Below are positions 1 to 64,000 of a stretch of 64,000 nt of DNA, one piece after another (within the stretch, counting starts at the first letter, position 1; each line of letters starts with the position of its first letter). The DNA is from an uncultured virus (IMG/VR IMGVR_UViG_3300032220_001739). Its lineage: Duplodnaviria > Heunggongvirae > Uroviricota > Caudoviricetes. Position numbers and translations under genes: made by a program. The stretch is taken from the IMG/VR virus record IMGVR_UViG_3300032220_001739. One strand, 5' to 3'. Below the pieces are notes generated by a model. That model searched no databases. It was not told where the DNA came from and worked only from the letters and a program-made list of their open reading frames with translations.

Positions 1-1
1 C

Positions 2-613
2 ATAGCTGGTGATTTCTGGATGCCCAAGAGGAATCTGGTTGATTTCAAGGGTGTGAAATTTGGTAAAGTTAGCGGGTTTTTCAATTGCTCAGATAACTCA
101 CTAACTTCCCTAGTGGGAGCACCACAATCAGTGGACAAGTTTTTCAATTGCTCAGATAACTCTCTCACTTCACTAGAGGGAGCACCGCAGGAAGTGGGTG
201 CTAGTTTCGATTGCTCTGATAACTCTCTCACATCCCTCGAGGGAGCACCACAGTGGGTGGGCGGTCGCTTTGATTGCCGAGATAACTCACTTACCTCTCT
301 AAAAGGTGGACCTAAAAGAGTGGGTTACGATTTCGAGTGCGAAAGGAACTCTCTCGCTTCCCTGGAGGGAGCACCTCAGTGGGTAGGTGGTGATTTAAAT
401 TTCAAGGATAATATTCTCTCCGAGAGATCTATTAAAACTATCCTCAAAGAAATGTTCAGCAAGATAATTCCGCTAGAACAAGCTGTGACTAATAAATGGA
501 GGTATATCCCGAAAGAGGATAAACTATACCTTGCCAAGCACCATCCCGATTTATCACAGGAAAAGAAGGCGGAGTATGAAGCACTAGGAAGGTTTAAAAG
601 AAGAGTTATATAG
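2..613 (+). CDS. 22-aa LRR-like repeat protein (5'-truncated by the window edge)
   Basis: Tandem FxCSxNSLTSLEGAPQxVGx repeats. The frame is open upstream of the ATG at 20 (IAGDFW) and aligns with the paralogues at 618 and 5886. Confidence 0.85.
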   Translation: MAGDFWMPKRNLVDFKGVKFGKVSGFFNCSDNSLTSLVGAPQSVDKFFNCSDNSLTSLEGAPQEVGASFDCSDNSLTSLEGAPQWVGGRFDCRDNSLTSLKGGPKRVGYDFECERNSLASLEGAPQWVGGDLNFKDNILSERSIKTILKEMFSKIIPLEQAVTNKWRYIPKEDKLYLAKHHPDLSQEKKAEYEALGRFKRRVI

Positions 614-617
614 AGGT

Positions 618-1421
618 ATGAGGCACATAAAGGAATTCAGCCAACTATTCGAGAGCCAGCAAGAGTTGACACAGGAGCAGATAGATTGGCTTGACGACTG
701 TGTAAGCGGCAGATGGCAAATTAATCCACAGACAGGACTTGTTGACATAGAAGGAGATTTCGAAATCTACGATTTAGATGCTCCGAATTTTAATGGTGTG
801 AGATTTGGTGATATTGTCGGTGATTTCAGATGCTCTCGTAGCTCACTCAATTCTCTAGAGGGAGCACCACAGAGCGTGAGTGGCAATTTTTACTGCTCAC
901 ATAACTTGCTCACATCGCTAAAGGGAGCACCTCAGTCAGTGGGTGGAAATTTCTCCTGCTCCAATAACTCTATCACCTCCCTCGAGGGTGGTCCGCAGAG
1001 TGTGGGATATATTTACCAATGCGACCATAATTCCCTCACCTCACTCGAGGGAGCACCACAAGAAATTGGATGGAGTTTCGATTGTAGCTATAACAAGCTC
1101 ACGTCACTAGAGGGAGCACCTCTTAGTATTGGTGGTGATTTTGATTGCTCTCACAATAACATCTCCTCCCTAGAGGGAGCGCCACAGGCAGTTGGCAGAG
1201 TAACCTATTGTTACACAAATCCTATTGGACATAAGGCTTTTAAAGGTGTTATTTATAAAATGAGCAATCAGCAGATCCCGCTGGAGCAGGCAGTGGTAAA
1301 GGAATGGAGATACACTCCAGAGGAGGATAGGATATACTTGGCTAAGCATAATCCGAAGCTATCACCAGAGGAGAGGAAAGAATACGAGGCACTTGCCAGG
1401 TACAAGGGAAGAGTTATATAG
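618..1421 (+). CDS. 22-aa LRR-like repeat protein, probable virion-packaged protein
   Basis: About 6 LTSLEGAPQ repeats, N-terminal MRHIKEFSQLFES leader, C-terminal RYKGRVI. Confidence 0.85.
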   Translation: MRHIKEFSQLFESQQELTQEQIDWLDDCVSGRWQINPQTGLVDIEGDFEIYDLDAPNFNGVRFGDIVGDFRCSRSSLNSLEGAPQSVSGNFYCSHNLLTSLKGAPQSVGGNFSCSNNSITSLEGGPQSVGYIYQCDHNSLTSLEGAPQEIGWSFDCSYNKLTSLEGAPLSIGGDFDCSHNNISSLEGAPQAVGRVTYCYTNPIGHKAFKGVIYKMSNQQIPLEQAVVKEWRYTPEEDRIYLAKHNPKLSPEERKEYEALARYKGRVI

Positions 1422-1442
1422 AACCGCTTAAAGAGTAATCCC

Positions 1443-1955
1443 TTAGATCAACTGCGATCCACTTCCTTTTTTGGTTCCCTTTGGTACATTTCCTGTTAGA
1501 TCACCCCATTCAAAAATCACGTCTCCGTCTGTGGTCATATAGACAGATTTAGACTCGCTAGGCGTGTTGTAGATTTCCATTGTGCACCATTTATCTGGCT
1601 CTTGTCTGTAGCTTATAGAAACACCCGACCCGTAGTATGGGTTATCAAAAGCTTTAATGGCTTTCTCTGGCAGAATGTAATGAATGGTTTGTAGTATGCC
1701 ATCCGACCATTTCATGATCTGATATGCTTTACTGTCACCAGATTTAACCAGATCTAGAGCTTCACTTCTAAGGGCTCTTTCTTCTTCCTGATTTTCCGTT
1801 TCCTTCATCTTCAATTCAGTGCCGGTTTTTCCAATTAGGCTGGCTAATTGTTTTGAGGCTTCAACCATTCTAGGTGTTTTGTTTCTCATCTTGTTATCCG
1901 TTGAGCTATCTGTGTCCATTTCAAATAGCTGCTTAAAGCTTTTTAGTGTTTTCAT
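1443..1955 (-). CDS. hypothetical late protein
   Basis: 170 aa, leader MKTLKSFKQLFE, GATATATA box 5 nt upstream. Confidence 0.75.
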   Translation of the reverse strand: MKTLKSFKQLFEMDTDSSTDNKMRNKTPRMVEASKQLASLIGKTGTELKMKETENQEEERALRSEALDLVKSGDSKAYQIMKWSDGILQTIHYILPEKAIKAFDNPYYGSGVSISYRQEPDKWCTMEIYNTPSESKSVYMTTDGDVIFEWGDLTGNVPKGTKKGSGSQLI

Positions 1956-2012
1956 GTCTTTATATATCCATTCTTATAAAAATTAAGTACATAGAAGGTG
2001 ATATATAGAGAT

Positions 2013-3008
2013 ATGAAACATATTAGGATATTTGAATCCTCTTCAGAGAAATTATACCACGGTAACAGGAAAGGTGATTTCCCGCCGTCTAGGAAGAGAT
2101 TCGCCGGTGCTATATTCCTAACATCTAGTTTGGACTTTGCAAAGGATTTTGCAGGATTTAACGATGGTGATGAGTTTCCAGATGGTGCAGTATGGGAGGT
2201 TGAATTAAAAGAACCACTGAATCTCTGCAATCCAATGGAAACCGAAACGATGATTGAGCTGAATCTAAAGGAGATCCTCCAAAAGATGATCGACGATAAG
2301 TATGTTGATGAAGCAAGCGGGACAAAGTTTAATGAGGTCGGAGGTTCTGGTTTTAAAGGATACGACCCACATGAAGACAGAGAGTTTGACTTGAAAGATA
2401 AATCAGAGAGTGTCTATTTTTATCTATGGAGAATAAAGAATGGAGCTTGGAGAATAATCGAGTGCAACCCGGTTATTGAGAGGATCAAGGAATCTGGATT
2501 TGATGGGTTCTATATAGTGGAGAGAGGAGCTAAAAACGTGGCGATCTTTGACGAGAAGTCTATAAAAAAATTTGAAAAGATTCTAGACCACAAGGAATTA
2601 ACACCAGACAAAATTAGCGAATCCCATTTATACGCTGGGAGCAGGTCAGACAGCATGAGACACATTAAGAAATTTGAGTCTCTATTTCGAGGCAGCACAA
2701 ACGAGAACGAGTCCTGGACAGGTGATCTATATGATGGTAAGATAACATTCGAATTCAGTTATAAGGATTTGGGTTTGGATAAACTCACAGAGGATTTTCA
2801 TAAGAAGAGCGGAATCCCCAGAGAGTACATATTGAACGAGCTTATCTATTTTATAGAGATGGATGCGGAGGGAGATGATTTAGCAGATAGTATAGCGGAC
2901 TATCAAAAAGACAGGCTGGGACTAATAAAGGACAATTGGGGATCGCTGGACAAGGAAGAGCAGGAGGAGTTCATAGTCAAGGATAGATTTAGAAAAAGAT
3001 TAATATAA
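2013..3008 (+). CDS. ADP-ribosyltransferase-fold (ART-PolyVal-like) protein fused to an acidic C-terminal domain
   Basis: LYHGN...AIFLTSS..FAKDFA...VWEVEL and GFDG...NVAIFD motifs. Start placed at MKHIRIFES. A second leader (MRHIKKFES) sits in frame at 2655. Confidence 0.65.
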   Translation: MKHIRIFESSSEKLYHGNRKGDFPPSRKRFAGAIFLTSSLDFAKDFAGFNDGDEFPDGAVWEVELKEPLNLCNPMETETMIELNLKEILQKMIDDKYVDEASGTKFNEVGGSGFKGYDPHEDREFDLKDKSESVYFYLWRIKNGAWRIIECNPVIERIKESGFDGFYIVERGAKNVAIFDEKSIKKFEKILDHKELTPDKISESHLYAGSRSDSMRHIKKFESLFRGSTNENESWTGDLYDGKITFEFSYKDLGLDKLTEDFHKKSGIPREYILNELIYFIEMDAEGDDLADSIADYQKDRLGLIKDNWGSLDKEEQEEFIVKDRFRKRLI

Positions 3009-3017
3009 TTCATAGAA

Positions 3018-4436
3018 ATGGAAACAAGAAGAATAAAAGATTACCCGGAATTCATTAAATCAATCAGAATAAACGAGGCACTCAGTGTGGGATCTGGTGA
3101 ATTCTCGCCTTTCACAGTGGGAATGCTAAACTGGTGTGGTTTTGAAAAAAATGGTTATGCAGATTCAAAATCTCCATTTGCAGAAACAGGAACATATGAC
3201 CTTGTTTTTGACGTGAAAAACGCGATGACGAGCGAGATGGGAAAATATGGTATCTACACTAGTGTCTCACCACAAGACGGAGAATGTGTGTTTCAGGTCA
3301 TAGTGCAAGGTGACTACCTAAAGGGTTTGATTACAGGATCACAGAAGAAAAAATTTAGAGGGCCAAAGGCTAAAATACTGGGCGATATCTTATCAAAATT
3401 AAGAGAGAGCAGCGGGGGAGCTTACCACGAAAGCCCTTTGTCGGGTGATAAAAAAGATGGGTTTTACAAGTTCATCTATAAGATTAGTATGGAAGAACTA
3501 ATTGAGATTATTCCGATTTGGTCTGATTTTATGAGCTACATTGGATACGCTCCGAAGAGTGAGATGAAAGCTAACAAGTCGGAAGAAGGAAGTTATTTCG
3601 GTCCTGGTATCATGGAAATTTTCCGGGAGCAATGGAAGATAAATAACCCAAATCTAAAGAGGCTAGAATTTATTTTTCCGAAAGACTGGGACGAGTACGC
3701 TGCTCTTCAATGGGCTAAAGAAGGTGGACTACTCGCCCCTGTCTTCACGTCAATAAGAGAGGGGATCGAGTATATGAAATCCCTTGAGGGTATTAAATTC
3801 GACGAGGTTCTGGTGGGATCTCATGGTTCCGATAGTGCGGCATATTCAGATATGGTAGGAGCAATAGTAGATCCAGGTGATTCAGATGCTGAAGTTCAGG
3901 AGGTCACAGAATTTCTAAAGCAACTGGCTAAAATGGTAAGAGAAGATAGCATTGTATATTTCACTTCCTGCAATGCAGGGAATAAAAAGAATAGACTTGT
4001 TAGGGTAGCTGAAATTATAGGATGCACAGTTTATGGATCCGAGGGGGTTAATTACCTAGGTTTTAATTCAGAGAAAGGTAAATTCTGGATGGCTAAGAAA
4101 GATGGCACTTTTGAGCTAGCAGGGGATAAACCTCCTTTCGTTATGGAATTTAGCGAGGGATCCTTCCTAAGCGGTATATCAATGAAAGCTCAATCCATGA
4201 CATATGAACAGATGAATAGAATCAGAGATTTTGCTAAATCCGTATCAGCCGAATGGGAAAAATTCGAAAAGAATCGATGGGGATATGTGCTAGACCCGTG
4301 TACTGAATACATAGAAAAAAAGGTCGAATCATTGAAAAAAAATGCAGAGGACTTATACAACCAGGCCGGGAAGGCGATATCGGACACATACAACCAGGCC
4401 GGGAAGGCGATATCGGATATATGGAACTCCTGGTGA
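3018..4436 (+). CDS. protein with a caspase/hemoglobinase-fold (DUF4347-like) putative cysteine peptidase domain
   Basis: VGSHGS ... YFTSCNAG His/Cys dyad pattern in the C-terminal half; leader ends in INE. Confidence 0.5.
   Translation: METRRIKDYPEFIKSIRINEALSVGSGEFSPFTVGMLNWCGFEKNGYADSKSPFAETGTYDLVFDVKNAMTSEMGKYGIYTSVSPQDGECVFQVIVQGDYLKGLITGSQKKKFRGPKAKILGDILSKLRESSGGAYHESPLSGDKKDGFYKFIYKISMEELIEIIPIWSDFMSYIGYAPKSEMKANKSEEGSYFGPGIMEIFREQWKINNPNLKRLEFIFPKDWDEYAALQWAKEGGLLAPVFTSIREGIEYMKSLEGIKFDEVLVGSHGSDSAAYSDMVGAIVDPGDSDAEVQEVTEFLKQLAKMVREDSIVYFTSCNAGNKKNRLVRVAEIIGCTVYGSEGVNYLGFNSEKGKFWMAKKDGTFELAGDKPPFVMEFSEGSFLSGISMKAQSMTYEQMNRIRDFAKSVSAEWEKFEKNRWGYVLDPCTEYIEKKVESLKKNAEDLYNQAGKAISDTYNQAGKAISDIWNSW
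4355..4417 (+). repeat. perfect 30-bp direct repeat x2 (33-nt period), in frame (YNQAGKAISD)
   Basis: ATACAACCAGGCCGGGAAGGCGATATCGGA at 4355-4384 and 4388-4417. Confidence 0.95.
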
Positions 4437-4467
4437 TCTAGCTCCGATATATAAATAGAAACAACAA

Positions 4468-5889
4468 ATGTCAAATCCCAGAATAAAAGACTTCAGAAGC
4501 TGGAAATCCCTAAACGAGGGATATTCCTTTAATTTCGATCCCAATGCTAGTTACCCAGATCCAGATTTCGGTCTTCAGAGTGGCAGTATAGATAGTGGAA
4601 AGGTAAACTATGGTGGTGACGGTAATAACTGGGGTGGTTCCATGGAAAGAGCATTAGCATTTGCCAAGATAGCAAATGACTTCTCAGGAAAGAATATAAT
4701 AGTGTCTCAGAAAAGATCCAGGGTTAAAACAGCTAAAGGAACTGTCTCAGATCACTACCAGGGTAAGAGTGATGCTTATGCTGTTGATTTAAGCTGTACA
4801 GGAACTAAGGGTGATCAATTACTAGCTCATCTAATGAGCTGGTTCGGCTATCCAAGTTACACAGGTGGATATTGGCTGAATGTTAATAAGGGCGGATATA
4901 GGTACCAGTTTGGATGGAAGGTAAAGGATCACTACGACCACATTCATATAGGTGTTAAAAAGACCGGATCAAAAGACACGCCAACAAATAGTTCAGAGAT
5001 TGTTAAGCCATATCCTGGCAAATCAACAGAAATGCAGGATGGCAGTGTCATCTACAAAGAGGAGAGAGGCGATCCATATGAGTACAAATTAATAGATGGC
5101 ATATGGTGGACTAAAGGTCCAAGAATTCCAGAGTGGAAATCACTGGAGGACAATAAAGAGGCCAACGATATATTGGATTCTAGATATGGTGTGAGGACAG
5201 AAGAGCAGATCAGAAAGAATAACGAGTTCTATAAAAGAGAGCCTGAGAAATATGGGATTCTAGGTAATCTTTTCAATAAGGAAAAAAGAGAAAATTATAT
5301 TCCAGGAAAGAATTCCACAATAAGTGTTCCTAAGAATATAGATGGACCAGTTTCGGTCTTGATTTTTTATCCCGGTATAAAAGTAAACGGGCAAACTGGT
5401 AAATCTTATATGCCTCCTCTTATAAAAGAGGCAGTTCCGGATTGGTATGACAAATATGTTATAGTTATTCCAAATGAACACACAACAAAGTGGAAGGATG
5501 TTATCAGCGATGTGTCAGATGCTCTACTGGATAACAATATGTTTAGTAAAAGCACATCAATAGGCATATTCTCAGGTAGCGGAAACAACAGGAGCTCTGG
5601 TATTGTTGACGAATTGATTGATATAAAGCCAGCAAATTTGCTGCTAATGGATCCCACACCAGGATCTGATTTAACTGAAGCTGTTGAAAAGCTAGGCAGC
5701 AAGACACAAACTCTAATGATGTATAATCCATCTGCTTGGACAGGTTATAAATGGTATCCTAAGTCAATAGAGAAACTAAAAGACGCAGTTACTGCAGTCG
5801 GTGTATGTGAAAAGACATCCACTCCACATATGGAAATACCTATTGAATTTCTTAAAAAATTCAGGACCCAGATAGAGAAGAACATATGA
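4468..5889 (+). CDS. Zn peptidoglycan peptidase (M15/Hedgehog-like fold) fused to an alpha/beta-hydrolase-like domain
   Basis: SDH...AVD...HYDHIHIG Zn-ligand pattern; the C-terminal half has IFSGSG, LMDP and a late His. Confidence 0.55.
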   Translation: MSNPRIKDFRSWKSLNEGYSFNFDPNASYPDPDFGLQSGSIDSGKVNYGGDGNNWGGSMERALAFAKIANDFSGKNIIVSQKRSRVKTAKGTVSDHYQGKSDAYAVDLSCTGTKGDQLLAHLMSWFGYPSYTGGYWLNVNKGGYRYQFGWKVKDHYDHIHIGVKKTGSKDTPTNSSEIVKPYPGKSTEMQDGSVIYKEERGDPYEYKLIDGIWWTKGPRIPEWKSLEDNKEANDILDSRYGVRTEEQIRKNNEFYKREPEKYGILGNLFNKEKRENYIPGKNSTISVPKNIDGPVSVLIFYPGIKVNGQTGKSYMPPLIKEAVPDWYDKYVIVIPNEHTTKWKDVISDVSDALLDNNMFSKSTSIGIFSGSGNNRSSGIVDELIDIKPANLLLMDPTPGSDLTEAVEKLGSKTQTLMMYNPSAWTGYKWYPKSIEKLKDAVTAVGVCEKTSTPHMEIPIEFLKKFRTQIEKNI

Positions 5890-6815
5890 TGCACATAAAA
5901 GGATTCCGCCAACTTTTTGAGGACTCCGAGAAGCTTACACAGGAGCAGGTAACCTGGCTTGATAAGTGCACTCAGGGGAATTGGACCCTTAATGAAGAGA
6001 CAGGCGAGGTTGATATAAAGGGAGATTTTAATTGTCAAGGGCAGGACTTATCTGACTTTAAGGGAGTAATATTCGGCTATGTGACTGGTAGTTTCAACTG
6101 TTCCTTTAATGAACTAACATCACTGGAGGGAGCACCCTATAGAGTAAATTCTTATTTCGACTGTAAGAAAAACCAGCTTACTTCATTGGAAGGTCTTCCC
6201 GAGGGGTTTCAAGTTGGTGGTTTTAGTTGCCGCCATAACTGGATAACCACACTCAAGGGTGCTCCACAGGAGGTGTTCCTGAACTTTGATTGTGCTGGCA
6301 ATGATCTGAGATCTTTAGAATATGCTCCACAGAAGGTTCAATCTTTTAACTGCCACGGAAATGAGCTCACCTCTCTAAAGGGAGCACCACAGAGCATGAG
6401 CGGTAATTTCACATGCTTCAGCAATAGGTTAACCTCTTTAGAGGGTGCACCTAAAAAAGTGGGTGGGGAATTCGATTGCTTCAATAACAAGCTAACCTCA
6501 TTAAAGGGAGCACCGCAGGAAATTGGCTGGGATTTCAATTGCTCTGATAATGATATCTCGTCTCTAGAGGGAGCACCACTAAGTATAGGGGGTGATATTG
6601 ATTCCGGTGGTAACGCGATATCTGAAGAGATAATGGAGTTTGTTCTTTCTAAAATTGGAAAGGAAGGGGCTAGTCTAGGGCAGGCCGTTAGCAAATGTTG
6701 GGAATCTATGAGTGAAGAAGATAGAATTTATCTAGCTAAAGACAACCCAGATCTCTCACCAGAGGAAAGAAGAGGCTACGAGGCATTGAGCAGGTACAAG
6801 ACAAGAGTCATATAG
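5886..6815 (+). CDS. 22-aa LRR-like repeat protein
   Basis: About 8 LTSLxGAP repeats; N- and C-caps align with 618..1421; C-terminal RYKTRVI. Confidence 0.85.
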   Translation: MMHIKGFRQLFEDSEKLTQEQVTWLDKCTQGNWTLNEETGEVDIKGDFNCQGQDLSDFKGVIFGYVTGSFNCSFNELTSLEGAPYRVNSYFDCKKNQLTSLEGLPEGFQVGGFSCRHNWITTLKGAPQEVFLNFDCAGNDLRSLEYAPQKVQSFNCHGNELTSLKGAPQSMSGNFTCFSNRLTSLEGAPKKVGGEFDCFNNKLTSLKGAPQEIGWDFNCSDNDISSLEGAPLSIGGDIDSGGNAISEEIMEFVLSKIGKEGASLGQAVSKCWESMSEEDRIYLAKDNPDLSPEERRGYEALSRYKTRVI

Positions 6816-6851
6816 TGTTTAAGTAAGCACAGAAATATAATTGGGTGATAA

Positions 6852-7292
6852 TTAAATAACCCTTCTGTTGTGCCTAGCTTTCACTAGATAAAAATTGACC
6901 ATATCCTCTATGTCCTCATTTGTTATGACATCAGGGTCCATGTGAAAAATTATCCTATAGGGATTTCTTGAAAATCTCCACCCGTCAAGATTATCAGAGA
7001 ATATCTCGGTGGCTAGATCCGTGTATATGTTCATCATAACCTCTGATATGTTATTCGGCAAATGACCACCGTAAGAGTCTACCTTATATTCAATCTCAAA
7101 ATCATCAGGATAAGGATCTGTAGCTGTTTCTTCAACGACCAAGTTATACTTCCGGAATATTGCCTTGATATCCGCTTCTGCTTTTTCTAGAAGATAGTTT
7201 ACAGCCTCCTCCAGAGCTTTGAAGGACTTATTAGGATCTATCTTATAGGTCTCTTCTTTCCCTGCTTCGTCTATTCTTCTAATGTACTTCAT
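6852..7292 (-). CDS. hypothetical late protein
   Basis: Leader MKYIRRIDE; C-terminal RHNRRVI. Confidence 0.75.
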   Translation of the reverse strand: MKYIRRIDEAGKEETYKIDPNKSFKALEEAVNYLLEKAEADIKAIFRKYNLVVEETATDPYPDDFEIEYKVDSYGGHLPNNISEVMMNIYTDLATEIFSDNLDGWRFSRNPYRIIFHMDPDVITNEDIEDMVNFYLVKARHNRRVI

Positions 7293-7293
7293 A

Positions 7294-8235
7294 TTAAAGT
7301 ATTCTTGATTTTTGTCTCGTTAGAGCTTTAAATATTTTGAATGTTTCAGGATCTATATCCACTTCCATAGAATCTATTATTCCCGGAACAATATCAGTTC
7401 TATAGAAAATAGACTTATCGTTTCCTCTTTCTAAAAAAAGTCTGGTATAAGCTTCAGGTATCGATATCGATTCAGCCCTTGCTAACTCTGTCATGGCTTT
7501 CTCACCCTCCTGGGAGACTGTTCCTGCAATAGCCATGTTGTTCTCCATTCCCCTATATTCATTATAGTAATTAGGGCCCATTCTTTTAAGCTCATTCAGG
7601 AAAGCCTGATATTTGTCCTTATATACGTCTAAGATTTTTTTGGACCCGTTACCGATCAAATTTCTTATGGAAATCCACCAGAGTCTGGGGTATGAAGAAT
7701 CTGGCTCTTCCTTGTAAAGATTTGCAAAAACAGAAGCAAATGCCTCGTTAGTACCTACAATACCAAAATTACTGAAAACCTGGTCTTTTGATGATTCTCC
7801 CCATTCGTTTTCTTTCCATTTATAATCCACGAATCTAGCATATTCCCTAATAAATCTTCTGAAGTCGTCGGTGCTTTTTATTTCTCTCATCTTGAATGTT
7901 ATGTCCTTAAAGTCTTCAGAATTAAAAAATGCATCCTCCTCTTCATCCTCAACTTCTCCTAGACCCATTAGATCTTTAGCAAGATTTTTGTTGATATCTT
8001 CTTCAGAAATATAATCCAAAAAACCAGGAAATACTGACGAGACGTCTGCATTTGTAAGTCCCCCTCCTATCTCAGAATCTATTAGCTTCAGAGCTTGGTG
8101 AAAATTCTTTGCAGCAACAAGATAAGAGTCCATAAAATCTCCATTCACACTTTCTACGTCCAGGTTCACCTCCCATAGTTTATACCCACCTGGAGATGCA
8201 GATTCAAATAATTTCCATTCAGTAATATACTTCAT
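7294..8235 (-). CDS. hypothetical late protein
   Basis: Leader MKYITEWKLFES; C-terminal RQKSRIL; GATATATA 5 nt upstream. Confidence 0.75.
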   Translation of the reverse strand: MKYITEWKLFESASPGGYKLWEVNLDVESVNGDFMDSYLVAAKNFHQALKLIDSEIGGGLTNADVSSVFPGFLDYISEEDINKNLAKDLMGLGEVEDEEEDAFFNSEDFKDITFKMREIKSTDDFRRFIREYARFVDYKWKENEWGESSKDQVFSNFGIVGTNEAFASVFANLYKEEPDSSYPRLWWISIRNLIGNGSKKILDVYKDKYQAFLNELKRMGPNYYNEYRGMENNMAIAGTVSQEGEKAMTELARAESISIPEAYTRLFLERGNDKSIFYRTDIVPGIIDSMEVDIDPETFKIFKALTRQKSRIL

Positions 8236-8313
8236 GCCCATATATATCCGGAGGGGGATTAAAACAGGGTCTTTTCGGGGGATTAACCCCTATATAAAGA
8301 TATATAGATTCAT

Positions 8314-9210
8314 ATGGCACTAAATAATATATTAAGCTTCTCTGATTTAATTTTAGAATCCGATGGCACAAATAAAGGATTGAATCGGATAAGAGAACAA
8401 ATTCTAAATATGCCATTATTCCTTGTAATACTATCAAGCAGTAATCGAAAAATACTTCCCAAAATTTCAGGGATAAAAAGGGATGCAAATGGCGATTACT
8501 ATTTAAGATTCGAGGACATGATGAATCTGATAAACAGCGACGAATTTAAAGACATAATAGAGGAATTATATGGGCCTATCACAGCAGACAAAGGAAAAAA
8601 TTTATCTGCTGCGGATTACATCTCCCTTAACTTCGACGGACAAACTGTTATACCTGTTTCTGATAACGGGCCATATCTTCTAGTTCAAATATCCGGACAG
8701 CTTAACGCAGCAAGCAGATATCCAATGGGACACAAAATTAAGGTTCGAATTCAGGTATCACCGGACGGGGAAGACTCAAAGTGGAATAAAATAAAAACTG
8801 AGGGATTTCACAAATTACGACAGGGCATCGATGGCCCAAAGTTTTTAGATCCTGAAGTGATCGTAGATTACATATCGGAGGAGTACTTAAAAAATAGGAT
8901 AAAAAATATTGTTTTCGAATCTAGCAGATACGAGAGAGACGTAGTGTTAACTTCGAGACAAGGTAGGGATATTCTAGTTAAGGTGCTGGACGGAAAGATT
9001 GCATCAGTCGAAAACAACTCAGGTATTCGATTTCCGTATAACATAGGACAGCACTGGGATAGAAGTATAGAGACATGGGCTTGCACCAATAAATTTAAAA
9101 TAGACGGTGAGGATCCTTGCCCGGAAGAAAAGATATTTGGAATCAGAAAAAAAGACATTCCTATGGGCCACGAGCTTAGAATGATGTATCCTAGCAAATT
9201 CAGAAAATAA
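8314..9210 (+). CDS. hypothetical late protein
   Basis: 298 aa, leader ILSFSDLILES, GATATATA upstream. Confidence 0.75.
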   Translation: MALNNILSFSDLILESDGTNKGLNRIREQILNMPLFLVILSSSNRKILPKISGIKRDANGDYYLRFEDMMNLINSDEFKDIIEELYGPITADKGKNLSAADYISLNFDGQTVIPVSDNGPYLLVQISGQLNAASRYPMGHKIKVRIQVSPDGEDSKWNKIKTEGFHKLRQGIDGPKFLDPEVIVDYISEEYLKNRIKNIVFESSRYERDVVLTSRQGRDILVKVLDGKIASVENNSGIRFPYNIGQHWDRSIETWACTNKFKIDGEDPCPEEKIFGIRKKDIPMGHELRMMYPSKFRK

Positions 9211-9218
9211 AAAAAGGA

Positions 9219-9812
9219 ATGAGAAATAGAATATTAAAATTTTCGGAATTATTTGAGAATTCCAATACATCCGACATACCCGGTGAAATATCTGTTTATG
9301 ACTTCTGCTCAAAGATAGGATTCCAGAATGAGGATTGTGAGATTATCTCTGAATGGTGGAGCAGAATGAGACCTAATATAAGACTTCATTATTTTCCGTT
9401 TAGAAGTCCACATCCCATAGCTGGAGTTTTTCTTAGTGGTGATGATGTTGCTATAAATTCTAAACTAAACATGCCAAAAGAGATGAAATTGTTTCTCTCT
9501 CTTCACGAGAGCAAGCATGCAGATCAGCATAAGGAGGGAGATTTTGATGAGGTGTACTTCAAACCTGTACTAGATGGAGACATGGATTCCTTCGTTAGAG
9601 GGTACAACGAGACAGAAAGGGAAGCTAACGATTTTGCAATTGCATGTATGGTAGATCTTGGGTTTGAAAGATTTATAGAAATGCAGGAGAGGAATCTAAG
9701 AGGAAATGAATTAGCTGGTAGACAAGTCTATAAGATGATGCAAGACGACATAGTCGAGCATAAATCTGATTCTTTTGTGGATCTAATCAGATCCCAGATC
9801 CTACCTGACTAA
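9219..9812 (+). CDS. zincin-type metallopeptidase (ImmA/IrrE-like)
   Basis: LHESKH (HExxH) plus downstream EREANDFA. Confidence 0.65.
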   Translation: MRNRILKFSELFENSNTSDIPGEISVYDFCSKIGFQNEDCEIISEWWSRMRPNIRLHYFPFRSPHPIAGVFLSGDDVAINSKLNMPKEMKLFLSLHESKHADQHKEGDFDEVYFKPVLDGDMDSFVRGYNETEREANDFAIACMVDLGFERFIEMQERNLRGNELAGRQVYKMMQDDIVEHKSDSFVDLIRSQILPD

Positions 9813-9848
9813 AGGGAACAAAACCAATCACTTTCTCTATTATTGGTG

Positions 9849-10169
9849 ATGAGTAATCAAATTATCACACTAGAATCTGTAGATTTCCATCCAAGAAAAC
9901 TAAAAAGTAGATTTATCGTAAACGATGACGGAAAGGTGGAGAATCCTCTTGGTATGGATGTTGATAAGGTTGTAATTTTAGAATCATCTGAATCTGATGT
10001 ATGCATTAAGGGATCCTCCTATAAGATAATCAAATGGGATATAAAAGAAGACGTAAGCATAGAGGGATTCCCTGTATTTGATATCATGGAATCAGGTGAA
10101 CTTTATGTTGATCTAACGGAGGAAGAAATGAATGAATGGCTAATTAAAAAACAACTTCCTGTTTTCTAG
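9849..10169 (+). CDS. hypothetical protein
   Basis: ORF track; ATG at 9849 follows GGAAC..TATTAT. Confidence 0.6.
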   Translation: MSNQIITLESVDFHPRKLKSRFIVNDDGKVENPLGMDVDKVVILESSESDVCIKGSSYKIIKWDIKEDVSIEGFPVFDIMESGELYVDLTEEEMNEWLIKKQLPVF

Positions 10170-10205
10170 TAAGATTCTAGATATATAGTATAAATATACT
10201 TTATA

Positions 10206-10547
10206 ATGAATCAGATCTCAAATTTTTTATCAAAGCTATTCTCCAATGGCGACGAGGTGTCTTCTAAAAGATTCAGTGCTTTTTTCACCCTACTGAATAT
10301 AATTATTTTAGCCTATATCGCTACTTTCGGGTCAGAAGATAATGCAACACCTGAATTTATGTTCGATGCTTTAGCATTAATAGCAGGCGGTGGACTTGGT
10401 CTAACTGTAATAGAGAAGATATTCACCAAGAAAGATAAAGCTGCAGAGGTTACACCAGATAATCCAGAAAAAGATCAAACTAACCAGCTATGCGCATGTG
10501 GATCTAATCCAGGTGAATGTACAAATTGCGCACCGAAAAATAAATAA
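10206..10547 (+). CDS. two-TM membrane protein, possible holin
   Basis: SSKRF followed by two hydrophobic segments; Cys-rich tail; late box at 10180. Confidence 0.5.
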   Translation: MNQISNFLSKLFSNGDEVSSKRFSAFFTLLNIIILAYIATFGSEDNATPEFMFDALALIAGGGLGLTVIEKIFTKKDKAAEVTPDNPEKDQTNQLCACGSNPGECTNCAPKNK

Positions 10548-10552
10548 CATAA

Positions 10553-10888
10553 ATGAAAAACATCAAAGCTTACGAAGAAGTATCAGTGGGTTTATCGAGA
10601 ATAAACGAATCGATGAATCTTGATACTGTACAAGAGTGTATAGAACTATTAGAAGATGCAAAATCTCAGATGGACGATGCATTAACAAATCTAAATTCGG
10701 TTTATAGAATGTTGCAGGGAACTGAACTTTCAACTACAGCGGAAAGACTTAAGGGATATATCATAGGACATCTAGAGCCAATGATATCATCGGATCACGG
10801 ATGGATGACAAGATCAGTTTCTGTAGATGAAATCATAAAAGATCTTGAGGGATCTGGATTTGATAGCGACTCATTAGAGGAGGAATAA
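10553..10888 (+). CDS. hypothetical late protein
   Basis: Leader MKNIKAYEE...INES. Confidence 0.7.
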   Translation: MKNIKAYEEVSVGLSRINESMNLDTVQECIELLEDAKSQMDDALTNLNSVYRMLQGTELSTTAERLKGYIIGHLEPMISSDHGWMTRSVSVDEIIKDLEGSGFDSDSLEEE

Positions 10889-10906
10889 TTAAACTAAGCT
10901 AAAGTT

Positions 10907-10931
10907 AAAAAGACCCGATGGGTCTTTTTTT
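10907..10931. terminator. intrinsic terminator (bidirectional type)
   Basis: AAAAAGACCC-GAT-GGGTCTTTTTTT. Confidence 0.85.
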
Positions 10932-10970
10932 ATATGAAATATTTTTATATAGTTTGATATAATATAAGCA

Positions 10971-11186
10971 ATGGCAGGAAAAGAAAAGATAACATTAAAA
11001 GAAGGGGAGACCTATCTTATAGAGGGTATTCCCATGATTTACGAATTCACGGAATCATCAAAACACTATTTCCAAAAAATAGACAAAGACGGTAATCCCA
11101 AAGGAAGACTTAGAGTTATTATGGGAGATCCGGATCAAGTTGCATCTATGCTTATTAAGAGAGCAGCTAGATACACCACCCAATAA
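10971..11186 (+). CDS. small hypothetical protein
   Basis: Has its own GAAAT-N17-TATAAT promoter and a downstream terminator. Confidence 0.65.
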   Translation: MAGKEKITLKEGETYLIEGIPMIYEFTESSKHYFQKIDKDGNPKGRLRVIMGDPDQVASMLIKRAARYTTQ

Positions 11187-11211
11187 TTTAAAATCATAAC
11201 CAAGATACACT

Positions 11212-11235
11212 AGTCCCTTTTTTAAGGGACTTTTT
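11212..11235 (+). terminator. intrinsic terminator
   Basis: AGTCCCTT-TTTT-AAGGGACT-TTTT. Confidence 0.75.
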
Positions 11236-11281
11236 AATTCCGGTAGTACCGATATATAGACATAAATACAATCTTCTTAAG

Positions 11282-12043
11282 ATGAAACACTTATTCGAAT
11301 ACGACAAATATGTCATGCCGTCAGCCCCAGTAAACGAGGGATTTATAACCGACATATTCCCGGCATTCCTAAAATGGCTAAGAGAGTGGTTTAACAAAAA
11401 AGCGAACGATAGAAATATGATCTTCCAGATCCCAACTGGATTATTACCCCAAGAGATAGAGGGAGATCATATGATGTACGTACCACACCAGCAAGGCGGT
11501 AGAGGAGCAGCAAAGCTATTTCTAGCAGCGAAGGGACAGTATAAGTTGGAAGATGCGGACATCAACAAACTTAAAACTAACATGCCAGCATCAGATCCTA
11601 ATTATAAAATAGTAGCGGATCCTAATAAAACATCTAAGGAAAGAGCTTTAGCATATTTTAAATACTGGAAAAAGACATGGGAAAATTACAAGAGAGATGC
11701 TAAAGCTAATATAGCTAGCCACCCAGAAGTACAGAAAGGTATCGCTAAAGTAGATGGTAATCATCCTAAGTTTTTCTCTAATGATTTTCTAACTACAGTT
11801 GCCTGGATCGAATCAAGATTCGACCCAAAAGCTGGAAAGGCCAGGCCATATAAGGGTTTATTCCAGATAGGAAGCGATGCATTTAGTGATTTAAAGAAAA
11901 CATATAAAGATAGATTATATTCAAAGAGAACTGATATACCTATGGATACCGTAGAAAACCCACAGATGGGGAACGATTACCTCAAATGGGCATATGATAG
12001 ATTCCAGAATAATTTAGCTGAGCTAGAAAAAACCAAAGCTTAA
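11282..12043 (+). CDS. lytic transglycosylase (SLT/lysozyme-like), apparently circularly permuted
   Basis: AWIESRFDPKA...YKGLFQI catalytic motifs; the YxxHQQGxxGAxKL segment lies N-terminal to them. Confidence 0.7.
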   Translation: MKHLFEYDKYVMPSAPVNEGFITDIFPAFLKWLREWFNKKANDRNMIFQIPTGLLPQEIEGDHMMYVPHQQGGRGAAKLFLAAKGQYKLEDADINKLKTNMPASDPNYKIVADPNKTSKERALAYFKYWKKTWENYKRDAKANIASHPEVQKGIAKVDGNHPKFFSNDFLTTVAWIESRFDPKAGKARPYKGLFQIGSDAFSDLKKTYKDRLYSKRTDIPMDTVENPQMGNDYLKWAYDRFQNNLAELEKTKA

Positions 12044-12044
12044 A

Positions 12045-12650
12045 ATGAGACATATAAAGGAATATAATTCAGCATCTAAAGGGATTAGTAATCTAAGTGA
12101 AGGAATGGTGTATCACATTGATCGTAATATACCACTAATGGAAAGCGTCTATAGAATAGAATCCGAATCCTGGATTTCTCTTGTTAATGAAGCAAGGGAA
12201 TTATGGGAAAGAAATGTGGTGGATCTAAACGAGGATGATCTTTTTCTAATATCCACAGATGCCGGAAAGTATGGGACATACGAGGAAAATCTAGTGCTTC
12301 TCGACGTTCCCTTTTGGGAAGGCGAATTTGATTATGATTGGGAAGAATATGATTCTCTAGAAGAAGCCGAATATAGAGGTAGAAATGTTAAATTAAACAA
12401 GCCATTCAGAACCCCCGGTGGTCCTAGAAAATTCTCAGTTTACACAAAGAACGATTCCGGAAATATCGTTAAGGTAAGTTTCGGACAACCTGGAATGAGA
12501 GTTAATAATGCAGACCCAAAAAAGGCAAGATCCTTTAGAAAAAGAATGAGATGCGATCAGCCAGGTCCAAGGTGGAAAGCAAAATGGTGGTCATGTAACG
12601 TGGCAAGATATAGAAAATTATTAGGTATTAAAAGTTCTAACCCGTGGTAA
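12045..12650 (+). CDS. conserved phage protein with a basic C-terminal domain
   Basis: Leader, acidic linker, then EAEYRG..LNKPFRTPGGP.KFSVY...KVSFG...SFRKR...WSC, a domain typical of large T4-like phages. Confidence 0.65.
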   Translation: MRHIKEYNSASKGISNLSEGMVYHIDRNIPLMESVYRIESESWISLVNEARELWERNVVDLNEDDLFLISTDAGKYGTYEENLVLLDVPFWEGEFDYDWEEYDSLEEAEYRGRNVKLNKPFRTPGGPRKFSVYTKNDSGNIVKVSFGQPGMRVNNADPKKARSFRKRMRCDQPGPRWKAKWWSCNVARYRKLLGIKSSNPW

Positions 12651-12934
12651 ATCTACCATTCGAAGAGCTCACTGGGTCGGATAAAAGAATAAGGATCTTT
12701 AAATCCGATACTGCAAGCGAGGAACTGAAATGGCATTGGGACGACGAGGATAGGTACGTCGAGCTTATAGAGGAGAGTGATTGGGAATTCCAATTTGATG
12801 ACGACCTGCCGGTAAAATTTCCTAAAAGACTAATAATACCAAGAATGATGTGGCACAGGGTTATTAAAGGAAAGGGTGATCTTAAGATAGCTATATCCAG
12901 AATAGATCTAAACAGATTCAGCTTGAGTCAGTAA
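12644..12934 (+). CDS. small cupin-like protein
   Basis: WHWDDEDR...IP..MWHRVIKG motifs. Confidence 0.55.
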   Translation: MVNLPFEELTGSDKRIRIFKSDTASEELKWHWDDEDRYVELIEESDWEFQFDDDLPVKFPKRLIIPRMMWHRVIKGKGDLKIAISRIDLNRFSLSQ

Positions 12935-13837
12935 GTCCGTCCAATCTCTAGCACTCAGCTCTTTTTTGAGTCTTTCCCTTGGACCTATGTCTATCTTTGA
13001 AGTTATATCGAATTGCGTTCTTTTTAGATTTTTTATTCCCTCTATAGAAGAATAGAGAGCACTGGAAAGTCTTTTAATGAATTTAGGATTCTTCTTAGCG
13101 AATCTCTCCATGTAACCGCCACCGCCTACAAATTCTTCGGTCCATTCTATGTCACCGCTTCTCATTCTATCCAATATAGAATCTATTACTTTTTCTTTTT
13201 CGTCCTCCTCTAAATTTAGGATATACTGTTCCACACCAAAGCAAAGCTCAGATATCCATGCGTCATACTCCGTTGGTGAAGCTGCATAAAGATCATCACC
13301 CTCAATTTCATTTGCTATAAGGTGATCTACAAATTTTTCCAGACCCTCTTTTCTCATCATTCCCTTAAGGGATATGCCCATATTCTTAGCTTTCTGCAGG
13401 ATCTCTATAGACAGCTCCCCACTTTTTTTACCTCCGATCGGATTTGATTTCGGATCTATAGCGTGAACTAACTCGTGATATAATATCGACATTTTAGAAA
13501 GCCAGTTACGGTTGTCGTGAAAATATCTTGGGGAAAGAACTATTCTATCCTGTCCAGGTAGCATTGAGCCGTTCCATTCGCCAACATTGTTTTTGGGTAA
13601 CTTGATCCACGGGCCAAAGCTCATGTAAACCTTCTGAGGTTTCCCTTTGTATTTGAATTCAAGATAATATCGAATAGATTTTAAATCTTCCCGTCTATCC
13701 GGATATTTCTCTACCATTTTTTTCAGAAACTCGTATCTTTCTTCTATGAACATTATTATTTCGTAGAAGTTTGAGAATTCCCCATGGAGATATCTTTTCG
13801 ATTCTAAAACAAAAGAAGAGAATTTTTTAATTATCAT
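12908..13837 (-). CDS. zincin-type metallopeptidase-like protein
   Basis: LYHELVHAID plus PTEYDAW; leader IKKFSSFVLES. Confidence 0.6.
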   Translation of the reverse strand: MIIKKFSSFVLESKRYLHGEFSNFYEIIMFIEERYEFLKKMVEKYPDRREDLKSIRYYLEFKYKGKPQKVYMSFGPWIKLPKNNVGEWNGSMLPGQDRIVLSPRYFHDNRNWLSKMSILYHELVHAIDPKSNPIGGKKSGELSIEILQKAKNMGISLKGMMRKEGLEKFVDHLIANEIEGDDLYAASPTEYDAWISELCFGVEQYILNLEEDEKEKVIDSILDRMRSGDIEWTEEFVGGGGYMERFAKKNPKFIKRLSSALYSSIEGIKNLKRTQFDITSKIDIGPRERLKKELSARDWTDLLTQAESV

Positions 13838-13893
13838 ATCTTTTTTATATATCTTTAGAGGTCAATCCAATATATAAAAAAATAGAATAAGCA

Positions 13894-14625
13894 ATGATTT
13901 TAAATTTAGATTTTACTAAAGAGGAACCCAATATGAAAACACATTGGAGAAGCGGAAATCCATGGGGTGTTATACATCCAGCATTTCCTTACCAGTACAA
14001 TGCGGAATATTGTGTGAGACATAAGAAGGGTATTGGTCTTTCACTTAAGTGCGAAAGTGTGGATTCAGTTGAGGTCGTAGGACCGAATGGAGTCATTTAT
14101 TATCCGGATTGTGCAATGGGATTGGTTAGTAGTAAGTTCCACTTTAAATACGGAAGGCTGGATGTTGAAGCAATATTACCTAAGGGTAAAGGTCTTTGGC
14201 CGGCTATATGGACAACAGCCTATGATTCATGGCCACCCGAGATCGATATAGTTGAAGGATATTCGGAGGATAGAGACAACTATGGTAATTTAGTAATTCC
14301 TGGGATCAGACTGCAATCGAATGTTCATTACAAAGAAGGTGAAAACAATCGCAATATCGGGGGAAGAAACCATTGGATGTGGAAGAATCCAACTAAGCAC
14401 AAAATAAAATATTCTCTGTTATGGACCCCAGAAAAAATAGAAATATTCTACAACGATTGCAAAGTTAGAAGCGTAGACGACCCAAAAATACTAGGGGGAT
14501 TCAATAATTCAGCTGGACAATACATAGTTCTTAACAATGCAATACAGCCAGAAAAATGGGACGGTGGTACCTCTGAATTTATCGTAAGCAGCTTAACTCT
14601 GGAAACTGAAAGACTGATTTGGTGA
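13894..14625 (+). CDS. glycoside hydrolase family 16
   Basis: YGRLDVEAILPKGKGLWPAIW and catalytic EIDIVE (ExDxxE). Confidence 0.9.
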   Translation: MILNLDFTKEEPNMKTHWRSGNPWGVIHPAFPYQYNAEYCVRHKKGIGLSLKCESVDSVEVVGPNGVIYYPDCAMGLVSSKFHFKYGRLDVEAILPKGKGLWPAIWTTAYDSWPPEIDIVEGYSEDRDNYGNLVIPGIRLQSNVHYKEGENNRNIGGRNHWMWKNPTKHKIKYSLLWTPEKIEIFYNDCKVRSVDDPKILGGFNNSAGQYIVLNNAIQPEKWDGGTSEFIVSSLTLETERLIW

Positions 14626-14832
14626 TTAATAGTTCGGGTGCCAGGAATCCCAAGAACATACCTGCTCCTCTCTTACTACAGTCTTAACGTGTAGATCCTG
14701 ATTTTCATAGAGATCATATCCGATTTCTTTGAAATAATCCAGAGCTTTTTCTACACCTGATGCTGTAGTTTCTAAAATCTTTTCATTCTCATCGTATAGA
14801 GCATAGATTGTCATTTGTGGATAATTGGACAT
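14626..14832 (-). CDS. small hypothetical protein
   Basis: 68-aa ORF that fills the gap exactly. Confidence 0.5.
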   Translation of the reverse strand: MSNYPQMTIYALYDENEKILETTASGVEKALDYFKEIGYDLYENQDLHVKTVVREEQVCSWDSWHPNY

Positions 14833-14890
14833 GGTAGGGATCTTTTTAGATATATAACTATAACCACAAAAAATTTCACATTTTTAATAA

Positions 14891-15718
14891 ATGATACAAG
14901 TAAAATACGGACCAGAAATAGCGGATGTAACCAACTTCCTTAATGTTTTATCTAAACATAAGAAAGTTACATTTGTTACAACCAGCAATAGATCACCCTT
15001 TGTTGAAAAGAAATACGGTGAGAGTCCAAAGTCAACACAGCTAGCCAATCACTTGGCTGAATCTCTAAGAAGAAGAGGGGTTAAAGTTTCTGTTATGGAC
15101 GGGGCTAAGTTAAAGATCTATAATTCTCTAGGGTGTGTGAGCGAATTGAAAGGAAGTTTTTGTGGAGTTAAAGCTTCCATGGTTAAGGATAAAGAAAAGA
15201 ACCCGCACGGACATCTTAGATGCTGGGCTAGTCACGATTTCAAAGATGATGAACTATGGAAGATAGTTAATGAAATGTACGAAAGCCAAGCTATTATATT
15301 CTTCGGTTCACAAAGATGGGGTAACGTTAATGCTGTCTACCAAAAGATCATAGAAAGACTAGACTGGATAGAAAGTAGATGGGCAACACTAGATGGTGAA
15401 AATACAGTAAAAGATATCCAAGCAGGACTAATTCTCCTCGGCCAAAATTGGAGGGTTCAAGAAAGCTTAGAAGTTCAGAGAGATGTTCTTAAATTCTATG
15501 GATTTAAAATAGAAGATCCACTCTTTATAGGATGGCAATACACTCGTGACGTTAAAGACGAAACGGAGGAATCATATAAACAAGCCCCGGTCACATTCCA
15601 GGATTCGTGGAATATGAAGTTGATGGTTAAAAAACAGCAGGACGAGTTTGAGCTATATGAAGACGACGTCAAGGAAGAGGGCTTCCCTACATTTCTACAG
15701 TATATTAAGACCTTATAA
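14891..15718 (+). CDS. flavodoxin-like / NADPH-dependent FMN reductase family protein
   Basis: TTSNR..S...LA; CWAS....DE...I...MYES.AIIFFGS.RWG......KIIERL. Confidence 0.7.
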   Translation: MIQVKYGPEIADVTNFLNVLSKHKKVTFVTTSNRSPFVEKKYGESPKSTQLANHLAESLRRRGVKVSVMDGAKLKIYNSLGCVSELKGSFCGVKASMVKDKEKNPHGHLRCWASHDFKDDELWKIVNEMYESQAIIFFGSQRWGNVNAVYQKIIERLDWIESRWATLDGENTVKDIQAGLILLGQNWRVQESLEVQRDVLKFYGFKIEDPLFIGWQYTRDVKDETEESYKQAPVTFQDSWNMKLMVKKQQDEFELYEDDVKEEGFPTFLQYIKTL

Positions 15719-15769
15719 CTGATTCACTGCGGGTATTTCTCATATTTTTGTAACTATAAAACAAAGAGA

Positions 15770-16486
15770 ATGAGAAATTTAATTCTAGCATTTACACTTT
15801 CCCTACTAGGTTCAGTAAATTTACTTTCACAGATAAATGTAACAGAAAGGGAAATTTTAAAATTGCAACCAACCCAATCCGTTCTAAATTCCGATTGGTG
15901 CAACCATCTTGAATACTATCGGGATTCTACAGGAATCACATCCACAAGAAGTGACATTCTAGATACTTATGCTCTTGAGAGAGCGATGTATTTCGCAACT
16001 GTTCTAGATCACACAGCAAGCGATAAAAGAATGAAAGATTGTATCCATAGAATTCCCGGTGACAACTCTGCACACAATAAGCTATTTGGTAATTCGATAT
16101 TCTTTAGCGCACCGGATACACTCAAATACGTCTCAGCTTATCCATCATTTAAAGAGGACAGCTATTGGATCACACCGGGTGGAGAGATCATGCAGGAATA
16201 CGTGTACCTGATAAAAGGAAAGGATAAGTTAAGAAGAGAAGATTTGATATCGAAAATGATAGGGTACCACCACAAAAACAGAGGGGATAAAGGTATTCTT
16301 AATGCTTATCTTAGATCTGATTCACACAAGAACATTATAGATACAAAAATAAACGATATCTACGGGAGTTCAGTAGTTTATGTTGTTCACTCTTGGTTTG
16401 ATAAAGAGCAATCACTATGGTACCAGGAAGTAACGATTTTAAACGTTACAGCATTTGGCAGAAAATTGTATAGCTTAAGAAGCTAA
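15770..16486 (+). CDS. secreted CAP/SCP-like protein
   Basis: N-terminal signal peptide; YLRSDSHKNII resembles the CAP motif W..S.GH..NI. Confidence 0.5.
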   Translation: MRNLILAFTLSLLGSVNLLSQINVTEREILKLQPTQSVLNSDWCNHLEYYRDSTGITSTRSDILDTYALERAMYFATVLDHTASDKRMKDCIHRIPGDNSAHNKLFGNSIFFSAPDTLKYVSAYPSFKEDSYWITPGGEIMQEYVYLIKGKDKLRREDLISKMIGYHHKNRGDKGILNAYLRSDSHKNIIDTKINDIYGSSVVYVVHSWFDKEQSLWYQEVTILNVTAFGRKLYSLRS

Positions 16487-17023
16487 TTACTTAAGAGAAA
16501 GTAAATATCTGTTCTGGTCTATTAGAGCTACAATCTCGTCTATGATGTTGATTAGCTCCCCATCTTTTTCTTCTGAGAAATATGATCTACAGTCCTCATC
16601 ATAGCATTCATAGAGATGTGCTAAGAATTCATTAAGATCTGCATTCTCAGGGTTCTTGTAGTTGGATATCTTTAAATCACCATCAGTATCGCTTAATGCT
16701 GGCTTACCATATTTACCCATTATGGATTCTGCTAACTTGTCCGTTATCTCATTGAATTCTTCCCAGAAGGCATCCAAAGCCTTGTGTTGCCCATAGAAGT
16801 TAGTTTGCCAGTGTAGAAGTTTAATCTGTGCTGAATTCCTAAGAATCTTAGCGAAGATAGGTGCAAAGCTTTTCTTGTCCTCAGCCTCTGGCTCGTTACC
16901 ACTTGGAGCTTGAACCATATTACTTCTCATTTGATCAAAAGTTATAAATTCATTCCCGCCCTCTTCTTTTTTAGGCTTCTCTATAATGTCGCCAAAAGCG
17001 CTCAAATTAACTACGTTTTCCAT
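16487..17023 (-). CDS. ferritin/Dps-like protein (DUF5856-like)
   Basis: QIKLLHWQT..Y.QHKALD......DKLAE..MGKYG...YLL.L. Confidence 0.7.
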   Translation of the reverse strand: MENVVNLSAFGDIIEKPKKEEGGNEFITFDQMRSNMVQAPSGNEPEAEDKKSFAPIFAKILRNSAQIKLLHWQTNFYGQHKALDAFWEEFNEITDKLAESIMGKYGKPALSDTDGDLKISNYKNPENADLNEFLAHLYECYDEDCRSYFSEEKDGELINIIDEIVALIDQNRYLLSLK

Positions 17024-17057
17024 CTAGTCTTTATTTTTTATATGTTATATGAAATGC

Positions 17058-17975
17058 TTACGCTCTTTCACCGTTCCATTCTTTACCGTTCTTCCCCATC
17101 TTATATGTCAGCCACCAGGGCAATCCCTTGACATCTAACTTATTAGCAAAATTAGAACTTTTAAGAGGTCCTCTTCTGGTGTATCTTGACAAGTCCCAGC
17201 CAGCCATACTTAGAAATTCTCCGCCTTTTATGGTACCGGCCCCACTAAACGCGAATTCCGCTTCTATTTCAAGTACGGAATATTTAAGAATCGCATCAGT
17301 GTTATTCTTATTAACTTCAATATAAGGTGTTTCGGAAGATAATTCTTCCCCCTCTGTCGGTGGTATTAGCATAACTAATTTCAGAGGGTTCCCGAAAGAT
17401 TGAGCTACAAGCTGAAAATTATCCTCATTGTTAGATATCATGAATATCTCTTTAACTGAGGTTTTCTTACTTCCCACTGCAGAAACTAGATCCTTTGTAT
17501 TCTTTTCTGTTATCTTTATCAAAACCTCAGATGCTTTCATTTCTCCGGATTCTCCAGGTACGTTTATGAGATTGAATTTGTCATTAGGTATTTTCTGATC
17601 ATTTTTCGTTACTTCAACATCAGATTTATACATGGAATCCTTTTCCAGAATGGTCTTATTTTGAACAGCCTTAACATGCAAATTTACAGATGGAGACTTT
17701 CCACCTTCTTTAAGACTCATAAACTCTGCCCTATTCATTCCCGATAGCAGCATAGCAGCTACACCGTATAGAAATGAATCCGCATATTCTTCCTTTTTCA
17801 TTAGGTCCTCTATAATCAAGTCGTAATCCGCACTGATTTTGCAATATTCATCGATAGCTCTATCAGCTACAAGTAGGAGAGCCTCAAGATTTGACTTTAA
17901 TTTTTTATCAGACAAGTCTATTTTCAATTCTTCCTTCAAATATTCGGTGAAATTAAGAAGTCTATTATTCATCAT
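17058..17975 (-). CDS. hypothetical late protein, paralogue of 18872..20347
   Basis: Shared N-terminus NxRLLNFxEYLKEELKIDLSDKK and C-terminus YTRxGPLK...GLPWWL. Confidence 0.8.
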   Translation of the reverse strand: MMNNRLLNFTEYLKEELKIDLSDKKLKSNLEALLLVADRAIDEYCKISADYDLIIEDLMKKEEYADSFLYGVAAMLLSGMNRAEFMSLKEGGKSPSVNLHVKAVQNKTILEKDSMYKSDVEVTKNDQKIPNDKFNLINVPGESGEMKASEVLIKITEKNTKDLVSAVGSKKTSVKEIFMISNNEDNFQLVAQSFGNPLKLVMLIPPTEGEELSSETPYIEVNKNNTDAILKYSVLEIEAEFAFSGAGTIKGGEFLSMAGWDLSRYTRRGPLKSSNFANKLDVKGLPWWLTYKMGKNGKEWNGERA

Positions 17976-18073
17976 GTTTTATTTTTGTTTATATATCAAA
18001 TTAGCCACGGGTTTATCTTTTTTCCTGCGGGGGTTTCGTTTACTTTTACTCTATAACAATAAAGGAACAAGAT

Positions 18074-18811
18074 ATGAAAAAGCTAACAATCTTCTTATTA
18101 CTAAGCTTAACCTTAACAAAGGCATTCTCACAAGATCTTGATTCTATCAAAATGGAATTCAATAAATTGATGAAAGACTACATCGACAAGAACAACGGAA
18201 ACACAATCCGTGATATCGTTAGAGCTGAGGATGACGTTTGGGTAAAGAAGGGGTTTTGGATTTTCAGACATAACGAAAAGGTTCATGTTGATGCTATCTA
18301 CGGTCCCAACCATGGTAAATTAGACGAAGCTAAAGAGGTTCAGCATCTTACAGAATGGTCAGCTGATCAGGCTAGATACTTAAAGGAGGTTTCTGTTTAT
18401 TTGCAAAAGACAAACCCAGGAATGATAGCTTACTTGTCCCACGGACAGAAGGCAGAATTAGATAGCGTACCCGATTCTGCATTAAGTAAACCGAGAGAGA
18501 GCCTATTGAAAATGGAGGTTTTAGTTATGAAGCAGGGTTTCAGAACTGAAGAAGGTATACCTGATGAATCAGCTAAAGAATTTGCCAAGGAAGCTTTCGA
18601 AAATCTTTTAGCATCGAAACCGCATAAGAAAATAATCGACGAGGCATCTAGCAGATTCGGAACTGGAATCACACTAATACCAGTAGCTCCCGAGCAAATT
18701 GTAAGATATAGCGAAACTAGCAATGGTGTAAAAAAAGAGGGAGTACGTATAGAGAAAGCAGATGACTTTGACAAAAGAGGCTATACTGTAATCATCATCT
18801 GTAACTTCTAA
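18074..18811 (+). CDS. secreted CAP/SCP-like protein
   Basis: Signal peptide ending AFSQ; LSHG...LLASKPHKKII...FGTG. Confidence 0.5.
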   Translation: MKKLTIFLLLSLTLTKAFSQDLDSIKMEFNKLMKDYIDKNNGNTIRDIVRAEDDVWVKKGFWIFRHNEKVHVDAIYGPNHGKLDEAKEVQHLTEWSADQARYLKEVSVYLQKTNPGMIAYLSHGQKAELDSVPDSALSKPRESLLKMEVLVMKQGFRTEEGIPDESAKEFAKEAFENLLASKPHKKIIDEASSRFGTGITLIPVAPEQIVRYSETSNGVKKEGVRIEKADDFDKRGYTVIIICNF

Positions 18812-18826
18812 TCTTTAGCCAACAAT

Positions 18827-18855
18827 AAAAAAAGAGCCTAAGGGCTCTTTTTTTT
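18827..18855. terminator. bidirectional intrinsic terminator
   Basis: A7GAGCC-TAAG-GGCTC-T8 between convergent genes. Confidence 0.9.
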
Positions 18856-18871
18856 ATTATAGTAAATCATT

Positions 18872-20347
18872 TTACGATCTTCCACCTATCCAATCTCTAC
18901 CTCCACCGCCTTTTCTTTTCTTCAACCACCAGGGCAATCCACTGAAATCTAGGCTCTTACCGAAATCAATATTTTTAAGTGGTCCCTTTCGAGTATACTT
19001 GGGTCTAGAGAAATCCCATTCCTCAATGTTAAGGAAATCCTCACCACCACCTCCAGCATAAAAGCTAGCACCTAACTCTATTGTTGTATATTCCAGATAT
19101 GCGCTTAACTGTCCAGGCTCTGATTTATTTCCTTTTGCTGTGAGATTCATTCTCACCTCTACAAATTGTCCAGCGGGCTTACCGGTTTTATTGTCTATGT
19201 TATACTGATCCGTCTTTCCTCCTGTATCCGTTACTTTCCATTTTTTAACAAGCTCAGCATCTTTACCTAGAACTTTTTTCTCTTTGAGAATATTGACTAT
19301 AGCCTCCTCGAAAGAGTCTGCTCTTTTCTTAGCAAGGTCGTCATTCTTTTCTGTGTTTGGTGTGGTCGTCCTAGAAGGGTCATCAAAATCCATTTCTTCG
19401 GCTGGCTCTAATTTTTCAGTACCCCAAACATTACTAGCAGAGGAAAGAACTTCAAGCTTCGATATTTTCATATCGAATTCCGCATCTGGCCCTAGCTTTT
19501 TTATAGCTTCTTTTTTGGCATTCTCTATTTTATCCTCAATTTCTTTGGCAACTTCTTCAGCGAATCCAGATTCCAATTCAGCGGATTCAGTTTTAAATTT
19601 GGAATCTCTTTTAACTGAATCTTTAGTCTCAAATCCAACCTCTTTATCCTGTGTTCCCGAAGCTTCAATGTATGGGGCTTTAGCTGCTAGTTTAGCACCT
19701 GTACCAATTCCATTCACTGGCGGTATTATAATCACCGCAGTCATCGGGTTAGTGGAGCTATTCACCTGCCCCAAAACGAATTTATTCTTGATATTTTTTA
19801 TTGCATTTATCTGCTTTACCTGAAATTTGCCATCCCCAACACCAGCAATTAGATCCTCTGTGTTTTTCTCCGTTACCTTAATTAGTAATTCAGATGCCTC
19901 CATTGCTCCCGCCTCACCTGGAATATTCACAATTTTAAATTGATCGTTTGGTATGATCTGCTCATCCTCTGTTAATTTAACATCCGATGTGTACATCTCA
20001 TTCTTCTTAAGAAGTGTTCTTCTATTATCGGATCTAGTTTTAACTGCTAATCTTATCTTAGGCATTTCCCCGCCTTCTTTCAGATTCTTAATCTCCGATT
20101 TTTCCATACCTGACAATAGAGTAGCTGCAACGCTATATAGAATAGCATCTGCGTATCCGTCCATCTCCATCAGTTCATTAATAACTGCACCGAATTTCTT
20201 TTTCTTAGTCCCGTTGCAATAATCATCGATAGCTTTATCAGCTACGAGTAATAGAGCTTCAAGTGATGCTTTGAATTTTTTATCCGACAAGTCTATTTTC
20301 AATTCCTCCTTCAGGTATTCTGCGAAGTTTAGAAGTCTTTTATTCAT
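18872..20347 (-). CDS. late protein with an inserted OmpA-C-like domain, paralogue of 17058..17975
   Basis: An insert of about 185 aa carrying F....AEL, SSAS and KNDDLAKKRADS. Confidence 0.7.
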   Translation of the reverse strand: MNKRLLNFAEYLKEELKIDLSDKKFKASLEALLLVADKAIDDYCNGTKKKKFGAVINELMEMDGYADAILYSVAATLLSGMEKSEIKNLKEGGEMPKIRLAVKTRSDNRRTLLKKNEMYTSDVKLTEDEQIIPNDQFKIVNIPGEAGAMEASELLIKVTEKNTEDLIAGVGDGKFQVKQINAIKNIKNKFVLGQVNSSTNPMTAVIIIPPVNGIGTGAKLAAKAPYIEASGTQDKEVGFETKDSVKRDSKFKTESAELESGFAEEVAKEIEDKIENAKKEAIKKLGPDAEFDMKISKLEVLSSASNVWGTEKLEPAEEMDFDDPSRTTTPNTEKNDDLAKKRADSFEEAIVNILKEKKVLGKDAELVKKWKVTDTGGKTDQYNIDNKTGKPAGQFVEVRMNLTAKGNKSEPGQLSAYLEYTTIELGASFYAGGGGEDFLNIEEWDFSRPKYTRKGPLKNIDFGKSLDFSGLPWWLKKRKGGGGRDWIGGRS

Positions 20348-20379
20348 TATCTTTTATTTTTGTTTATGTATCCTATTTC

Positions 20380-20673
20380 TTAGTAGTTGTTAGGTAATTG
20401 CCCGGACTCGTATCTAGACTTACCATTCTTTAAAAGAAACTCTAGTTCTAGCCATTGTCTCTTAGTTAGCTCCTTTTTAGTTTTAACCTTGTCCCACATA
20501 TTAGAGAAAAACTTATTGTTATGATGTCTGACGTTTAGCCAGTTCCATAATTTCTCGTAATATTGTACCTCCGCGTCTGTGAACTGTTTCTTTCCTGCGA
20601 GATCCCCGGTGTTTCTATTTTGAGCACCATAATTAGGATGGCTATAGCTCTCAAAAGTTTTGATGTTTTTCAT
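20380..20673 (-). CDS. hypothetical late protein
   Basis: Leader MKNIKTFESY; GATATATA 5 nt upstream. Confidence 0.7.
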   Translation of the reverse strand: MKNIKTFESYSHPNYGAQNRNTGDLAGKKQFTDAEVQYYEKLWNWLNVRHHNNKFFSNMWDKVKTKKELTKRQWLELEFLLKNGKSRYESGQLPNNY

Positions 20674-20762
20674 TTTTCTATATATCAAAATCACATCCAC
20701 AACTGACCTTGTGACACTACTGGATCGAAATAATATTTCGGTTCACCAATATAAATAGAAAC

Positions 20763-20890
20763 GGTCAGGTGGCGGAAAGGGAGATTTATCCTAGGTAAGT
20801 CCCCGCGGTAGACGTGCCTCAATACCCTGGGGTGCTCACAGAAGAGGGTTAACAAAGGTGAGCGTACAGGTTCAATCCCTGGACTGACTA
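20763..20890 (+). ncRNA. tRNA-Leu-like scaffold RNA 1 (hairpin inserted in the D-loop, non-canonical anticodon arm)
   Basis: GGTCAGG-TGGCGGAA..GGTAGACGT...ACAGGTTCAATCCCTGG-ACTGACT-A. Confidence 0.7.
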
Positions 20891-20901
20891 CAAGAAATAT
20901 T

Positions 20902-20929
20902 GGAACTTTTTTTAGAACCAATATATAAT
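20902..20929 (+). promoter_or_regulatory. GRAAY-N17/18-TATAAT promoter class (also at 9815, 10936, 26322, 31864, 55315)
   Basis: The same two boxes, 22-23 nt apart start to start, lie upstream of genes lacking the packaging leader. Confidence 0.55.
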
Positions 20930-20933
20930 CATA

Positions 20934-21008
20934 GTAACTGTTCGCCAGTTCTGTGTCCAGCAATCTTGAGTTGCTGTTGAGATTTAGAAATGAATCGATG
21001 ATACAGGA
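20934..21008 (+). promoter_or_regulatory. structured 5' UTR whose first 12 nt are complementary to the 3' UTR at 22027-22038
   Basis: GTAACTGTTCGC / GCGAACAGTTAC; three-way junction at 20949-21008. Confidence 0.6.
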
Positions 21009-21032
21009 AGAACAAAAAAAGAATAGTAAAAT

Positions 21033-22019
21033 ATGAAAACAAAACAAAAAAGCGGAGCTAGCCTACCGGCTGCCTGGATCGTAAATCCAAAAGACAAAGG
21101 TAGGAAGTCAATCAAAGGAGATAAGATCTATCTCGATAACGGACAGGAATTTGAAATTGAAATTTTCAATCCTCTCACTGAATCAGTTCTAGCTGATATC
21201 CGTTTAAATGGCAACTCAATTTCTAAAACTGGATTGGTTATAAAACCGGGACAGAGAGTCTATCTGGATTGCTTCGTAGATGACAGAAAGAAATTCATCT
21301 TCCAAACCTATGAGGTTGACGGAAGTCAGGAGTCAATCGAGGCAATTGCTGATAATGGTCTTATGGAGGTCTTCTTCTATAAGGAGCAAGCAGTGACACT
21401 TCAGGACTGGAGCAATAGATTCCATAAGGTAATCGTTCACGAGTATCGTCCCTATTATTATCCAGTGTACCCTGCAATTTATCACAGGCCATACTACTAC
21501 GACGGTACTGTTATATGCTCAGGTTACTCCGGATCTCTATTGACAACGACATCTAACCTTACCTTCACAAATGGAACGTATAACACCATAAATGCAACGA
21601 ATAGCTACCTGGTGAATAATAGCGTTACTACTGGAGCTATTAATACCAACACTTCTAGCTTCCTAGGATCCACATTATCGGGGGATGCATCATACTACTC
21701 CTCTCCTGCTAGTGTGCCTATTGAAACCGGCAGAGTCGAGAAGGGAGAAAAATCAGATCAGCAATTTACCTCGGTTGATATGGAATTTGAAAAAAATTAC
21801 ATACACCACTTAGTATTCCAATTGCTACCAAGTTCTAGAAAGCCTAAGTATGTTAAAGAGATGCAGAAGGCTAAGAAGGCAGAGGCTAAGAATAAAGTCT
21901 TAGATGTGAATGATGAAATAATAGATCTCATTAAAAAGCTAAGCGATCTTCACTCATTCGGTATTCTAACCGACGAAGAATTCTCAAATAAGAAATCAGA
22001 TCTATTGTCAAAAATTTAA
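21033..22019 (+). CDS. conserved phage protein with a C-terminal SHOCT-like domain
   Basis: N-terminal EFEIEIFNP beta domain, low-complexity T/S/N linker, and LKKLSDLHSFGILTDEEFSNKKSDLL-type SHOCT tail. Confidence 0.7.
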   Translation: MKTKQKSGASLPAAWIVNPKDKGRKSIKGDKIYLDNGQEFEIEIFNPLTESVLADIRLNGNSISKTGLVIKPGQRVYLDCFVDDRKKFIFQTYEVDGSQESIEAIADNGLMEVFFYKEQAVTLQDWSNRFHKVIVHEYRPYYYPVYPAIYHRPYYYDGTVICSGYSGSLLTTTSNLTFTNGTYNTINATNSYLVNNSVTTGAINTNTSSFLGSTLSGDASYYSSPASVPIETGRVEKGEKSDQQFTSVDMEFEKNYIHHLVFQLLPSSRKPKYVKEMQKAKKAEAKNKVLDVNDEIIDLIKKLSDLHSFGILTDEEFSNKKSDLLSKI

Positions 22020-22041
22020 AAAAATAGCGAACAGTTACACT

Positions 22042-22068
22042 AAAAGGAACCTAAGGGTTCCTTTTTTT
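22042..22068 (+). terminator. intrinsic terminator
   Basis: AAAAGGAACC-TAAG-GGTTCC-T7. Confidence 0.9.
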
Positions 22069-22079
22069 ATCGAATCTTC

Positions 22080-22110
22080 TTTGTTTCTACGTGATTCTTA
22101 TTTACTTTTG
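22080..22110 (+). promoter_or_regulatory. Bacteroidota-type primary-sigma promoter
   Basis: TTTG (22080-83), 19 nt, then TACTTTTG (22103-10); matches the -33/-7 consensus TTTG/TAnnTTTG. Confidence 0.7.
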
Positions 22111-22132
22111 TCTAAAGAATAAAACAGGAAGA

Positions 22133-22651
22133 ATGGCTATAAAAGACATGGTAATATCAAAAGGTAGAAAAAAAGGTATAATACACACACGAGATATCAC
22201 ATTGGATGATATACGTGAGGTGTTCTTTCCTAAGGACTTCAATGAAAAATATGGTTACCTGGGATACATTTACGCATCAGACGATGGTGATGTATGTAAA
22301 GTAATACGACCCCTCGTACTTGCTATGGACAAGAAAGCCAAACCAAAATGGTGTCCGAGATGGTTTCTACGATTATTAGATTTGGTTGGTAACGATAAGT
22401 CTATTGTTCGTGTGCGTAACTATAAAGTGAGTAAGCTATTCCAAAGAATAACCAAGGGAATGAGATTCATGGACTGGAAGACAAAATGGGAATGGTATGA
22501 CTTACGCATCAGTATTGTAGCAGACCAAGAACTACAAGACATGGCTTCTAAGATTGAGAGAGATTATTACAAGAAGGGCAAACAAAAAGATGCTCTTATT
22601 GAATTAATGAAAGAAGATGAGAGAAATGGATTATATGATGATGTTCTATAA
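22133..22651 (+). CDS. hypothetical early protein
   Basis: ATG at 22133, downstream of the host-type promoter. Confidence 0.7.
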   Translation: MAIKDMVISKGRKKGIIHTRDITLDDIREVFFPKDFNEKYGYLGYIYASDDGDVCKVIRPLVLAMDKKAKPKWCPRWFLRLLDLVGNDKSIVRVRNYKVSKLFQRITKGMRFMDWKTKWEWYDLRISIVADQELQDMASKIERDYYKKGKQKDALIELMKEDERNGLYDDVL

Positions 22652-22663
22652 AATTAAAAAACT

Positions 22664-23305
22664 ATGAAAAACGTACATTTGTTACCAACAGACAAACCAA
22701 GCAGGTTAGGTTATTTGACCAAAAAAGGAAAAGATGTCTTTAACAATTTAGTGTTATTTGATATGCTCATGCCTAATATACTTGATAGTGAAAACCAAAA
22801 CATCTACATCACTAATGACGAGGAGATTAAATTTGATGATTATTATTTAGGTGAAGATAATAATCTTTATTGTTTAGTATCTAAAGTTAATTCTAATGGT
22901 AAAAAAATTATTTTAACAACAGACCAAGAATTAATAGATGAGGGTGTTCAACCTATAGATGATGAGTTCTTAGAATGGTTTGTTAAGAATCCAAGTTGTG
23001 AGGAGACTGAGGTTATTTATGGTTTATTTAACACAACGGGAAGACAAGTTGACCCGAATAATTTAGGTCAAAATCATTCCCAATGTGTTTGGCGATACAA
23101 AATCATAATTCCAAAAGAAGATACTAAACAAGAAACACTTGGAGAAGTGGTAAATGCTTTTAAGAAAACTGATGTTTATATCAATGAAATTAAACAAAAA
23201 CAAGAAAGAATGTATAGTGAAATAGATTTAGAAGTAGCTTTTTTTGAAGGTAGAGAAAATAGTCTAACTTTTATTGAATGGTTTAAACAATTTAAAAAGA
23301 AATAA
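22664..23305 (+). CDS. hypothetical early protein (MKNxHxLPTDKPSRL type)
   Basis: 213-aa ORF, very AT-rich. Confidence 0.7.
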   Translation: MKNVHLLPTDKPSRLGYLTKKGKDVFNNLVLFDMLMPNILDSENQNIYITNDEEIKFDDYYLGEDNNLYCLVSKVNSNGKKIILTTDQELIDEGVQPIDDEFLEWFVKNPSCEETEVIYGLFNTTGRQVDPNNLGQNHSQCVWRYKIIIPKEDTKQETLGEVVNAFKKTDVYINEIKQKQERMYSEIDLEVAFFEGRENSLTFIEWFKQFKKK

Positions 23306-23308
23306 GTT

Positions 23309-23686
23309 ATGATACAGGACAAAGAAAATCAAACACCACCAATAGCTGCAGCTATCGTAGTAATGGCAATATTAATTGGAATCTCATTTGCTATTTTTAA
23401 AGCGGGGGAACGTGGATCCTCTGATAAACAACATTATGAGCAACCCGCTATCTCAGACTCGGTAAAACCAGCTCCAGAACAACCCTATGAATCAAAGGAG
23501 GATAGTTTAATAAAACAGCTATATCCTATTTGTGTGGTTGAAGTAAATAAATCTACTCATAAAGAGTATAAGTGGGAAGTGGTAGCAGAGAATGGTTTGA
23601 TGTATTATACCAATAAGAAACCAAAAATTGGTGATCCTGCTTTTTATATCGGCAGTGACAGCGAAACGTTATATTGGACTAAATAA
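23309..23686 (+). CDS. single-TM hypothetical protein
   Basis: N-terminal hydrophobic helix. Confidence 0.65.
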   Translation: MIQDKENQTPPIAAAIVVMAILIGISFAIFKAGERGSSDKQHYEQPAISDSVKPAPEQPYESKEDSLIKQLYPICVVEVNKSTHKEYKWEVVAENGLMYYTNKKPKIGDPAFYIGSDSETLYWTK

Positions 23687-23708
23687 GTTACGGATAAAGA
23701 AGAAAAAA

Positions 23709-23834
23709 ATGGATCGGATAGAAATACACTGGATGACACTTATAGTAAGTACAGTCTTATTAGTACTACTGTTAGCCCGTCTTATAAAGGAACACATACA
23801 GGAAAAGCGCTGGGAAAATAGAAATCGTAAATAG
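23709..23834 (+). CDS. small membrane peptide
   Basis: MDRIEIHWMTLIVSTVLLVLLLARL... Confidence 0.5.
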   Translation: MDRIEIHWMTLIVSTVLLVLLLARLIKEHIQEKRWENRNRK

Positions 23835-23862
23835 AAAGTTACGATACAACGATAAAACAACT

Positions 23863-24048
23863 ATGGAGAAGTTAATAACGAAATTAAAGACCTTGCAAGA
23901 CAGGCAAAAGGAATTAATGTCTATGATGTCAGAAGAAAAGTATGACAATTTTATTTCAGTTTTAAGGGCTAAAGGATATGCTGATAGCATTATAGAATTA
24001 GAGGCAAAAATAGAAGTTTTAATGGATGCTATATCCATATTAAGATAG
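23863..24048 (+). CDS. small coiled-coil protein
   Basis: 61-aa ORF with an A-rich leader. Confidence 0.55.
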   Translation: MEKLITKLKTLQDRQKELMSMMSEEKYDNFISVLRAKGYADSIIELEAKIEVLMDAISILR

Positions 24049-24090
24049 CGGTAAAACAATATACATCGGTGTTACTGCGGAATCCTGTTC

Positions 24091-24098
24091 TATATTTG
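24091..24098 (+). promoter_or_regulatory. Bacteroidota-type -7 box upstream of the RNA cluster
   Basis: TATATTTG in an intergenic gap; the -33 box is weak. Confidence 0.5.
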
Positions 24099-24161
24099 TA
24101 GAGTAATTAAAAACTTAGGCATGAAGGAAGAAAAAGAGTTTAAAATAAAAAAAGGGTAACT

Positions 24162-24263
24162 ATGATGGATCAAATCGGACACTTCGTTCTCTTTACAATA
24201 ATAGGATTGCTAATAGCAATGTTAGTATATCTAGCAGCATGGCAACCTAAAAAATGGAAATAA
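24162..24263 (+). CDS. 33-aa membrane peptide (not in the ORF track)
   Basis: MMDQIGHFVLFTIIGLLIAMLVYLAAWQPKKWK. Confidence 0.5.
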   Translation: MMDQIGHFVLFTIIGLLIAMLVYLAAWQPKKWK

Positions 24264-24295
24264 TGGGATACTGGCTCTGGGCAGATTGAAAACAC

Positions 24296-24320
24296 ACAGG
24301 TTAAAATCCTGTACTGATTA
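24296..24320 (+). pseudogene. degenerate 3' half (T arm plus acceptor strand) of the tRNA-like scaffold
   Basis: ACAGG-TTAAAAT-CCTGT-ACTGATT-A versus the consensus ACAGG-TTCGAAT-CCTGT-CCTGACT-A. Confidence 0.6.
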
Positions 24321-24322
24321 CA

Positions 24323-24479
24323 AAAATAAAACCTCAACAAATAAAGTTGTGAGTTGTATTGAAATAGCCAATTATAAGCCAACATAAAGCTGTTGGGTGC
24401 AGATGGAGTAATTAACCAGGAGCGCAGGCACTGATTGTGACGGTACAACAAATACCCCTCTGAGTTTGGGTTTTATTTT
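24323..24479 (+). ncRNA. structured spacer RNA A
   Basis: 11-bp closing stem AAAATAAAACC/GGTTTTATTTT; nested TTGTATTG/CGGTACAA, CAATTA/TGATTG and CCAACA/TGTTGG stems. Confidence 0.55.
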
Positions 24480-24485
24480 AAATAT

Positions 24486-24584
24486 AGTTAGGTGGCGGAA
24501 TTGGTAGACGCACAAGACGGGCGATGCATTTAAAACAGAAATAAGCCTGGTCGGTTTTTACAGGTTCGAATCCTGTCCTGACTA
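24486..24584 (+). ncRNA. tRNA-Leu-like scaffold RNA 2 (48-nt non-canonical middle)
   Basis: AGTTAGG-TGGCGGAATTGGTAGACGC...ACAGGTTCGAATCCTGT-CCTGACT-A. Confidence 0.8.
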
Positions 24585-24590
24585 CTAAAA

Positions 24591-24673
24591 ATAAGGTGAC
24601 TGCTACAGTCGTAAGGTTCCGGAACCGAGAAGACAAAAAGCCTAAGCATGCAGATGAGCTCGCATGGCCTTAT
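24591..24673 (+). ncRNA. structured spacer RNA B
   Basis: Closing stem ATAAGGT/GCCTTAT; hairpins GACTG/CAGTC, GGTT/AACC and CATGC/GCATG; directly abuts scaffold 3. Confidence 0.55.
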
Positions 24674-24775
24674 AGTCAGGTGGTGAAACGGTAAACGCAA
24701 GGACAGTGGGTTGAATAAATCTGCTTATAAAAGAGGTGTCCGAAAAAGTTGTAGGTTCGAATCCTACCCTGACTA
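24674..24775 (+). ncRNA. tRNA-Leu-like scaffold RNA 3 (52-nt middle)
   Basis: AGTCAGG...GTAGG-TTCGAAT-CCTAC-CCTGACT-A, with compensatory T-stem changes. Confidence 0.8.
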
Positions 24776-24789
24776 CAAAAAATTAAAGC

Positions 24790-24903
24790 ATGAATAAAAT
24801 TAAAAGAACTTATGATTATTATGAAAGATATTGGTTTGGTGGTTTATTAGAACCAATTCTTTTCTGGATGCCTATAATTTTACTAATAGCTAAATGGGTA
24901 TGA
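24790..24903 (+). CDS. 37-aa membrane peptide (not in the ORF track)
   Basis: MNKIKRTYDYYERYWFGGLLEPILFWMPIILLIAKWV; ATGA overlap with the next ORF. Confidence 0.5.
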   Translation: MNKIKRTYDYYERYWFGGLLEPILFWMPIILLIAKWV

Positions 24904-25076
24904 AAAGATTTATTCAATATAACACACAAATATTTTTAGCATGGCTAGTATTCATAGTATTCAGAAAACCAATGTCTAGCGATGCTATGAAATTGATTGA
25001 AAACTCTTACAAAGCAACAGATAGGGAAAAAAGATTACTTAGCAGAATAAAAAAGTTGAATAAGTTAGATTTTTGA
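24900..25076 (+). CDS. small hypothetical protein
   Basis: MKRFIQYNTQIFLAWLVF..., translationally coupled to the previous ORF. Confidence 0.5.
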   Translation: MKRFIQYNTQIFLAWLVFIVFRKPMSSDAMKLIENSYKATDREKRLLSRIKKLNKLDF

Positions 25077-25082
25077 TAAAAT

Positions 25083-25201
25083 AGTCAGGTGGCGGAATTG
25101 GTAGACGCTGCTGTGGGGCGACACCACTCTTTTAAAAACAGCATAAGCTCTTGCAATGATGTACACATTGCAAGGTACAGGTTCAAGTCCTGTCCTGACT
25201 A
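25083..25201 (+). ncRNA. tRNA-Leu-like scaffold RNA 4 (68-nt middle)
   Basis: Conserved ends; TGCTGT/ACAGCA stem around a 23-nt loop; 9-bp CTTGCAATG/CATTGCAAG arm. Confidence 0.8.
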
Positions 25202-25282
25202 CTCTGGGCTCAGTAAAGCCTCTTATCGTAAGATAACGTAACTGAAGTGGATAACCTAGAAATAGGTGACGCTCCACTATGG
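25202..25282 (+). ncRNA. structured spacer RNA C (two GNRA-capped hairpins)
   Basis: TCAGT..TTATC-GTAA-GATAA..ACTGA and AGTGGA..CCTA-GAAA-TAGG..TCCACT. Confidence 0.55.
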
Positions 25283-25362
25283 GGTCAGGTGGCGCAATTG
25301 GAAAACGCAACTCGCGGTGTACACAGAGGAGTGAATTACAGGTTCGAATCCTGTCCTGACTA
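25283..25362 (+). ncRNA. tRNA-Leu-like scaffold RNA 5 (29-nt middle, no 7-nt anticodon loop)
   Basis: GGTCAGG-TGGCGCAATTGGAAAACGC...ACAGGTTCGAATCCTGT-CCTGACT-A. Confidence 0.75.
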
Positions 25363-25578
25363 CACGTTCCGACTAATCATCGGATAGTAAGCCTCATACG
25401 ATGAGAAGTGGTGTGATAGCCGCAGAGGAGAGTTGAAGGTTCGTATATACAAAACCTTCCAGTTGACTACTGACGTCGGTAAAACCCTTCACGAGGGGAG
25501 CAAGACAGTCTATTCCTAACTCAGCAATGAGGACAGCCATAACACCTGTAAGTTGGATAAATAAGGGTGTTTTTATAT
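25363..25578 (+). ncRNA. structured spacer RNA D (about 215 nt, multi-hairpin)
   Basis: Hairpins TCCGA/TCGGA, CTCAT/ATGAG, GTGGT/GCCGC, GAAGGTT/AACCTTC, CCCTT/AGGGG, CTCA-GCAA-TGAG and AACACCT/GGGTGTT; no ORF. Confidence 0.6.
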
Positions 25579-25682
25579 AGTCAGGTGGCGGAATTAGTAG
25601 ACGCTAATAGTATGCCGGTAAGCTTAACACGAAACCGTGTGACTATGTGTTAATCATACAGGTTCGGATACTGTCCTGACTA
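25579..25682 (+). ncRNA. tRNA-Leu-like scaffold RNA 6 (53-nt middle)
   Basis: AGTCAGG-TGGCGGAATTAGTAGACGC...ACAGGTTCGGATACTGT-CCTGACT-A. Confidence 0.75.
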
Positions 25683-25691
25683 CTAAAATAA

Positions 25692-25762
25692 GGTCATATA
25701 GACAAATGGTAAGTCGTTAGTCTGCAAAACTAAAGGTATCTGTTCGAATCAGATTATGACCT
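25692..25762 (+). tRNA. tRNA-Cys(GCA)
   Basis: Canonical cloverleaf: GGTCATA/TATGACC, anticodon arm TTAGT-CTGCAAA-ACTAA, T arm ATCTG-TTCGAAT-CAGAT, U73 discriminator; CCA not encoded. Confidence 0.92.
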
Positions 25763-25840
25763 CAATTTAACAATAGATTGGATGTCCTAAAATGTCCTCT
25801 ACTTCGAGAACAATTACTTCGGGTAGTAATTAGTTACCCG

Positions 25841-26257
25841 TTACAATTCTTTAGAAAAGGTTAGACCCGCATATCCTCTCGAGAAATCGAAAGAGAAGTT
25901 TGTGTTTGGTATGTAAACTGATGCTCCTAAATATTTACTATTTCCAGTTTCATCCTGCCAATCGTCTACGTATATCTCAATTCCCTTGTTTGCCAATAAG
26001 TCTGAAGCTTTGGATATGAAATCTGGATCATCTGGCTTAAACTTTACGATCTGCGATTTTATTGACGAGTCCATTGATATCTTAGGTACGTTCAGCAGAG
26101 ATTTTTTAAAATCAGAATTCATCTTTAGGTAGTCGACTTTACCAAATTTTGGAGCCTCGATCTTAAAATTAGTTAGAGCCATTTTTGGATCTGGTTTAAC
26201 TGTGGTAGACTGCCCACCCTCATTTATAAAATCTTCGAAAAGTTTTATGTTTTTCAT
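25841..26257 (-). CDS. hypothetical late protein
   Basis: Leader MKNIKLFEDFINE; GATATATA at 26274-81. Confidence 0.75.
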   Translation of the reverse strand: MKNIKLFEDFINEGGQSTTVKPDPKMALTNFKIEAPKFGKVDYLKMNSDFKKSLLNVPKISMDSSIKSQIVKFKPDDPDFISKASDLLANKGIEIYVDDWQDETGNSKYLGASVYIPNTNFSFDFSRGYAGLTFSKEL

Positions 26258-26359
26258 CGCTGATTTTTTATTTTATATATCTAGAGAATCCCTTTGTAAA
26301 TGAATAAATAAAGGAGGACCCGGATTTTTAAGGGTTCTTTTCAGTATAATAAAAGAACT

Positions 26360-26869
26360 ATGGAAAATCGAGTTGACGGTAACTGGAGAAGGCTAACAGA
26401 TTCACAAGAAATCGAATTGCTGTCTTATATTAAATCCTGGATGGACGAAAATCCGGGACACAAGATCTATATTGGATGCGACTCCCAAAACAAGGGTAGA
26501 TCTACAACTTATGCAACTGTCATAGTTCTCCACTATCCTAGCGGAGGTGGGCACGTCTTGTACAAAAAAGAGAAAATTGAAAAGGTGGCATCCAGTTTCG
26601 AGAGACTCTGGAAAGAAGTAGAGCTTAGTGTGGAAATTGCTAATCTTTTAATAGATTCAGGTCTAGGTAAACCCGATTGCATAGACGTCGATCTAAATCC
26701 AGATCCGAGATACAACTCAAATCAATTACTAAGAGCAGCTGTTGGTCTTATAGAATCCATGGGGATTCAGGCTAGATATAAATCGAAATCTCCATGGGCT
26801 ATTAGTATAGCTGACACCATGTGTAAAAATAAGGCCGGTAAGAAACCAAGAAAAAAACCAGTTAGATAG
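26360..26869 (+). CDS. RNase H-like YkuK/DUF458 family protein
   Basis: IYIGCDSQ...ERLWKEVELS...IDVDLNP...AD. Confidence 0.8.
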   Translation: MENRVDGNWRRLTDSQEIELLSYIKSWMDENPGHKIYIGCDSQNKGRSTTYATVIVLHYPSGGGHVLYKKEKIEKVASSFERLWKEVELSVEIANLLIDSGLGKPDCIDVDLNPDPRYNSNQLLRAAVGLIESMGIQARYKSKSPWAISIADTMCKNKAGKKPRKKPVR

Positions 26870-27162
26870 TGTCTTGCAAAGTAGTTCATTTTAGAAAGGA
26901 TCCCTATGATGTTTATATAGGAAGGGGATCTAAATGGGGAAATCCATTTTCTCATAAGGACGGGACAACGGCCCAATTTAAAGTTTCAAGTAGACAGGAA
27001 GCTATAGAAAGCTACAGAACATGGATAAAAACTCAGCCACATCTGATGGAAAGCTTATATGAGCTAAGGGATAAAACACTGGGTTGCTGGTGTAAGCCTC
27101 AAGGATGTCATGGTGATGTACTAAAAGAATTAGCCGACTCGTTGGGTCGTAATTTATTCTAG
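26869..27162 (+). CDS. DUF4326 family protein
   Basis: DVYIGRGSKWGNPF...LGCWCKPQGCHGDVL. Confidence 0.85.
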   Translation: MSCKVVHFRKDPYDVYIGRGSKWGNPFSHKDGTTAQFKVSSRQEAIESYRTWIKTQPHLMESLYELRDKTLGCWCKPQGCHGDVLKELADSLGRNLF

Positions 27163-27212
27163 TTACGAAATGATAATTTCTAGCGATATATAGATAAAAT
27201 CACTAGATTATA

Positions 27213-27971
27213 ATGGCATATAGAATTCTTTTTCGTAGAGACACAGCAGCTAACTGGGCAACTAATAACCCTGTTCTATCTGCGGGTGAACCTGGATTTA
27301 CAACAGACACAAACATATTTAAAATAGGAGATGGAGTTACCGCTTGGTCTTCTCTTCAGGATATAAATCCTGCAGGCGTAACCGGCCCAACTGGTGATGT
27401 TAATTTCGATAATATAGCATCCGACGTTATTGCTTCTGCCGATGCTACTTATAATCTAGGAACTCAAACATATCAATGGAATAACCTTTACGTTGCGGGC
27501 AGCATGTATCTTGGTGATTCCACTGTTACAGTATCTGGTTCCGGAACTAATTTTATATTAGCAGGGGGAACAGGAAATCAGATAACTGGAAATCTTGAAA
27601 TATCTGGTGATCTTACTGTAAATGGGACTACTAATATTAGACCATATAAGGTATATTCCGCTCTGGTTTCTCAGACATCCTCTCTAGATCCAACGGATTC
27701 AGTTTTAGAAAGCACTTTTAATAGCACATTAACTTGGAACAGAGACTACACTGGTAGATATACAGTTTCCTCCTCTACGGAGTTTACGATGGATAAGGTA
27801 TTTGTGATGTTCTCACAGAATGCTGCTCTAGCCACTTCAACGACACCTTGTCATTATAATTGGCAGTGGTACGATTCAAGCACGCTGTATGTTGAATCTT
27901 TAAATGTTGCGGGAGCTACAGCGGATAACCTTTTCTCTGCTACTTCGGTTGAGATTCGAGTTTATAATTAA
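27213..27971 (+). CDS. fibre/structural protein with an Mtd-N-like N-terminal domain
   Basis: RRDTAANW...NPVL..GE.G..TDT..FKIGDG.TAW..L. Confidence 0.75.
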   Translation: MAYRILFRRDTAANWATNNPVLSAGEPGFTTDTNIFKIGDGVTAWSSLQDINPAGVTGPTGDVNFDNIASDVIASADATYNLGTQTYQWNNLYVAGSMYLGDSTVTVSGSGTNFILAGGTGNQITGNLEISGDLTVNGTTNIRPYKVYSALVSQTSSLDPTDSVLESTFNSTLTWNRDYTGRYTVSSSTEFTMDKVFVMFSQNAALATSTTPCHYNWQWYDSSTLYVESLNVAGATADNLFSATSVEIRVYN

Positions 27972-28031
27972 TTTCTCCGAAATTAACTTATTTGCTACGG
28001 AATTTTTATGTATTATTGCGATAAGATTTTA

Positions 28032-30158
28032 ATGGAGAAAGAATATATGGAAAATTACGAGGAAGACTATGATCTAAACCTTTCGCCCTCTAACAAATAC
28101 GGGGACGACGAAGACGATGACACACCAACAGGTGGTTTCAAATCATCGCAGAATAAATCATCAAAAACACCTGCACTAGACACCTATTCGAGGGATCTGA
28201 CAGCTATGGCTGCTAGGGGTGAACTCGATCCTATTATAGGAAGAGATCACGAGATCGAAAGGGTATCCCAGATTCTATGTAGAAGAAAAAAGAACAATCC
28301 GGTCCTAATAGGAGAACCGGGGGTTGGTAAATCAGCAATTGCAGAAGGTATTGCCATCCGAATAGTTCAGAGAAAGGTTTCGAGAAATCTTCTTAATAAA
28401 AGGATCATTAGTCTGGACATTGCCTCGATTGTGGCCGGTACTAAATACAGAGGTCAGTTTGAGGAAAGAATGAAGGCTATCATCGAGGAGCTAAGAGACG
28501 ATCCTAGTGTGATCATCTTCATTGATGAAATCCACACTATGGTTGGAGCAGGTGGAGCATCAGGATCCCTTGACGCTTCGAATATGTTTAAGCCTCCTCT
28601 TGCTAGGGGTGAACTCCAATGCATAGGTGCCACAACCCTAAACGAATATAGACAGCATATTGAGAAGGACGGAGCTTTGGAAAGAAGATTTCAAAAGATC
28701 ATAGTAGAGGCACCAGATTCAGATACCACAATCAAGATCCTAAATAACATCAAGTCCAAATATGAGGAGCATCACAATGTCACATACACGGAGGATGCTA
28801 TTCTAAATTGTGTGAAGCTAACTGAGAGATACATCACAGATAGAAATTTTCCAGATAAGGCACTAGATGCTTTAGACGAGGCAGGGTCAAGAACACAACT
28901 AACAGAAGTTAAAGTTCCTGATGCAATCAAGAACCTAGAGAAGAATCTTGATAATATTCATATTGATAAAAAAGACGCAGTCACTAAACAAGACTACGAA
29001 GCTGCTGCTAAATTCAGGGACTTAGAAAGAAAGATCAGAGTTAATTTGGAGCTGGAACAGAAAAACTGGGAGAGTAAACTTAAGGAAGATCGAAAAGTGG
29101 TTGATGGCGATAAGGTAGCCGAGGTAGTTTCGATGATGAGTGGGGTTCCTTTGAAAAAAGTAACACAGGAGGAGAATGAAAAACTTGCTAATCTTAGTCC
29201 GGATCTTAAATCTAAAGTGATAGGACAGGATCCAGCTATCGAGAAAATAGCAAAGGCTATTCTTCGTAATAGAATGGGGCTAAAAGATCCTAATAAACCA
29301 ATTGGCTCCTTTATATTCCTAGGCCCTACGGGGGTTGGAAAGACTCAACTTGCCAAAGAATTAGCAAAACAATTATTTGGGGATGCCGATGCTCTAATCA
29401 GAGTCGATATGAGCGAGTACATGGAGAAGTTTAATTCGACTAAGCTCATTGGTGCACCTCCAGGTTATGTTGGTCACGAAGACGGAGGACAATTGACAGA
29501 AAAGGTTAGAAGAAAACCATACTCAATAGTTCTTTTCGATGAGATTGAAAAAGCACACCCGGATATCTTTAATTCCTTGCTTCAAATTCTGGACGAAGGT
29601 TTAATAACCGATGGTCTTGGCAGAAAGATTAATTTCAAGAACACCCTTATTATTCTAACCTCCAATGTTGGCCAGAGAAAATTAAATGAATTTGGATCTA
29701 GCATCGGATTCTCTAAGGACAAGGCGGAGAAGGCAAAAATAGAAGGCGAAATCCTGCTTAAGAAAGAGCTGGAAAAAACATTTTCTCCCGAGTTCTTAAA
29801 CCGACTTGACGAGATCATCTACTTCGATCCATTGGCTAAGGAAAACATTATTAAGATCCTTGATGTTGAATTGGATAGAATGAAACCTAGATTTGAAACA
29901 ATTGGCATTAAGATCAAGATAACTGACACACTAAAAGAGAAGATAGCTGAGGTTGGCTACGATCCTAAATTCGGTGCTAGACCTTTAAAAAGAGTTCTTC
30001 AGAAATACGTAGAGGACACTGTTGCTGAAACAATGATTAATAACAAGATCAATCCGGGTGACACCTTTACTCTTGACTTTGATCCTAAAAAGGAGGGGAC
30101 GACTTCTACCCCTGTAAAAGTTAAAATAACCGCCAAAAAGCAGAAGCCAACTGAATAA
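28032..30158 (+). CDS. clpC: ClpC/ClpA-family AAA+ chaperone lacking the Clp N-domain
   Basis: Two Walker A motifs (GEPGVGKS, GPTGVGKT), UVR-like middle domain, GARPL; short acidic N-terminus; the exact start (28008, 28032 or 28047) is uncertain. Confidence 0.9.
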   Translation: MEKEYMENYEEDYDLNLSPSNKYGDDEDDDTPTGGFKSSQNKSSKTPALDTYSRDLTAMAARGELDPIIGRDHEIERVSQILCRRKKNNPVLIGEPGVGKSAIAEGIAIRIVQRKVSRNLLNKRIISLDIASIVAGTKYRGQFEERMKAIIEELRDDPSVIIFIDEIHTMVGAGGASGSLDASNMFKPPLARGELQCIGATTLNEYRQHIEKDGALERRFQKIIVEAPDSDTTIKILNNIKSKYEEHHNVTYTEDAILNCVKLTERYITDRNFPDKALDALDEAGSRTQLTEVKVPDAIKNLEKNLDNIHIDKKDAVTKQDYEAAAKFRDLERKIRVNLELEQKNWESKLKEDRKVVDGDKVAEVVSMMSGVPLKKVTQEENEKLANLSPDLKSKVIGQDPAIEKIAKAILRNRMGLKDPNKPIGSFIFLGPTGVGKTQLAKELAKQLFGDADALIRVDMSEYMEKFNSTKLIGAPPGYVGHEDGGQLTEKVRRKPYSIVLFDEIEKAHPDIFNSLLQILDEGLITDGLGRKINFKNTLIILTSNVGQRKLNEFGSSIGFSKDKAEKAKIEGEILLKKELEKTFSPEFLNRLDEIIYFDPLAKENIIKILDVELDRMKPRFETIGIKIKITDTLKEKIAEVGYDPKFGARPLKRVLQKYVEDTVAETMINNKINPGDTFTLDFDPKKEGTTSTPVKVKITAKKQKPTE

Positions 30159-30167
30159 ATATAGATT

Positions 30168-30365
30168 ATGATCAATATTAAACTAGAAGGTAAAATGTCA
30201 ATAGAGCAAGCTCTAAAGAAGTACAAGATGAAATTCTCTAAGCACAAGGTAATTGAAGAACTAAGAGAAAGAACGCATTACGTAAAAGATAGTGTGAAGA
30301 GGAGGGATGAATTAAAAAGAGCCGAATATCGGGAAACAAAGAGAAGAGAAGAAAACGGAGAATAA
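30168..30365 (+). CDS. rpsU: ribosomal protein bS21, Bacteroidota-type
   Basis: SIEQALKKYKxKF...ELRERxHYVKxSVKRR...AEY; Tyr at position 54. Confidence 0.88.
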   Translation: MINIKLEGKMSIEQALKKYKMKFSKHKVIEELRERTHYVKDSVKRRDELKRAEYRETKRREENGE

Positions 30366-30366
30366 C

Positions 30367-30393
30367 AAAAAAGCCTGCTTAAGCAGGCTTTTT
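30367..30393. terminator. bidirectional intrinsic terminator
   Basis: A6GCCTGC-TTAA-GCAGGC-T5. Confidence 0.9.
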
Positions 30394-30411
30394 CTTTGCT
30401 CCTTTAATTTT

Positions 30412-30927
30412 TTATTTAGGAAGAACATTAGACATAACTACCTTCAATATGTAAGGTGGATTGTTACCGTCGGTACCTGTTAATTTTCTTTTTCCCGTTT
30501 CATACGGATATTTTTCAGTCATAGCTTTGTTTTTGATCTTCTTCTTAATTATTTCCCTATCATTCCCAGTTTCAACATAAAGTTTTTCGTTTGGTCCTTC
30601 AGCTTGTGGTTCGTCTGCTATAACAACTTCAGCTTCACCTATATTTCTAACAGCTCTTAAAGCTTTATCTACAACGCTATTTTTACCGTCAGATGGCCAA
30701 TTAGCAGCAAAAGCAAGCATGGATGCGGCTTTTTTCTTAATGTCTTTCCTTGGTACAATCTTAGATGTTGCTAGAGCATTAACAAGATCATCCGCTAATT
30801 TTTTACCACTTGAATATTTAGAGGAGATCTTATCCTCATCTGGAACATTTAATAGTTTGTGCATTAAACCCTTCTCGGCCTCTTCTATATTTTGTACAAA
30901 GTTTTCAAAAACTATTAAATTTTTCAT
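30412..30927 (-). CDS. hypothetical late protein
   Basis: Leader MKNLIVFENFVQNIEE. Confidence 0.7.
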   Translation of the reverse strand: MKNLIVFENFVQNIEEAEKGLMHKLLNVPDEDKISSKYSSGKKLADDLVNALATSKIVPRKDIKKKAASMLAFAANWPSDGKNSVVDKALRAVRNIGEAEVVIADEPQAEGPNEKLYVETGNDREIIKKKIKNKAMTEKYPYETGKRKLTGTDGNNPPYILKVVMSNVLPK

Positions 30928-30969
30928 TCTTAACCTTTTTTAGTTATATATTCTATAATAATAAAAAAA

Positions 30970-31161
30970 ATGGAAGCACTAAAAGAGAAGAGCCTAGAAA
31001 AAGAAATTGCTCACCTAAAAGCAGCTCTTGCTTTAGCAGTAGGTTCTTTAGAATCTATGAAATGGCTTATAAACTCAAAAGAGGATAGTGAGGAAAAGAT
31101 GGATCATATCAATTCTATCTTGGAAAGAGTTCTATCGGATATTGAAAAATTAGTAGACTAG
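30970..31161 (+). CDS. small helical hypothetical protein
   Basis: 63-aa ORF after TATAAT and an A-run. Confidence 0.55.
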   Translation: MEALKEKSLEKEIAHLKAALALAVGSLESMKWLINSKEDSEEKMDHINSILERVLSDIEKLVD

Positions 31162-31829
31162 ATCTTAACCGTTATCTTCTTGGTAATGTCACCAAGCTTA
31201 GATTCACCTGTTCTTTCGTAGGAGAGTGTAGAAAGTCCGTCCTTTAATATTCTCTCGGAAGAAGACTTCATTTGAAATAAGTTAAGCTTGTCTAGATTTT
31301 TTTGATATAATGAGTTTTCTATGAATCTCTCGTGAGACAGTGACCTGTATCTTCCCGGTTTCCTGAAAGTTCTCACGCCCATGATATTGCAACGAGTTAA
31401 TATATCGTCATCCTCTGCTCCCCATCCCCAGTATTCATTAGCGTATCCGTTTATCTTTTCGAAAGATTCTTTGTCGAACATGGTGACCCCACCGAAATAT
31501 CCGTCGTATGGTAATTTCCACCCAAATTGCTCGGCTTCAGTCGCCATGTGGGTTGGCGATTCGATTGGTGAATAGTCAGAGTTAACCGGAAGCATATCAA
31601 CGTCATGAAAGCAGAAATAATCACAATCTTTAGATTCATTAAACCCAACGTTTAGAAGCTTACCCCTGTTAAATGGTTTATCATCTTCCTGCTCAATGAT
31701 CAATATCTGAGTCCCGAATTCGTTTTCATCCTTTGGGAGGTATTTTAGATACTCCTCCATGAACGGTACAAATTGAGCTAGATGCTGTTCCCTGTTTCTA
31801 TAAGGTACTACTATCGACAGTTTCTTCAT
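31158..31829 (-). CDS. GT7 beta-1,4-galactosyltransferase-like protein
   Basis: IVVPYRNR, FNRGKLLNVG, FHDVD, YFGGV and YWGWGAEDDD motifs; start MKKLSIVV. Confidence 0.88.
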   Translation of the reverse strand: MKKLSIVVPYRNREQHLAQFVPFMEEYLKYLPKDENEFGTQILIIEQEDDKPFNRGKLLNVGFNESKDCDYFCFHDVDMLPVNSDYSPIESPTHMATEAEQFGWKLPYDGYFGGVTMFDKESFEKINGYANEYWGWGAEDDDILTRCNIMGVRTFRKPGRYRSLSHERFIENSLYQKNLDKLNLFQMKSSSERILKDGLSTLSYERTGESKLGDITKKITVKI

Positions 31830-31896
31830 GTCTATAAATACAGCAAATTCATCCTTTTGTTTCGAAACACCATTAGAATTTATAGTATAATATCCC

Positions 31897-32652
31897 ATGA
31901 AAGACAGCGATATAATTTTTATTACACCCACCCTACACACTAAGTGGCTGGGTTATCAAAGTGAGATAATAAAAAATCTTTTTCCGGGTAGCACTCACAT
32001 TATAGTAGACGGAAGACAAAATTGGCCCTATGCTTGGTTCTATTGGATGGACGAGATAAAAAACGTACCTGGTAAATGGTTCGTACACATAGACGAGGAT
32101 TGCTTCATAGAAAGCAAAGAAGAGTTGATAAGGCTCATTCAAAAAATGGAAGACGAGGGCTATTCTTTATCCGCAGTTTCCGACGGGTTCCACCATTACA
32201 GGGGTGCTAATGGAACGGCTATAAACTCGTTCTTCATGGTTGGAAAAAAAGAAGACTTTATGGGATCGAGCTTCGATCACAGCGACATTGAATTCAATTT
32301 CGATGGGAGGGGGTGGAGAAATAATAAAAATATAAATTTCGATCCGAGCAAACATACACATGACTTCCCATATCCACATGAAAAAATGGAGAATGGGGAA
32401 GACACTAGCTATGAACAGGAGCCCTATTATGCGCTTCTTTGGAAACTAAGAGAGGATGGGAAAAAATTCTACTACTTATATCCTAAATTTGACGAAAGAT
32501 TTAAGTCAACAAATCCAAGAATAGATTCCAGCTCAGAAGATATCGCTATACACATGTGGTATGCTAGGACATGGGAAAGCCCGATGGATGTACATGGAAT
32601 CCCTAATGTTGAAAGATATAGGAGGCTAGAAGAATATCTACTAAAAAAATAA
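31897..32652 (+). CDS. putative GT-A fold glycosyltransferase
   Basis: HIDEDCF DxD motif; lies in the glycan island. Confidence 0.5.
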   Translation: MKDSDIIFITPTLHTKWLGYQSEIIKNLFPGSTHIIVDGRQNWPYAWFYWMDEIKNVPGKWFVHIDEDCFIESKEELIRLIQKMEDEGYSLSAVSDGFHHYRGANGTAINSFFMVGKKEDFMGSSFDHSDIEFNFDGRGWRNNKNINFDPSKHTHDFPYPHEKMENGEDTSYEQEPYYALLWKLREDGKKFYYLYPKFDERFKSTNPRIDSSSEDIAIHMWYARTWESPMDVHGIPNVERYRRLEEYLLKK

Positions 32653-32674
32653 ATCTATCGAAGTAAAAATACTG

Positions 32675-33442
32675 ATGACTAATATGAAAAAAGGAATAAC
32701 CTATTTAACCTCATCGAATTACGGATATATCAGATTCTGTATATCTTCAGTTAAGAATTTCCATAATATATTCGGGAAACAAAATAAGCTAATTGTCCAG
32801 TGCTTAGATGAAAAAACCTTTGATGAGCTAGATGAACTATTGAAAAATTTAGAGTCTAGCAATATATTTCTGGAGAAAGAATATGGGGGTCCTATAGAAT
32901 TTCAAAATTTTTACAGCAACGGATTTATTCAGACCGTGTATAAGAAATTCACATTAGTATACAATAAGCTAAAAGAAAATCAATCTGTTTACTTTTTCGA
33001 TTCCGATGTTCATTTCTTCAGCGACCCAACCGATTATATTTTAGAGATGCTAGAAAAAAACGATCTAGTCTTTCAACAGGATGCTCCTTTAACTGATAAT
33101 CACGAGATAGGAGAGACTTACGTGTGCACAGGGAACTTCGCAGCAAAGAATTCAGAGGAATCACTGAAATTTATGGAGAAAGTTATATCGAAATTTGACG
33201 GTCTAAAAAACGACCAGGAGGTTGCTTACGAATATCTATATAGCTCTTGTCCAGGTAACGACATTAGAAATTATCCAAACGCAAAAATGGACATAATAGA
33301 CCCTCATAGGTACCAAAATGGATTCGATGCATTTAGATCCGGCTGGTATAAAAATCCCGATGTAGTCTGCGTTCATGCAAATCATATGGTGGGCATAGAT
33401 AACAAATTAAATGCTTTTAAGACATTGGGGGTTGAGCTATGA
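32675..33442 (+). CDS. nucleotide-diphospho-sugar transferase (GT77-like)
   Basis: FFDSDV, CTGNF, NDQ and VHANH...K motifs. Confidence 0.7.
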   Translation: MTNMKKGITYLTSSNYGYIRFCISSVKNFHNIFGKQNKLIVQCLDEKTFDELDELLKNLESSNIFLEKEYGGPIEFQNFYSNGFIQTVYKKFTLVYNKLKENQSVYFFDSDVHFFSDPTDYILEMLEKNDLVFQQDAPLTDNHEIGETYVCTGNFAAKNSEESLKFMEKVISKFDGLKNDQEVAYEYLYSSCPGNDIRNYPNAKMDIIDPHRYQNGFDAFRSGWYKNPDVVCVHANHMVGIDNKLNAFKTLGVEL

Positions 33443-34239
33443 TAACGTGCTCTTCAATAGGATATAACGGCAGACTAGCAAATCAGATTTTCCAGTTTGC
33501 ATCTACCATTGGTGTTGCAAGAAACTCGAGATATGATGTTAAGTTCCCGATAGAGAATTTTGTAAGTGGTAATCCTCATGACTATAACGGGGGTAAACTT
33601 TTAGATTGCTTTGATATACCAGAAGACTATTTTTTACAGATGGAAAAGATTGGAAGGGATATCAGATACCAATATCTAGAGAAAGATCTCTCCTACGATT
33701 CTTCTTTAGAATCAATACCTGATTTCGTTGATCTGAGAGGGTATTTTCAAACTGAAAAGTATTTTATTAAATCAGAGAGTGAAATAAGGGGGTGTTTAGG
33801 TTTCAAGGAATCTGTAAAATCAATGGGCGAATCCGTAGCTCAAATACCAGAAATGTCAGTTTCGGTTCACGTAAGAAGAGGTGACTATACCCAATTTTCA
33901 GACCACCACCCAACTCAGAAGATTGAATATTATGTCGATTCGATGTCTAAATTTGACGGGATACCTAAATTTATATTTTCCGATGATATCGAGTGGTGTA
34001 GAGAAAACCTCCAATCAATAGGGAATGATATTTTTTTGGTCGAGTGTGACGACCCATTCGCTAGCCTCTATCTTATGTCAAAATGTAAACATCATATAAT
34101 AGCAAATTCTTCCTTTAGCTGGTGGGGTGCTTGGCTTTCAGAATCGAAAGGAAAGGTCATAGCCCCCTCCATGTGGTTTGGTAATTCAATAAAGAAGGAT
34201 ACTAAGGATCTTTATTGCAAGGACTGGGAAACTATATAA
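33439..34239 (+). CDS. GT11 alpha-1,2-fucosyltransferase
   Basis: GRLANQIFQ, HVRRGDY, FSDDIEWC and NSSFSWWGA motifs. Confidence 0.9.
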   Translation: MITCSSIGYNGRLANQIFQFASTIGVARNSRYDVKFPIENFVSGNPHDYNGGKLLDCFDIPEDYFLQMEKIGRDIRYQYLEKDLSYDSSLESIPDFVDLRGYFQTEKYFIKSESEIRGCLGFKESVKSMGESVAQIPEMSVSVHVRRGDYTQFSDHHPTQKIEYYVDSMSKFDGIPKFIFSDDIEWCRENLQSIGNDIFLVECDDPFASLYLMSKCKHHIIANSSFSWWGAWLSESKGKVIAPSMWFGNSIKKDTKDLYCKDWETI

Positions 34240-34250
34240 AAAAATACAGG

Positions 34251-34952
34251 ATGGAAAAAATAGGAATCCTACTTCCAGTTTACAACGATGAGAAATATAT
34301 TGAATTTTGTTTGAAAAGCATAAAGAGACAGAATTACAAAAATTTCATCTGCCTTATAGGTTTTAACGGAACTAGTGACGGAAGTAAAAAGATAGTTAAA
34401 AAAACAATAGGTGATGATAATAGATTTATAATTTTTGATTACGGTGAGGATAAAGGTAAATCTATAACTTTAAACAAGCTTATAAAAGAAGTGCAAGCCC
34501 AGTATTTATGTCTAATGGACGGCGATGACTACTGGACACCCAATAAATTAGAAAGACAGATACCCTTTATCGGTAAACATGACGTTATAGGGTCGTTGTG
34601 TAATTACATGGACGAGCATAATAACACAACATCGACTATAAGACTACCCGAATTTGATATGGGTATAAAGATGTGGATAGAATCTATCAAAAATCCAATA
34701 GTGAATCAGTCATGTCTATTTAAAAAAGATGACATTATTGAAGCAGGTGGATGGAGATCAGATAAAGAAACTATAGAAGATTTTGATATGTGGATAAGAC
34801 TCGCAAGAGGAGGGAAGACCTTCTATAATATACAGGAACCTCTAGTTCATCACAGGATACATAGTAATAGCAATTTCAATTCAAATCCAGACCAAGGTGA
34901 TAGACTTAAACTAAATCTAATAATCACTCATTTTCAAAATCAAATACGATAA
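34251..34952 (+). CDS. GT2 glycosyltransferase
   Basis: LLPVYN, MDGDD, KLERQ and EDFDMW motifs. Confidence 0.88.
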   Translation: MEKIGILLPVYNDEKYIEFCLKSIKRQNYKNFICLIGFNGTSDGSKKIVKKTIGDDNRFIIFDYGEDKGKSITLNKLIKEVQAQYLCLMDGDDYWTPNKLERQIPFIGKHDVIGSLCNYMDEHNNTTSTIRLPEFDMGIKMWIESIKNPIVNQSCLFKKDDIIEAGGWRSDKETIEDFDMWIRLARGGKTFYNIQEPLVHHRIHSNSNFNSNPDQGDRLKLNLIITHFQNQIR

Positions 34953-34955
34953 AAT

Positions 34956-35597
34956 ATGCTAATAAAATTTGATACGATAGTAAAAAAATACGGCATACCT
35001 AAGGGTATAATACACTTGGGTGCGCATTTAGCTGAAGAGCTAGAAGATTATCTGCAATATGATCAAAAAAATGTTGTGTGGATAGAGGCTAATCCTGATC
35101 TATACAGCAATCTAGAGGAAAGAGTTAATAATGCGGGCCATCTATCTTTTTGCGAATTGCTATCAGACGAGGATGATAAGGATATGAGCTTTAATATAGC
35201 TAAGAATCATTACAATGGCAATTACCAATCCTCCTCTGTTTTAGATTTCGGAACACATTCAGTTCACCATCCGCATATAGTAATGGAGGGTAGCTTAATT
35301 TTAAGATCTAAAAGGATAAGCACAATTTTTTCAGAGAATAAAATTAGCTTCGATGATTATAACTTCGTAAACATAGATTTACAAGGATATGAATTACCCG
35401 CTATAAAAGGATTTGGCGATGCCATATCTAACATGGATTACATATACACTGAAGTAAATACGGGGGAGGTCTATAAAGGATGTACTAAAATAGAGGAGCT
35501 TGACGAATATCTGGGTTCATATGGGTTTCAAAGAGTTGAAACTGAAATGACCGATGCAGAATGGGGTGATGCTTTTTATATAAAAATTAAAAATTAG
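34956..35597 (+). CDS. FkbM-family methyltransferase
   Basis: HLGAH..EE, WIEANP, IDLQGYEL and WGDAFY motifs. Confidence 0.85.
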   Translation: MLIKFDTIVKKYGIPKGIIHLGAHLAEELEDYLQYDQKNVVWIEANPDLYSNLEERVNNAGHLSFCELLSDEDDKDMSFNIAKNHYNGNYQSSSVLDFGTHSVHHPHIVMEGSLILRSKRISTIFSENKISFDDYNFVNIDLQGYELPAIKGFGDAISNMDYIYTEVNTGEVYKGCTKIEELDEYLGSYGFQRVETEMTDAEWGDAFYIKIKN

Positions 35598-35601
35598 CAT
35601 A

Positions 35602-36447
35602 ATGAGATTTTTTTGCGAAGGTCCGTGTCATCATAAAAATACAATAGGGTTAAATCTCATGATGAGTGAAGGCATGGATGTAGATCTATCATATTCACCA
35701 AATAAGGAATATGATTGGATTGTTAATTTCAGTGAATTTAAGACTTATCCAAATCACAGCGGTGGTGTTATATACGGGCCTCAGATACTATTCCCGACCA
35801 TACCAGCATCATCAGTACCTAATGTTTACGGAAAAACATATTGTAATCTTCTCTCTGACTGGCTAGTTGATTTAAACCTGGATATAAATCCGGATATAAA
35901 ATCAATAGCTCTTCCTTTTGCGGTAGATGTAAATAGATTTAGGCCGTCGGGGAAAATAGGTAAGCCTGTCATATATTTTAAAAACATAAGAACTGACATA
36001 TTGCAATCAGTCCTTGATAAATTAGGAAATGATTTCATAGTGATTAGATATGGTGGGTATTCGGAGGATTATTATTTAAGATCAATAGCTGAAGCACCGT
36101 ATGTTATCTGGTTGGGGCGCCACGAGAGTCAGGGGTTTGCACTACAGGAAGCATTAAGTTGCGATACACCAATTTTTGTTATAGATGTATCATCTTTAAG
36201 AGATGAAATGGGATCCGGCGGGGATAAGCCTTGGGGTAATTTTTTACCTGGCCATCCATTAAAAGCAACAGCGGCTTCTTATTTTGACAATAGGTGCGGT
36301 GTAATATCATCGATCGAGTCCTGGGAAGAACACATTGATGATTTTATATTGAACACCAAGCATTATTCACCAAGGGAATTCGTAATGGAGACACTTTCTC
36401 CGCGAGCATGTTATGAGACCTGGATTAGAAAATTAGATAGTCTGTAA
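35602..36447 (+). CDS. GT-B-like glycosyltransferase
   Basis: AVD...F.P and ESQGFALQEALSCDTP (Ex7E) motifs. Confidence 0.6.
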   Translation: MRFFCEGPCHHKNTIGLNLMMSEGMDVDLSYSPNKEYDWIVNFSEFKTYPNHSGGVIYGPQILFPTIPASSVPNVYGKTYCNLLSDWLVDLNLDINPDIKSIALPFAVDVNRFRPSGKIGKPVIYFKNIRTDILQSVLDKLGNDFIVIRYGGYSEDYYLRSIAEAPYVIWLGRHESQGFALQEALSCDTPIFVIDVSSLRDEMGSGGDKPWGNFLPGHPLKATAASYFDNRCGVISSIESWEEHIDDFILNTKHYSPREFVMETLSPRACYETWIRKLDSL

Positions 36448-36458
36448 AATTTAGCGTA

Positions 36459-37085
36459 ATGAAAAATCTATGCATAATAACTTCAGTTATAAACACATCA
36501 AGTAATCCTCTAAGTTACTCATCTACCAGATCAATTTATAACGAGACCGAAAGATTCGATCAAACCAAGCTAACTATAGACAGCGTGAGAAGCTATATAA
36601 AGAATTGCGAAATATTGTTTATAGAATCATCACAAATTAGTTCTAATTATGAAAATGATATAGAAAAAATGGTAGACCATTACTTTAGAACAGGTGAAGG
36701 GATAAGATCTAAGATAGACGGTCCACATAAGGCTTCAGGTGAGGCCTCACAGATCAGGGAGGGACTTAAATTTATAAACATTAGCAATTATGACCACATT
36801 TTTAAGATCTCCGGGAGATATAGGATAAATCAAAATTTTATATTGGATGATTATATGATTGAGGATAATGTTTTTCTAGAAACCGAAGATGGCCAAAAGT
36901 TAGCAACTGTTTTTTATAAAATATTCAACAAGGAATTCTATTTAAAAGCATTAGATGCATGCTCGGAGAGCTCGGATATGTTAGAATTGAATTTTAAAAA
37001 TATATTTGGCCACGATTTCAAAAAAGTAAAGATGCTGGGTGTAGAAGGGAACGTCAGTGTAGATGGTAATTTTATAAACTGGTAA
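36459..37085 (+). CDS. hypothetical glycan-cluster protein
   Basis: ITSVI...ERFDQT...FKISGRY. Confidence 0.6.
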   Translation: MKNLCIITSVINTSSNPLSYSSTRSIYNETERFDQTKLTIDSVRSYIKNCEILFIESSQISSNYENDIEKMVDHYFRTGEGIRSKIDGPHKASGEASQIREGLKFINISNYDHIFKISGRYRINQNFILDDYMIEDNVFLETEDGQKLATVFYKIFNKEFYLKALDACSESSDMLELNFKNIFGHDFKKVKMLGVEGNVSVDGNFINW

Positions 37086-37088
37086 AAC

Positions 37089-37748
37089 ATGGATAAGATA
37101 GTAGCAATAGGGGATAGCCACTGTGATATTTTCAACACACACCCCAGCAGGAAAAGGGGTATCGGTATAGATAAAAATCTATACGATTTTTTTGATTGTA
37201 GATGGCTTGGTCCAATTACTTTCTGGAGGATCTGCAGGGATAGGGAGACTTCTCTAGATTTTGATAACGGTGTGTCGTACAATCCCTCTCCCGGGTGTGA
37301 AACAAATTCTAAATTAAAAGAAGGACAAAATGTTGTTTTATTTTTTGGCGAGATAGATGTAAGGTGCCATATATTAAAAAGCGACGATTATAAAAGTACC
37401 GTTGATGATATGGTTCTCCAGATGTCTGAATTTATAAAAAAATACAGAGATAGATATAAAATACACATGTCTTCTATATTGCCTCCCATGAGAGAATCGA
37501 CCTGCTCGTCTCACAATTCAGAATTACCTTTCGTTGGGAGCGATAGCTCTAGATCGGAGGTAACCTTATACTTTAATAATAAAATAAGAGAGATGTGCTA
37601 TACTCTATCTATTGGATATTTCGACGTGTATGCAATCTACGTAGATGACGAAAATATGTTAGATCCTGATAAATCCGACGGAATAGTTCACGCTACAAAG
37701 AACGAATCTCTAGAGGGTTACATAAAAAATTACTTTAACATAGTGTAA
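37089..37748 (+). CDS. SGNH-hydrolase-like protein
   Basis: IGDSH, GEIDVR and DGIVH motifs. Confidence 0.65.
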   Translation: MDKIVAIGDSHCDIFNTHPSRKRGIGIDKNLYDFFDCRWLGPITFWRICRDRETSLDFDNGVSYNPSPGCETNSKLKEGQNVVLFFGEIDVRCHILKSDDYKSTVDDMVLQMSEFIKKYRDRYKIHMSSILPPMRESTCSSHNSELPFVGSDSSRSEVTLYFNNKIREMCYTLSIGYFDVYAIYVDDENMLDPDKSDGIVHATKNESLEGYIKNYFNIV

Positions 37749-37760
37749 AATAAAGATAAA

Positions 37761-38717
37761 ATGAAAAATAAAAGAATATTGATAATAGGCGGGACTGGAG
37801 CACTAGGTAAAACCCTCATAAGAAGATACCAGGCACTTAATGATATTTTAGTTGTCAGTAGAGACGAGCACAAGCACGTTGCTCTGGAGAAAGAGGAATG
37901 GCTGGATTCTTGCAAAGTAAAATTCAGAATAGGCGATGTAAAGGATATTAATTCTCTTAGAGATTCCATTGAGGATTATAAACCAGATGTGATAATAAAC
38001 ACTGCAGCCTTGAAACATGTGCCTATCTGCGAGGACAATCCTTATGAATCCGTAAATGTAAACATAATAGGACACCAAAATCTAATACAATCGGTAAAAA
38101 GGTCTAATCATAGGATAGAAACATTAATATTTATTAGCACAGATAAAGCATGCAAGCCTATAAACGTTTACGGTATGTGCAAGGCTATATCGGAAAGGCT
38201 CTATATAGAATACGCAAGTCAGCAAAATGATATTAAGGTTTGCCTAGTTAGATACGGTAACGTTTTAGAGTCAACCGGGTCCGTAATACCTTTTTTCAAA
38301 AAAATTCTAAACGACGGTAAAACTGAATTACCAATAACTGATAACAGGATGACCAGGTTCCTATTAACGCTAGATCGAGCAACAGATCTGATAGATTGGG
38401 CATATGCAAATGACACACATGGAAAAATAGCAGTCCCTAAAGTGGAATCTTTTTCTATAGTATCAATAGCAAAAGCACTTTTTAAATGGAAGTGCATAGA
38501 AAATGGCAATGTAAATATTATCGGTATAAGGCCAGGTGAAAAGCTACACGAGGAGATGATATCGGACATAGAATGGATGAGAACGATAGACACAGGGGAG
38601 AACTATTTAATAACTAATGATATAGTAAAGACAGAACCTAAATCTTATAACTCTTATGACTCCCTTATGGACGATTCTCTAGTTTACGATTTTCTAAAAC
38701 AAAATGGAATAATATAA
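37761..38717 (+). CDS. UDP-GlcNAc 4,6-dehydratase-like protein (PseB/CapD family)
   Basis: GGTGALG, AALKHVP, STDKA, RYGNV and GIRPGEKLHE motifs. Confidence 0.85.
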   Translation: MKNKRILIIGGTGALGKTLIRRYQALNDILVVSRDEHKHVALEKEEWLDSCKVKFRIGDVKDINSLRDSIEDYKPDVIINTAALKHVPICEDNPYESVNVNIIGHQNLIQSVKRSNHRIETLIFISTDKACKPINVYGMCKAISERLYIEYASQQNDIKVCLVRYGNVLESTGSVIPFFKKILNDGKTELPITDNRMTRFLLTLDRATDLIDWAYANDTHGKIAVPKVESFSIVSIAKALFKWKCIENGNVNIIGIRPGEKLHEEMISDIEWMRTIDTGENYLITNDIVKTEPKSYNSYDSLMDDSLVYDFLKQNGII

Positions 38718-38720
38718 AAA

Positions 38721-39383
38721 ATGGAAGAATTCGAAAACAAAATGCCACATGACTATTATGGTACTAAAGTGGTTGAAAAATTTTCTGAGCATGATCTGGA
38801 TAAAATCGACTACGAGACACAGTTCTATTTCAGAAATCCAAAAATAAAATACAAATTATCTCTGGACCATAAAGAGGTTATAGAATTTTTTATTAGGTTA
38901 CTAAAACCCAAAAATTTTATAGAAATAGGAACTCAATTTGGAGAAACTACAAACCAAATAATCCATTTGATACCCGGTGATTATTATGCGGTGGATATTT
39001 TTATACACGATAATATGAGATTTCTATCCAATAAATTTCAAAATTTAAAGCTATTTCAGAATTCCTCTGATGATTTCTTTAGCAGCCAATTTGACGGAAA
39101 AATGTTTGAGATGGCTTTTATAGACGCATCACACAATTATGAGGATACATTCAGAGATTTTATGAATGTGAAAGATTTTATAGTACCCGATGGAATTATA
39201 TTTTTCCACGACACATATCCAGCTAATTTAGATGAAACACATCCGGATTTATCAGGGGATTGCTATAAGCTTCCTGAAAAAATTAGATTGGATTATAATA
39301 TGGAATTTGAAATAATAACACTACCTGTTAGCCCGGGCTTGTCGATCGCTAGAAAAATCAAAAGAAATATCGGGGATGAATAA
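38721..39383 (+). CDS. class I SAM methyltransferase (Methyltransf_24-like)
   Basis: IEIGT..G, FIDASH.YE and FFHD motifs. Confidence 0.8.
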   Translation: MEEFENKMPHDYYGTKVVEKFSEHDLDKIDYETQFYFRNPKIKYKLSLDHKEVIEFFIRLLKPKNFIEIGTQFGETTNQIIHLIPGDYYAVDIFIHDNMRFLSNKFQNLKLFQNSSDDFFSSQFDGKMFEMAFIDASHNYEDTFRDFMNVKDFIVPDGIIFFHDTYPANLDETHPDLSGDCYKLPEKIRLDYNMEFEIITLPVSPGLSIARKIKRNIGDE

Positions 39384-40221
39384 TTTTTGTTTTATAATAC
39401 CTTCGTACTGTGAAACGGATCTTCATGGTTTACAGTTAAGAAGATGTATATCCTCGATTAGAAGATGGCACGATAACTTGATCGTAATCATAGATGATTT
39501 TTCATCTATAGATGTTAAAGAATATACCTCTAATTTTCAAAACATAAAGATATTGAAATCCCAGATCAAGGGGGCTGGCGACATGGTAACATACCTTAAT
39601 TTTAAAAATATCGAGGGGTTTAAAAATGCCGTGATATTCCAGGATAGTATGACACTAGAAAACCCACTAGATGGGGTTAACGATATAGATCAGGTAATTC
39701 CTATCTGGTACTTCACTAATCACCGCCACCACTGGAGCATAATACCAGAACCCGAAACTGAATATAATCTTGCAAACGGTATAGAGTTCCATGACGATCT
39801 GATGATTGACTGCATCAAAAAAATGATACTAAAAGAGGATTTTAGGGACTGGGCAATCGGAATATATCACCAGAAAGAAAAGTGGTCGGGCAACATAGGA
39901 TGCCAATCTATAATAGATAGGGATTTCCTGTCTGAACTAGATGAAAAAACAGGTATTATAGATCTTATGTCCAGTATGAATAATAATAGACTAAGAAGAG
40001 TTGCAGAAAGCTTATTTCCTCTAGCTTGCCAGTTCGTAATTGGTGACTCTATAGTAAATAAAGGATACGATGGTCTCTATTATGACGGCATAAACCCGCA
40101 AAAAGGATTTGTGACATTTAAAGCTTGCGATTTAGGGCTTGGCGAATATCAAGATACGGTACAGCAGGTTTGCAAAAATAAATATTTTTCAAAAGTAACA
40201 TTTAACAGAAGACCACAGTAA
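39376..40221 (+). CDS. putative GT-A fold glycosyltransferase
   Basis: IIPSY, RCISSIR, IIDDFS and FQDS motifs. Confidence 0.55.
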   Translation: MNNFCFIIPSYCETDLHGLQLRRCISSIRRWHDNLIVIIDDFSSIDVKEYTSNFQNIKILKSQIKGAGDMVTYLNFKNIEGFKNAVIFQDSMTLENPLDGVNDIDQVIPIWYFTNHRHHWSIIPEPETEYNLANGIEFHDDLMIDCIKKMILKEDFRDWAIGIYHQKEKWSGNIGCQSIIDRDFLSELDEKTGIIDLMSSMNNNRLRRVAESLFPLACQFVIGDSIVNKGYDGLYYDGINPQKGFVTFKACDLGLGEYQDTVQQVCKNKYFSKVTFNRRPQ

Positions 40222-40242
40222 AAAATTTTATCAATAAGCTCA

Positions 40243-42780
40243 ATGCATTCAGATTCGAAAATAGAAAGAGAATTTACCATAATAGGTTATACTGGATTTA
40301 TCGGTTCTCATCTATCTAACGTATTAAATATCTCACATAGATACAATTCTAAAAATATAGGGGATATCGTAAATTCATCGCACGAAGTTGTAATATGCTG
40401 TGCACCATCGGCTTCGAAGTGGTTAGTTAATAAGGATCCAAATACAGATCTAACTAACATCGAGAAACTACTAGAAGTACTTTCGAATGTTTCCTGTAAA
40501 AAATTTATATTGATATCCTCGATAGACGTATATGAAAATCTAGAAGGGACAAACGAGGATTCAAGTATAGATCCGAGCAAAAATCACAGTTACGGCAGAA
40601 ATAGATTCCGCATGGAAACTGGATGCCGCGAAATATTTGGGAAAAAATTATCCATAATGAGGCTACCTGGACTATATGGATTTGGGCTTAAAAAAAATAT
40701 AATCTTCGATTATATAAACAATAGGTTGGAGAAAATAGATATAAACTCCTCATTTCAGTGGTACAACGTAGAGCATCTTAGCAATGATATTAATTATGTC
40801 CTCGATAACGGGATATCGTTAATTAATCTTTTCACCGAACCTGTTCCAAATAAAGAACTATTAGAATTATTTAAAAAATTTGGAAAAATAGAAGACATTA
40901 GTGTAATTGACGAGAGTGATAAAAATTCTGTCAAATATAACTGCAGAACTAAATATACTAATAGCGGGTTTTGGATGGACAAGGATACCGTTTTAAGGGA
41001 TTTAAGCTCATACCTTAATATCATGTTAAATGGATCAAACATATGCGTAAGCAATCTATGCTGGACCGGAGAAATCAACAGCTCCATCCTTTCTAAGTAT
41101 AATGTAGAAAGAATAGAGGTTTCTCCGTTTAAGCATTTCGGAGAGGGATTTATCAATATGGACATTGATTACTTCGACTCTTTTAAAAAAGACAACATCT
41201 ATTCATTCCAGTCAATTTTTTACGGTAATAAGTTTACAATAGTCGAGGATTATAATACCGTACTCCAGTATTTTAAAAAAATAATAGACATTGCGGACAG
41301 AATGTCCGTTAAAATAATAGTTTTTGGAGCTCCTGGAGTTAGAAGAATACGGTCTGAGTCTGATATAGACATCATTTTTAAATTTTTTAAGGATGTATCA
41401 GAATATCTAGTAGGTAAGGAAGTAGTTATATGCATAGAACCCAATGCATCAGAATATGGATGTAATTTTCTAGTGAATTCTGAAGAGGTTTCTTCTTTTG
41501 TTAGACGTATAGATAGCGAAAATATAAAAATGATGCTAGATACGGGATGCATGTATCTAGAGGAAGAAAACATAATTGATTCCATTGTAAAAAATTCAGA
41601 CATATTAAGGCATTTTCATTTTAGCTCACCCGGTCTGGGTAATATCTTTCAATTTTCAGATAGAATAAAATTTAAATCTATCATAGACAAATTGAATGAA
41701 ATAGGATACACAGGTAACATAACCTTAGAGTGTCTAAACATACCTGAAAGCGAAATAGATAAAAGTCTATATGAGATTTTCAGGAAGAAGAATTTTTTAG
41801 TAATAGGAGCAGGTTGGTACGGCTGTCACATATCTAAGAAATTAATAGAATCCGGTTGTATAGTTAGTATGGTTGATAAAAATGGTATATTTTCGGGATC
41901 CTCTTCGTATAATCAAAATAGGCTTCATCTTGGTTTTCATTACCCAAGATCATATAATACAAGATATCTTTGCAAGGATAATTTCGAAAGATTTAATTGT
42001 GAATATGGTGAATTCACAGACGATGTCGAGAATAATTTATATCTTGTATCCTGCGATTCTACTATAGATTTTAAAAGTTATAAGCAAATTATGCAATCGT
42101 CCGGATTAGAATTCTCGGATTTCGATTTGAGTAAAATAGAAATTTTAAATATAGAAGGAGCCATAATATGCAATGAGAAATTCATAGATCACAGAAGAAT
42201 AAAAAATTACTTTTCAAATATCTTAAATAGGTATTCTATAATCTCGAAAGTAGACGACCCTTTTAGTTTATCGGATTCATTCGATTTTATCATAGACGTA
42301 ACCAATAATTCTTTTGGAATATCAAAGATGAATAACGCTAAAGGGTTTTATGAGAATACACTGTCCTTAATATACAAAAAATTAGAAGGACCGGTTATAG
42401 CATACACCGTTATGGATGGGGAATTTTTTAGCATATATCCATATGATCTAGAAATGAGATATTACACGCTAACCGATGTGGGACTAACCCCATTTAAAAG
42501 GGGTGCCAGTCAGGAAGACATAGAATTTACACCAACTAAAAAATGGATAGAGTGCAAAATTATAGAATTTGAGGAGAATGTTAAAAAATATCTACCTAAT
42601 TTCAAATCTGATTATGAGTATGTCGATTATTTCATATCAAGAAAGAATAAATTCAATTTTAAAAGTGATTCAAGAGAGATGGTGTCTACCGTAAAAGGAA
42701 ATGTTATATCTTTTACATGTGGTAAAATAACTGGCATTTTTGAATGCGAAGACACATTAACAAAAATGAAAATAATATAA
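40243..42780 (+). CDS. triple fusion: NAD-dependent epimerase + TIM-barrel sugar-phosphate isomerase + FAD-dependent oxidoreductase
   Basis: IGYTGFIGS..YG.NR; VFGAPG.R..IEPN..YG..MLDTG..HFHFS; VIGAGWYG..NQNRLHLGFHYPRS. Confidence 0.75.
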   Translation: MHSDSKIEREFTIIGYTGFIGSHLSNVLNISHRYNSKNIGDIVNSSHEVVICCAPSASKWLVNKDPNTDLTNIEKLLEVLSNVSCKKFILISSIDVYENLEGTNEDSSIDPSKNHSYGRNRFRMETGCREIFGKKLSIMRLPGLYGFGLKKNIIFDYINNRLEKIDINSSFQWYNVEHLSNDINYVLDNGISLINLFTEPVPNKELLELFKKFGKIEDISVIDESDKNSVKYNCRTKYTNSGFWMDKDTVLRDLSSYLNIMLNGSNICVSNLCWTGEINSSILSKYNVERIEVSPFKHFGEGFINMDIDYFDSFKKDNIYSFQSIFYGNKFTIVEDYNTVLQYFKKIIDIADRMSVKIIVFGAPGVRRIRSESDIDIIFKFFKDVSEYLVGKEVVICIEPNASEYGCNFLVNSEEVSSFVRRIDSENIKMMLDTGCMYLEEENIIDSIVKNSDILRHFHFSSPGLGNIFQFSDRIKFKSIIDKLNEIGYTGNITLECLNIPESEIDKSLYEIFRKKNFLVIGAGWYGCHISKKLIESGCIVSMVDKNGIFSGSSSYNQNRLHLGFHYPRSYNTRYLCKDNFERFNCEYGEFTDDVENNLYLVSCDSTIDFKSYKQIMQSSGLEFSDFDLSKIEILNIEGAIICNEKFIDHRRIKNYFSNILNRYSIISKVDDPFSLSDSFDFIIDVTNNSFGISKMNNAKGFYENTLSLIYKKLEGPVIAYTVMDGEFFSIYPYDLEMRYYTLTDVGLTPFKRGASQEDIEFTPTKKWIECKIIEFEENVKKYLPNFKSDYEYVDYFISRKNKFNFKSDSREMVSTVKGNVISFTCGKITGIFECEDTLTKMKII

Positions 42781-43538
42781 TGGAAAGAAAAGAAATATGT
42801 TTCGCTACTTTTGCTAGAAACGAGAAGATAAGATTACCTATATGGCTGGATTATTATTCACAATTTTCAGACGATGAAGACATCTACGTTTTTGACCAGA
42901 ACACAACAGACGGGAGTACTGATAATCTGAGATGTAATGTAATACCAGAGCCAAATGAAAAGGTATTCGATCATAAATGGATAGAAGATATGATAAATCG
43001 CAGGCATAGATGGCTTCTAGAAAGATATAAAATAGTAGTATTCATGGAATGCGACGAGCTGATAGTTACTAAAAATTCTCAAAATTTAAGAGATTATTTG
43101 ATCGAGAAAATAGGAGAATCTAAAAAATCTATAGCAATACAGATATTTGACATAGTACAGAATGAAAATGAGGGGGAACAGGAGTACAATAGCAATATAA
43201 AAATATCTAAACAAAGAGGTTACTGGAGACCGTGGGAGGGAGCATACAAGTGCACAATAGCATCAATGGATAAAAAAATACCCATAGGATTCCACGGGGA
43301 TCATGGCTGTGAGATCGACGACAATCTTGTTTCTATACACATACAGTTTCTTAATATAGATTTCTTTAAACAGAAAATAGCAAATAGACTGAGCGAGAAA
43401 GAATTATACGGGAAGGGTGATGATCACGGTTGCTGGGATCTGCACTATAAGGAGGAAATGATAGAAGAGCACATCAAAGAAGCATATTCGCTTCTCGAAA
43501 AAGTACCGGATTGGTTTAAAAATAATAAATTTATATAA
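42780..43538 (+). CDS. GT2-like glycosyltransferase
   Basis: ARNE...WLDYY...D..TTDGST...ECDE. Confidence 0.65.
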   Translation: MERKEICFATFARNEKIRLPIWLDYYSQFSDDEDIYVFDQNTTDGSTDNLRCNVIPEPNEKVFDHKWIEDMINRRHRWLLERYKIVVFMECDELIVTKNSQNLRDYLIEKIGESKKSIAIQIFDIVQNENEGEQEYNSNIKISKQRGYWRPWEGAYKCTIASMDKKIPIGFHGDHGCEIDDNLVSIHIQFLNIDFFKQKIANRLSEKELYGKGDDHGCWDLHYKEEMIEEHIKEAYSLLEKVPDWFKNNKFI

Positions 43539-43551
43539 TATAAAGAAGTAT

Positions 43552-44361
43552 ATGAAAATTCTTATAGTAGGGTCTACCGGTATGCTAGGTAGCGCAGTTA
43601 AAAAATATTTCAACGAGAATTCTTTCGAGGTTGTAACACTAGATAGAGAAAGAATAGATTTATCTAACTTTAAAAAAGAAGAGGTTGGGGATTTGATAGA
43701 AGAAAGCGGATGCGATGTGCTGATAAATTGCGCTGGCCTAATTAAACAAAGAAGCGGATTAAAGACAAGGGATTTTATTTCAGTAAACAGTCTTTTACCA
43801 CATACCCTAGCTGACTTATGTTTAGAGAAAAATATAAAAATGATACACGTAACAACGGATTGTATATTTAGCGGGAGAGACGGTAACTATAACGAAATGT
43901 CAAAATCTGATGTTTTTGATGATTATGGGCTTAGTAAATTTATGGGGGAGCCTAATATTTGTACAACGATAAGAACTTCCATCATAGGTGAGGAATATAA
44001 AAATAAATTATCCCTCCTTGAATGGATCAGATCAAATAAGGGAGGAAAGATAAACGGTTACACCAACCACATCTGGAATGGTGTTACCTGTCTCCAGCTC
44101 TCGAAAATAATTCACAATATTATTAGTAACAATAGGTTCTGGGTTGGGACAAGACATATATTTTCAAACAGTGTTAATAAATATGAGCTGGCTAAAATTA
44201 TAAATGAGATATACGAATTAAACATACAGATAGATCCGATAGAGACTAGTGAAAAAATAGATAGATCGCTCAGTAGCACACACGGTACGGAAGAATTCAA
44301 TATACCACCACTGGATAAGCAGATACTAGAAACAAAACTATTTCATCTTGATATAAAGTAA
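43552..44361 (+). CDS. RmlD-like NDP-4-keto-sugar reductase
   Basis: GSTGMLG, NCAG, TTDCIFSG and YGLSK motifs. Confidence 0.82.
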   Translation: MKILIVGSTGMLGSAVKKYFNENSFEVVTLDRERIDLSNFKKEEVGDLIEESGCDVLINCAGLIKQRSGLKTRDFISVNSLLPHTLADLCLEKNIKMIHVTTDCIFSGRDGNYNEMSKSDVFDDYGLSKFMGEPNICTTIRTSIIGEEYKNKLSLLEWIRSNKGGKINGYTNHIWNGVTCLQLSKIIHNIISNNRFWVGTRHIFSNSVNKYELAKIINEIYELNIQIDPIETSEKIDRSLSSTHGTEEFNIPPLDKQILETKLFHLDIK

Positions 44362-44372
44362 AAAGTAAAAAA

Positions 44373-45467
44373 TTGAGAATAGCTATAGTAACAGGTTCTG
44401 CTGGGTTAATTGGATCCCAAGCTTGTGATTTCTTTAGCAGTAAGGGGTATAAAGTAGTTGGTATAGACAACGACATGAGATCTTATTTTTTTGGCCCTTC
44501 TTCCTCTACTAAAGATTCTTTAGCCTCCATAAAATCTAAAATAAAAAACTACGAGCACTACGAAATAGACATAAGAGACTATAATAAAATAAATGATCTT
44601 TTTCGCAAGTATTCTAAAAAAATAGATGTGGTAATACACACAGCTGCACAGCCTTCCCACGATTGGGCAGCTAAAGAACCCATGACAGATTTTAGCATAA
44701 ATGCTACAGGGACAATGAATCTTCTAGAGACAACAAGATTAAATTGTCCGGATGCTACTTTTATTTTCACATCGACTAACAAAGTTTATGGGGATACCCC
44801 AAACAATCTCCATTTAGTTGAAAAAGATTCGAGATGGGAAATAGATATGCTGAAATACAATGATTACCAATTGTATTCTAATGGAATAGGGACGGATGGA
44901 AGCATAAACGAAAATATGTCAATCGATCACACTAAGCATTCCATTTTTGGTGCATCTAAGGTTGCTGCTGATGTAATGGTTCAGGAATATGGCCGTTATT
45001 TCGGTATGAAGACAGTAGTTTTTAGGGGAGGATGCTTAACAGGTCCAAATCATGCAGGTGCAGAATTGCACGGTTTCTTATCCTATCTAGTGAAATGCAT
45101 AGTTAACGATAAGCCGTATACTATATTTGGTTATAAAGGTAAACAAGTTAGAGATAATATACATTCCTTAGACCTAGTTAATATGTTTTGGAATTTCCAC
45201 GAGGATCCAAGACCCGGGGAGATCTATAATGCAGGAGGGGGAAGGGAAAACTCAATATCTATACTAGAAGCCATAGATGCCATTAATTTAATAAATAATA
45301 CAAGCTGGTCAAAGTACACTATTGATGAAAATAATAGAATAGGGGATCATATGTGGTATATCACGGACCTTAGCAAATTCAGGTCACATTATCCCAAGTG
45401 GAATATAACAGCAAATCTAAAAGAAACCATAATACAAATGGTTAACTCGGAGAGAGAAAAATTATGA
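44373..45467 (+). CDS. CDP-paratose 2-epimerase-like NAD-dependent epimerase
   Basis: TGSAGLIG, AAQPSHD, STNKVYGD and GKQVRDNIH motifs. Confidence 0.82.
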   Translation: MRIAIVTGSAGLIGSQACDFFSSKGYKVVGIDNDMRSYFFGPSSSTKDSLASIKSKIKNYEHYEIDIRDYNKINDLFRKYSKKIDVVIHTAAQPSHDWAAKEPMTDFSINATGTMNLLETTRLNCPDATFIFTSTNKVYGDTPNNLHLVEKDSRWEIDMLKYNDYQLYSNGIGTDGSINENMSIDHTKHSIFGASKVAADVMVQEYGRYFGMKTVVFRGGCLTGPNHAGAELHGFLSYLVKCIVNDKPYTIFGYKGKQVRDNIHSLDLVNMFWNFHEDPRPGEIYNAGGGRENSISILEAIDAINLINNTSWSKYTIDENNRIGDHMWYITDLSKFRSHYPKWNITANLKETIIQMVNSEREKL

Positions 45468-46312
45468 TAATAGTAAGATTAATGGGTGGATTAGGAAACC
45501 AAATGTTCCAATATGCATTTGGTAGATCACTCTCGATTAAATATAATGTACCATTAAAGATAGATTTATCTTTTTTGAAGAACAAAAATCAAGGTCCTAA
45601 TTTTATCTATCGAGACTACGACCTGGATGTATTTAAAATTGATCCGGATATGGTAGATCTAAATATAGATACAATAGAGAATTTCCATACGGTAAACGAA
45701 ATTAATTTCCACTATAGCGAAAGGGAAGTATCAGAGATATCAGATTTTTTAAAACGTAATATTCCAGTTCTAATATGCGGGCATTGGCAGTCACCTTTTT
45801 ATTTCATGGATTCGGCTGATACGATAAGGAAAGATTTCTGTTTTAAGAACGAAGTGGAAAAAACTTCCGACGATTCAGTCCTATCGATTTTAGAAAAAAT
45901 AAAAAAAACAAATTCAGTAGCAATCAACATAAGAAGAACTGATTACTTAAATACAAGCTATCATGGTGTTTTCGGTACTGAGTACGTAAACCATGCAAAG
46001 AGAATAATTGAATCGAGCATAGTAGATCCGCACTACTTCATATTTTCAGACGACGTAGAATGGTGCAGAGAAAATATAGCATTTGATAATTCGACTCTCG
46101 TTGACCATTCTTATAAAGGTGAAAAATTTTCATATTATCTTCAATTAATGAAGAACTGTAAGAATTTTATAATACCAAATAGCAGTTTTGCATGGTGGTC
46201 TTCTTGGCTAAATGATGACCAATCTAAAATAGTAGTGTGCCCTAAAAAATGGTTCACTAATAGCTCAATTAACACTTCAGATTTGATACCATCTGATTGG
46301 ATTAGGATATAA
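45464..46312 (+). CDS. GT11 alpha-1,2-fucosyltransferase
   Basis: GGLGNQMFQYA, NIRRTDY and NSSFAWW motifs. Confidence 0.88.
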   Translation: MIIVRLMGGLGNQMFQYAFGRSLSIKYNVPLKIDLSFLKNKNQGPNFIYRDYDLDVFKIDPDMVDLNIDTIENFHTVNEINFHYSEREVSEISDFLKRNIPVLICGHWQSPFYFMDSADTIRKDFCFKNEVEKTSDDSVLSILEKIKKTNSVAINIRRTDYLNTSYHGVFGTEYVNHAKRIIESSIVDPHYFIFSDDVEWCRENIAFDNSTLVDHSYKGEKFSYYLQLMKNCKNFIIPNSSFAWWSSWLNDDQSKIVVCPKKWFTNSSINTSDLIPSDWIRI

Positions 46313-46323
46313 TATAAAAGATA

Positions 46324-47064
46324 ATGAAGATCTCCGTAAATATAATAGCTACTGGTAATTACACAAGGTTTATACAACCATTGGTAGATTCCGCCGAAAA
46401 CTTTTTCTTTAAATCAATGGATAAAACCTATATAATATATTCAGATAGTGAGATAGAAGGACCAGATAATATAATATGGAAAAAAATAGATCATGAACCT
46501 TGGCCCTTCCCGACATTAAAAAGATTCCACTACTTTAAACTTGCAAAAAAAGAAATATTGGACTCAGACTATTCATTCTATATAGATGTGGATAGCCTTT
46601 TTATGAATGAATTTGAAATAGAATTAAGCTCAGCTGTCACTACAATAGCAACGATCCACCCTGGATATAAAGGCGGTATCGGAACACCGGAAAGAAATCC
46701 TAACTCTTTAGCATATATCGGATATGAAGAGAAAAACACTTATTTCTGTGGCGGATTCTTCGGTGGAAGTTCAGTTTCTTTTATTAAATTATCAGAGGAG
46801 ATGTCTGAAAATATTGACAATGATCTTTCGAAGGGAGTAATTGCCATCTGGCACGACGAATCACATCTAAATAAATACTTTTTAAAAAACAAGCCATCGA
46901 TTATCTTAGACCATACAATTTCAGAATCAGAGGGAAATTTTTATAAAGGATCGAGAGGTCAAAAGATAATTTTCCTAGATAAATCGCACGATGAGATTAG
47001 GGATTTTAAAAATTCAGATACTAAGGAACCATTAAGAATAAAAACTAATAATATAAAAGTATGA
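46324..47064 (+). CDS. GT6 (ABO-like) alpha-1,3-GalNAc/Gal transferase
   Basis: IATGNY, WP..TL.RF, DVD, HPG, YFCGGFFGG and WHDESHLNKY motifs. Confidence 0.88.
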   Translation: MKISVNIIATGNYTRFIQPLVDSAENFFFKSMDKTYIIYSDSEIEGPDNIIWKKIDHEPWPFPTLKRFHYFKLAKKEILDSDYSFYIDVDSLFMNEFEIELSSAVTTIATIHPGYKGGIGTPERNPNSLAYIGYEEKNTYFCGGFFGGSSVSFIKLSEEMSENIDNDLSKGVIAIWHDESHLNKYFLKNKPSIILDHTISESEGNFYKGSRGQKIIFLDKSHDEIRDFKNSDTKEPLRIKTNNIKV

Positions 47065-47900
47065 TTGATTTAAAAAAATGCACATTTATTATACCCATAA
47101 AGATAGAGCACCCAGATAGACTCAGAAATCTAAGTACAACTCTAGGATATCTTAACAATCACTTTCAGACGAACGTTATATTATATGAAATAGAGGATCT
47201 AAATTCAGTTGAGGTAAAGAGTAAGAATCCAGACCTTTATAACCTCGAGGATCTTAAAAACCTTAATCTGAATCATATTGTAAAAAAGCATGAATCTATT
47301 GAATTTTTCCATAGGACCCTATATTTAAACGAGATGCTAGAGATTGTTGAAACTGAGGTAGTTTGTAACTATGATATAGATGTTATATTGCCAGTAGAAT
47401 CCTACGTTGAAGCTGTGTCTAAAATATTAGACGGCGAGCTCGACGTAGCGTACCCATACTTATTCGGTATTAGTCAATTTCAAGTTTTTCAAAACTTAGA
47501 TAGATCACCATTTGAGAAAAGTTGGGATCTTTCCGATATACTATCTCACAGTGATAAAATAAACAGGTATCATTCTGAATATGGCCATTGTATATTTTTC
47601 AATACTCAAGGATATCGTGAGCTAGGCGGAGAGAATGAATACTTTAAGTCATACGGTCCAGAGGATAAAGAAAGAGGTATGAGGTTCATGCGATGTGATA
47701 AAAAAGTAGAATGGCTAGGAGGTGACGTTTTTCATTTTGAGCACTATCGTAGCAACGATAGCTCGCCATCCAATCCTAATATAGATTTTAATAATTATCT
47801 TTTTTCTAAGTTGTCTAATAAAACAAAAGAAGAACTTATAGAATACTACAGCAGTGTAGAATACAGATCGAAGTACAGCAAGATGCAAAACCTAATTTAA
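47061..47900 (+). CDS. GT2/GT7C-like glycosyltransferase
   Basis: IIPIK...DR..NL, NYDID and GGENE.F.SYGPED.ER motifs. Confidence 0.7.
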   Translation: MIDLKKCTFIIPIKIEHPDRLRNLSTTLGYLNNHFQTNVILYEIEDLNSVEVKSKNPDLYNLEDLKNLNLNHIVKKHESIEFFHRTLYLNEMLEIVETEVVCNYDIDVILPVESYVEAVSKILDGELDVAYPYLFGISQFQVFQNLDRSPFEKSWDLSDILSHSDKINRYHSEYGHCIFFNTQGYRELGGENEYFKSYGPEDKERGMRFMRCDKKVEWLGGDVFHFEHYRSNDSSPSNPNIDFNNYLFSKLSNKTKEELIEYYSSVEYRSKYSKMQNLI

Positions 47901-47913
47901 TTCTAATATACAA

Positions 47914-48636
47914 GTGAAAGCGTGTGTTATTTTTTATCATAAGAATTCTACTGTCCTGTATAAAAAAAGATGGATTGACAAGTGCATAGATACTATACTA
48001 AACCAGTCTTTCCAGGATTTTTGTATATATGAGATCGATTACGGGGGAGATGATTTTTCTATATTCTCTGGTATTAATCCAAATAGGGATTTGAATTTTT
48101 ACAGCAAAAAATTCGACAACCATGCGGAGGCAATGAACTTTATAATAGATATTGCCTTTCGTGAAGGATGCGATGTGGTTTTTAACACTAATGTGGATGA
48201 CTTCTATTCGTTGGATAGATTTAAGGAGCAATTGGAGATATTGGAAATTGGATATGATCTAGTTTCCTCCGATTTTTACTACGTAAAAGATTTTAACGAA
48301 AAAGAAATGGACGTCATAACTAACGATATTTGTGTTTCTAAGGAAAGACCAATATCAGTTGAATTGGGAAAAAATAATAACGTAATAGCTCACCCATGCG
48401 TTGCTTTTACTAAAAATTTCTGGAACATCAATAGATACGACCCTCTTGAAATACCACAGGAGGATCTTCTTCTTTGGAAAAGAGGAGTAGAATCAGGTAT
48501 GAAATTTTACATAATACCGGAAAAACTACTTTTTTATAGGATACATGAAAAACAGATATCCGCCTCCCCTAAAAAAGAAGCAAAAGAAACGGAAAACACG
48601 AGCGATGGAGTATGGTTTAACGATTATAATGTTTAA
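47914..48636 (+). CDS. GT2-like glycosyltransferase
   Basis: CID.ILNQ, NVDD, IAHP, EDL.LW and YRIH motifs. Confidence 0.7.
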   Translation: MKACVIFYHKNSTVLYKKRWIDKCIDTILNQSFQDFCIYEIDYGGDDFSIFSGINPNRDLNFYSKKFDNHAEAMNFIIDIAFREGCDVVFNTNVDDFYSLDRFKEQLEILEIGYDLVSSDFYYVKDFNEKEMDVITNDICVSKERPISVELGKNNNVIAHPCVAFTKNFWNINRYDPLEIPQEDLLLWKRGVESGMKFYIIPEKLLFYRIHEKQISASPKKEAKETENTSDGVWFNDYNV

Positions 48637-48639
48637 AAT

Positions 48640-49623
48640 ATGAATAAAAGAGCTCTTATAACAGGAATAAATGGACAAGATGGATCTTATCTTGCGGAGT
48701 TTCTAATCGAAAAAGGATATGAAGTATTCGGTACAGTAAAGAGAAATTCTGTAGCTGAAAATCAGACAGCAAGATTGGATTCGGTATATGATAAGATCGG
48801 AAAGAATCTAATTTATGCGGATCTTACAGATATAGCTTCCCTGCTGAATGCTCTAAGAATATCAAATCCGGACGAGATCTATAACTTAGCTGCTCAATCC
48901 CATGTTAGAATATCTTTTGATCAACCTCTTTACACAGCTCAAGCTACAGGGATAGGGACTCTTAATGTACTGGAAGCAGTTAGATCTTTCAACCCGAAGA
49001 TAAAGATATACCAAGCATCATCTTCTGAGATGTTTGGTAATTCTATAGGTCAGGACGGATTCCAAAGAGAATCAACTTCCATGAATCCAGTTTCACCATA
49101 CGGCTGTGCAAAAGTTTTCTCCTATAACATCTGTCGTAATTATAGAAACTCATACGGAATGTATATTTCAAACGGTATTCTATTTAATCACGAATCACCA
49201 AGAAGAGGGACTAACTTTGTTACTAATAAGGTATGTAAAGAAGCTGTTAAGATAAAACTAGGTCTATCTAATAAACTAGCACTTGGTAATCTAGATGCTA
49301 CGAGAGACTGGGGACACGCTAAAGACTATGTTGAGGCGATGTGGCTCATACTTCAACGGGAATCACCGGATGACTATGTTTGTTCTACTGGAGTATCGCA
49401 TTCTGTAAAGGATCTAGTCGAGTATGTGTTCGGTAAGCTAGATCTTGATTGGAAAGACTATGTGGTACAGGATGAAAAATTCCTTCGTCCAGAGGAGCTT
49501 GATGATTTAAAAGGAGACAGCAGAAAGCTTCGTTCTTTAACGGGATGGTCCCCTAAATACACATTCGAAACTATGCTCGATGAGATGATAGAGCATTGGC
49601 TAAGCTATTACTCTAATAAATAG
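48640..49623 (+). CDS. gmd: GDP-mannose 4,6-dehydratase
   Basis: ITGINGQDGSYLAE, LAAQSHV, NHESPRRG and RDWGHAKDY motifs. Confidence 0.95.
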   Translation: MNKRALITGINGQDGSYLAEFLIEKGYEVFGTVKRNSVAENQTARLDSVYDKIGKNLIYADLTDIASLLNALRISNPDEIYNLAAQSHVRISFDQPLYTAQATGIGTLNVLEAVRSFNPKIKIYQASSSEMFGNSIGQDGFQRESTSMNPVSPYGCAKVFSYNICRNYRNSYGMYISNGILFNHESPRRGTNFVTNKVCKEAVKIKLGLSNKLALGNLDATRDWGHAKDYVEAMWLILQRESPDDYVCSTGVSHSVKDLVEYVFGKLDLDWKDYVVQDEKFLRPEELDDLKGDSRKLRSLTGWSPKYTFETMLDEMIEHWLSYYSNK

Positions 49624-49648
49624 AGACAAGAAGGATTGAGAACTGTTG

Positions 49649-49656
49649 GATATATA
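49649..49656 (+). promoter_or_regulatory. (G/A)ATATATA late-promoter box (representative of about 18 copies)
   Basis: Also on + at 2000, 4446, 8299, 10180, 11251, 13869, 14849, 27185, 52019, 61411 and 63108, and on - at 1961, 8241, 13846, 17990, 20679, 26274 and 30945; always just 5' of an ORF. Confidence 0.75.
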
Positions 49657-49678
49657 ATATTGCAAAAAAATCCGACAG

Positions 49679-52003
49679 ATGAGAAAAATAGTCTCTTTTT
49701 CCCTTTTTAATAAAATATTAGAAGGCGATCAAACATACGAGGAACTCGTTCCAGAGTTCTCTGAGTATAACTCAATACTATCCACATTTCTTAATACGAC
49801 AACTTCTATTCTTACAAGAACTAAGGGTATTGACAGAGAAGTATTAGCAAGCCTAGTTGATGATATAAAAACAGTTCCTTTAGAAGGCAAGGCTAATGCT
49901 TTGACAAAAGTATTTGACGGCGTCATAAAATATGAAAATCCAGATTTAGATCCCGCTGTAAAGAGCAAGTTAAATGAGATTGAAGCTGAGATTAAAAAGA
50001 TAGAGCCTCTCCTATCTGAACTCATTGCACAGGAGGAAGATGTAGAGGTTAAGGAAAAATTGCTAGACTTTATATCTAAATGGTGCGATAAGAGCAGGGA
50101 TGTGATACTAAAACCGGAAGACGTAAAAGAGTCTTTAAGAATTTTTGAATCTATTAAGCTCGATCCTAGAAACATGTTCAATGTTTTCAGCTCCGATGTT
50201 TCTAATCTTTTAACACAGGCCAATGCAGTAAAAACTGACATTGATGCACTCTACGATAATCCAACCAGTGCTAGATTAAAGAGAAGTATAGAGCCCTATA
50301 AAAGAAAAATAGATTTGTTAGTAGACGAGCTTCAAACAGGAAATGGGCAGGGCGTAAATTGGTCTATACTCAATAGACCACAGGCAAAGGAAAGAATAGC
50401 TTTTATTCAAAATGCAATAAGAGATATAGTTAACGACTACACAGAGATAAGCTTCAAGGAAACTGCTTATGATGGTAGAATTAAACCTATAATGGCTAAG
50501 CTAAGCTCCGTAACGGGCAGAATAAATGTCCTACTGTCAGATCTATTGAGAATAGAAAAAGAGATAGAGGAAGAAAAAGTTCTATCTACCTCAATGAAGG
50601 AAGCTAATCTGGACTGGAGCATAAAGGGTAACTTTAACCAAATAATCGGGCAGAGAAAGGGGAAATGGTACGAGCCAGCTTCCGTAGGTGGGGATCTTAC
50701 ACTGCAATTATTCATGAGATTTGGGCCAGATTCTCTTTTAAAGGGCGACGCATCATCATACAAATTGGAGAATAGCAAATGGTATACGGCCAAAGATAAA
50801 AACATAGATTTCGATTCAAAAGAATGGGTTGAAATAACAGACCCGGAGTCTATTAAGATTTTAAATAATGCATACGCATATAAGCTAATAAAGGAGATAG
50901 AATGGTGTGTGGATAATAACAAATCTATTTATGACAAGAGTGGAAGCTATGTACCCACAGAGGAGGAATCTAAAAAATTCATAGCTAATTTAGCGGTGGC
51001 TAAAAACTTTGATCCTATAGCAGCTTCCAAGAGGGTTAAAGGCAAGAATGGGTATGATGAAGCTAAGACAACAGAAGACATAGAATCAGACACGCAGGAA
51101 ACTAATGACGGTGGGTCTGGATCGGACGGATCAGATGGGTCCTCCAAAAATACCAATCCAGTAAAAAAGGAGGAGAAGACAGCTACATGGGAAACAATTT
51201 CGAAAGAACTACCAGGCTTAACTTTTAGGGTAGGTGATAACGTAGTTACCAATGATAATGCGGAAAGAAAATGGCAGAAGGCAGGAAAGGATCTCACCAC
51301 ATCATGGTTTACCCCAGGTGCTTTCACTACACCGGATAGCATAAAGTCAGAAGGATTTGAGATGAGCGGATATTGGATAAGACTAGCATCAGGTTATTGG
51401 GAGATGTATAAGGGAACGAATAAACCTGCCAACGAAGATGGTAAAATATTAAGAATGAAGATTTTTCAGAACAAGGATAAAAAAACTTCTGATCTTTTTA
51501 AAAATATAATTACAAGTTTAAATAGCCAGCTGGAAAGAAACCTTAATGATTTAAAGGATCTATCTAGATATTGGGGAATCGGATCCGGTAAAACTAACAT
51601 CAGCGATACCGCTTGGGGATCTGAAAAGGAATCAAGAGCTATCATCAAAGGGGGAGGAACAAAGGACGAAAGAATAGAGGTTGAGATCTGGCCTGATAAA
51701 TTAGGAGGAAGCTCCACGTCCGACGACATCATTCTAAAGGTTTACAAAAACGGTGGATTGGGAATATTGGATGACGATAATTCCGATAGCATCTGGGGTA
51801 GCTGGAAGGTTGATGACGACGGCGATAACTTTATAGTAAAATGGGAAATGTATAGCGGCTCCTCCAATAAAGGATGGAAACCGATTAGCGATTATTCAGG
51901 TGGAAGAATAGGTGCAATTACTAAATTTACTGGACCTGTTAGCGGGGGATTAAAACCAGTTTTAGATGACGCAATGAGAAGATTCATACAGGTTTTCTAT
52001 TAA
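49679..52003 (+). CDS. large putative virion (internal) protein
   Basis: 774 aa, late box, leader IVSFSLFNKILE, helical N-terminal half. Confidence 0.7.
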   Translation: MRKIVSFSLFNKILEGDQTYEELVPEFSEYNSILSTFLNTTTSILTRTKGIDREVLASLVDDIKTVPLEGKANALTKVFDGVIKYENPDLDPAVKSKLNEIEAEIKKIEPLLSELIAQEEDVEVKEKLLDFISKWCDKSRDVILKPEDVKESLRIFESIKLDPRNMFNVFSSDVSNLLTQANAVKTDIDALYDNPTSARLKRSIEPYKRKIDLLVDELQTGNGQGVNWSILNRPQAKERIAFIQNAIRDIVNDYTEISFKETAYDGRIKPIMAKLSSVTGRINVLLSDLLRIEKEIEEEKVLSTSMKEANLDWSIKGNFNQIIGQRKGKWYEPASVGGDLTLQLFMRFGPDSLLKGDASSYKLENSKWYTAKDKNIDFDSKEWVEITDPESIKILNNAYAYKLIKEIEWCVDNNKSIYDKSGSYVPTEEESKKFIANLAVAKNFDPIAASKRVKGKNGYDEAKTTEDIESDTQETNDGGSGSDGSDGSSKNTNPVKKEEKTATWETISKELPGLTFRVGDNVVTNDNAERKWQKAGKDLTTSWFTPGAFTTPDSIKSEGFEMSGYWIRLASGYWEMYKGTNKPANEDGKILRMKIFQNKDKKTSDLFKNIITSLNSQLERNLNDLKDLSRYWGIGSGKTNISDTAWGSEKESRAIIKGGGTKDERIEVEIWPDKLGGSSTSDDIILKVYKNGGLGILDDDNSDSIWGSWKVDDDGDNFIVKWEMYSGSSNKGWKPISDYSGGRIGAITKFTGPVSGGLKPVLDDAMRRFIQVFY

Positions 52004-52048
52004 ATGAAATAGAAAAAAGATATATAAGAAAATAAAAAAAACATAACA

Positions 52049-53335
52049 ATGAAACCAATTTTAGATTTTAAAACGTTCCAGAGGATTTTTGAAGCTGACG
52101 AGCCCGCAAAAGAGGGGGTTTCAGCTATTGCTCCCTTGGTATTAAGCTTATATTTTCAGGCTTACGGAGAACTAGCCTCCAAAGTGGAAGGATATAAGGA
52201 TGTAGTTAAGGATCTTCAGTCCATAATGAAAGCAGAGGTTGATAAAAAACCAGAAGTAATAGAAGCTATAGCTAAGAAAATAGCGGCTCTAGTTAAAGAT
52301 GCAGACATAAAGAAAGAATTGGAAGCTTCTATAGTACCAGCTGTTACAGTTTTAGGTGAAGCTTATAAAGAGCTCTTAAAGACAGCTAGCGACGAGGATA
52401 AGAAGAAAATGCAAGAGGCATTCGCTGATGGTGTTTTGGACTATCAAAACAGTCTCATTCAAGCTGTTAAATCAGTTAACGAAAGCTATTTTATAGAAAG
52501 AGATCCTATCTTAGAAAAGAATACATTTAAAGACGATAGATCTGATTTAATCAGAGACCTCAACACTCTAGAAAGTGGAATTAACATGGTTCTTTTAAAT
52601 CCTCCAACAGAGAGAATAAAAGGAGCAATGTCAGGACTAGCAGGACAGGTTAAAGAACTTAAAAAGGAACTTACCGATGATGCTAAATGGGAGGCAATGA
52701 GTAGAAAGGATAGAAAGAACAGAGTGAAGGAAATCCCTCAGTTGATTGCTAAAATAAAAGAGGATCAGAGTAAAGCTATTTCTGATGAGGTTGTTAAATC
52801 CGGGATAGAGAAAACAGTATTGACCAAAATACAGAGTGCACAAGCTAAATTAAAAGAAGGTACTGAAAAGATAGGCGCTATAGTTCAGAAGAATATAGAA
52901 ACCAAGAAATCGGAAGACTCTAAAAAAGCAGGTGAGGAAGAAGCTAAGGCTTTAAACGATTTCAAGAAAGCTAGCCTTAAATTAGACGATTACAAAGAGA
53001 TCGTAACTGGCAAAAAAGAGGTTGGGAACCTTCAGAAGAAAGGTAAGAATCTTAAGACAATTCAGAAGATCCAGGAGTTATTGAATAACTACTTAGAAAA
53101 ACCAATTAAGGCAGATGGACTTTACGGCGAAGGCACTGAAAAAGCTATCGCGGAGGTATCTAAAGCACTATCTCTAATTGAGCCAGAAGTGAAAAGTGAC
53201 GGTAAAGTAATGTCACCTCTTTTGCAAGCTATGCTTATGAAAATCGAAGAGAAAGGTGGAAAGGAAAAAGTTAAACAAGCATTCGATAAGGTTTCTAAAG
53301 AAGGTAGCGGAGAAGAAAAGGCAGAAAAAAAGTAA
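52049..53335 (+). CDS. putative virion protein with a C-terminal peptidoglycan-binding (PG_binding_1-like) domain
   Basis: IQKIQELLN...KADGLYGEGTEKAI; leader ILDFKTFQRIFE. Confidence 0.7.
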   Translation: MKPILDFKTFQRIFEADEPAKEGVSAIAPLVLSLYFQAYGELASKVEGYKDVVKDLQSIMKAEVDKKPEVIEAIAKKIAALVKDADIKKELEASIVPAVTVLGEAYKELLKTASDEDKKKMQEAFADGVLDYQNSLIQAVKSVNESYFIERDPILEKNTFKDDRSDLIRDLNTLESGINMVLLNPPTERIKGAMSGLAGQVKELKKELTDDAKWEAMSRKDRKNRVKEIPQLIAKIKEDQSKAISDEVVKSGIEKTVLTKIQSAQAKLKEGTEKIGAIVQKNIETKKSEDSKKAGEEEAKALNDFKKASLKLDDYKEIVTGKKEVGNLQKKGKNLKTIQKIQELLNNYLEKPIKADGLYGEGTEKAIAEVSKALSLIEPEVKSDGKVMSPLLQAMLMKIEEKGGKEKVKQAFDKVSKEGSGEEKAEKK

Positions 53336-53349
53336 ATTAAAGGCATCTA

Positions 53350-55137
53350 ATGAAAATACTGAGCTTCTCAGATTATCTAATTGAAAAGGAGGATCCCAAT
53401 GAGGGATCCTTCTCTTCTGATGAATTTACTTTTAGAAACGGTATATTCGGTGGGACCAGATTCAAATCTAACAAAAAAATGGATCTCATAGATATCTCAG
53501 GAGACACCAAGCTAATGCCCAAGGACGATAAAGCAGTATTGGGGATTAGAAATTGGGAAAGAATATCAGGAATAGATTCCAAAAGGAAAAAAGGATCAGA
53601 GGATCAGTATAAATGGATAGAACTAGAAAATAAAGGTGCGACTAAGAGATATCAGGAAGGCGATCAGGAATTTGATGCAGCGGTGAGATTCATAAATAGA
53701 TTAATCAATCAACTATATTCCCAAAGTACCAAGGGGGGTGATTCTGAAACTGGTAAGGATATTAGTGCAGACGATTCTATCTATAGGCTATTATTGGATA
53801 AAGCTCTTTCAGCATTAGTCATGATGAGAGCTATTCTACCGGTGAACGCAGAGGGTAAGCCGAAGATAAAAGAACTTCTAGATGACTTTAATATCTACAC
53901 TAGCATAATAGGTATTCTAAGACAGGTAAAGCCAGATAAGGCTTCGCATAAAAAAATGTGGGGTGATATAAAGAATCTGGGATCAGAGAGTGAGAAGTAC
54001 ATAGAGGAATTCGGTGAAGTATGGGGTGAATTAGAGAAAGCACCAGAGGGAGGAGAGACACAGGCAGAGATGTTACATAGAGGGGCTTTGGATTTTAAGA
54101 ACGCTAAAGAAAAATATAGTGCCACCGGAAATGGTGCTTCTACTTTCATAAAAGCAGGTATAGATAGTTATGCTAACGGTGGTTTAAATCTATTGGATAG
54201 CAACGGCATTGATCTAAACTCCCTACAAAAAGTTTTTCCTGAGATCATAAAAAAATACGAAGAAAAAGAAGCGGGTGGAGCAGTTAATGAGTCCTATATT
54301 AATCTAAAAAATAGATCAGATCTATTCGAGAGAAAAAAATCAGACGATTCTTCCACAGCTCAGATGCAGGAAGCTTCCTACTCAACTCTATTAAATCAAG
54401 TAATATCGCTAGCTGGAATCATAGATAGCTTCATAGATTTCTTTATAGGATCCCCGTTTGAAACAGAAATCAGAGCTTCAGCCGCTAAGTACCAAAAACC
54501 ACTTCAGCAGGCTGCACAGTTTTTATCATCTAATAACTTCTCAGAGATAAGGGGAAGTAGTGCAGGTGGTGATAAGATTAAGGAGATAACTGACAACTTA
54601 GAAAAGCTATCCGCACAAAATGGAGAGTTAAGTATCGCTGAGTGGAAAAATAAATCCTTAGAAAAATACGGGAACGCTCAGATTTCTAACGACTTTCTTA
54701 AAGATGGTGACGAAAAGATAGCAAGAGCTCAAGGTGTAGTAAACGGTATGGTTAAGTTGTCCTCACTTAAACAGAAAGCAGCTTCAACCGAACTTCAAAA
54801 TGTAATAGCTGATATTGCTAACGTAAACACAATTGATGATCCTAAGATTGATAGAGTAGGTGGTGGCGATGGATATGACGAAGAGGGAGTACCCACATCT
54901 AAAGAAGATATAGAGAAGCTTCAAAAGGAAATATCTAATATATTAGGTACTCCCAAATCTGCTACAGATAAGGTAACACCAGAGGAGGTATTGGAAATAG
55001 CTAGATATCTTTCACTGCTAACAGGAAAGACATATAAAACTGCTAACGGTACCCCCGACACAGGGGAGATTAATAAGGACATACGCATATTCCTAGAAAA
55101 AAGAGGGGATATAAAGAAAGAGCTATATGTTAATTGA
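53350..55137 (+). CDS. large putative virion (internal) protein
   Basis: Leader MKILSFSDYLIE; internal VNESY...LFE. Confidence 0.7.
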   Translation: MKILSFSDYLIEKEDPNEGSFSSDEFTFRNGIFGGTRFKSNKKMDLIDISGDTKLMPKDDKAVLGIRNWERISGIDSKRKKGSEDQYKWIELENKGATKRYQEGDQEFDAAVRFINRLINQLYSQSTKGGDSETGKDISADDSIYRLLLDKALSALVMMRAILPVNAEGKPKIKELLDDFNIYTSIIGILRQVKPDKASHKKMWGDIKNLGSESEKYIEEFGEVWGELEKAPEGGETQAEMLHRGALDFKNAKEKYSATGNGASTFIKAGIDSYANGGLNLLDSNGIDLNSLQKVFPEIIKKYEEKEAGGAVNESYINLKNRSDLFERKKSDDSSTAQMQEASYSTLLNQVISLAGIIDSFIDFFIGSPFETEIRASAAKYQKPLQQAAQFLSSNNFSEIRGSSAGGDKIKEITDNLEKLSAQNGELSIAEWKNKSLEKYGNAQISNDFLKDGDEKIARAQGVVNGMVKLSSLKQKAASTELQNVIADIANVNTIDDPKIDRVGGGDGYDEEGVPTSKEDIEKLQKEISNILGTPKSATDKVTPEEVLEIARYLSLLTGKTYKTANGTPDTGEINKDIRIFLEKRGDIKKELYVN

Positions 55138-55366
55138 TAATAAATAGTTTTTTTTGTAAAATTATTTATTATTTTGAAACAATCCGTAATTTAACAGCTA
55201 AGATAATTACTTGTGATTACCCGGGGTAATATCATACTAAGACGTATAAGAGCCCAAACTTATCTTTACAAAGTCAAAATCTAAAACCTAAGTCCCAATC
55301 ATAAAATTCTAAAAGAAACCTCTTGCTGTTTTCCGAGTATAATATAGAAAACATTTCTATTTAATT

Positions 55367-56554
55367 ATGGCTAAAACTACATCGGAAAAGGGGAAAGGAT
55401 TTTCTTTCCTATCACTGGATAAAGAGCTTTCAAAGATAGCAGGGTTTGAGACAGGGTCTATCCTTTCAGAAAACTCTTTCAGCGAGGTTGACGAGTGGAT
55501 CTCCACTGGTAACTATCTTCTTAATGCTCAAATATCAGGAACCCTATTTGGGGGAATACCAAATACAAGATCGCTAGGTGTAATGGGAGACCCGGGAACG
55601 GGTAAATCTTTTTTCTGTCTAAACGTCGTTAGAGAGGCACAGAAGCAAGGATACGATGTCATATATTGTGACACAGAGGGTGCTATTGATAAAAGCAGCG
55701 CTAAAAACTTCGGTATTGATCTAAACAAGATTAGATACCAGCCTATTCAAACTGTTTCACAATTCCAAACATTTGTATCTAATATATTAGATCTTGTTAA
55801 GAAATCCAAAAGTGAGGGCGAAAATCCAAAGATCTTATTGATACTTGATTCTTTAGGTATGCTTAGTACGGATAAGGAACTAGCCGATGCTCTAAAAGGG
55901 CATAATGCAGCAGATATGGGGGCTAAAGCTAAGGAGCTTAGAAAGCTATTTAGAGTTATTACACTAGACCTAACTGCAGCTAAGATCCCTTTGATCTGTA
56001 CAAACCACGTTTATACCGGAGGTGGCTACATGCCGACCAAAGAAAGCTCAGGTGGCGATGGACCAATCTTCGCTATGTCTGCTGTTGCGTTTCTTTCTAA
56101 GGCTCAGCTGAAAGATGGTGCAGGCACTAAGACTGGTATAGTTGTTACATCCAATCTTAAGAAAAGTAGATTCACTGTCCCTGAAATGATCAAGTTTCAT
56201 ATATCATTTGCTAATGGTATGAATCCATATGTTGGATTACAGGACTATGTTTCTTGGGATGTTTGCGGTATAGAAAGAGGTAAATTCGAGGAAGTAAAGA
56301 ATGCTGAAGGTAAAAAAGAAATGGTTTTTAAGCCTAACGCATCGGCAGTTAGATGGGGCGTTAAACATCTAGGAAAGACCATAGCATCTACGGAGTTATT
56401 CTCACCCAATATTTTCACTGATGAGGTTTTAAAAAATATTGACGAGCGCGTAATCCAGCCTAAATTCAAATTGCCAGATCTATCCGATCCTACTGAAATT
56501 TTAGATGAATTGGAAATGGGTGGAAATGAGGTAGATGACAATGGAGAGGAATAA
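55367..56554 (+). CDS. uvsX: UvsX/RecA-like recombinase
   Basis: ISTGNY.LN, GDPGTGKS, DTEGA, LDSLGML and TNHVY motifs. Confidence 0.9.
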   Translation: MAKTTSEKGKGFSFLSLDKELSKIAGFETGSILSENSFSEVDEWISTGNYLLNAQISGTLFGGIPNTRSLGVMGDPGTGKSFFCLNVVREAQKQGYDVIYCDTEGAIDKSSAKNFGIDLNKIRYQPIQTVSQFQTFVSNILDLVKKSKSEGENPKILLILDSLGMLSTDKELADALKGHNAADMGAKAKELRKLFRVITLDLTAAKIPLICTNHVYTGGGYMPTKESSGGDGPIFAMSAVAFLSKAQLKDGAGTKTGIVVTSNLKKSRFTVPEMIKFHISFANGMNPYVGLQDYVSWDVCGIERGKFEEVKNAEGKKEMVFKPNASAVRWGVKHLGKTIASTELFSPNIFTDEVLKNIDERVIQPKFKLPDLSDPTEILDELEMGGNEVDDNGEE

Positions 56555-56843
56555 GATCGAGTTTAAGTATTTGATGGGCTTGTGGAAAACTCTACCCGAC
56601 TACCCTACTAAGAAAGATATAACATACGAATTAAGCGTTTATCTTTTAAAGGACGGCAGGCCAAACGGTGAGTTTTCACACCAGACCTTCAATTCTGCTT
56701 TTGGCTCGGATTGGGAAAAGACCGAACACAAAAGAATAGTAGATGAAATGATTAAAGATGGTGGCTTCGAGGAAACCTCTAAGTCATCTGCCACTAAGAG
56801 ATGGTATAAAATTAAAAATAACCCTTATTATAACAGGAAATAG
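56535..56843 (+). CDS. hypothetical protein
   Basis: ORF between the recombinase and the helicase. Confidence 0.65.
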   Translation: MTMERNKIEFKYLMGLWKTLPDYPTKKDITYELSVYLLKDGRPNGEFSHQTFNSAFGSDWEKTEHKRIVDEMIKDGGFEETSKSSATKRWYKIKNNPYYNRK

Positions 56844-58145
56844 ATGGATTTAAGTTACTCCGAAAATATTATCATCAAGAACATTCTAGAAGACAAGTCT
56901 TATCTAGAAGTTGTAAAATCTGATTTTTTTAAGAACGAGGGATTTAAAACCATAGTAGAGGTAGCCAAGGATTTCTGGGAGAGATATAAGGAATCGCCAA
57001 CTAGGGAGCAGATAAAGGAGGCTCTTAAGATATCTGGCAGAACCGATAGTGTATCAATAAGCGAGATTGATAGCATATATGACGTTGATCTAAATAAATA
57101 TGACTCTGATTGGCTCATAGAGACCACACAGTTTTTTATTGAATATAAGAACCTGACAAAGTCTGCTGTTGATGCAGTTAAGTATCTGCAAAGCACACCT
57201 GTTACTTCCGAAAATATAAAGTCTGTTATTGAGACCTTTAAGAGTATAGTAAACGATAGAAATAATCTAGATTTCTCTTTCGATGAGGGATTAGATTTCT
57301 TTAATGCTGAGAATCACAAGCAACCCACTACCAACACATTCTCTAGCGGATATACTTTTATAGATACTGTATTAGGAGGTGGATTCTCAGCTAAAGCATT
57401 ATATGTTTTCATGGGTATGCCTAAGGTAGGTAAAAGTTTATGGCTCGGAAACATAGCTGCTCAAGCAGTTAGATCGGGTCATAATGTAGGTATCATTTCA
57501 CTGGAAATGAGTGATCGAAAATATGTGAAGAGATTAGGTGCTAATATCTTAGGTATACCCGTTGGTGAATACAACGATAGAGCCGAGGATGACCAACTAA
57601 TAAAGAAGAAAATTCAGTCTGTAGCTTTTGATAATCTGCAAATCCCTGGTAAATTGTTTGTCAAGGAATTTCCAACATCACAAGCATCAGTACATGATGT
57701 TGAGAGATATTTAAGAAAAATTGAGGAAAGTAAGGGTATAAAATTTAAGGTTGTTATTGTGGATTATATTAACATTATGAAGAATTGGCGAAATCCGAAT
57801 TCAGAGAACACCTACATGAAGATTAAGCAGATTGCAGAGGATTTAAGAGGAATTGCCATGGCGAATGAATGGTCCATAATTACAGCAACACAAACCAAAC
57901 AATCTGATTTTGATTCATCGGATTTGAGTATCAACTCAGCTGCCGAATCATCAGGTCTAGTAGCTACCGTTGATGGTATGTTTGGCATCATTCAAGATCC
58001 CATGATGTACGCAAATAGGGAGTATAAATTGAAGATATTGGCAAACCGTGATGACGGTTATAAAAATGCACATAAGATTTTCAACGTCGATTACAAGTTC
58101 ATGAGAATAGTAGAAGACACGAATACACCCATGCACACAGAATAA
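56844..58145 (+). CDS. DnaB-like replicative helicase (T4 gp41-like)
   Basis: GMPKVGKS, SLEM, VDYINI and TATQT motifs. Confidence 0.9.
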   Translation: MDLSYSENIIIKNILEDKSYLEVVKSDFFKNEGFKTIVEVAKDFWERYKESPTREQIKEALKISGRTDSVSISEIDSIYDVDLNKYDSDWLIETTQFFIEYKNLTKSAVDAVKYLQSTPVTSENIKSVIETFKSIVNDRNNLDFSFDEGLDFFNAENHKQPTTNTFSSGYTFIDTVLGGGFSAKALYVFMGMPKVGKSLWLGNIAAQAVRSGHNVGIISLEMSDRKYVKRLGANILGIPVGEYNDRAEDDQLIKKKIQSVAFDNLQIPGKLFVKEFPTSQASVHDVERYLRKIEESKGIKFKVVIVDYINIMKNWRNPNSENTYMKIKQIAEDLRGIAMANEWSIITATQTKQSDFDSSDLSINSAAESSGLVATVDGMFGIIQDPMMYANREYKLKILANRDDGYKNAHKIFNVDYKFMRIVEDTNTPMHTE

Positions 58146-58154
58146 AAAAATAGC

Positions 58155-58619
58155 ATGGTAGAAAAAAAAGAAGAAGAACAGCCAAATAAAAAACTTGGCG
58201 ATAAAATATTCGGTGCACATAATAATCCAACAAAGGACTCTGATTACAGTGATAACTTTGATGTTGATTTTTCGCACGTGATAATAGAGGATCGATACGA
58301 CGAGGAGGAGTATCTCTATAAAAAAAAACTGGAGGAAGCAGTGTATGTTGCTTTCCAGAATTCACGCTGGCATCCGCTTAGCTATAAGAAGAAAATACCA
58401 AAGGATCTTATACCCCACTTATTCCATGAGATATTGGAGCAAATGGAAGAAACTGAATTTAACTTCATAGAGAAGTTTGTCAGCATATGTGATTTTGTAT
58501 CTCTTTCGTATACTAAAGCATATGATGTGATTCCGACTAAATATAAAGAAAAAATAGTCAACGAGTTGGAGATAAAGTATAGCGTTTTATCAAAAAGAAA
58601 CATAAGTAAATTGTTTTAA
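58155..58619 (+). CDS. hypothetical protein
   Basis: 154-aa ORF in the replication operon. Confidence 0.7.
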   Translation: MVEKKEEEQPNKKLGDKIFGAHNNPTKDSDYSDNFDVDFSHVIIEDRYDEEEYLYKKKLEEAVYVAFQNSRWHPLSYKKKIPKDLIPHLFHEILEQMEETEFNFIEKFVSICDFVSLSYTKAYDVIPTKYKEKIVNELEIKYSVLSKRNISKLF

Positions 58620-58628
58620 TCACTATAA

Positions 58629-59732
58629 ATGGTAGAGAATAAGGAAGCTAAAAGAGTTTGGTTTATTACAGATACCCACCTGGGGGTAAGAAACAATTCT
58701 AACGAGTGGATAGATTATATAAGATCTTATTTCTTTGATTGGTTTTTTCCACTTGTGAAACAGCACTGGAAACCAGGAGACGTTCTGCTACATCTTGGTG
58801 ATTATTACGACTCTAGACAGAGTGTCAATCTTAAAGTTTTAAACATGGGAGTTGAAGTAGCTGAGGAGCTTTCTAATCTTTTCCCAGATGGTGTTTATTT
58901 TATAATAGGTAACCATGACATCTGGGGAAAAAGTTCGAATGACGTTAACTCTTTAAAGTCTATTAAATGGATCCCTGGTATTAATATATTTGAAGAGCCC
59001 GAAACCCTTATTCTTTCTAATAAGAAATTTTTCATGATGCCTTGGAGAAAGGATCATGATGAAGAAGAAAATACTATAGAAGGTGCAGAGCCACACGACT
59101 ATCTATGCTGTCATACAGACATCAGGGGTCTTAAATTCAATAGATTTGTAAATATCGAAGGCGGTACCAATATAGATAAATTCAGAAAATTTGGCAGCGT
59201 TTACTCCGGTCATATACACTATTCACAGACTGTAGATAACATTAAGATGCTAGGATCTCCCTATGAGATAACAAGATCAGATATGGGTAATCCTAAAGGA
59301 ATAACTCTTCTTGATCTATCTAGCGGGGATGAAACGTATTTCCCTAATGATTTTTCTCCTAAGTTCAAAAAGCTTTATTTTGACGAGATACTGGATATGA
59401 ATTCCCTGGAAGTCGAGGAGATGTTCAGGAATAACTTCGTCGATATAATGATAGATCCAAGAATGGCTCTAAAGGCACCGCTGAATATCATAACAGACAC
59501 AATTCAGTCTCAAAGAAAATTGAGTTTTCATCCGTATGATCCAGAGCAAGCAAATCCACTTTCCATGCAGATAATGGAAACTGACGGCAAGCAGTTCAAT
59601 GTTTTGGATTTCATAGGCGAATATGTGAGAACTATTGAAACAGACGAAGACACCAAGGATAAGATAAAGAGAAGTTTAGGTAAACTTTATCAGACAGTTG
59701 TAGAAAAGGATCAGGAAAACAGAGAGATATGA
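58629..59732 (+). CDS. recombination nuclease (T4 gp47/SbcD/Mre11-like)
   Basis: TDTHLG, LGDYYD, GNHD and SGHIH motifs. Confidence 0.9.
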   Translation: MVENKEAKRVWFITDTHLGVRNNSNEWIDYIRSYFFDWFFPLVKQHWKPGDVLLHLGDYYDSRQSVNLKVLNMGVEVAEELSNLFPDGVYFIIGNHDIWGKSSNDVNSLKSIKWIPGINIFEEPETLILSNKKFFMMPWRKDHDEEENTIEGAEPHDYLCCHTDIRGLKFNRFVNIEGGTNIDKFRKFGSVYSGHIHYSQTVDNIKMLGSPYEITRSDMGNPKGITLLDLSSGDETYFPNDFSPKFKKLYFDEILDMNSLEVEEMFRNNFVDIMIDPRMALKAPLNIITDTIQSQRKLSFHPYDPEQANPLSMQIMETDGKQFNVLDFIGEYVRTIETDEDTKDKIKRSLGKLYQTVVEKDQENREI

Positions 59733-61396
59733 AGATAAAAAAAGTAGAGTGGAAAAATTTTGCTTCTTATGGCAATAGAAAGCAGATTCTTGAATTTCCT
59801 GACGAACCCTCACTTTTTCAGGTTATTGGGGAAAATGGATCAGGCAAGTCGTCTATATCACAGGTTATAACATTTGCTTTCTATGGTAAAGTAGAGGGTA
59901 AAAAATTAGGGGATATCCCTAATAGAATAAACGGGAATGCGTGGGTTCGTGTTGAATTTGAATCTGATGGTAAGAATATAGCTGTTGAAAGAGGACTAGA
60001 GCCTAGCTTATTTGATCTGTATATCGACGGCATGAAGTACGATCAAGCTGGACAAAGGACTGTGCAGGATTATCTATCAGAGGATATTTTGGGTATACCC
60101 TATTATGTTTTCAATAATACAATCTTACTCTCTATCAATGACTTTAAGAGTTTTATCAAAATGAGTGTTCAGGATAAAAGAGCAATCGTTGATAAAATAT
60201 TCGGATTCCACATATTGAACCAGATGAGGGATGCTCTTAAAGAGGAATCTAAGAAGATAAAGGAATCGATGGACAACCTATCCGGCCAGATGACATCGAT
60301 TAAAAACTCAATAGAAAAATCACATTCTGAGATGGAATCTCTTGCTTCTGAAATAGAGGAAAAGTCAAAGGAGAGATTGGGATCACTTAACGAATCACTT
60401 GAAGCTTTTATCAAGCTGCAGGAAATGCATTCTCAAAAAATAACGGATTTCAAAAAAATTGAGGCCGAATTTAACTCCAGCAATCTTAGTGCAAACCAAT
60501 CACTAACAGAGGCAAGAACTAAGATGAAGGACATTTCAAGAAGATTGTCTCTATACGAATCTGATAAATGTCCTACGTGTGAGTCACCACTTGATACAGA
60601 TTTTCACAGCGATGTTAAAAATGGTCTAGAGGTTGAATCTAAAAAAATGGAAAGCAATCTTAGTGAAATCGAATCCCTGATTTTAGATATTAGAAAAAAA
60701 GAGACAGACATAAATTCAACAAAATCTGATCTAAGAGACAAGGGAAATAAAATATCTGCTAAAATCATAGAGATAAACAGAGAAATAGAATCCCTGTCTC
60801 ATAAGAATGGTCGCGATGAACAGCTTGGTGCACTAAAGAGAATAATAGATAATCTAGAGAGCGATAGCCAATCCATACAATCTGAGTCTTTTAAGGTGGA
60901 GGAAAAGTCTAACTGGATAAAGACTTTGGACGATATATTAGGTGAGAAGGGGGTTAAACAATTGGATATACGAACAATACTTCCTTCACTTAATTCTGAA
61001 ATATTAGATCTTCTTGGACAAATGCACCTTGATTATCAAGTAGTGTTTGATGAAGAATTTAAAGCTACAATATATCACATGGGGATAGAAATACCTGTAC
61101 AGACACTTAGCACCGGTGAAATGAAGAAGGTTGATTTTGTTGTTCTTGTGGCGATAATGAAGCTAATGAAACTTAAATTTTCATCCATAAATCTTTTGTT
61201 TCTCGATGAGCTTTTTAGTTCTGTCGATCCTGATGGAATCTACTCCATAGTAAAAATATTGCAGAAGATAACTAGAGAACTTGGCCTTAATATATTTGTG
61301 ATTAATCACGCTCCAATGCCGCATGAGATATTCGATTGGAAGCTTGAGGTTAAAAAGATGAACAACTTCTCTACTATAACCATAGACAAGTTCTAA
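59729..61396 (+). CDS. recombination ATPase (T4 gp46/SbcC/Rad50-like)
   Basis: GENGSGKS, CPTC Zn-hook, LSTGE and FLDE motifs. Confidence 0.9.
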   Translation: MKIKKVEWKNFASYGNRKQILEFPDEPSLFQVIGENGSGKSSISQVITFAFYGKVEGKKLGDIPNRINGNAWVRVEFESDGKNIAVERGLEPSLFDLYIDGMKYDQAGQRTVQDYLSEDILGIPYYVFNNTILLSINDFKSFIKMSVQDKRAIVDKIFGFHILNQMRDALKEESKKIKESMDNLSGQMTSIKNSIEKSHSEMESLASEIEEKSKERLGSLNESLEAFIKLQEMHSQKITDFKKIEAEFNSSNLSANQSLTEARTKMKDISRRLSLYESDKCPTCESPLDTDFHSDVKNGLEVESKKMESNLSEIESLILDIRKKETDINSTKSDLRDKGNKISAKIIEINREIESLSHKNGRDEQLGALKRIIDNLESDSQSIQSESFKVEEKSNWIKTLDDILGEKGVKQLDIRTILPSLNSEILDLLGQMHLDYQVVFDEEFKATIYHMGIEIPVQTLSTGEMKKVDFVVLVAIMKLMKLKFSSINLLFLDELFSSVDPDGIYSIVKILQKITRELGLNIFVINHAPMPHEIFDWKLEVKKMNNFSTITIDKF

Positions 61397-61442
61397 TTTT
61401 TATTTTGTAGAATATATAGGATAGAAAAATCTCTATTCAATA

Positions 61443-62336
61443 TTGGCACAATCCGGAAGAAAAAGAATCCTAAGAGCTACCCAAGCTACAACCCCTCAAT
61501 CTCAGACCAAGAAAATTGATCAGAATAAAAAGAAGGCTGGGCTGGGTAATATACCTAGCACATATTTTGAGCCGGGATTAAGTGGGGGTATACCAGGTGT
61601 AGGATTACTGAAACCTAGACCAGTTTCCACACAAAACTATCAGCCGGTTACGAATAATCAAAATAGACCAGTATATAGTACAAATACAATAGCTAAGTAC
61701 AGTTACTTCTTTGTAGAATATGACAACATATACACCCCTCTAAGAGATGGCGTTTTGTATACTTTTGTTGTTGTTATTACTCTTTCCCCGCAGACAGATA
61801 ATAATGTGGCTATCATGTTAGGAAAGACTAAAAAGAGAATAACCCCTTTGACAACAGATACTTACAAAAATGGATCTTTTAATCATCCAACGTATGTAAA
61901 TCAAAACGGGGATCCTTTATCATTTAGGTATGCTGAAATTCCTCTAGTTGTTCAGAAAACACCTGGAAGATTGGATAATGTCCCTATAGGATATCCTAAC
62001 TTCGATTCGACACCAAGTCCAATTAGTACGTCCCAAGGCCCATTTCCGTCTGCACCTATCGTTAACTTCACAACAGCAACCGGTGCAACCTCAGGTGTTA
62101 CTATTTCTGCAGGTGGAACTGTTTATTTTATTGATGCATCTGTTCAAAGTCCTTCCGCATATAGACCACTTGGATGGATTTGGAATTTTGGTGCAACAGC
62201 ATCTCCCACAGGATCTACAGATAGAAAGCAGATAGTTACATACGGAGCTACTGGAGTATATAGCGTTACCCTTACTGCATATAATGCAGGCGGGACTGGA
62301 TCCAAAACAAAATCTACATTTGTAACTGTAACATAA
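61443..62336 (+). CDS. PKD-domain structural protein
   Basis: WIWNFG...Y...GVYSVTLTAYN; TTG start after a late box. Confidence 0.7.
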   Translation: MAQSGRKRILRATQATTPQSQTKKIDQNKKKAGLGNIPSTYFEPGLSGGIPGVGLLKPRPVSTQNYQPVTNNQNRPVYSTNTIAKYSYFFVEYDNIYTPLRDGVLYTFVVVITLSPQTDNNVAIMLGKTKKRITPLTTDTYKNGSFNHPTYVNQNGDPLSFRYAEIPLVVQKTPGRLDNVPIGYPNFDSTPSPISTSQGPFPSAPIVNFTTATGATSGVTISAGGTVYFIDASVQSPSAYRPLGWIWNFGATASPTGSTDRKQIVTYGATGVYSVTLTAYNAGGTGSKTKSTFVTVT

Positions 62337-62337
62337 T

Positions 62338-63087
62338 ATGAGCGGATTTTTAGAAAAATACAACACCGATGAGGTATTCTTAAGAAACCTAATCATATCT
62401 TTTATTAGATCCCTGAATGATAAGCTAACTTATATACAGGTAAACGATCAGCAGCAAATACTGGAGGTTTTCGTCCCCTTCTTTTATTCAATGACAGGAG
62501 ACGAGAGCTTTCTGCAAGACTTCTTTATAGAATATAAAAACTGCCTTACGGACGAACCCCACGCGGAGGGTAACTATGATGTGGTTCCAAGAGGAATAGT
62601 TAAAATGACAGCTAGCAACATAGATGTAGCTGGTATAATGAATCCCAATGTTAGGATGTCATATACCATAGAAGATCTAGACGGTAACATGAAAACATTA
62701 TCTGCTTACACCAAGCCGGTTCCCCTTACCATTTCTTTTGATATTAGCATAATAACCGATACTATGCTAGATGCTTTTAAAATTTACCAGGCTGTAATAA
62801 CTACTTTCTATAAGACATATACTTTTGCTTTTGAGTTCCAGGGGTTGAGAATACCAGCTATTGCTGGCTTTCCTGAGCAGATAACAAACGACAAGCAGTT
62901 TGAGTTCACATATGGTAGTTCTCAGAAGTTTATAACGAGCCAATTCTCAGTTGAGGTTCAGACGTATTTTCCTGAAAAGGATCTAACAACTGAAAGATTC
63001 AGAGGTAATTTGATGCAGGCAGGGATCAGAGCAGTCCAAAAATTGGACGAAAGAAACGTTGATAGAGGAAATAATAGAATAGTCTAA
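62338..63087 (+). CDS. tail completion/terminator protein (T4 gp15-like)
   Basis: VP......E.FL, VPRG and PVP.TI.FD..I pattern; structural gene context. Confidence 0.6.
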   Translation: MSGFLEKYNTDEVFLRNLIISFIRSLNDKLTYIQVNDQQQILEVFVPFFYSMTGDESFLQDFFIEYKNCLTDEPHAEGNYDVVPRGIVKMTASNIDVAGIMNPNVRMSYTIEDLDGNMKTLSAYTKPVPLTISFDISIITDTMLDAFKIYQAVITTFYKTYTFAFEFQGLRIPAIAGFPEQITNDKQFEFTYGSSQKFITSQFSVEVQTYFPEKDLTTERFRGNLMQAGIRAVQKLDERNVDRGNNRIV

Positions 63088-63134
63088 GGTTCTGTATTAC
63101 CAACACGAATATATAGATAAAATATTCGTGTCTT

Positions 63135-63428
63135 ATGAACAGCTCACAGCTCCCATTTAATCCAGAGGAATTTGCAAATAGGATAATCGACGGTAGTAAT
63201 AGCGAAACCCTCGATCAACTTTATTTTGTGGGTAGCGCTAAATCATACATTAAAAAGATTGACACTGGTAATACATTAACTGTGAAAGCATCTGGTAATT
63301 TCTTTAGTAATGTTGCAGGTCAAGAATTCAGAGACATACTAGACGGCGGAACATCTACACCTGGATCATATCAGTATTATGGTGTGATTGTTGGTGGGGT
63401 ATTCCCAACAGAAAAAAATGGAATATAA
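63135..63428 (+). CDS. small late hypothetical protein
   Basis: Late box at 63108. Confidence 0.6.
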   Translation: MNSSQLPFNPEEFANRIIDGSNSETLDQLYFVGSAKSYIKKIDTGNTLTVKASGNFFSNVAGQEFRDILDGGTSTPGSYQYYGVIVGGVFPTEKNGI

Positions 63429-63446
63429 AAAATAACAATATAAAAA

Positions 63447-64000
63447 ATGGCATTTAGAATTCAGATTAGAAGAGACACCTCTGTTAAGTGGGCAGTTAAT
63501 AACCCAGTACTACTTTCAGCAGAGTTAGGTTATGAAACTGACACTGATCTCCTTAAGATCGGAGACGGTACTACCTTATGGAATGACCTTGACTACTGGA
63601 ACGGTAATCTAACTATAGAAGTAAACGGCACACAGGTTATACAAGGAGCTGGTACACTTAATTTTACTGGCGGTGTTGCTGCTAGTGCTACCGGTGGCAG
63701 TGTAACACTCGACTTCTCTGGAATTGGTGGCGTAACAGGACCAACGGGACCTAGTACTAGTATTGGAGTTTTTGATGCTACTACATTTGTAGCAGGTGCA
63801 ACGGGCATACAGTTCACCGGTGGTGGTGTTAGCGTGTCTTCTTCTGGAAACGTTGCTGTTGTTTCAGTGAGTGCATTACAAAACTCACTTTATAACGAGA
63901 CTGTAAGGTATCTAATAGATAACACAACAGCACAGTATTCGGGGTCACCTACAATAGGTGGGAATGACAAGATAACTATATGCTCGTCAGGTAACATCTA
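63447..64000 (+). CDS. Mtd-N-like fibre protein (3'-truncated; not in the ORF track)
   Basis: MAFRIQIRRDTSVKWAVNNPVLLSAELGYETDTDLLKIGDG...; paralogous N-terminus to 27213. Confidence 0.8.
   Translation, partial: MAFRIQIRRDTSVKWAVNNPVLLSAELGYETDTDLLKIGDGTTLWNDLDYWNGNLTIEVNGTQVIQGAGTLNFTGGVAASATGGSVTLDFSGIGGVTGPTGPSTSIGVFDATTFVAGATGIQFTGGGVSVSSSGNVAVVSVSALQNSLYNETVRYLIDNTTAQYSGSPTIGGNDKITICSSGNI

Follow-up and report, generated by a model that had tools for sequence, protein, structure and literature searches.

A putative small-RNA and tRNA operon with tRNA-Leu-derived frames in a large T4-like freshwater phage

Stable RNAs in phage tRNA clusters and related systems

In phage T5 (AY543070, 30284-30644), RNA1, RNAI and RNAIII lie contiguously in the tRNA cluster and are followed by tRNA-His. 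RNA1 is a Leu-type tRNA look-alike of 144 nt with a 47-nt insert, annotated as 'tRNA-like stable RNA', and RNAI and RNAIII are two stable RNAs of about 107 nt; the record lists the function of all three as unknown. In the tRNA region of phage T4, tRNA-Arg, rnaD and rnaC are contiguous with gaps of 1 and 6 nt. rnaC and rnaD, the species 1 and 2 RNAs, are small stable RNAs, and in both phages the layout is that of the array described below.

Transfer RNA shapes also define the ends of other RNAs. In mitochondrial transcripts, MALAT1-mascRNA and the tRNA-miRNA units of gammaherpesvirus MHV68, the tRNA shape recruits RNase P and RNase Z to set the ends of the neighbouring RNA. In the engineered tRNA scaffolds of Ponchon and Dardel, the anticodon arm is reportedly swapped for an RNA of interest, which the cell then processes and stabilises, and synthetic tRNA-guide RNA arrays exist as engineered designs. 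The GOLLD and ROOL RNAs are found near tRNA genes. PMC12286853 treats both as structured, phage-associated RNAs that are still unexplained, and theta (HDV-like) ribozymes are placed a few nt from phage tRNA ends, often those of tRNA-Leu, in PMC10879173.

Here we describe an array in virus IMGVR_UViG_3300032220_001739, from which a stretch of 64,000 nt (the window) was analysed. The array occupies 24261-25762 of the + strand, about 1.5 kb. It contains tRNA-Leu-type scaffolds, of which five are full and one is degenerate, together with four non-coding spacers (RNA A to D), two tiny ORFs and a tRNA-Cys (Table 1). The window is T4-like, with genes of the RecA type (UvsX-like), DnaB type (gp41-like) and Mre11/Rad50 type (gp46/47-like) and a gp15-like gene. 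We propose that the array is probably an operon of small RNAs and a tRNA in a large T4-like phage from fresh water, and that host tRNA-processing enzymes would cut its transcript.

Judged by their sequences, scaffolds S1 to S5 appear to be of the RNA1 type, with a Leu-type D arm (3-bp stem, GGAAUUGGUAGA loop), a T arm, an acceptor stem and a large insert within a tRNA cluster. However, T5 has one copy of the frame and the window five or six, and the acceptor and T-stem sequences of RNA1 differ from those of the window frames. On the window frame model RNA1 scored 26.8 bits, about as much as the true tRNA-Leu of T5 (26.4 bits), and a model of RNA B found no match in T5. The 3' part of T4 rnaC consists of a T arm and an acceptor-like end and reached 22 bits on the frame model; unlike the window, T4 has no array and no repeated frame with variable inserts. 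The tRNA-punctuated systems named above are eukaryotic, whereas the tRNA-shaped elements of the window also carry a cargo of their own, and their cleavage is proposed here by analogy. GOLLD and ROOL, at hundreds of nt, are much larger than the modules, and these Rfam families had no match here. A literature search, with subscription journals and older T4/T5 papers outside its scope, found neither the frame family nor modules A to D described.

Table 1. Features of the array and of two further elements
Feature	Position	Strand	Evidence or remark
Micro-ORF, 33 aa, upstream of array	24162-24263	+	stop codon overlaps S0 start
S0, half scaffold	24261/24295-24321	+	T arm and 3' acceptor strand at 24295-24321
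RNA A	24322-24485	+	family member, own closing stem
S1, scaffold, 46-nt insert	24486-24584	+	scaffold model 74.9 bits; Rfam tRNA 37.9 bits
RNA B, ~83-nt module with closing stem	24585-24673	+	conserved in other phages
S2, scaffold variant, 52-nt insert	24674-24775	+	T stem GUAGG/CCUAC; scaffold model 65.1 bits
Micro-ORF, 37 aa	24790-24903	+	ORF list and translation
Micro-ORF, 60 aa	24894-25076	+	ORF list and translation
S3, scaffold, 67-nt insert	25083-25201	+	scaffold model 68.7 bits
RNA C, 81-nt module	25202-25282	+	two tetraloop hairpins, GUAA and GAAA
S4, scaffold, 29-nt insert, shortest	25283-25362	+	scaffold model 74.1 bits; Rfam tRNA 44 bits
RNA D, ~215 nt, pseudoknotted	25363-25578	+	motif family and covariation
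S5, scaffold, 51-nt insert	25579-25682	+	scaffold model 69.6 bits
tRNA-Cys (GCA), closes array	25692-25762	+	ARAGORN; Rfam 70.1 bits
Solitary extra scaffold, outside array	20763-20890	+	scaffold model 31.2 bits

Anatomy and conservation of the tRNA-Leu-type frames

The initial annotation had described this region as an alternation of tRNA-mimics and spacers. The alternation is real, and the order and sizes it gave for the elements agree with the layout of 24261-25762. ARAGORN called only the tRNA-Cys, which is genuine by its Rfam score and is followed by CAA rather than CCA; none of the five scaffolds was called. The Rfam tRNA model reached its scores for S4 and S1 only by skipping 15 nt and 40 nt, respectively, at the anticodon arm, and gave 16 bits for S2. 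Each scaffold consists of a fixed acceptor/D/T frame around an insert that replaces the anticodon arm; acceptor stem, Leu-type D arm, T arm and A73 are all retained. A repeat finder recovered the 32-nt 3' part in six copies and the 44-nt 5' part in four. The scaffolds had also been called constant, which holds for the outer 25 and 27 nt; between them, every copy carries a different insert of 29-70 nt.

With a covariance model of the frame, S1 to S5 scored 65-75 bits, and a control of 1.09 Mb of unrelated phage DNA gave three matches of 37-41 bits and none above. The degenerate S0 scored 16.7 bits (E 0.09). It matches the 3' constant part of the scaffolds at 81%, and a candidate 5' strand (UAAUGGG) would form 6 of the 7 base pairs; the D arm is absent, and the tRNA-like helix does not form in the MFE fold. 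The solitary scaffold outside the array (E 3.7e-5 in a search of the window and one further locus, L213) has inserts in both the D loop and the anticodon region, and starts 5 nt downstream of TATAAATA (20750-20757).

The exact 3' part of the scaffold occurs in at least 136 viral stretches, and 79 unique full copies carry inserts of 18 to 130 nt or more. In 32 aligned copies, the elbow nucleotides (G18, G19 and the T-loop GTTC) show little or no variation. Among 76 distinct matches from loci fetched by the RNA A or RNA D motifs, 98.1% of cells are paired, and double changes occur in all 15 pairs, so that the acceptor, D and T arms of a cloverleaf are kept together with the elbow. The anticodon loop of a decoding tRNA (7 nt, U33, purine 37) was seen in none of the folds of the window scaffolds. 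The acceptor stem has the same pair at positions 2-7 in 64-67 of these 76 copies, and at position 1 in 56. Such near-invariance exceeds the needs of RNase P and RNase Z and hints at another partner or at recent spread. The flanks are also biased, with U at -1 in 63/76 copies and C after A73 in 74/76, followed by an A-rich stretch as after the window tRNA-Cys.

The inserts are conserved as well. A relative of S2 (L041) differs by compensatory changes in two T-stem pairs, and its insert is partly conserved. In S3 (fold z -2.93) the insert forms a small hairpin and a 9-bp long-arm hairpin; it is conserved in L053, with two compensatory pairs in the long hairpin. In S4 a 4-bp stem closes a 15-nt loop, and the fold of S5 has z -2.27. 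In blastn searches of 50,697 phage records, neither 24000-26000 nor S4 had a match, and S3 (E up to 10) matched only the generic Leu D arm of annotated tRNA-Leu genes.

Several further ideas about the inserts and frames were rejected. Palindromes in the window (GUGUACAC, UGUACA, AUGCAU and AAGCUU) had suggested kissing loops, but 6-nt palindromes are depleted rather than enriched, with 33 in 78 inserts against 61.9 in mononucleotide shuffles. Antisense targets elsewhere in the window were dismissed: no complementary run exceeds 14 nt, and 30 shuffles gave longest runs of 13-16 nt. A YrlA/Y RNA-like mimic was also set aside, as the window has no RF02553 match and the ORFs scanned have no TROVE domain; the sole match of the YrlA model, 26.1 bits against a threshold of 69, lies in locus L297. 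At 136 loci, no partner protein recurs within 3 kb of a scaffold: the largest neighbour family numbers 7 distinct members, and PF04308, with the window protein counted, 5. A search through the PF04308 protein found no syntenic relatives, and the 80 loci found with the ClpB-like neighbour protein had no arrays beside them.

RNA modules A to D and the frames

The initial annotation stated that the spacers fold almost completely. Compared with shuffled sequences, this was not clearly above chance, with z from -1.0 to -2.0. RNA A (z -1.96, 9/200 shuffles as good) and RNA C (z -1.99, 6/200) fold marginally better than shuffles, and RNA B (z -1.03, 32/200) and RNA D (z -1.22, 24/200) no better. The annotation had also named a lack of covariation among homologues as a refuting result. 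Compensatory changes were found in A, B and D, while C, with only three near-identical relatives, offers little variation for this comparison.

The RNA A motif was found at 13 viral loci, flanked by tRNA-Leu, tRNA-Ser or tRNA-Glu (as read from the flanking sequence), by scaffolds, or by nothing. RNAalifold on 8 sequences gave 38 pairs, 20 of them compensatory. RNA B was found at 9 viral loci, 6 of them distinct, and 7 sequences gave 23 pairs with 7 compensatory. Its sequence is almost invariant across phages; although pairs have changed in a divergent member (L138, 70-161), its helices are preserved. As had been noted, its closing stem ends at 24673, the base before the S2 acceptor. RNA C, at 3 viral loci, has a scaffold directly 3' in every case, and one of them (L199) lacks an upstream scaffold; two compensatory pairs in its GAAA hairpin differ in L197, by eye.

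The RNA D motif was found at 60 viral loci. A scaffold 3' end lies 136-236 nt upstream in 45 of these by regular expression and in 3 more by eye, and 12 copies are free-standing. Where a scaffold precedes it, the junction to D reads C|ACG or C|GCG, and D begins one base past the discriminator A73. RNAalifold on 27 sequences gave 24 pairs, 15 compensatory, and the pseudoknot also covaries, a G>A in UUGGAUA being paired with a C>U in UAUUCCU in three loci (L141, L143 and L194). Long unpaired stretches are nearly invariant, and a word comparison with another stretch of the family found 38 of 75 words in common. On these alignments, A, B and D are judged to be genuine structured-RNA families of phage tRNA clusters.

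Modules can occur in free or in embedded form. Six distinct instances of RNA B are free and lie 0-11 nt from a tRNA or scaffold, and in L297 RNA B is embedded as a scaffold insert, a 53.2-bit frame match spanning the module. For a second module, the embedded form occurs in L097 and the free form, closed by a 10-bp stem, in L010. One and the same module can be flanked by frames or tRNAs, and then has a closing stem of its own, or it can sit within a frame, which makes the frame a carrier as well as punctuation. The scaffolds are more than constant punctuation: each of them holds a variable and conserved insert of its own, a role that RNA B can also take. RNA B inside the L297 frame is a natural counterpart of the engineered tRNA scaffolds; those are man-made, whereas the phage design is natural, widespread and based on tRNA-Leu.

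Elsewhere, A, B and D lie beside true tRNAs or scaffolds. A position next to tRNAs or their look-alikes is expected if tRNA-processing enzymes define the module ends. At the same time, tRNA punctuation is not obligatory, as the free-standing copies of D imply. The repeat-spacer logic proposed initially, which would resemble that of CRISPR, did not survive, because true tRNAs neighbour the modules as scaffolds do and because D, A and C are also found without an adjoining tRNA. A CRISPR-like array was also rejected on its spacers, which are 81-216 nt long and belong to families common to several phages rather than being unique and foreign-derived. No Cas domain was detected among the 73 window ORFs scanned, and the Rfam CRISPR-DR21 model matched the other strand, at 19.9 bits where the threshold is 48.

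Expression, proposed processing and alternative explanations

The 33-aa micro-ORF has a hydrophobic core; a close relative in the lake DNA run X3 has lost the first ATG and kept the second, with one F>V and one synonymous change. The 37-aa product is hydrophobic in its C-terminal half and has no family match in PHROGs or Pfam. All 4 nucleotide differences between the 60-aa ORF and its relative in X3 are synonymous, which suggests that it is probably a real gene.

A host-type -7 box at 24091 had been proposed to precede the array. The window holds 72 copies of TANNTTTG where chance alone predicts 67.6, and the sequence at 24091 does not fit the paired -33/-7 pattern. Sigma-70-like sites are likewise at chance level (8 against 9.5 expected). 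The searches found no promoter for the array and no terminator-like site on the + strand. The arguments of the initial annotation from folding energy and from the promoter thus fail. Contigs from three RNA-library studies cover 24034-24569 with 0-2 differences, including RNA A; these are contigs, which may contain DNA and cannot show ends. They lack 24613-25016, most of C and D, and the flanking genes, although contigs cannot show absence.

We infer that the array would be expressed as one + strand transcript, or a few, with three kinds of product. The first would be five non-decoding, tRNA-Leu-derived frame RNAs and one degenerate copy, each frame displaying a different folded insert at the site of the anticodon and variable arms. 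The second would be the four independent structured modules A to D, and the third two or three tiny membrane-type peptides together with a real tRNA-Cys. Each tRNA-shaped element would be cut on its 5' side by host RNase P and on its 3' side by RNase Z or exonucleases, which would give each frame RNA, each module and the short mRNA defined ends. The products would also be stable and may have roles of their own.

A different source of such ends would be the spacers themselves. RNA D and RNA B in particular might be new self-cleaving ribozymes that process the array, like the theta ribozymes, which PMC10879173 places within 5 nt of phage tRNAs. The long, nearly invariant unpaired stretches and covarying pseudoknot of D, its start one base past the scaffold A73 and the near-invariance of B are all in line with this idea. 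However, the modules and theta ribozymes have different folds, and neither HDV-like nor other ribozyme models match: the ribozyme families of Rfam 15 gave nothing in 24000-26000 at E up to 10, and in seven loci that hold further members of the families there was no ribozyme match with E up to 0.1. A hammerhead-like GAUGAGAA in RNA D lacks the C3/U4 core and the GAAA after stem II (by eye), and the 12 copies of D without an upstream tRNA have none to be released from. We consider ribozyme processing unlikely. A role of the constant halves at the DNA level seems to us a shade less probable again. Here the frame halves would mainly be sites of recombination or mobility in a cassette system that spreads inserts among phages, RNA processing being secondary. 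The frame is indeed conserved in sequence beyond its shape, the same modules occur in differing flanks, and in X3 the constant parts have a summed contig depth of 1306-4483 against 16-19 for unique phage DNA, with many contigs joining the two halves across foreign inserts. Yet no recombinase recurs near the scaffolds of the 136 loci, and the conserved positions of the frame are the tRNA elbow and helices, which points to selection at the RNA level; moreover, such recombination is compatible with an operon cut by tRNA-processing enzymes.

The scaffolds could also be tRNA-Leu genes, still active or disabled not long ago: decoders whose anticodon loops are unusual or enlarged, tRNAs with introns, or duplicates in decay. 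Ordinary inter-tRNA DNA would then separate them. Their D arm matches that of annotated phage tRNA-Leu genes, and bacterial LeuRS does not read the anticodon. In some members of the family the anticodon loop would suit tRNA-Leu, and ARAGORN assigns these to tRNA-Leu (caa, taa, aag, cag). But the window scaffolds escaped ARAGORN and show, by eye, no 7-nt loop with U33. Self-splicing introns are far longer than the 29-70 nt of the inserts, and these are themselves conserved with compensatory changes. Decay would not leave the frame nearly invariant in hundreds of contigs, and the spacers are conserved structured RNAs. We regard this as the least probable of the alternatives, and retain a small-RNA and tRNA operon processed by host tRNA enzymes as the likely explanation.

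A wider reading, which we put forward as a tentative possibility, is that phages share a pool of RNA modules and a universal tRNA-Leu-derived frame. The frame might act as carrier, processing handle and perhaps passport to RNase P, the CCA-adding enzyme, LeuRS and EF-Tu, and modules might move between a free form with a closing stem and a form embedded in the frame. At least B and D, whose unpaired nucleotides hardly vary, could then be ribozymes or binders of conserved host machinery, and the whole would be the counterpart in nature of engineered tRNA scaffolds and of tRNA-guide arrays.

The stable RNAs of the T4 and T5 tRNA clusters, left unexplained for decades, are thus no oddity of two model phages but part of a large modular repertoire. 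Its parts are a tRNA-Leu-derived frame, strongly conserved and found with hundreds of different inserts, a minimum of three additional RNA families that clearly covary (A, B and D), and RNA C with few relatives. The locus yields concrete short RNAs (83-215 nt) that have been aligned and whose ends are predicted; T5, which shares the architecture, can be cultured. If the frame is a natural carrier, this would explain why engineered tRNA scaffolds work so well.

A constant tRNA frame around variable inserts

The initial annotation described tRNA-like scaffolds alternating with structured RNAs, and this layout was borne out by our reading of positions 23900-26100 and by the scanners. A repeat finder recovered a 32-nt unit (T arm and 3' acceptor strand) six times and a 44-nt unit (5' acceptor strand and leucine-type D arm) four times. 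In an alignment of the five full scaffolds (S1 to S5), the copies agree over about 25 nt of 5' sequence and 27 nt of 3' sequence, and the middle of 29-70 nt was unalignable between copies. Therefore, the scaffolds, previously read as constant, are real, but only their tRNA frame is constant, each surrounding its own variable insert.

Elements of the array, with Rfam tRNA scores and folding against 200 shuffles per spacer
Element	Position	Strand	tRNA model (bits)	Folding z	Shuffles equally good	Remarks
Solitary frame copy	20763-20890					Outside the array; extra insert in D loop
Micro-ORF	24162-24263
S0 (degenerate half scaffold)	24261/24295-24321	+
RNA A	24322-24485	+		-1.96	9/200
S1	24486-24584	+	37.9			40 nt skipped at anticodon-arm site
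RNA B	24585-24673	+		-1.03	32/200
S2	24674-24775	+	16			Score for portion 24701-24775
Micro-ORF	24790-24903
Micro-ORF	24894-25076
S3	25083-25201	+
RNA C	25202-25282	+		-1.99	6/200
S4	25283-25362	+	44			15 nt skipped at anticodon-arm site
RNA D	25363-25578	+		-1.22	24/200
S5	25579-25682	+
tRNA-Cys(GCA)	25692-25763	+	70.1			Sole ARAGORN call in the whole window; Rfam score for 25692-25762

A covariance model built from 32 frame copies gave 65-75 bits for S1-S5 and only 16.7 bits (E 0.09) for S0. As a control, 80 unrelated phage ClpB-like genes with their surroundings (1.09 Mb) yielded three matches of 37-41 bits and none above. The solitary seventh copy scored 31.2 bits, and TATAAATA, a T4-type late promoter box, lies 5 nt upstream of it (site 20750-20890). 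This box is rarer than expected in the window (5 matches vs 10.9), and at least two of its three other plus-strand copies stand 10-11 nt before a gene start (4468, 10206). At 24080-24091, overlapping the region of a previously noted '-7 box', the 12-nt GAATCCTGTTCT is similar to the scaffold T-arm/acceptor junction and may be a decayed frame copy.

The exact 22-nt 3' part of the frame occurred in at least 136 viral contig stretches. Among the matches listed, frame copies lie inside tRNA clusters, often 2-7 per contig; the 3' part matched 264 times in the 136 loci, 99 times with the 5' part 60-260 nt upstream, leaving 79 unique full copies, whose inserts are hypervariable and mostly 18-130 nt long. 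ARAGORN missed these viral copies or assigned odd anticodons, e.g., of four letters, and a few resemble real tRNA-Leu genes. Fetching loci via spacer motifs rather than via the frame gave a set of 83 model matches, 76 of them distinct, in which 98.1% of cells pair and all 15 frame pairs show double changes. Acceptor-stem positions 2-7 hold an identical pair in 64-67 of these 76 frames, and position 1 in 56; this near-invariant sequence exceeds the need of shape recognition. The -1 position is U in 63 frames, and A73 is followed by C in 74 and then by A-rich sequence, as in the window's tRNA-Cys; the frame flanks resemble those of tRNA genes.

Among prokaryotes (one genome each of 185,579 species), 22 contigs carry the 3' part, in 25 stretches, and every one belongs to a MAG or an uncultured bin, so the frame duplicates no known cellular tRNA. 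Eleven carriers bear names that we take to be Bacteroidota; such a host is hinted at most, because the binning of phage contigs is unreliable. DNA runs containing this stretch are labeled lake, freshwater, or simply metagenome. In the lake run X3, summed contig depths are 1306-4483 over the constant frame parts vs 16-19 for the phage's unique DNA, and many contigs link two frame halves across other inserts. Therefore, the frame family is highly abundant in this lake community. Three studies supplied RNA-library contigs that differ from 24034-24569 at 0-2 positions; these show no ends and may contain DNA.

RNAs A to D in other phages

The spacers had also been expected to fold better than shuffled sequences, for which thermodynamics alone gives no support. 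Covariation among homologues is present in A, B, and D, and comparison with other phages backs the spacers. No Rfam family other than tRNA matched RNAs A-D in the window or in seven other loci.

The RNA D 3' motif occurs at 60 viral loci (40 distinct), and 15 of its 24 consensus pairs show compensatory changes in an alignment of 27 sequences. A pseudoknot is supported by L141, L143, and L194, in which UUGGAUA carries G>A and UAUUCCU carries C>U. A frame 3' end lies 136-236 nt upstream in 45 of the 60 loci (regex, four mismatches allowed), and variant frames were spotted there by eye in L151, L152, and L161. Behind a frame, RNA D starts as ACG or GCG after a C, one base past A73; in the free-standing copies (12/60 loci), an ORF or terminator-like hairpin comes before its start. 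Many free copies (L144, L146, L149, L161, L166, L187) end in the last hairpin and a T run. In the window, the last hairpin at 25545-25578 is followed by UUUUUAUAU. This hairpin may also serve in intrinsic termination, perhaps leaky before S5 and tRNA-Cys.

The RNA A motif was found at 13 viral loci. Its neighbors are a true tRNA-Leu with a frame, tRNA-Ser with tRNA-Glu, frames, or nothing of this kind, the tRNA types being read from flanking sequence rather than from ARAGORN calls. Of the 38 pairs of RNA A, 20 are compensatory, including in the outer closing stem (8 sequences). RNA B, at nine loci (six distinct), has 23 pairs, 7 of them compensatory, and is otherwise invariant (7 sequences); in a divergent member in L138 (33 bits, RNA B model), whole helices are altered yet kept. 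RNA C has only three loci, two nearly identical to each other and one to the window. A frame directly follows it in all of them, nothing tRNA-like lies upstream in L199, and two compensatory pairs separate one GAAA hairpin between copies. Beside RNA B, three loci (L294, L295, L296) carry another conserved module of ~75 nt (AGGAGAGUCGC...CGUCCUGUAGU) between true tRNAs, which suggests further uncatalogued RNA families in phage tRNA clusters.

Module exchange and the phage background

Spacers and frame inserts appear to draw on one pool. Each of the six distinct free instances of RNA B has a frame or a true tRNA (Glu, Gly, Tyr, or Asp) at a distance of 0-11 nt, and in L297 the RNA B sequence is itself a frame insert (frame match 1462-1599, 53.2 bits, spanning RNA B). 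The same holds for L298 and L302, where the flanks around RNA B are identical to those in L297. When 87 inserts were compared with every locus by masked BLAST, a second such module emerged. It is a frame insert in L097 (204-322, minus strand) and recurs free in L010 (2081-2156, minus strand), with 82% identity across 76 alignment columns; the L010 copy follows a tRNA-like 3' end and has a 10-bp closing stem of its own. As for the window's own inserts, that of S3 is conserved, matching an L053 copy with two compensatory pairs in the long hairpin, and that of S2 partly so, with a partial match to an L041 copy.

Gene content (RecA-type UvsX-like, DnaB-type, Mre11/Rad50-type, and gp15-like genes) places the window in a large T4-like phage. 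Its glycan cluster of ~18 kb (31158-49623), unusual in size for a phage, holds many glycosyltransferases (families 2, 6, 7, 11), epimerases, dehydratases including GDP-mannose 4,6-dehydratase, and FkbM-type methyltransferases. Hydrophobic stretches occur in the peptides of all three micro-ORFs, and in 24894-25076 the four differences from a close relative are all synonymous. The array neighbors an RNase H-like PF04308 protein and a DUF4326 protein (26360-27162, just downstream), an Mtd_N tail-fibre-like protein, and a ClpB-like ATPase. PF04308 relatives recur near scaffolds in 4 other loci among the 136 listed, too few to name the protein a frame partner. Mtd_N, the N-terminal domain of the major tropism determinant and familiar from targets of diversity-generating retroelements, begins two proteins (27213-27971, 63447-63998); no reverse transcriptase was seen among the window ORFs scanned. 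Likewise, no RNA-handling enzyme, TROVE, or Cas protein was found among 73 window ORFs.

Proposed processing and its precedents

Substrates of RNase P, RNase Z, and the CCA-adding enzyme require an acceptor/T minihelix, an elbow, and tRNA-gene-like flanks. Since the frame keeps all of these, cutting of a polycistronic transcript would be the simplest mechanism. The locus would be co-transcribed and cut at each tRNA-shaped element, releasing putatively stable frame RNAs, modules A-D, a short mRNA, and tRNA-Cys. We consider this processing the most likely working model for the observed anatomy, conservation, adjacency, and module interchange.

It is unlikely that D or B are new self-cleaving ribozymes; no known ribozyme model matches them. 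A cassette system acting at the DNA level, itself compatible with transcript processing, seems distinctly improbable, no recombinase having been found nearby. That the frames are odd or decaying tRNA-Leu genes is very improbable, given their conserved inserts and near-invariant frame.

Two records offer a precedent. In T5, RNA1 (annotated 'tRNA-like stable RNA'), RNAI, RNAIII, and tRNA-His are contiguous, and in RNA1 a Leu-type frame encloses a 47-nt insert. In T4, tRNA-Arg, rnaD, and rnaC are separated by gaps of 1 and 6 nt. The array is confirmed as a real feature and goes beyond its first description; it does not amount to a new repeat-spacer system. Taken together, the locus arrays small RNAs, some framed and some flanked by tRNA shapes, that come from a modular phage repertoire, and it is a new variation on a kind known from T4 and T5.
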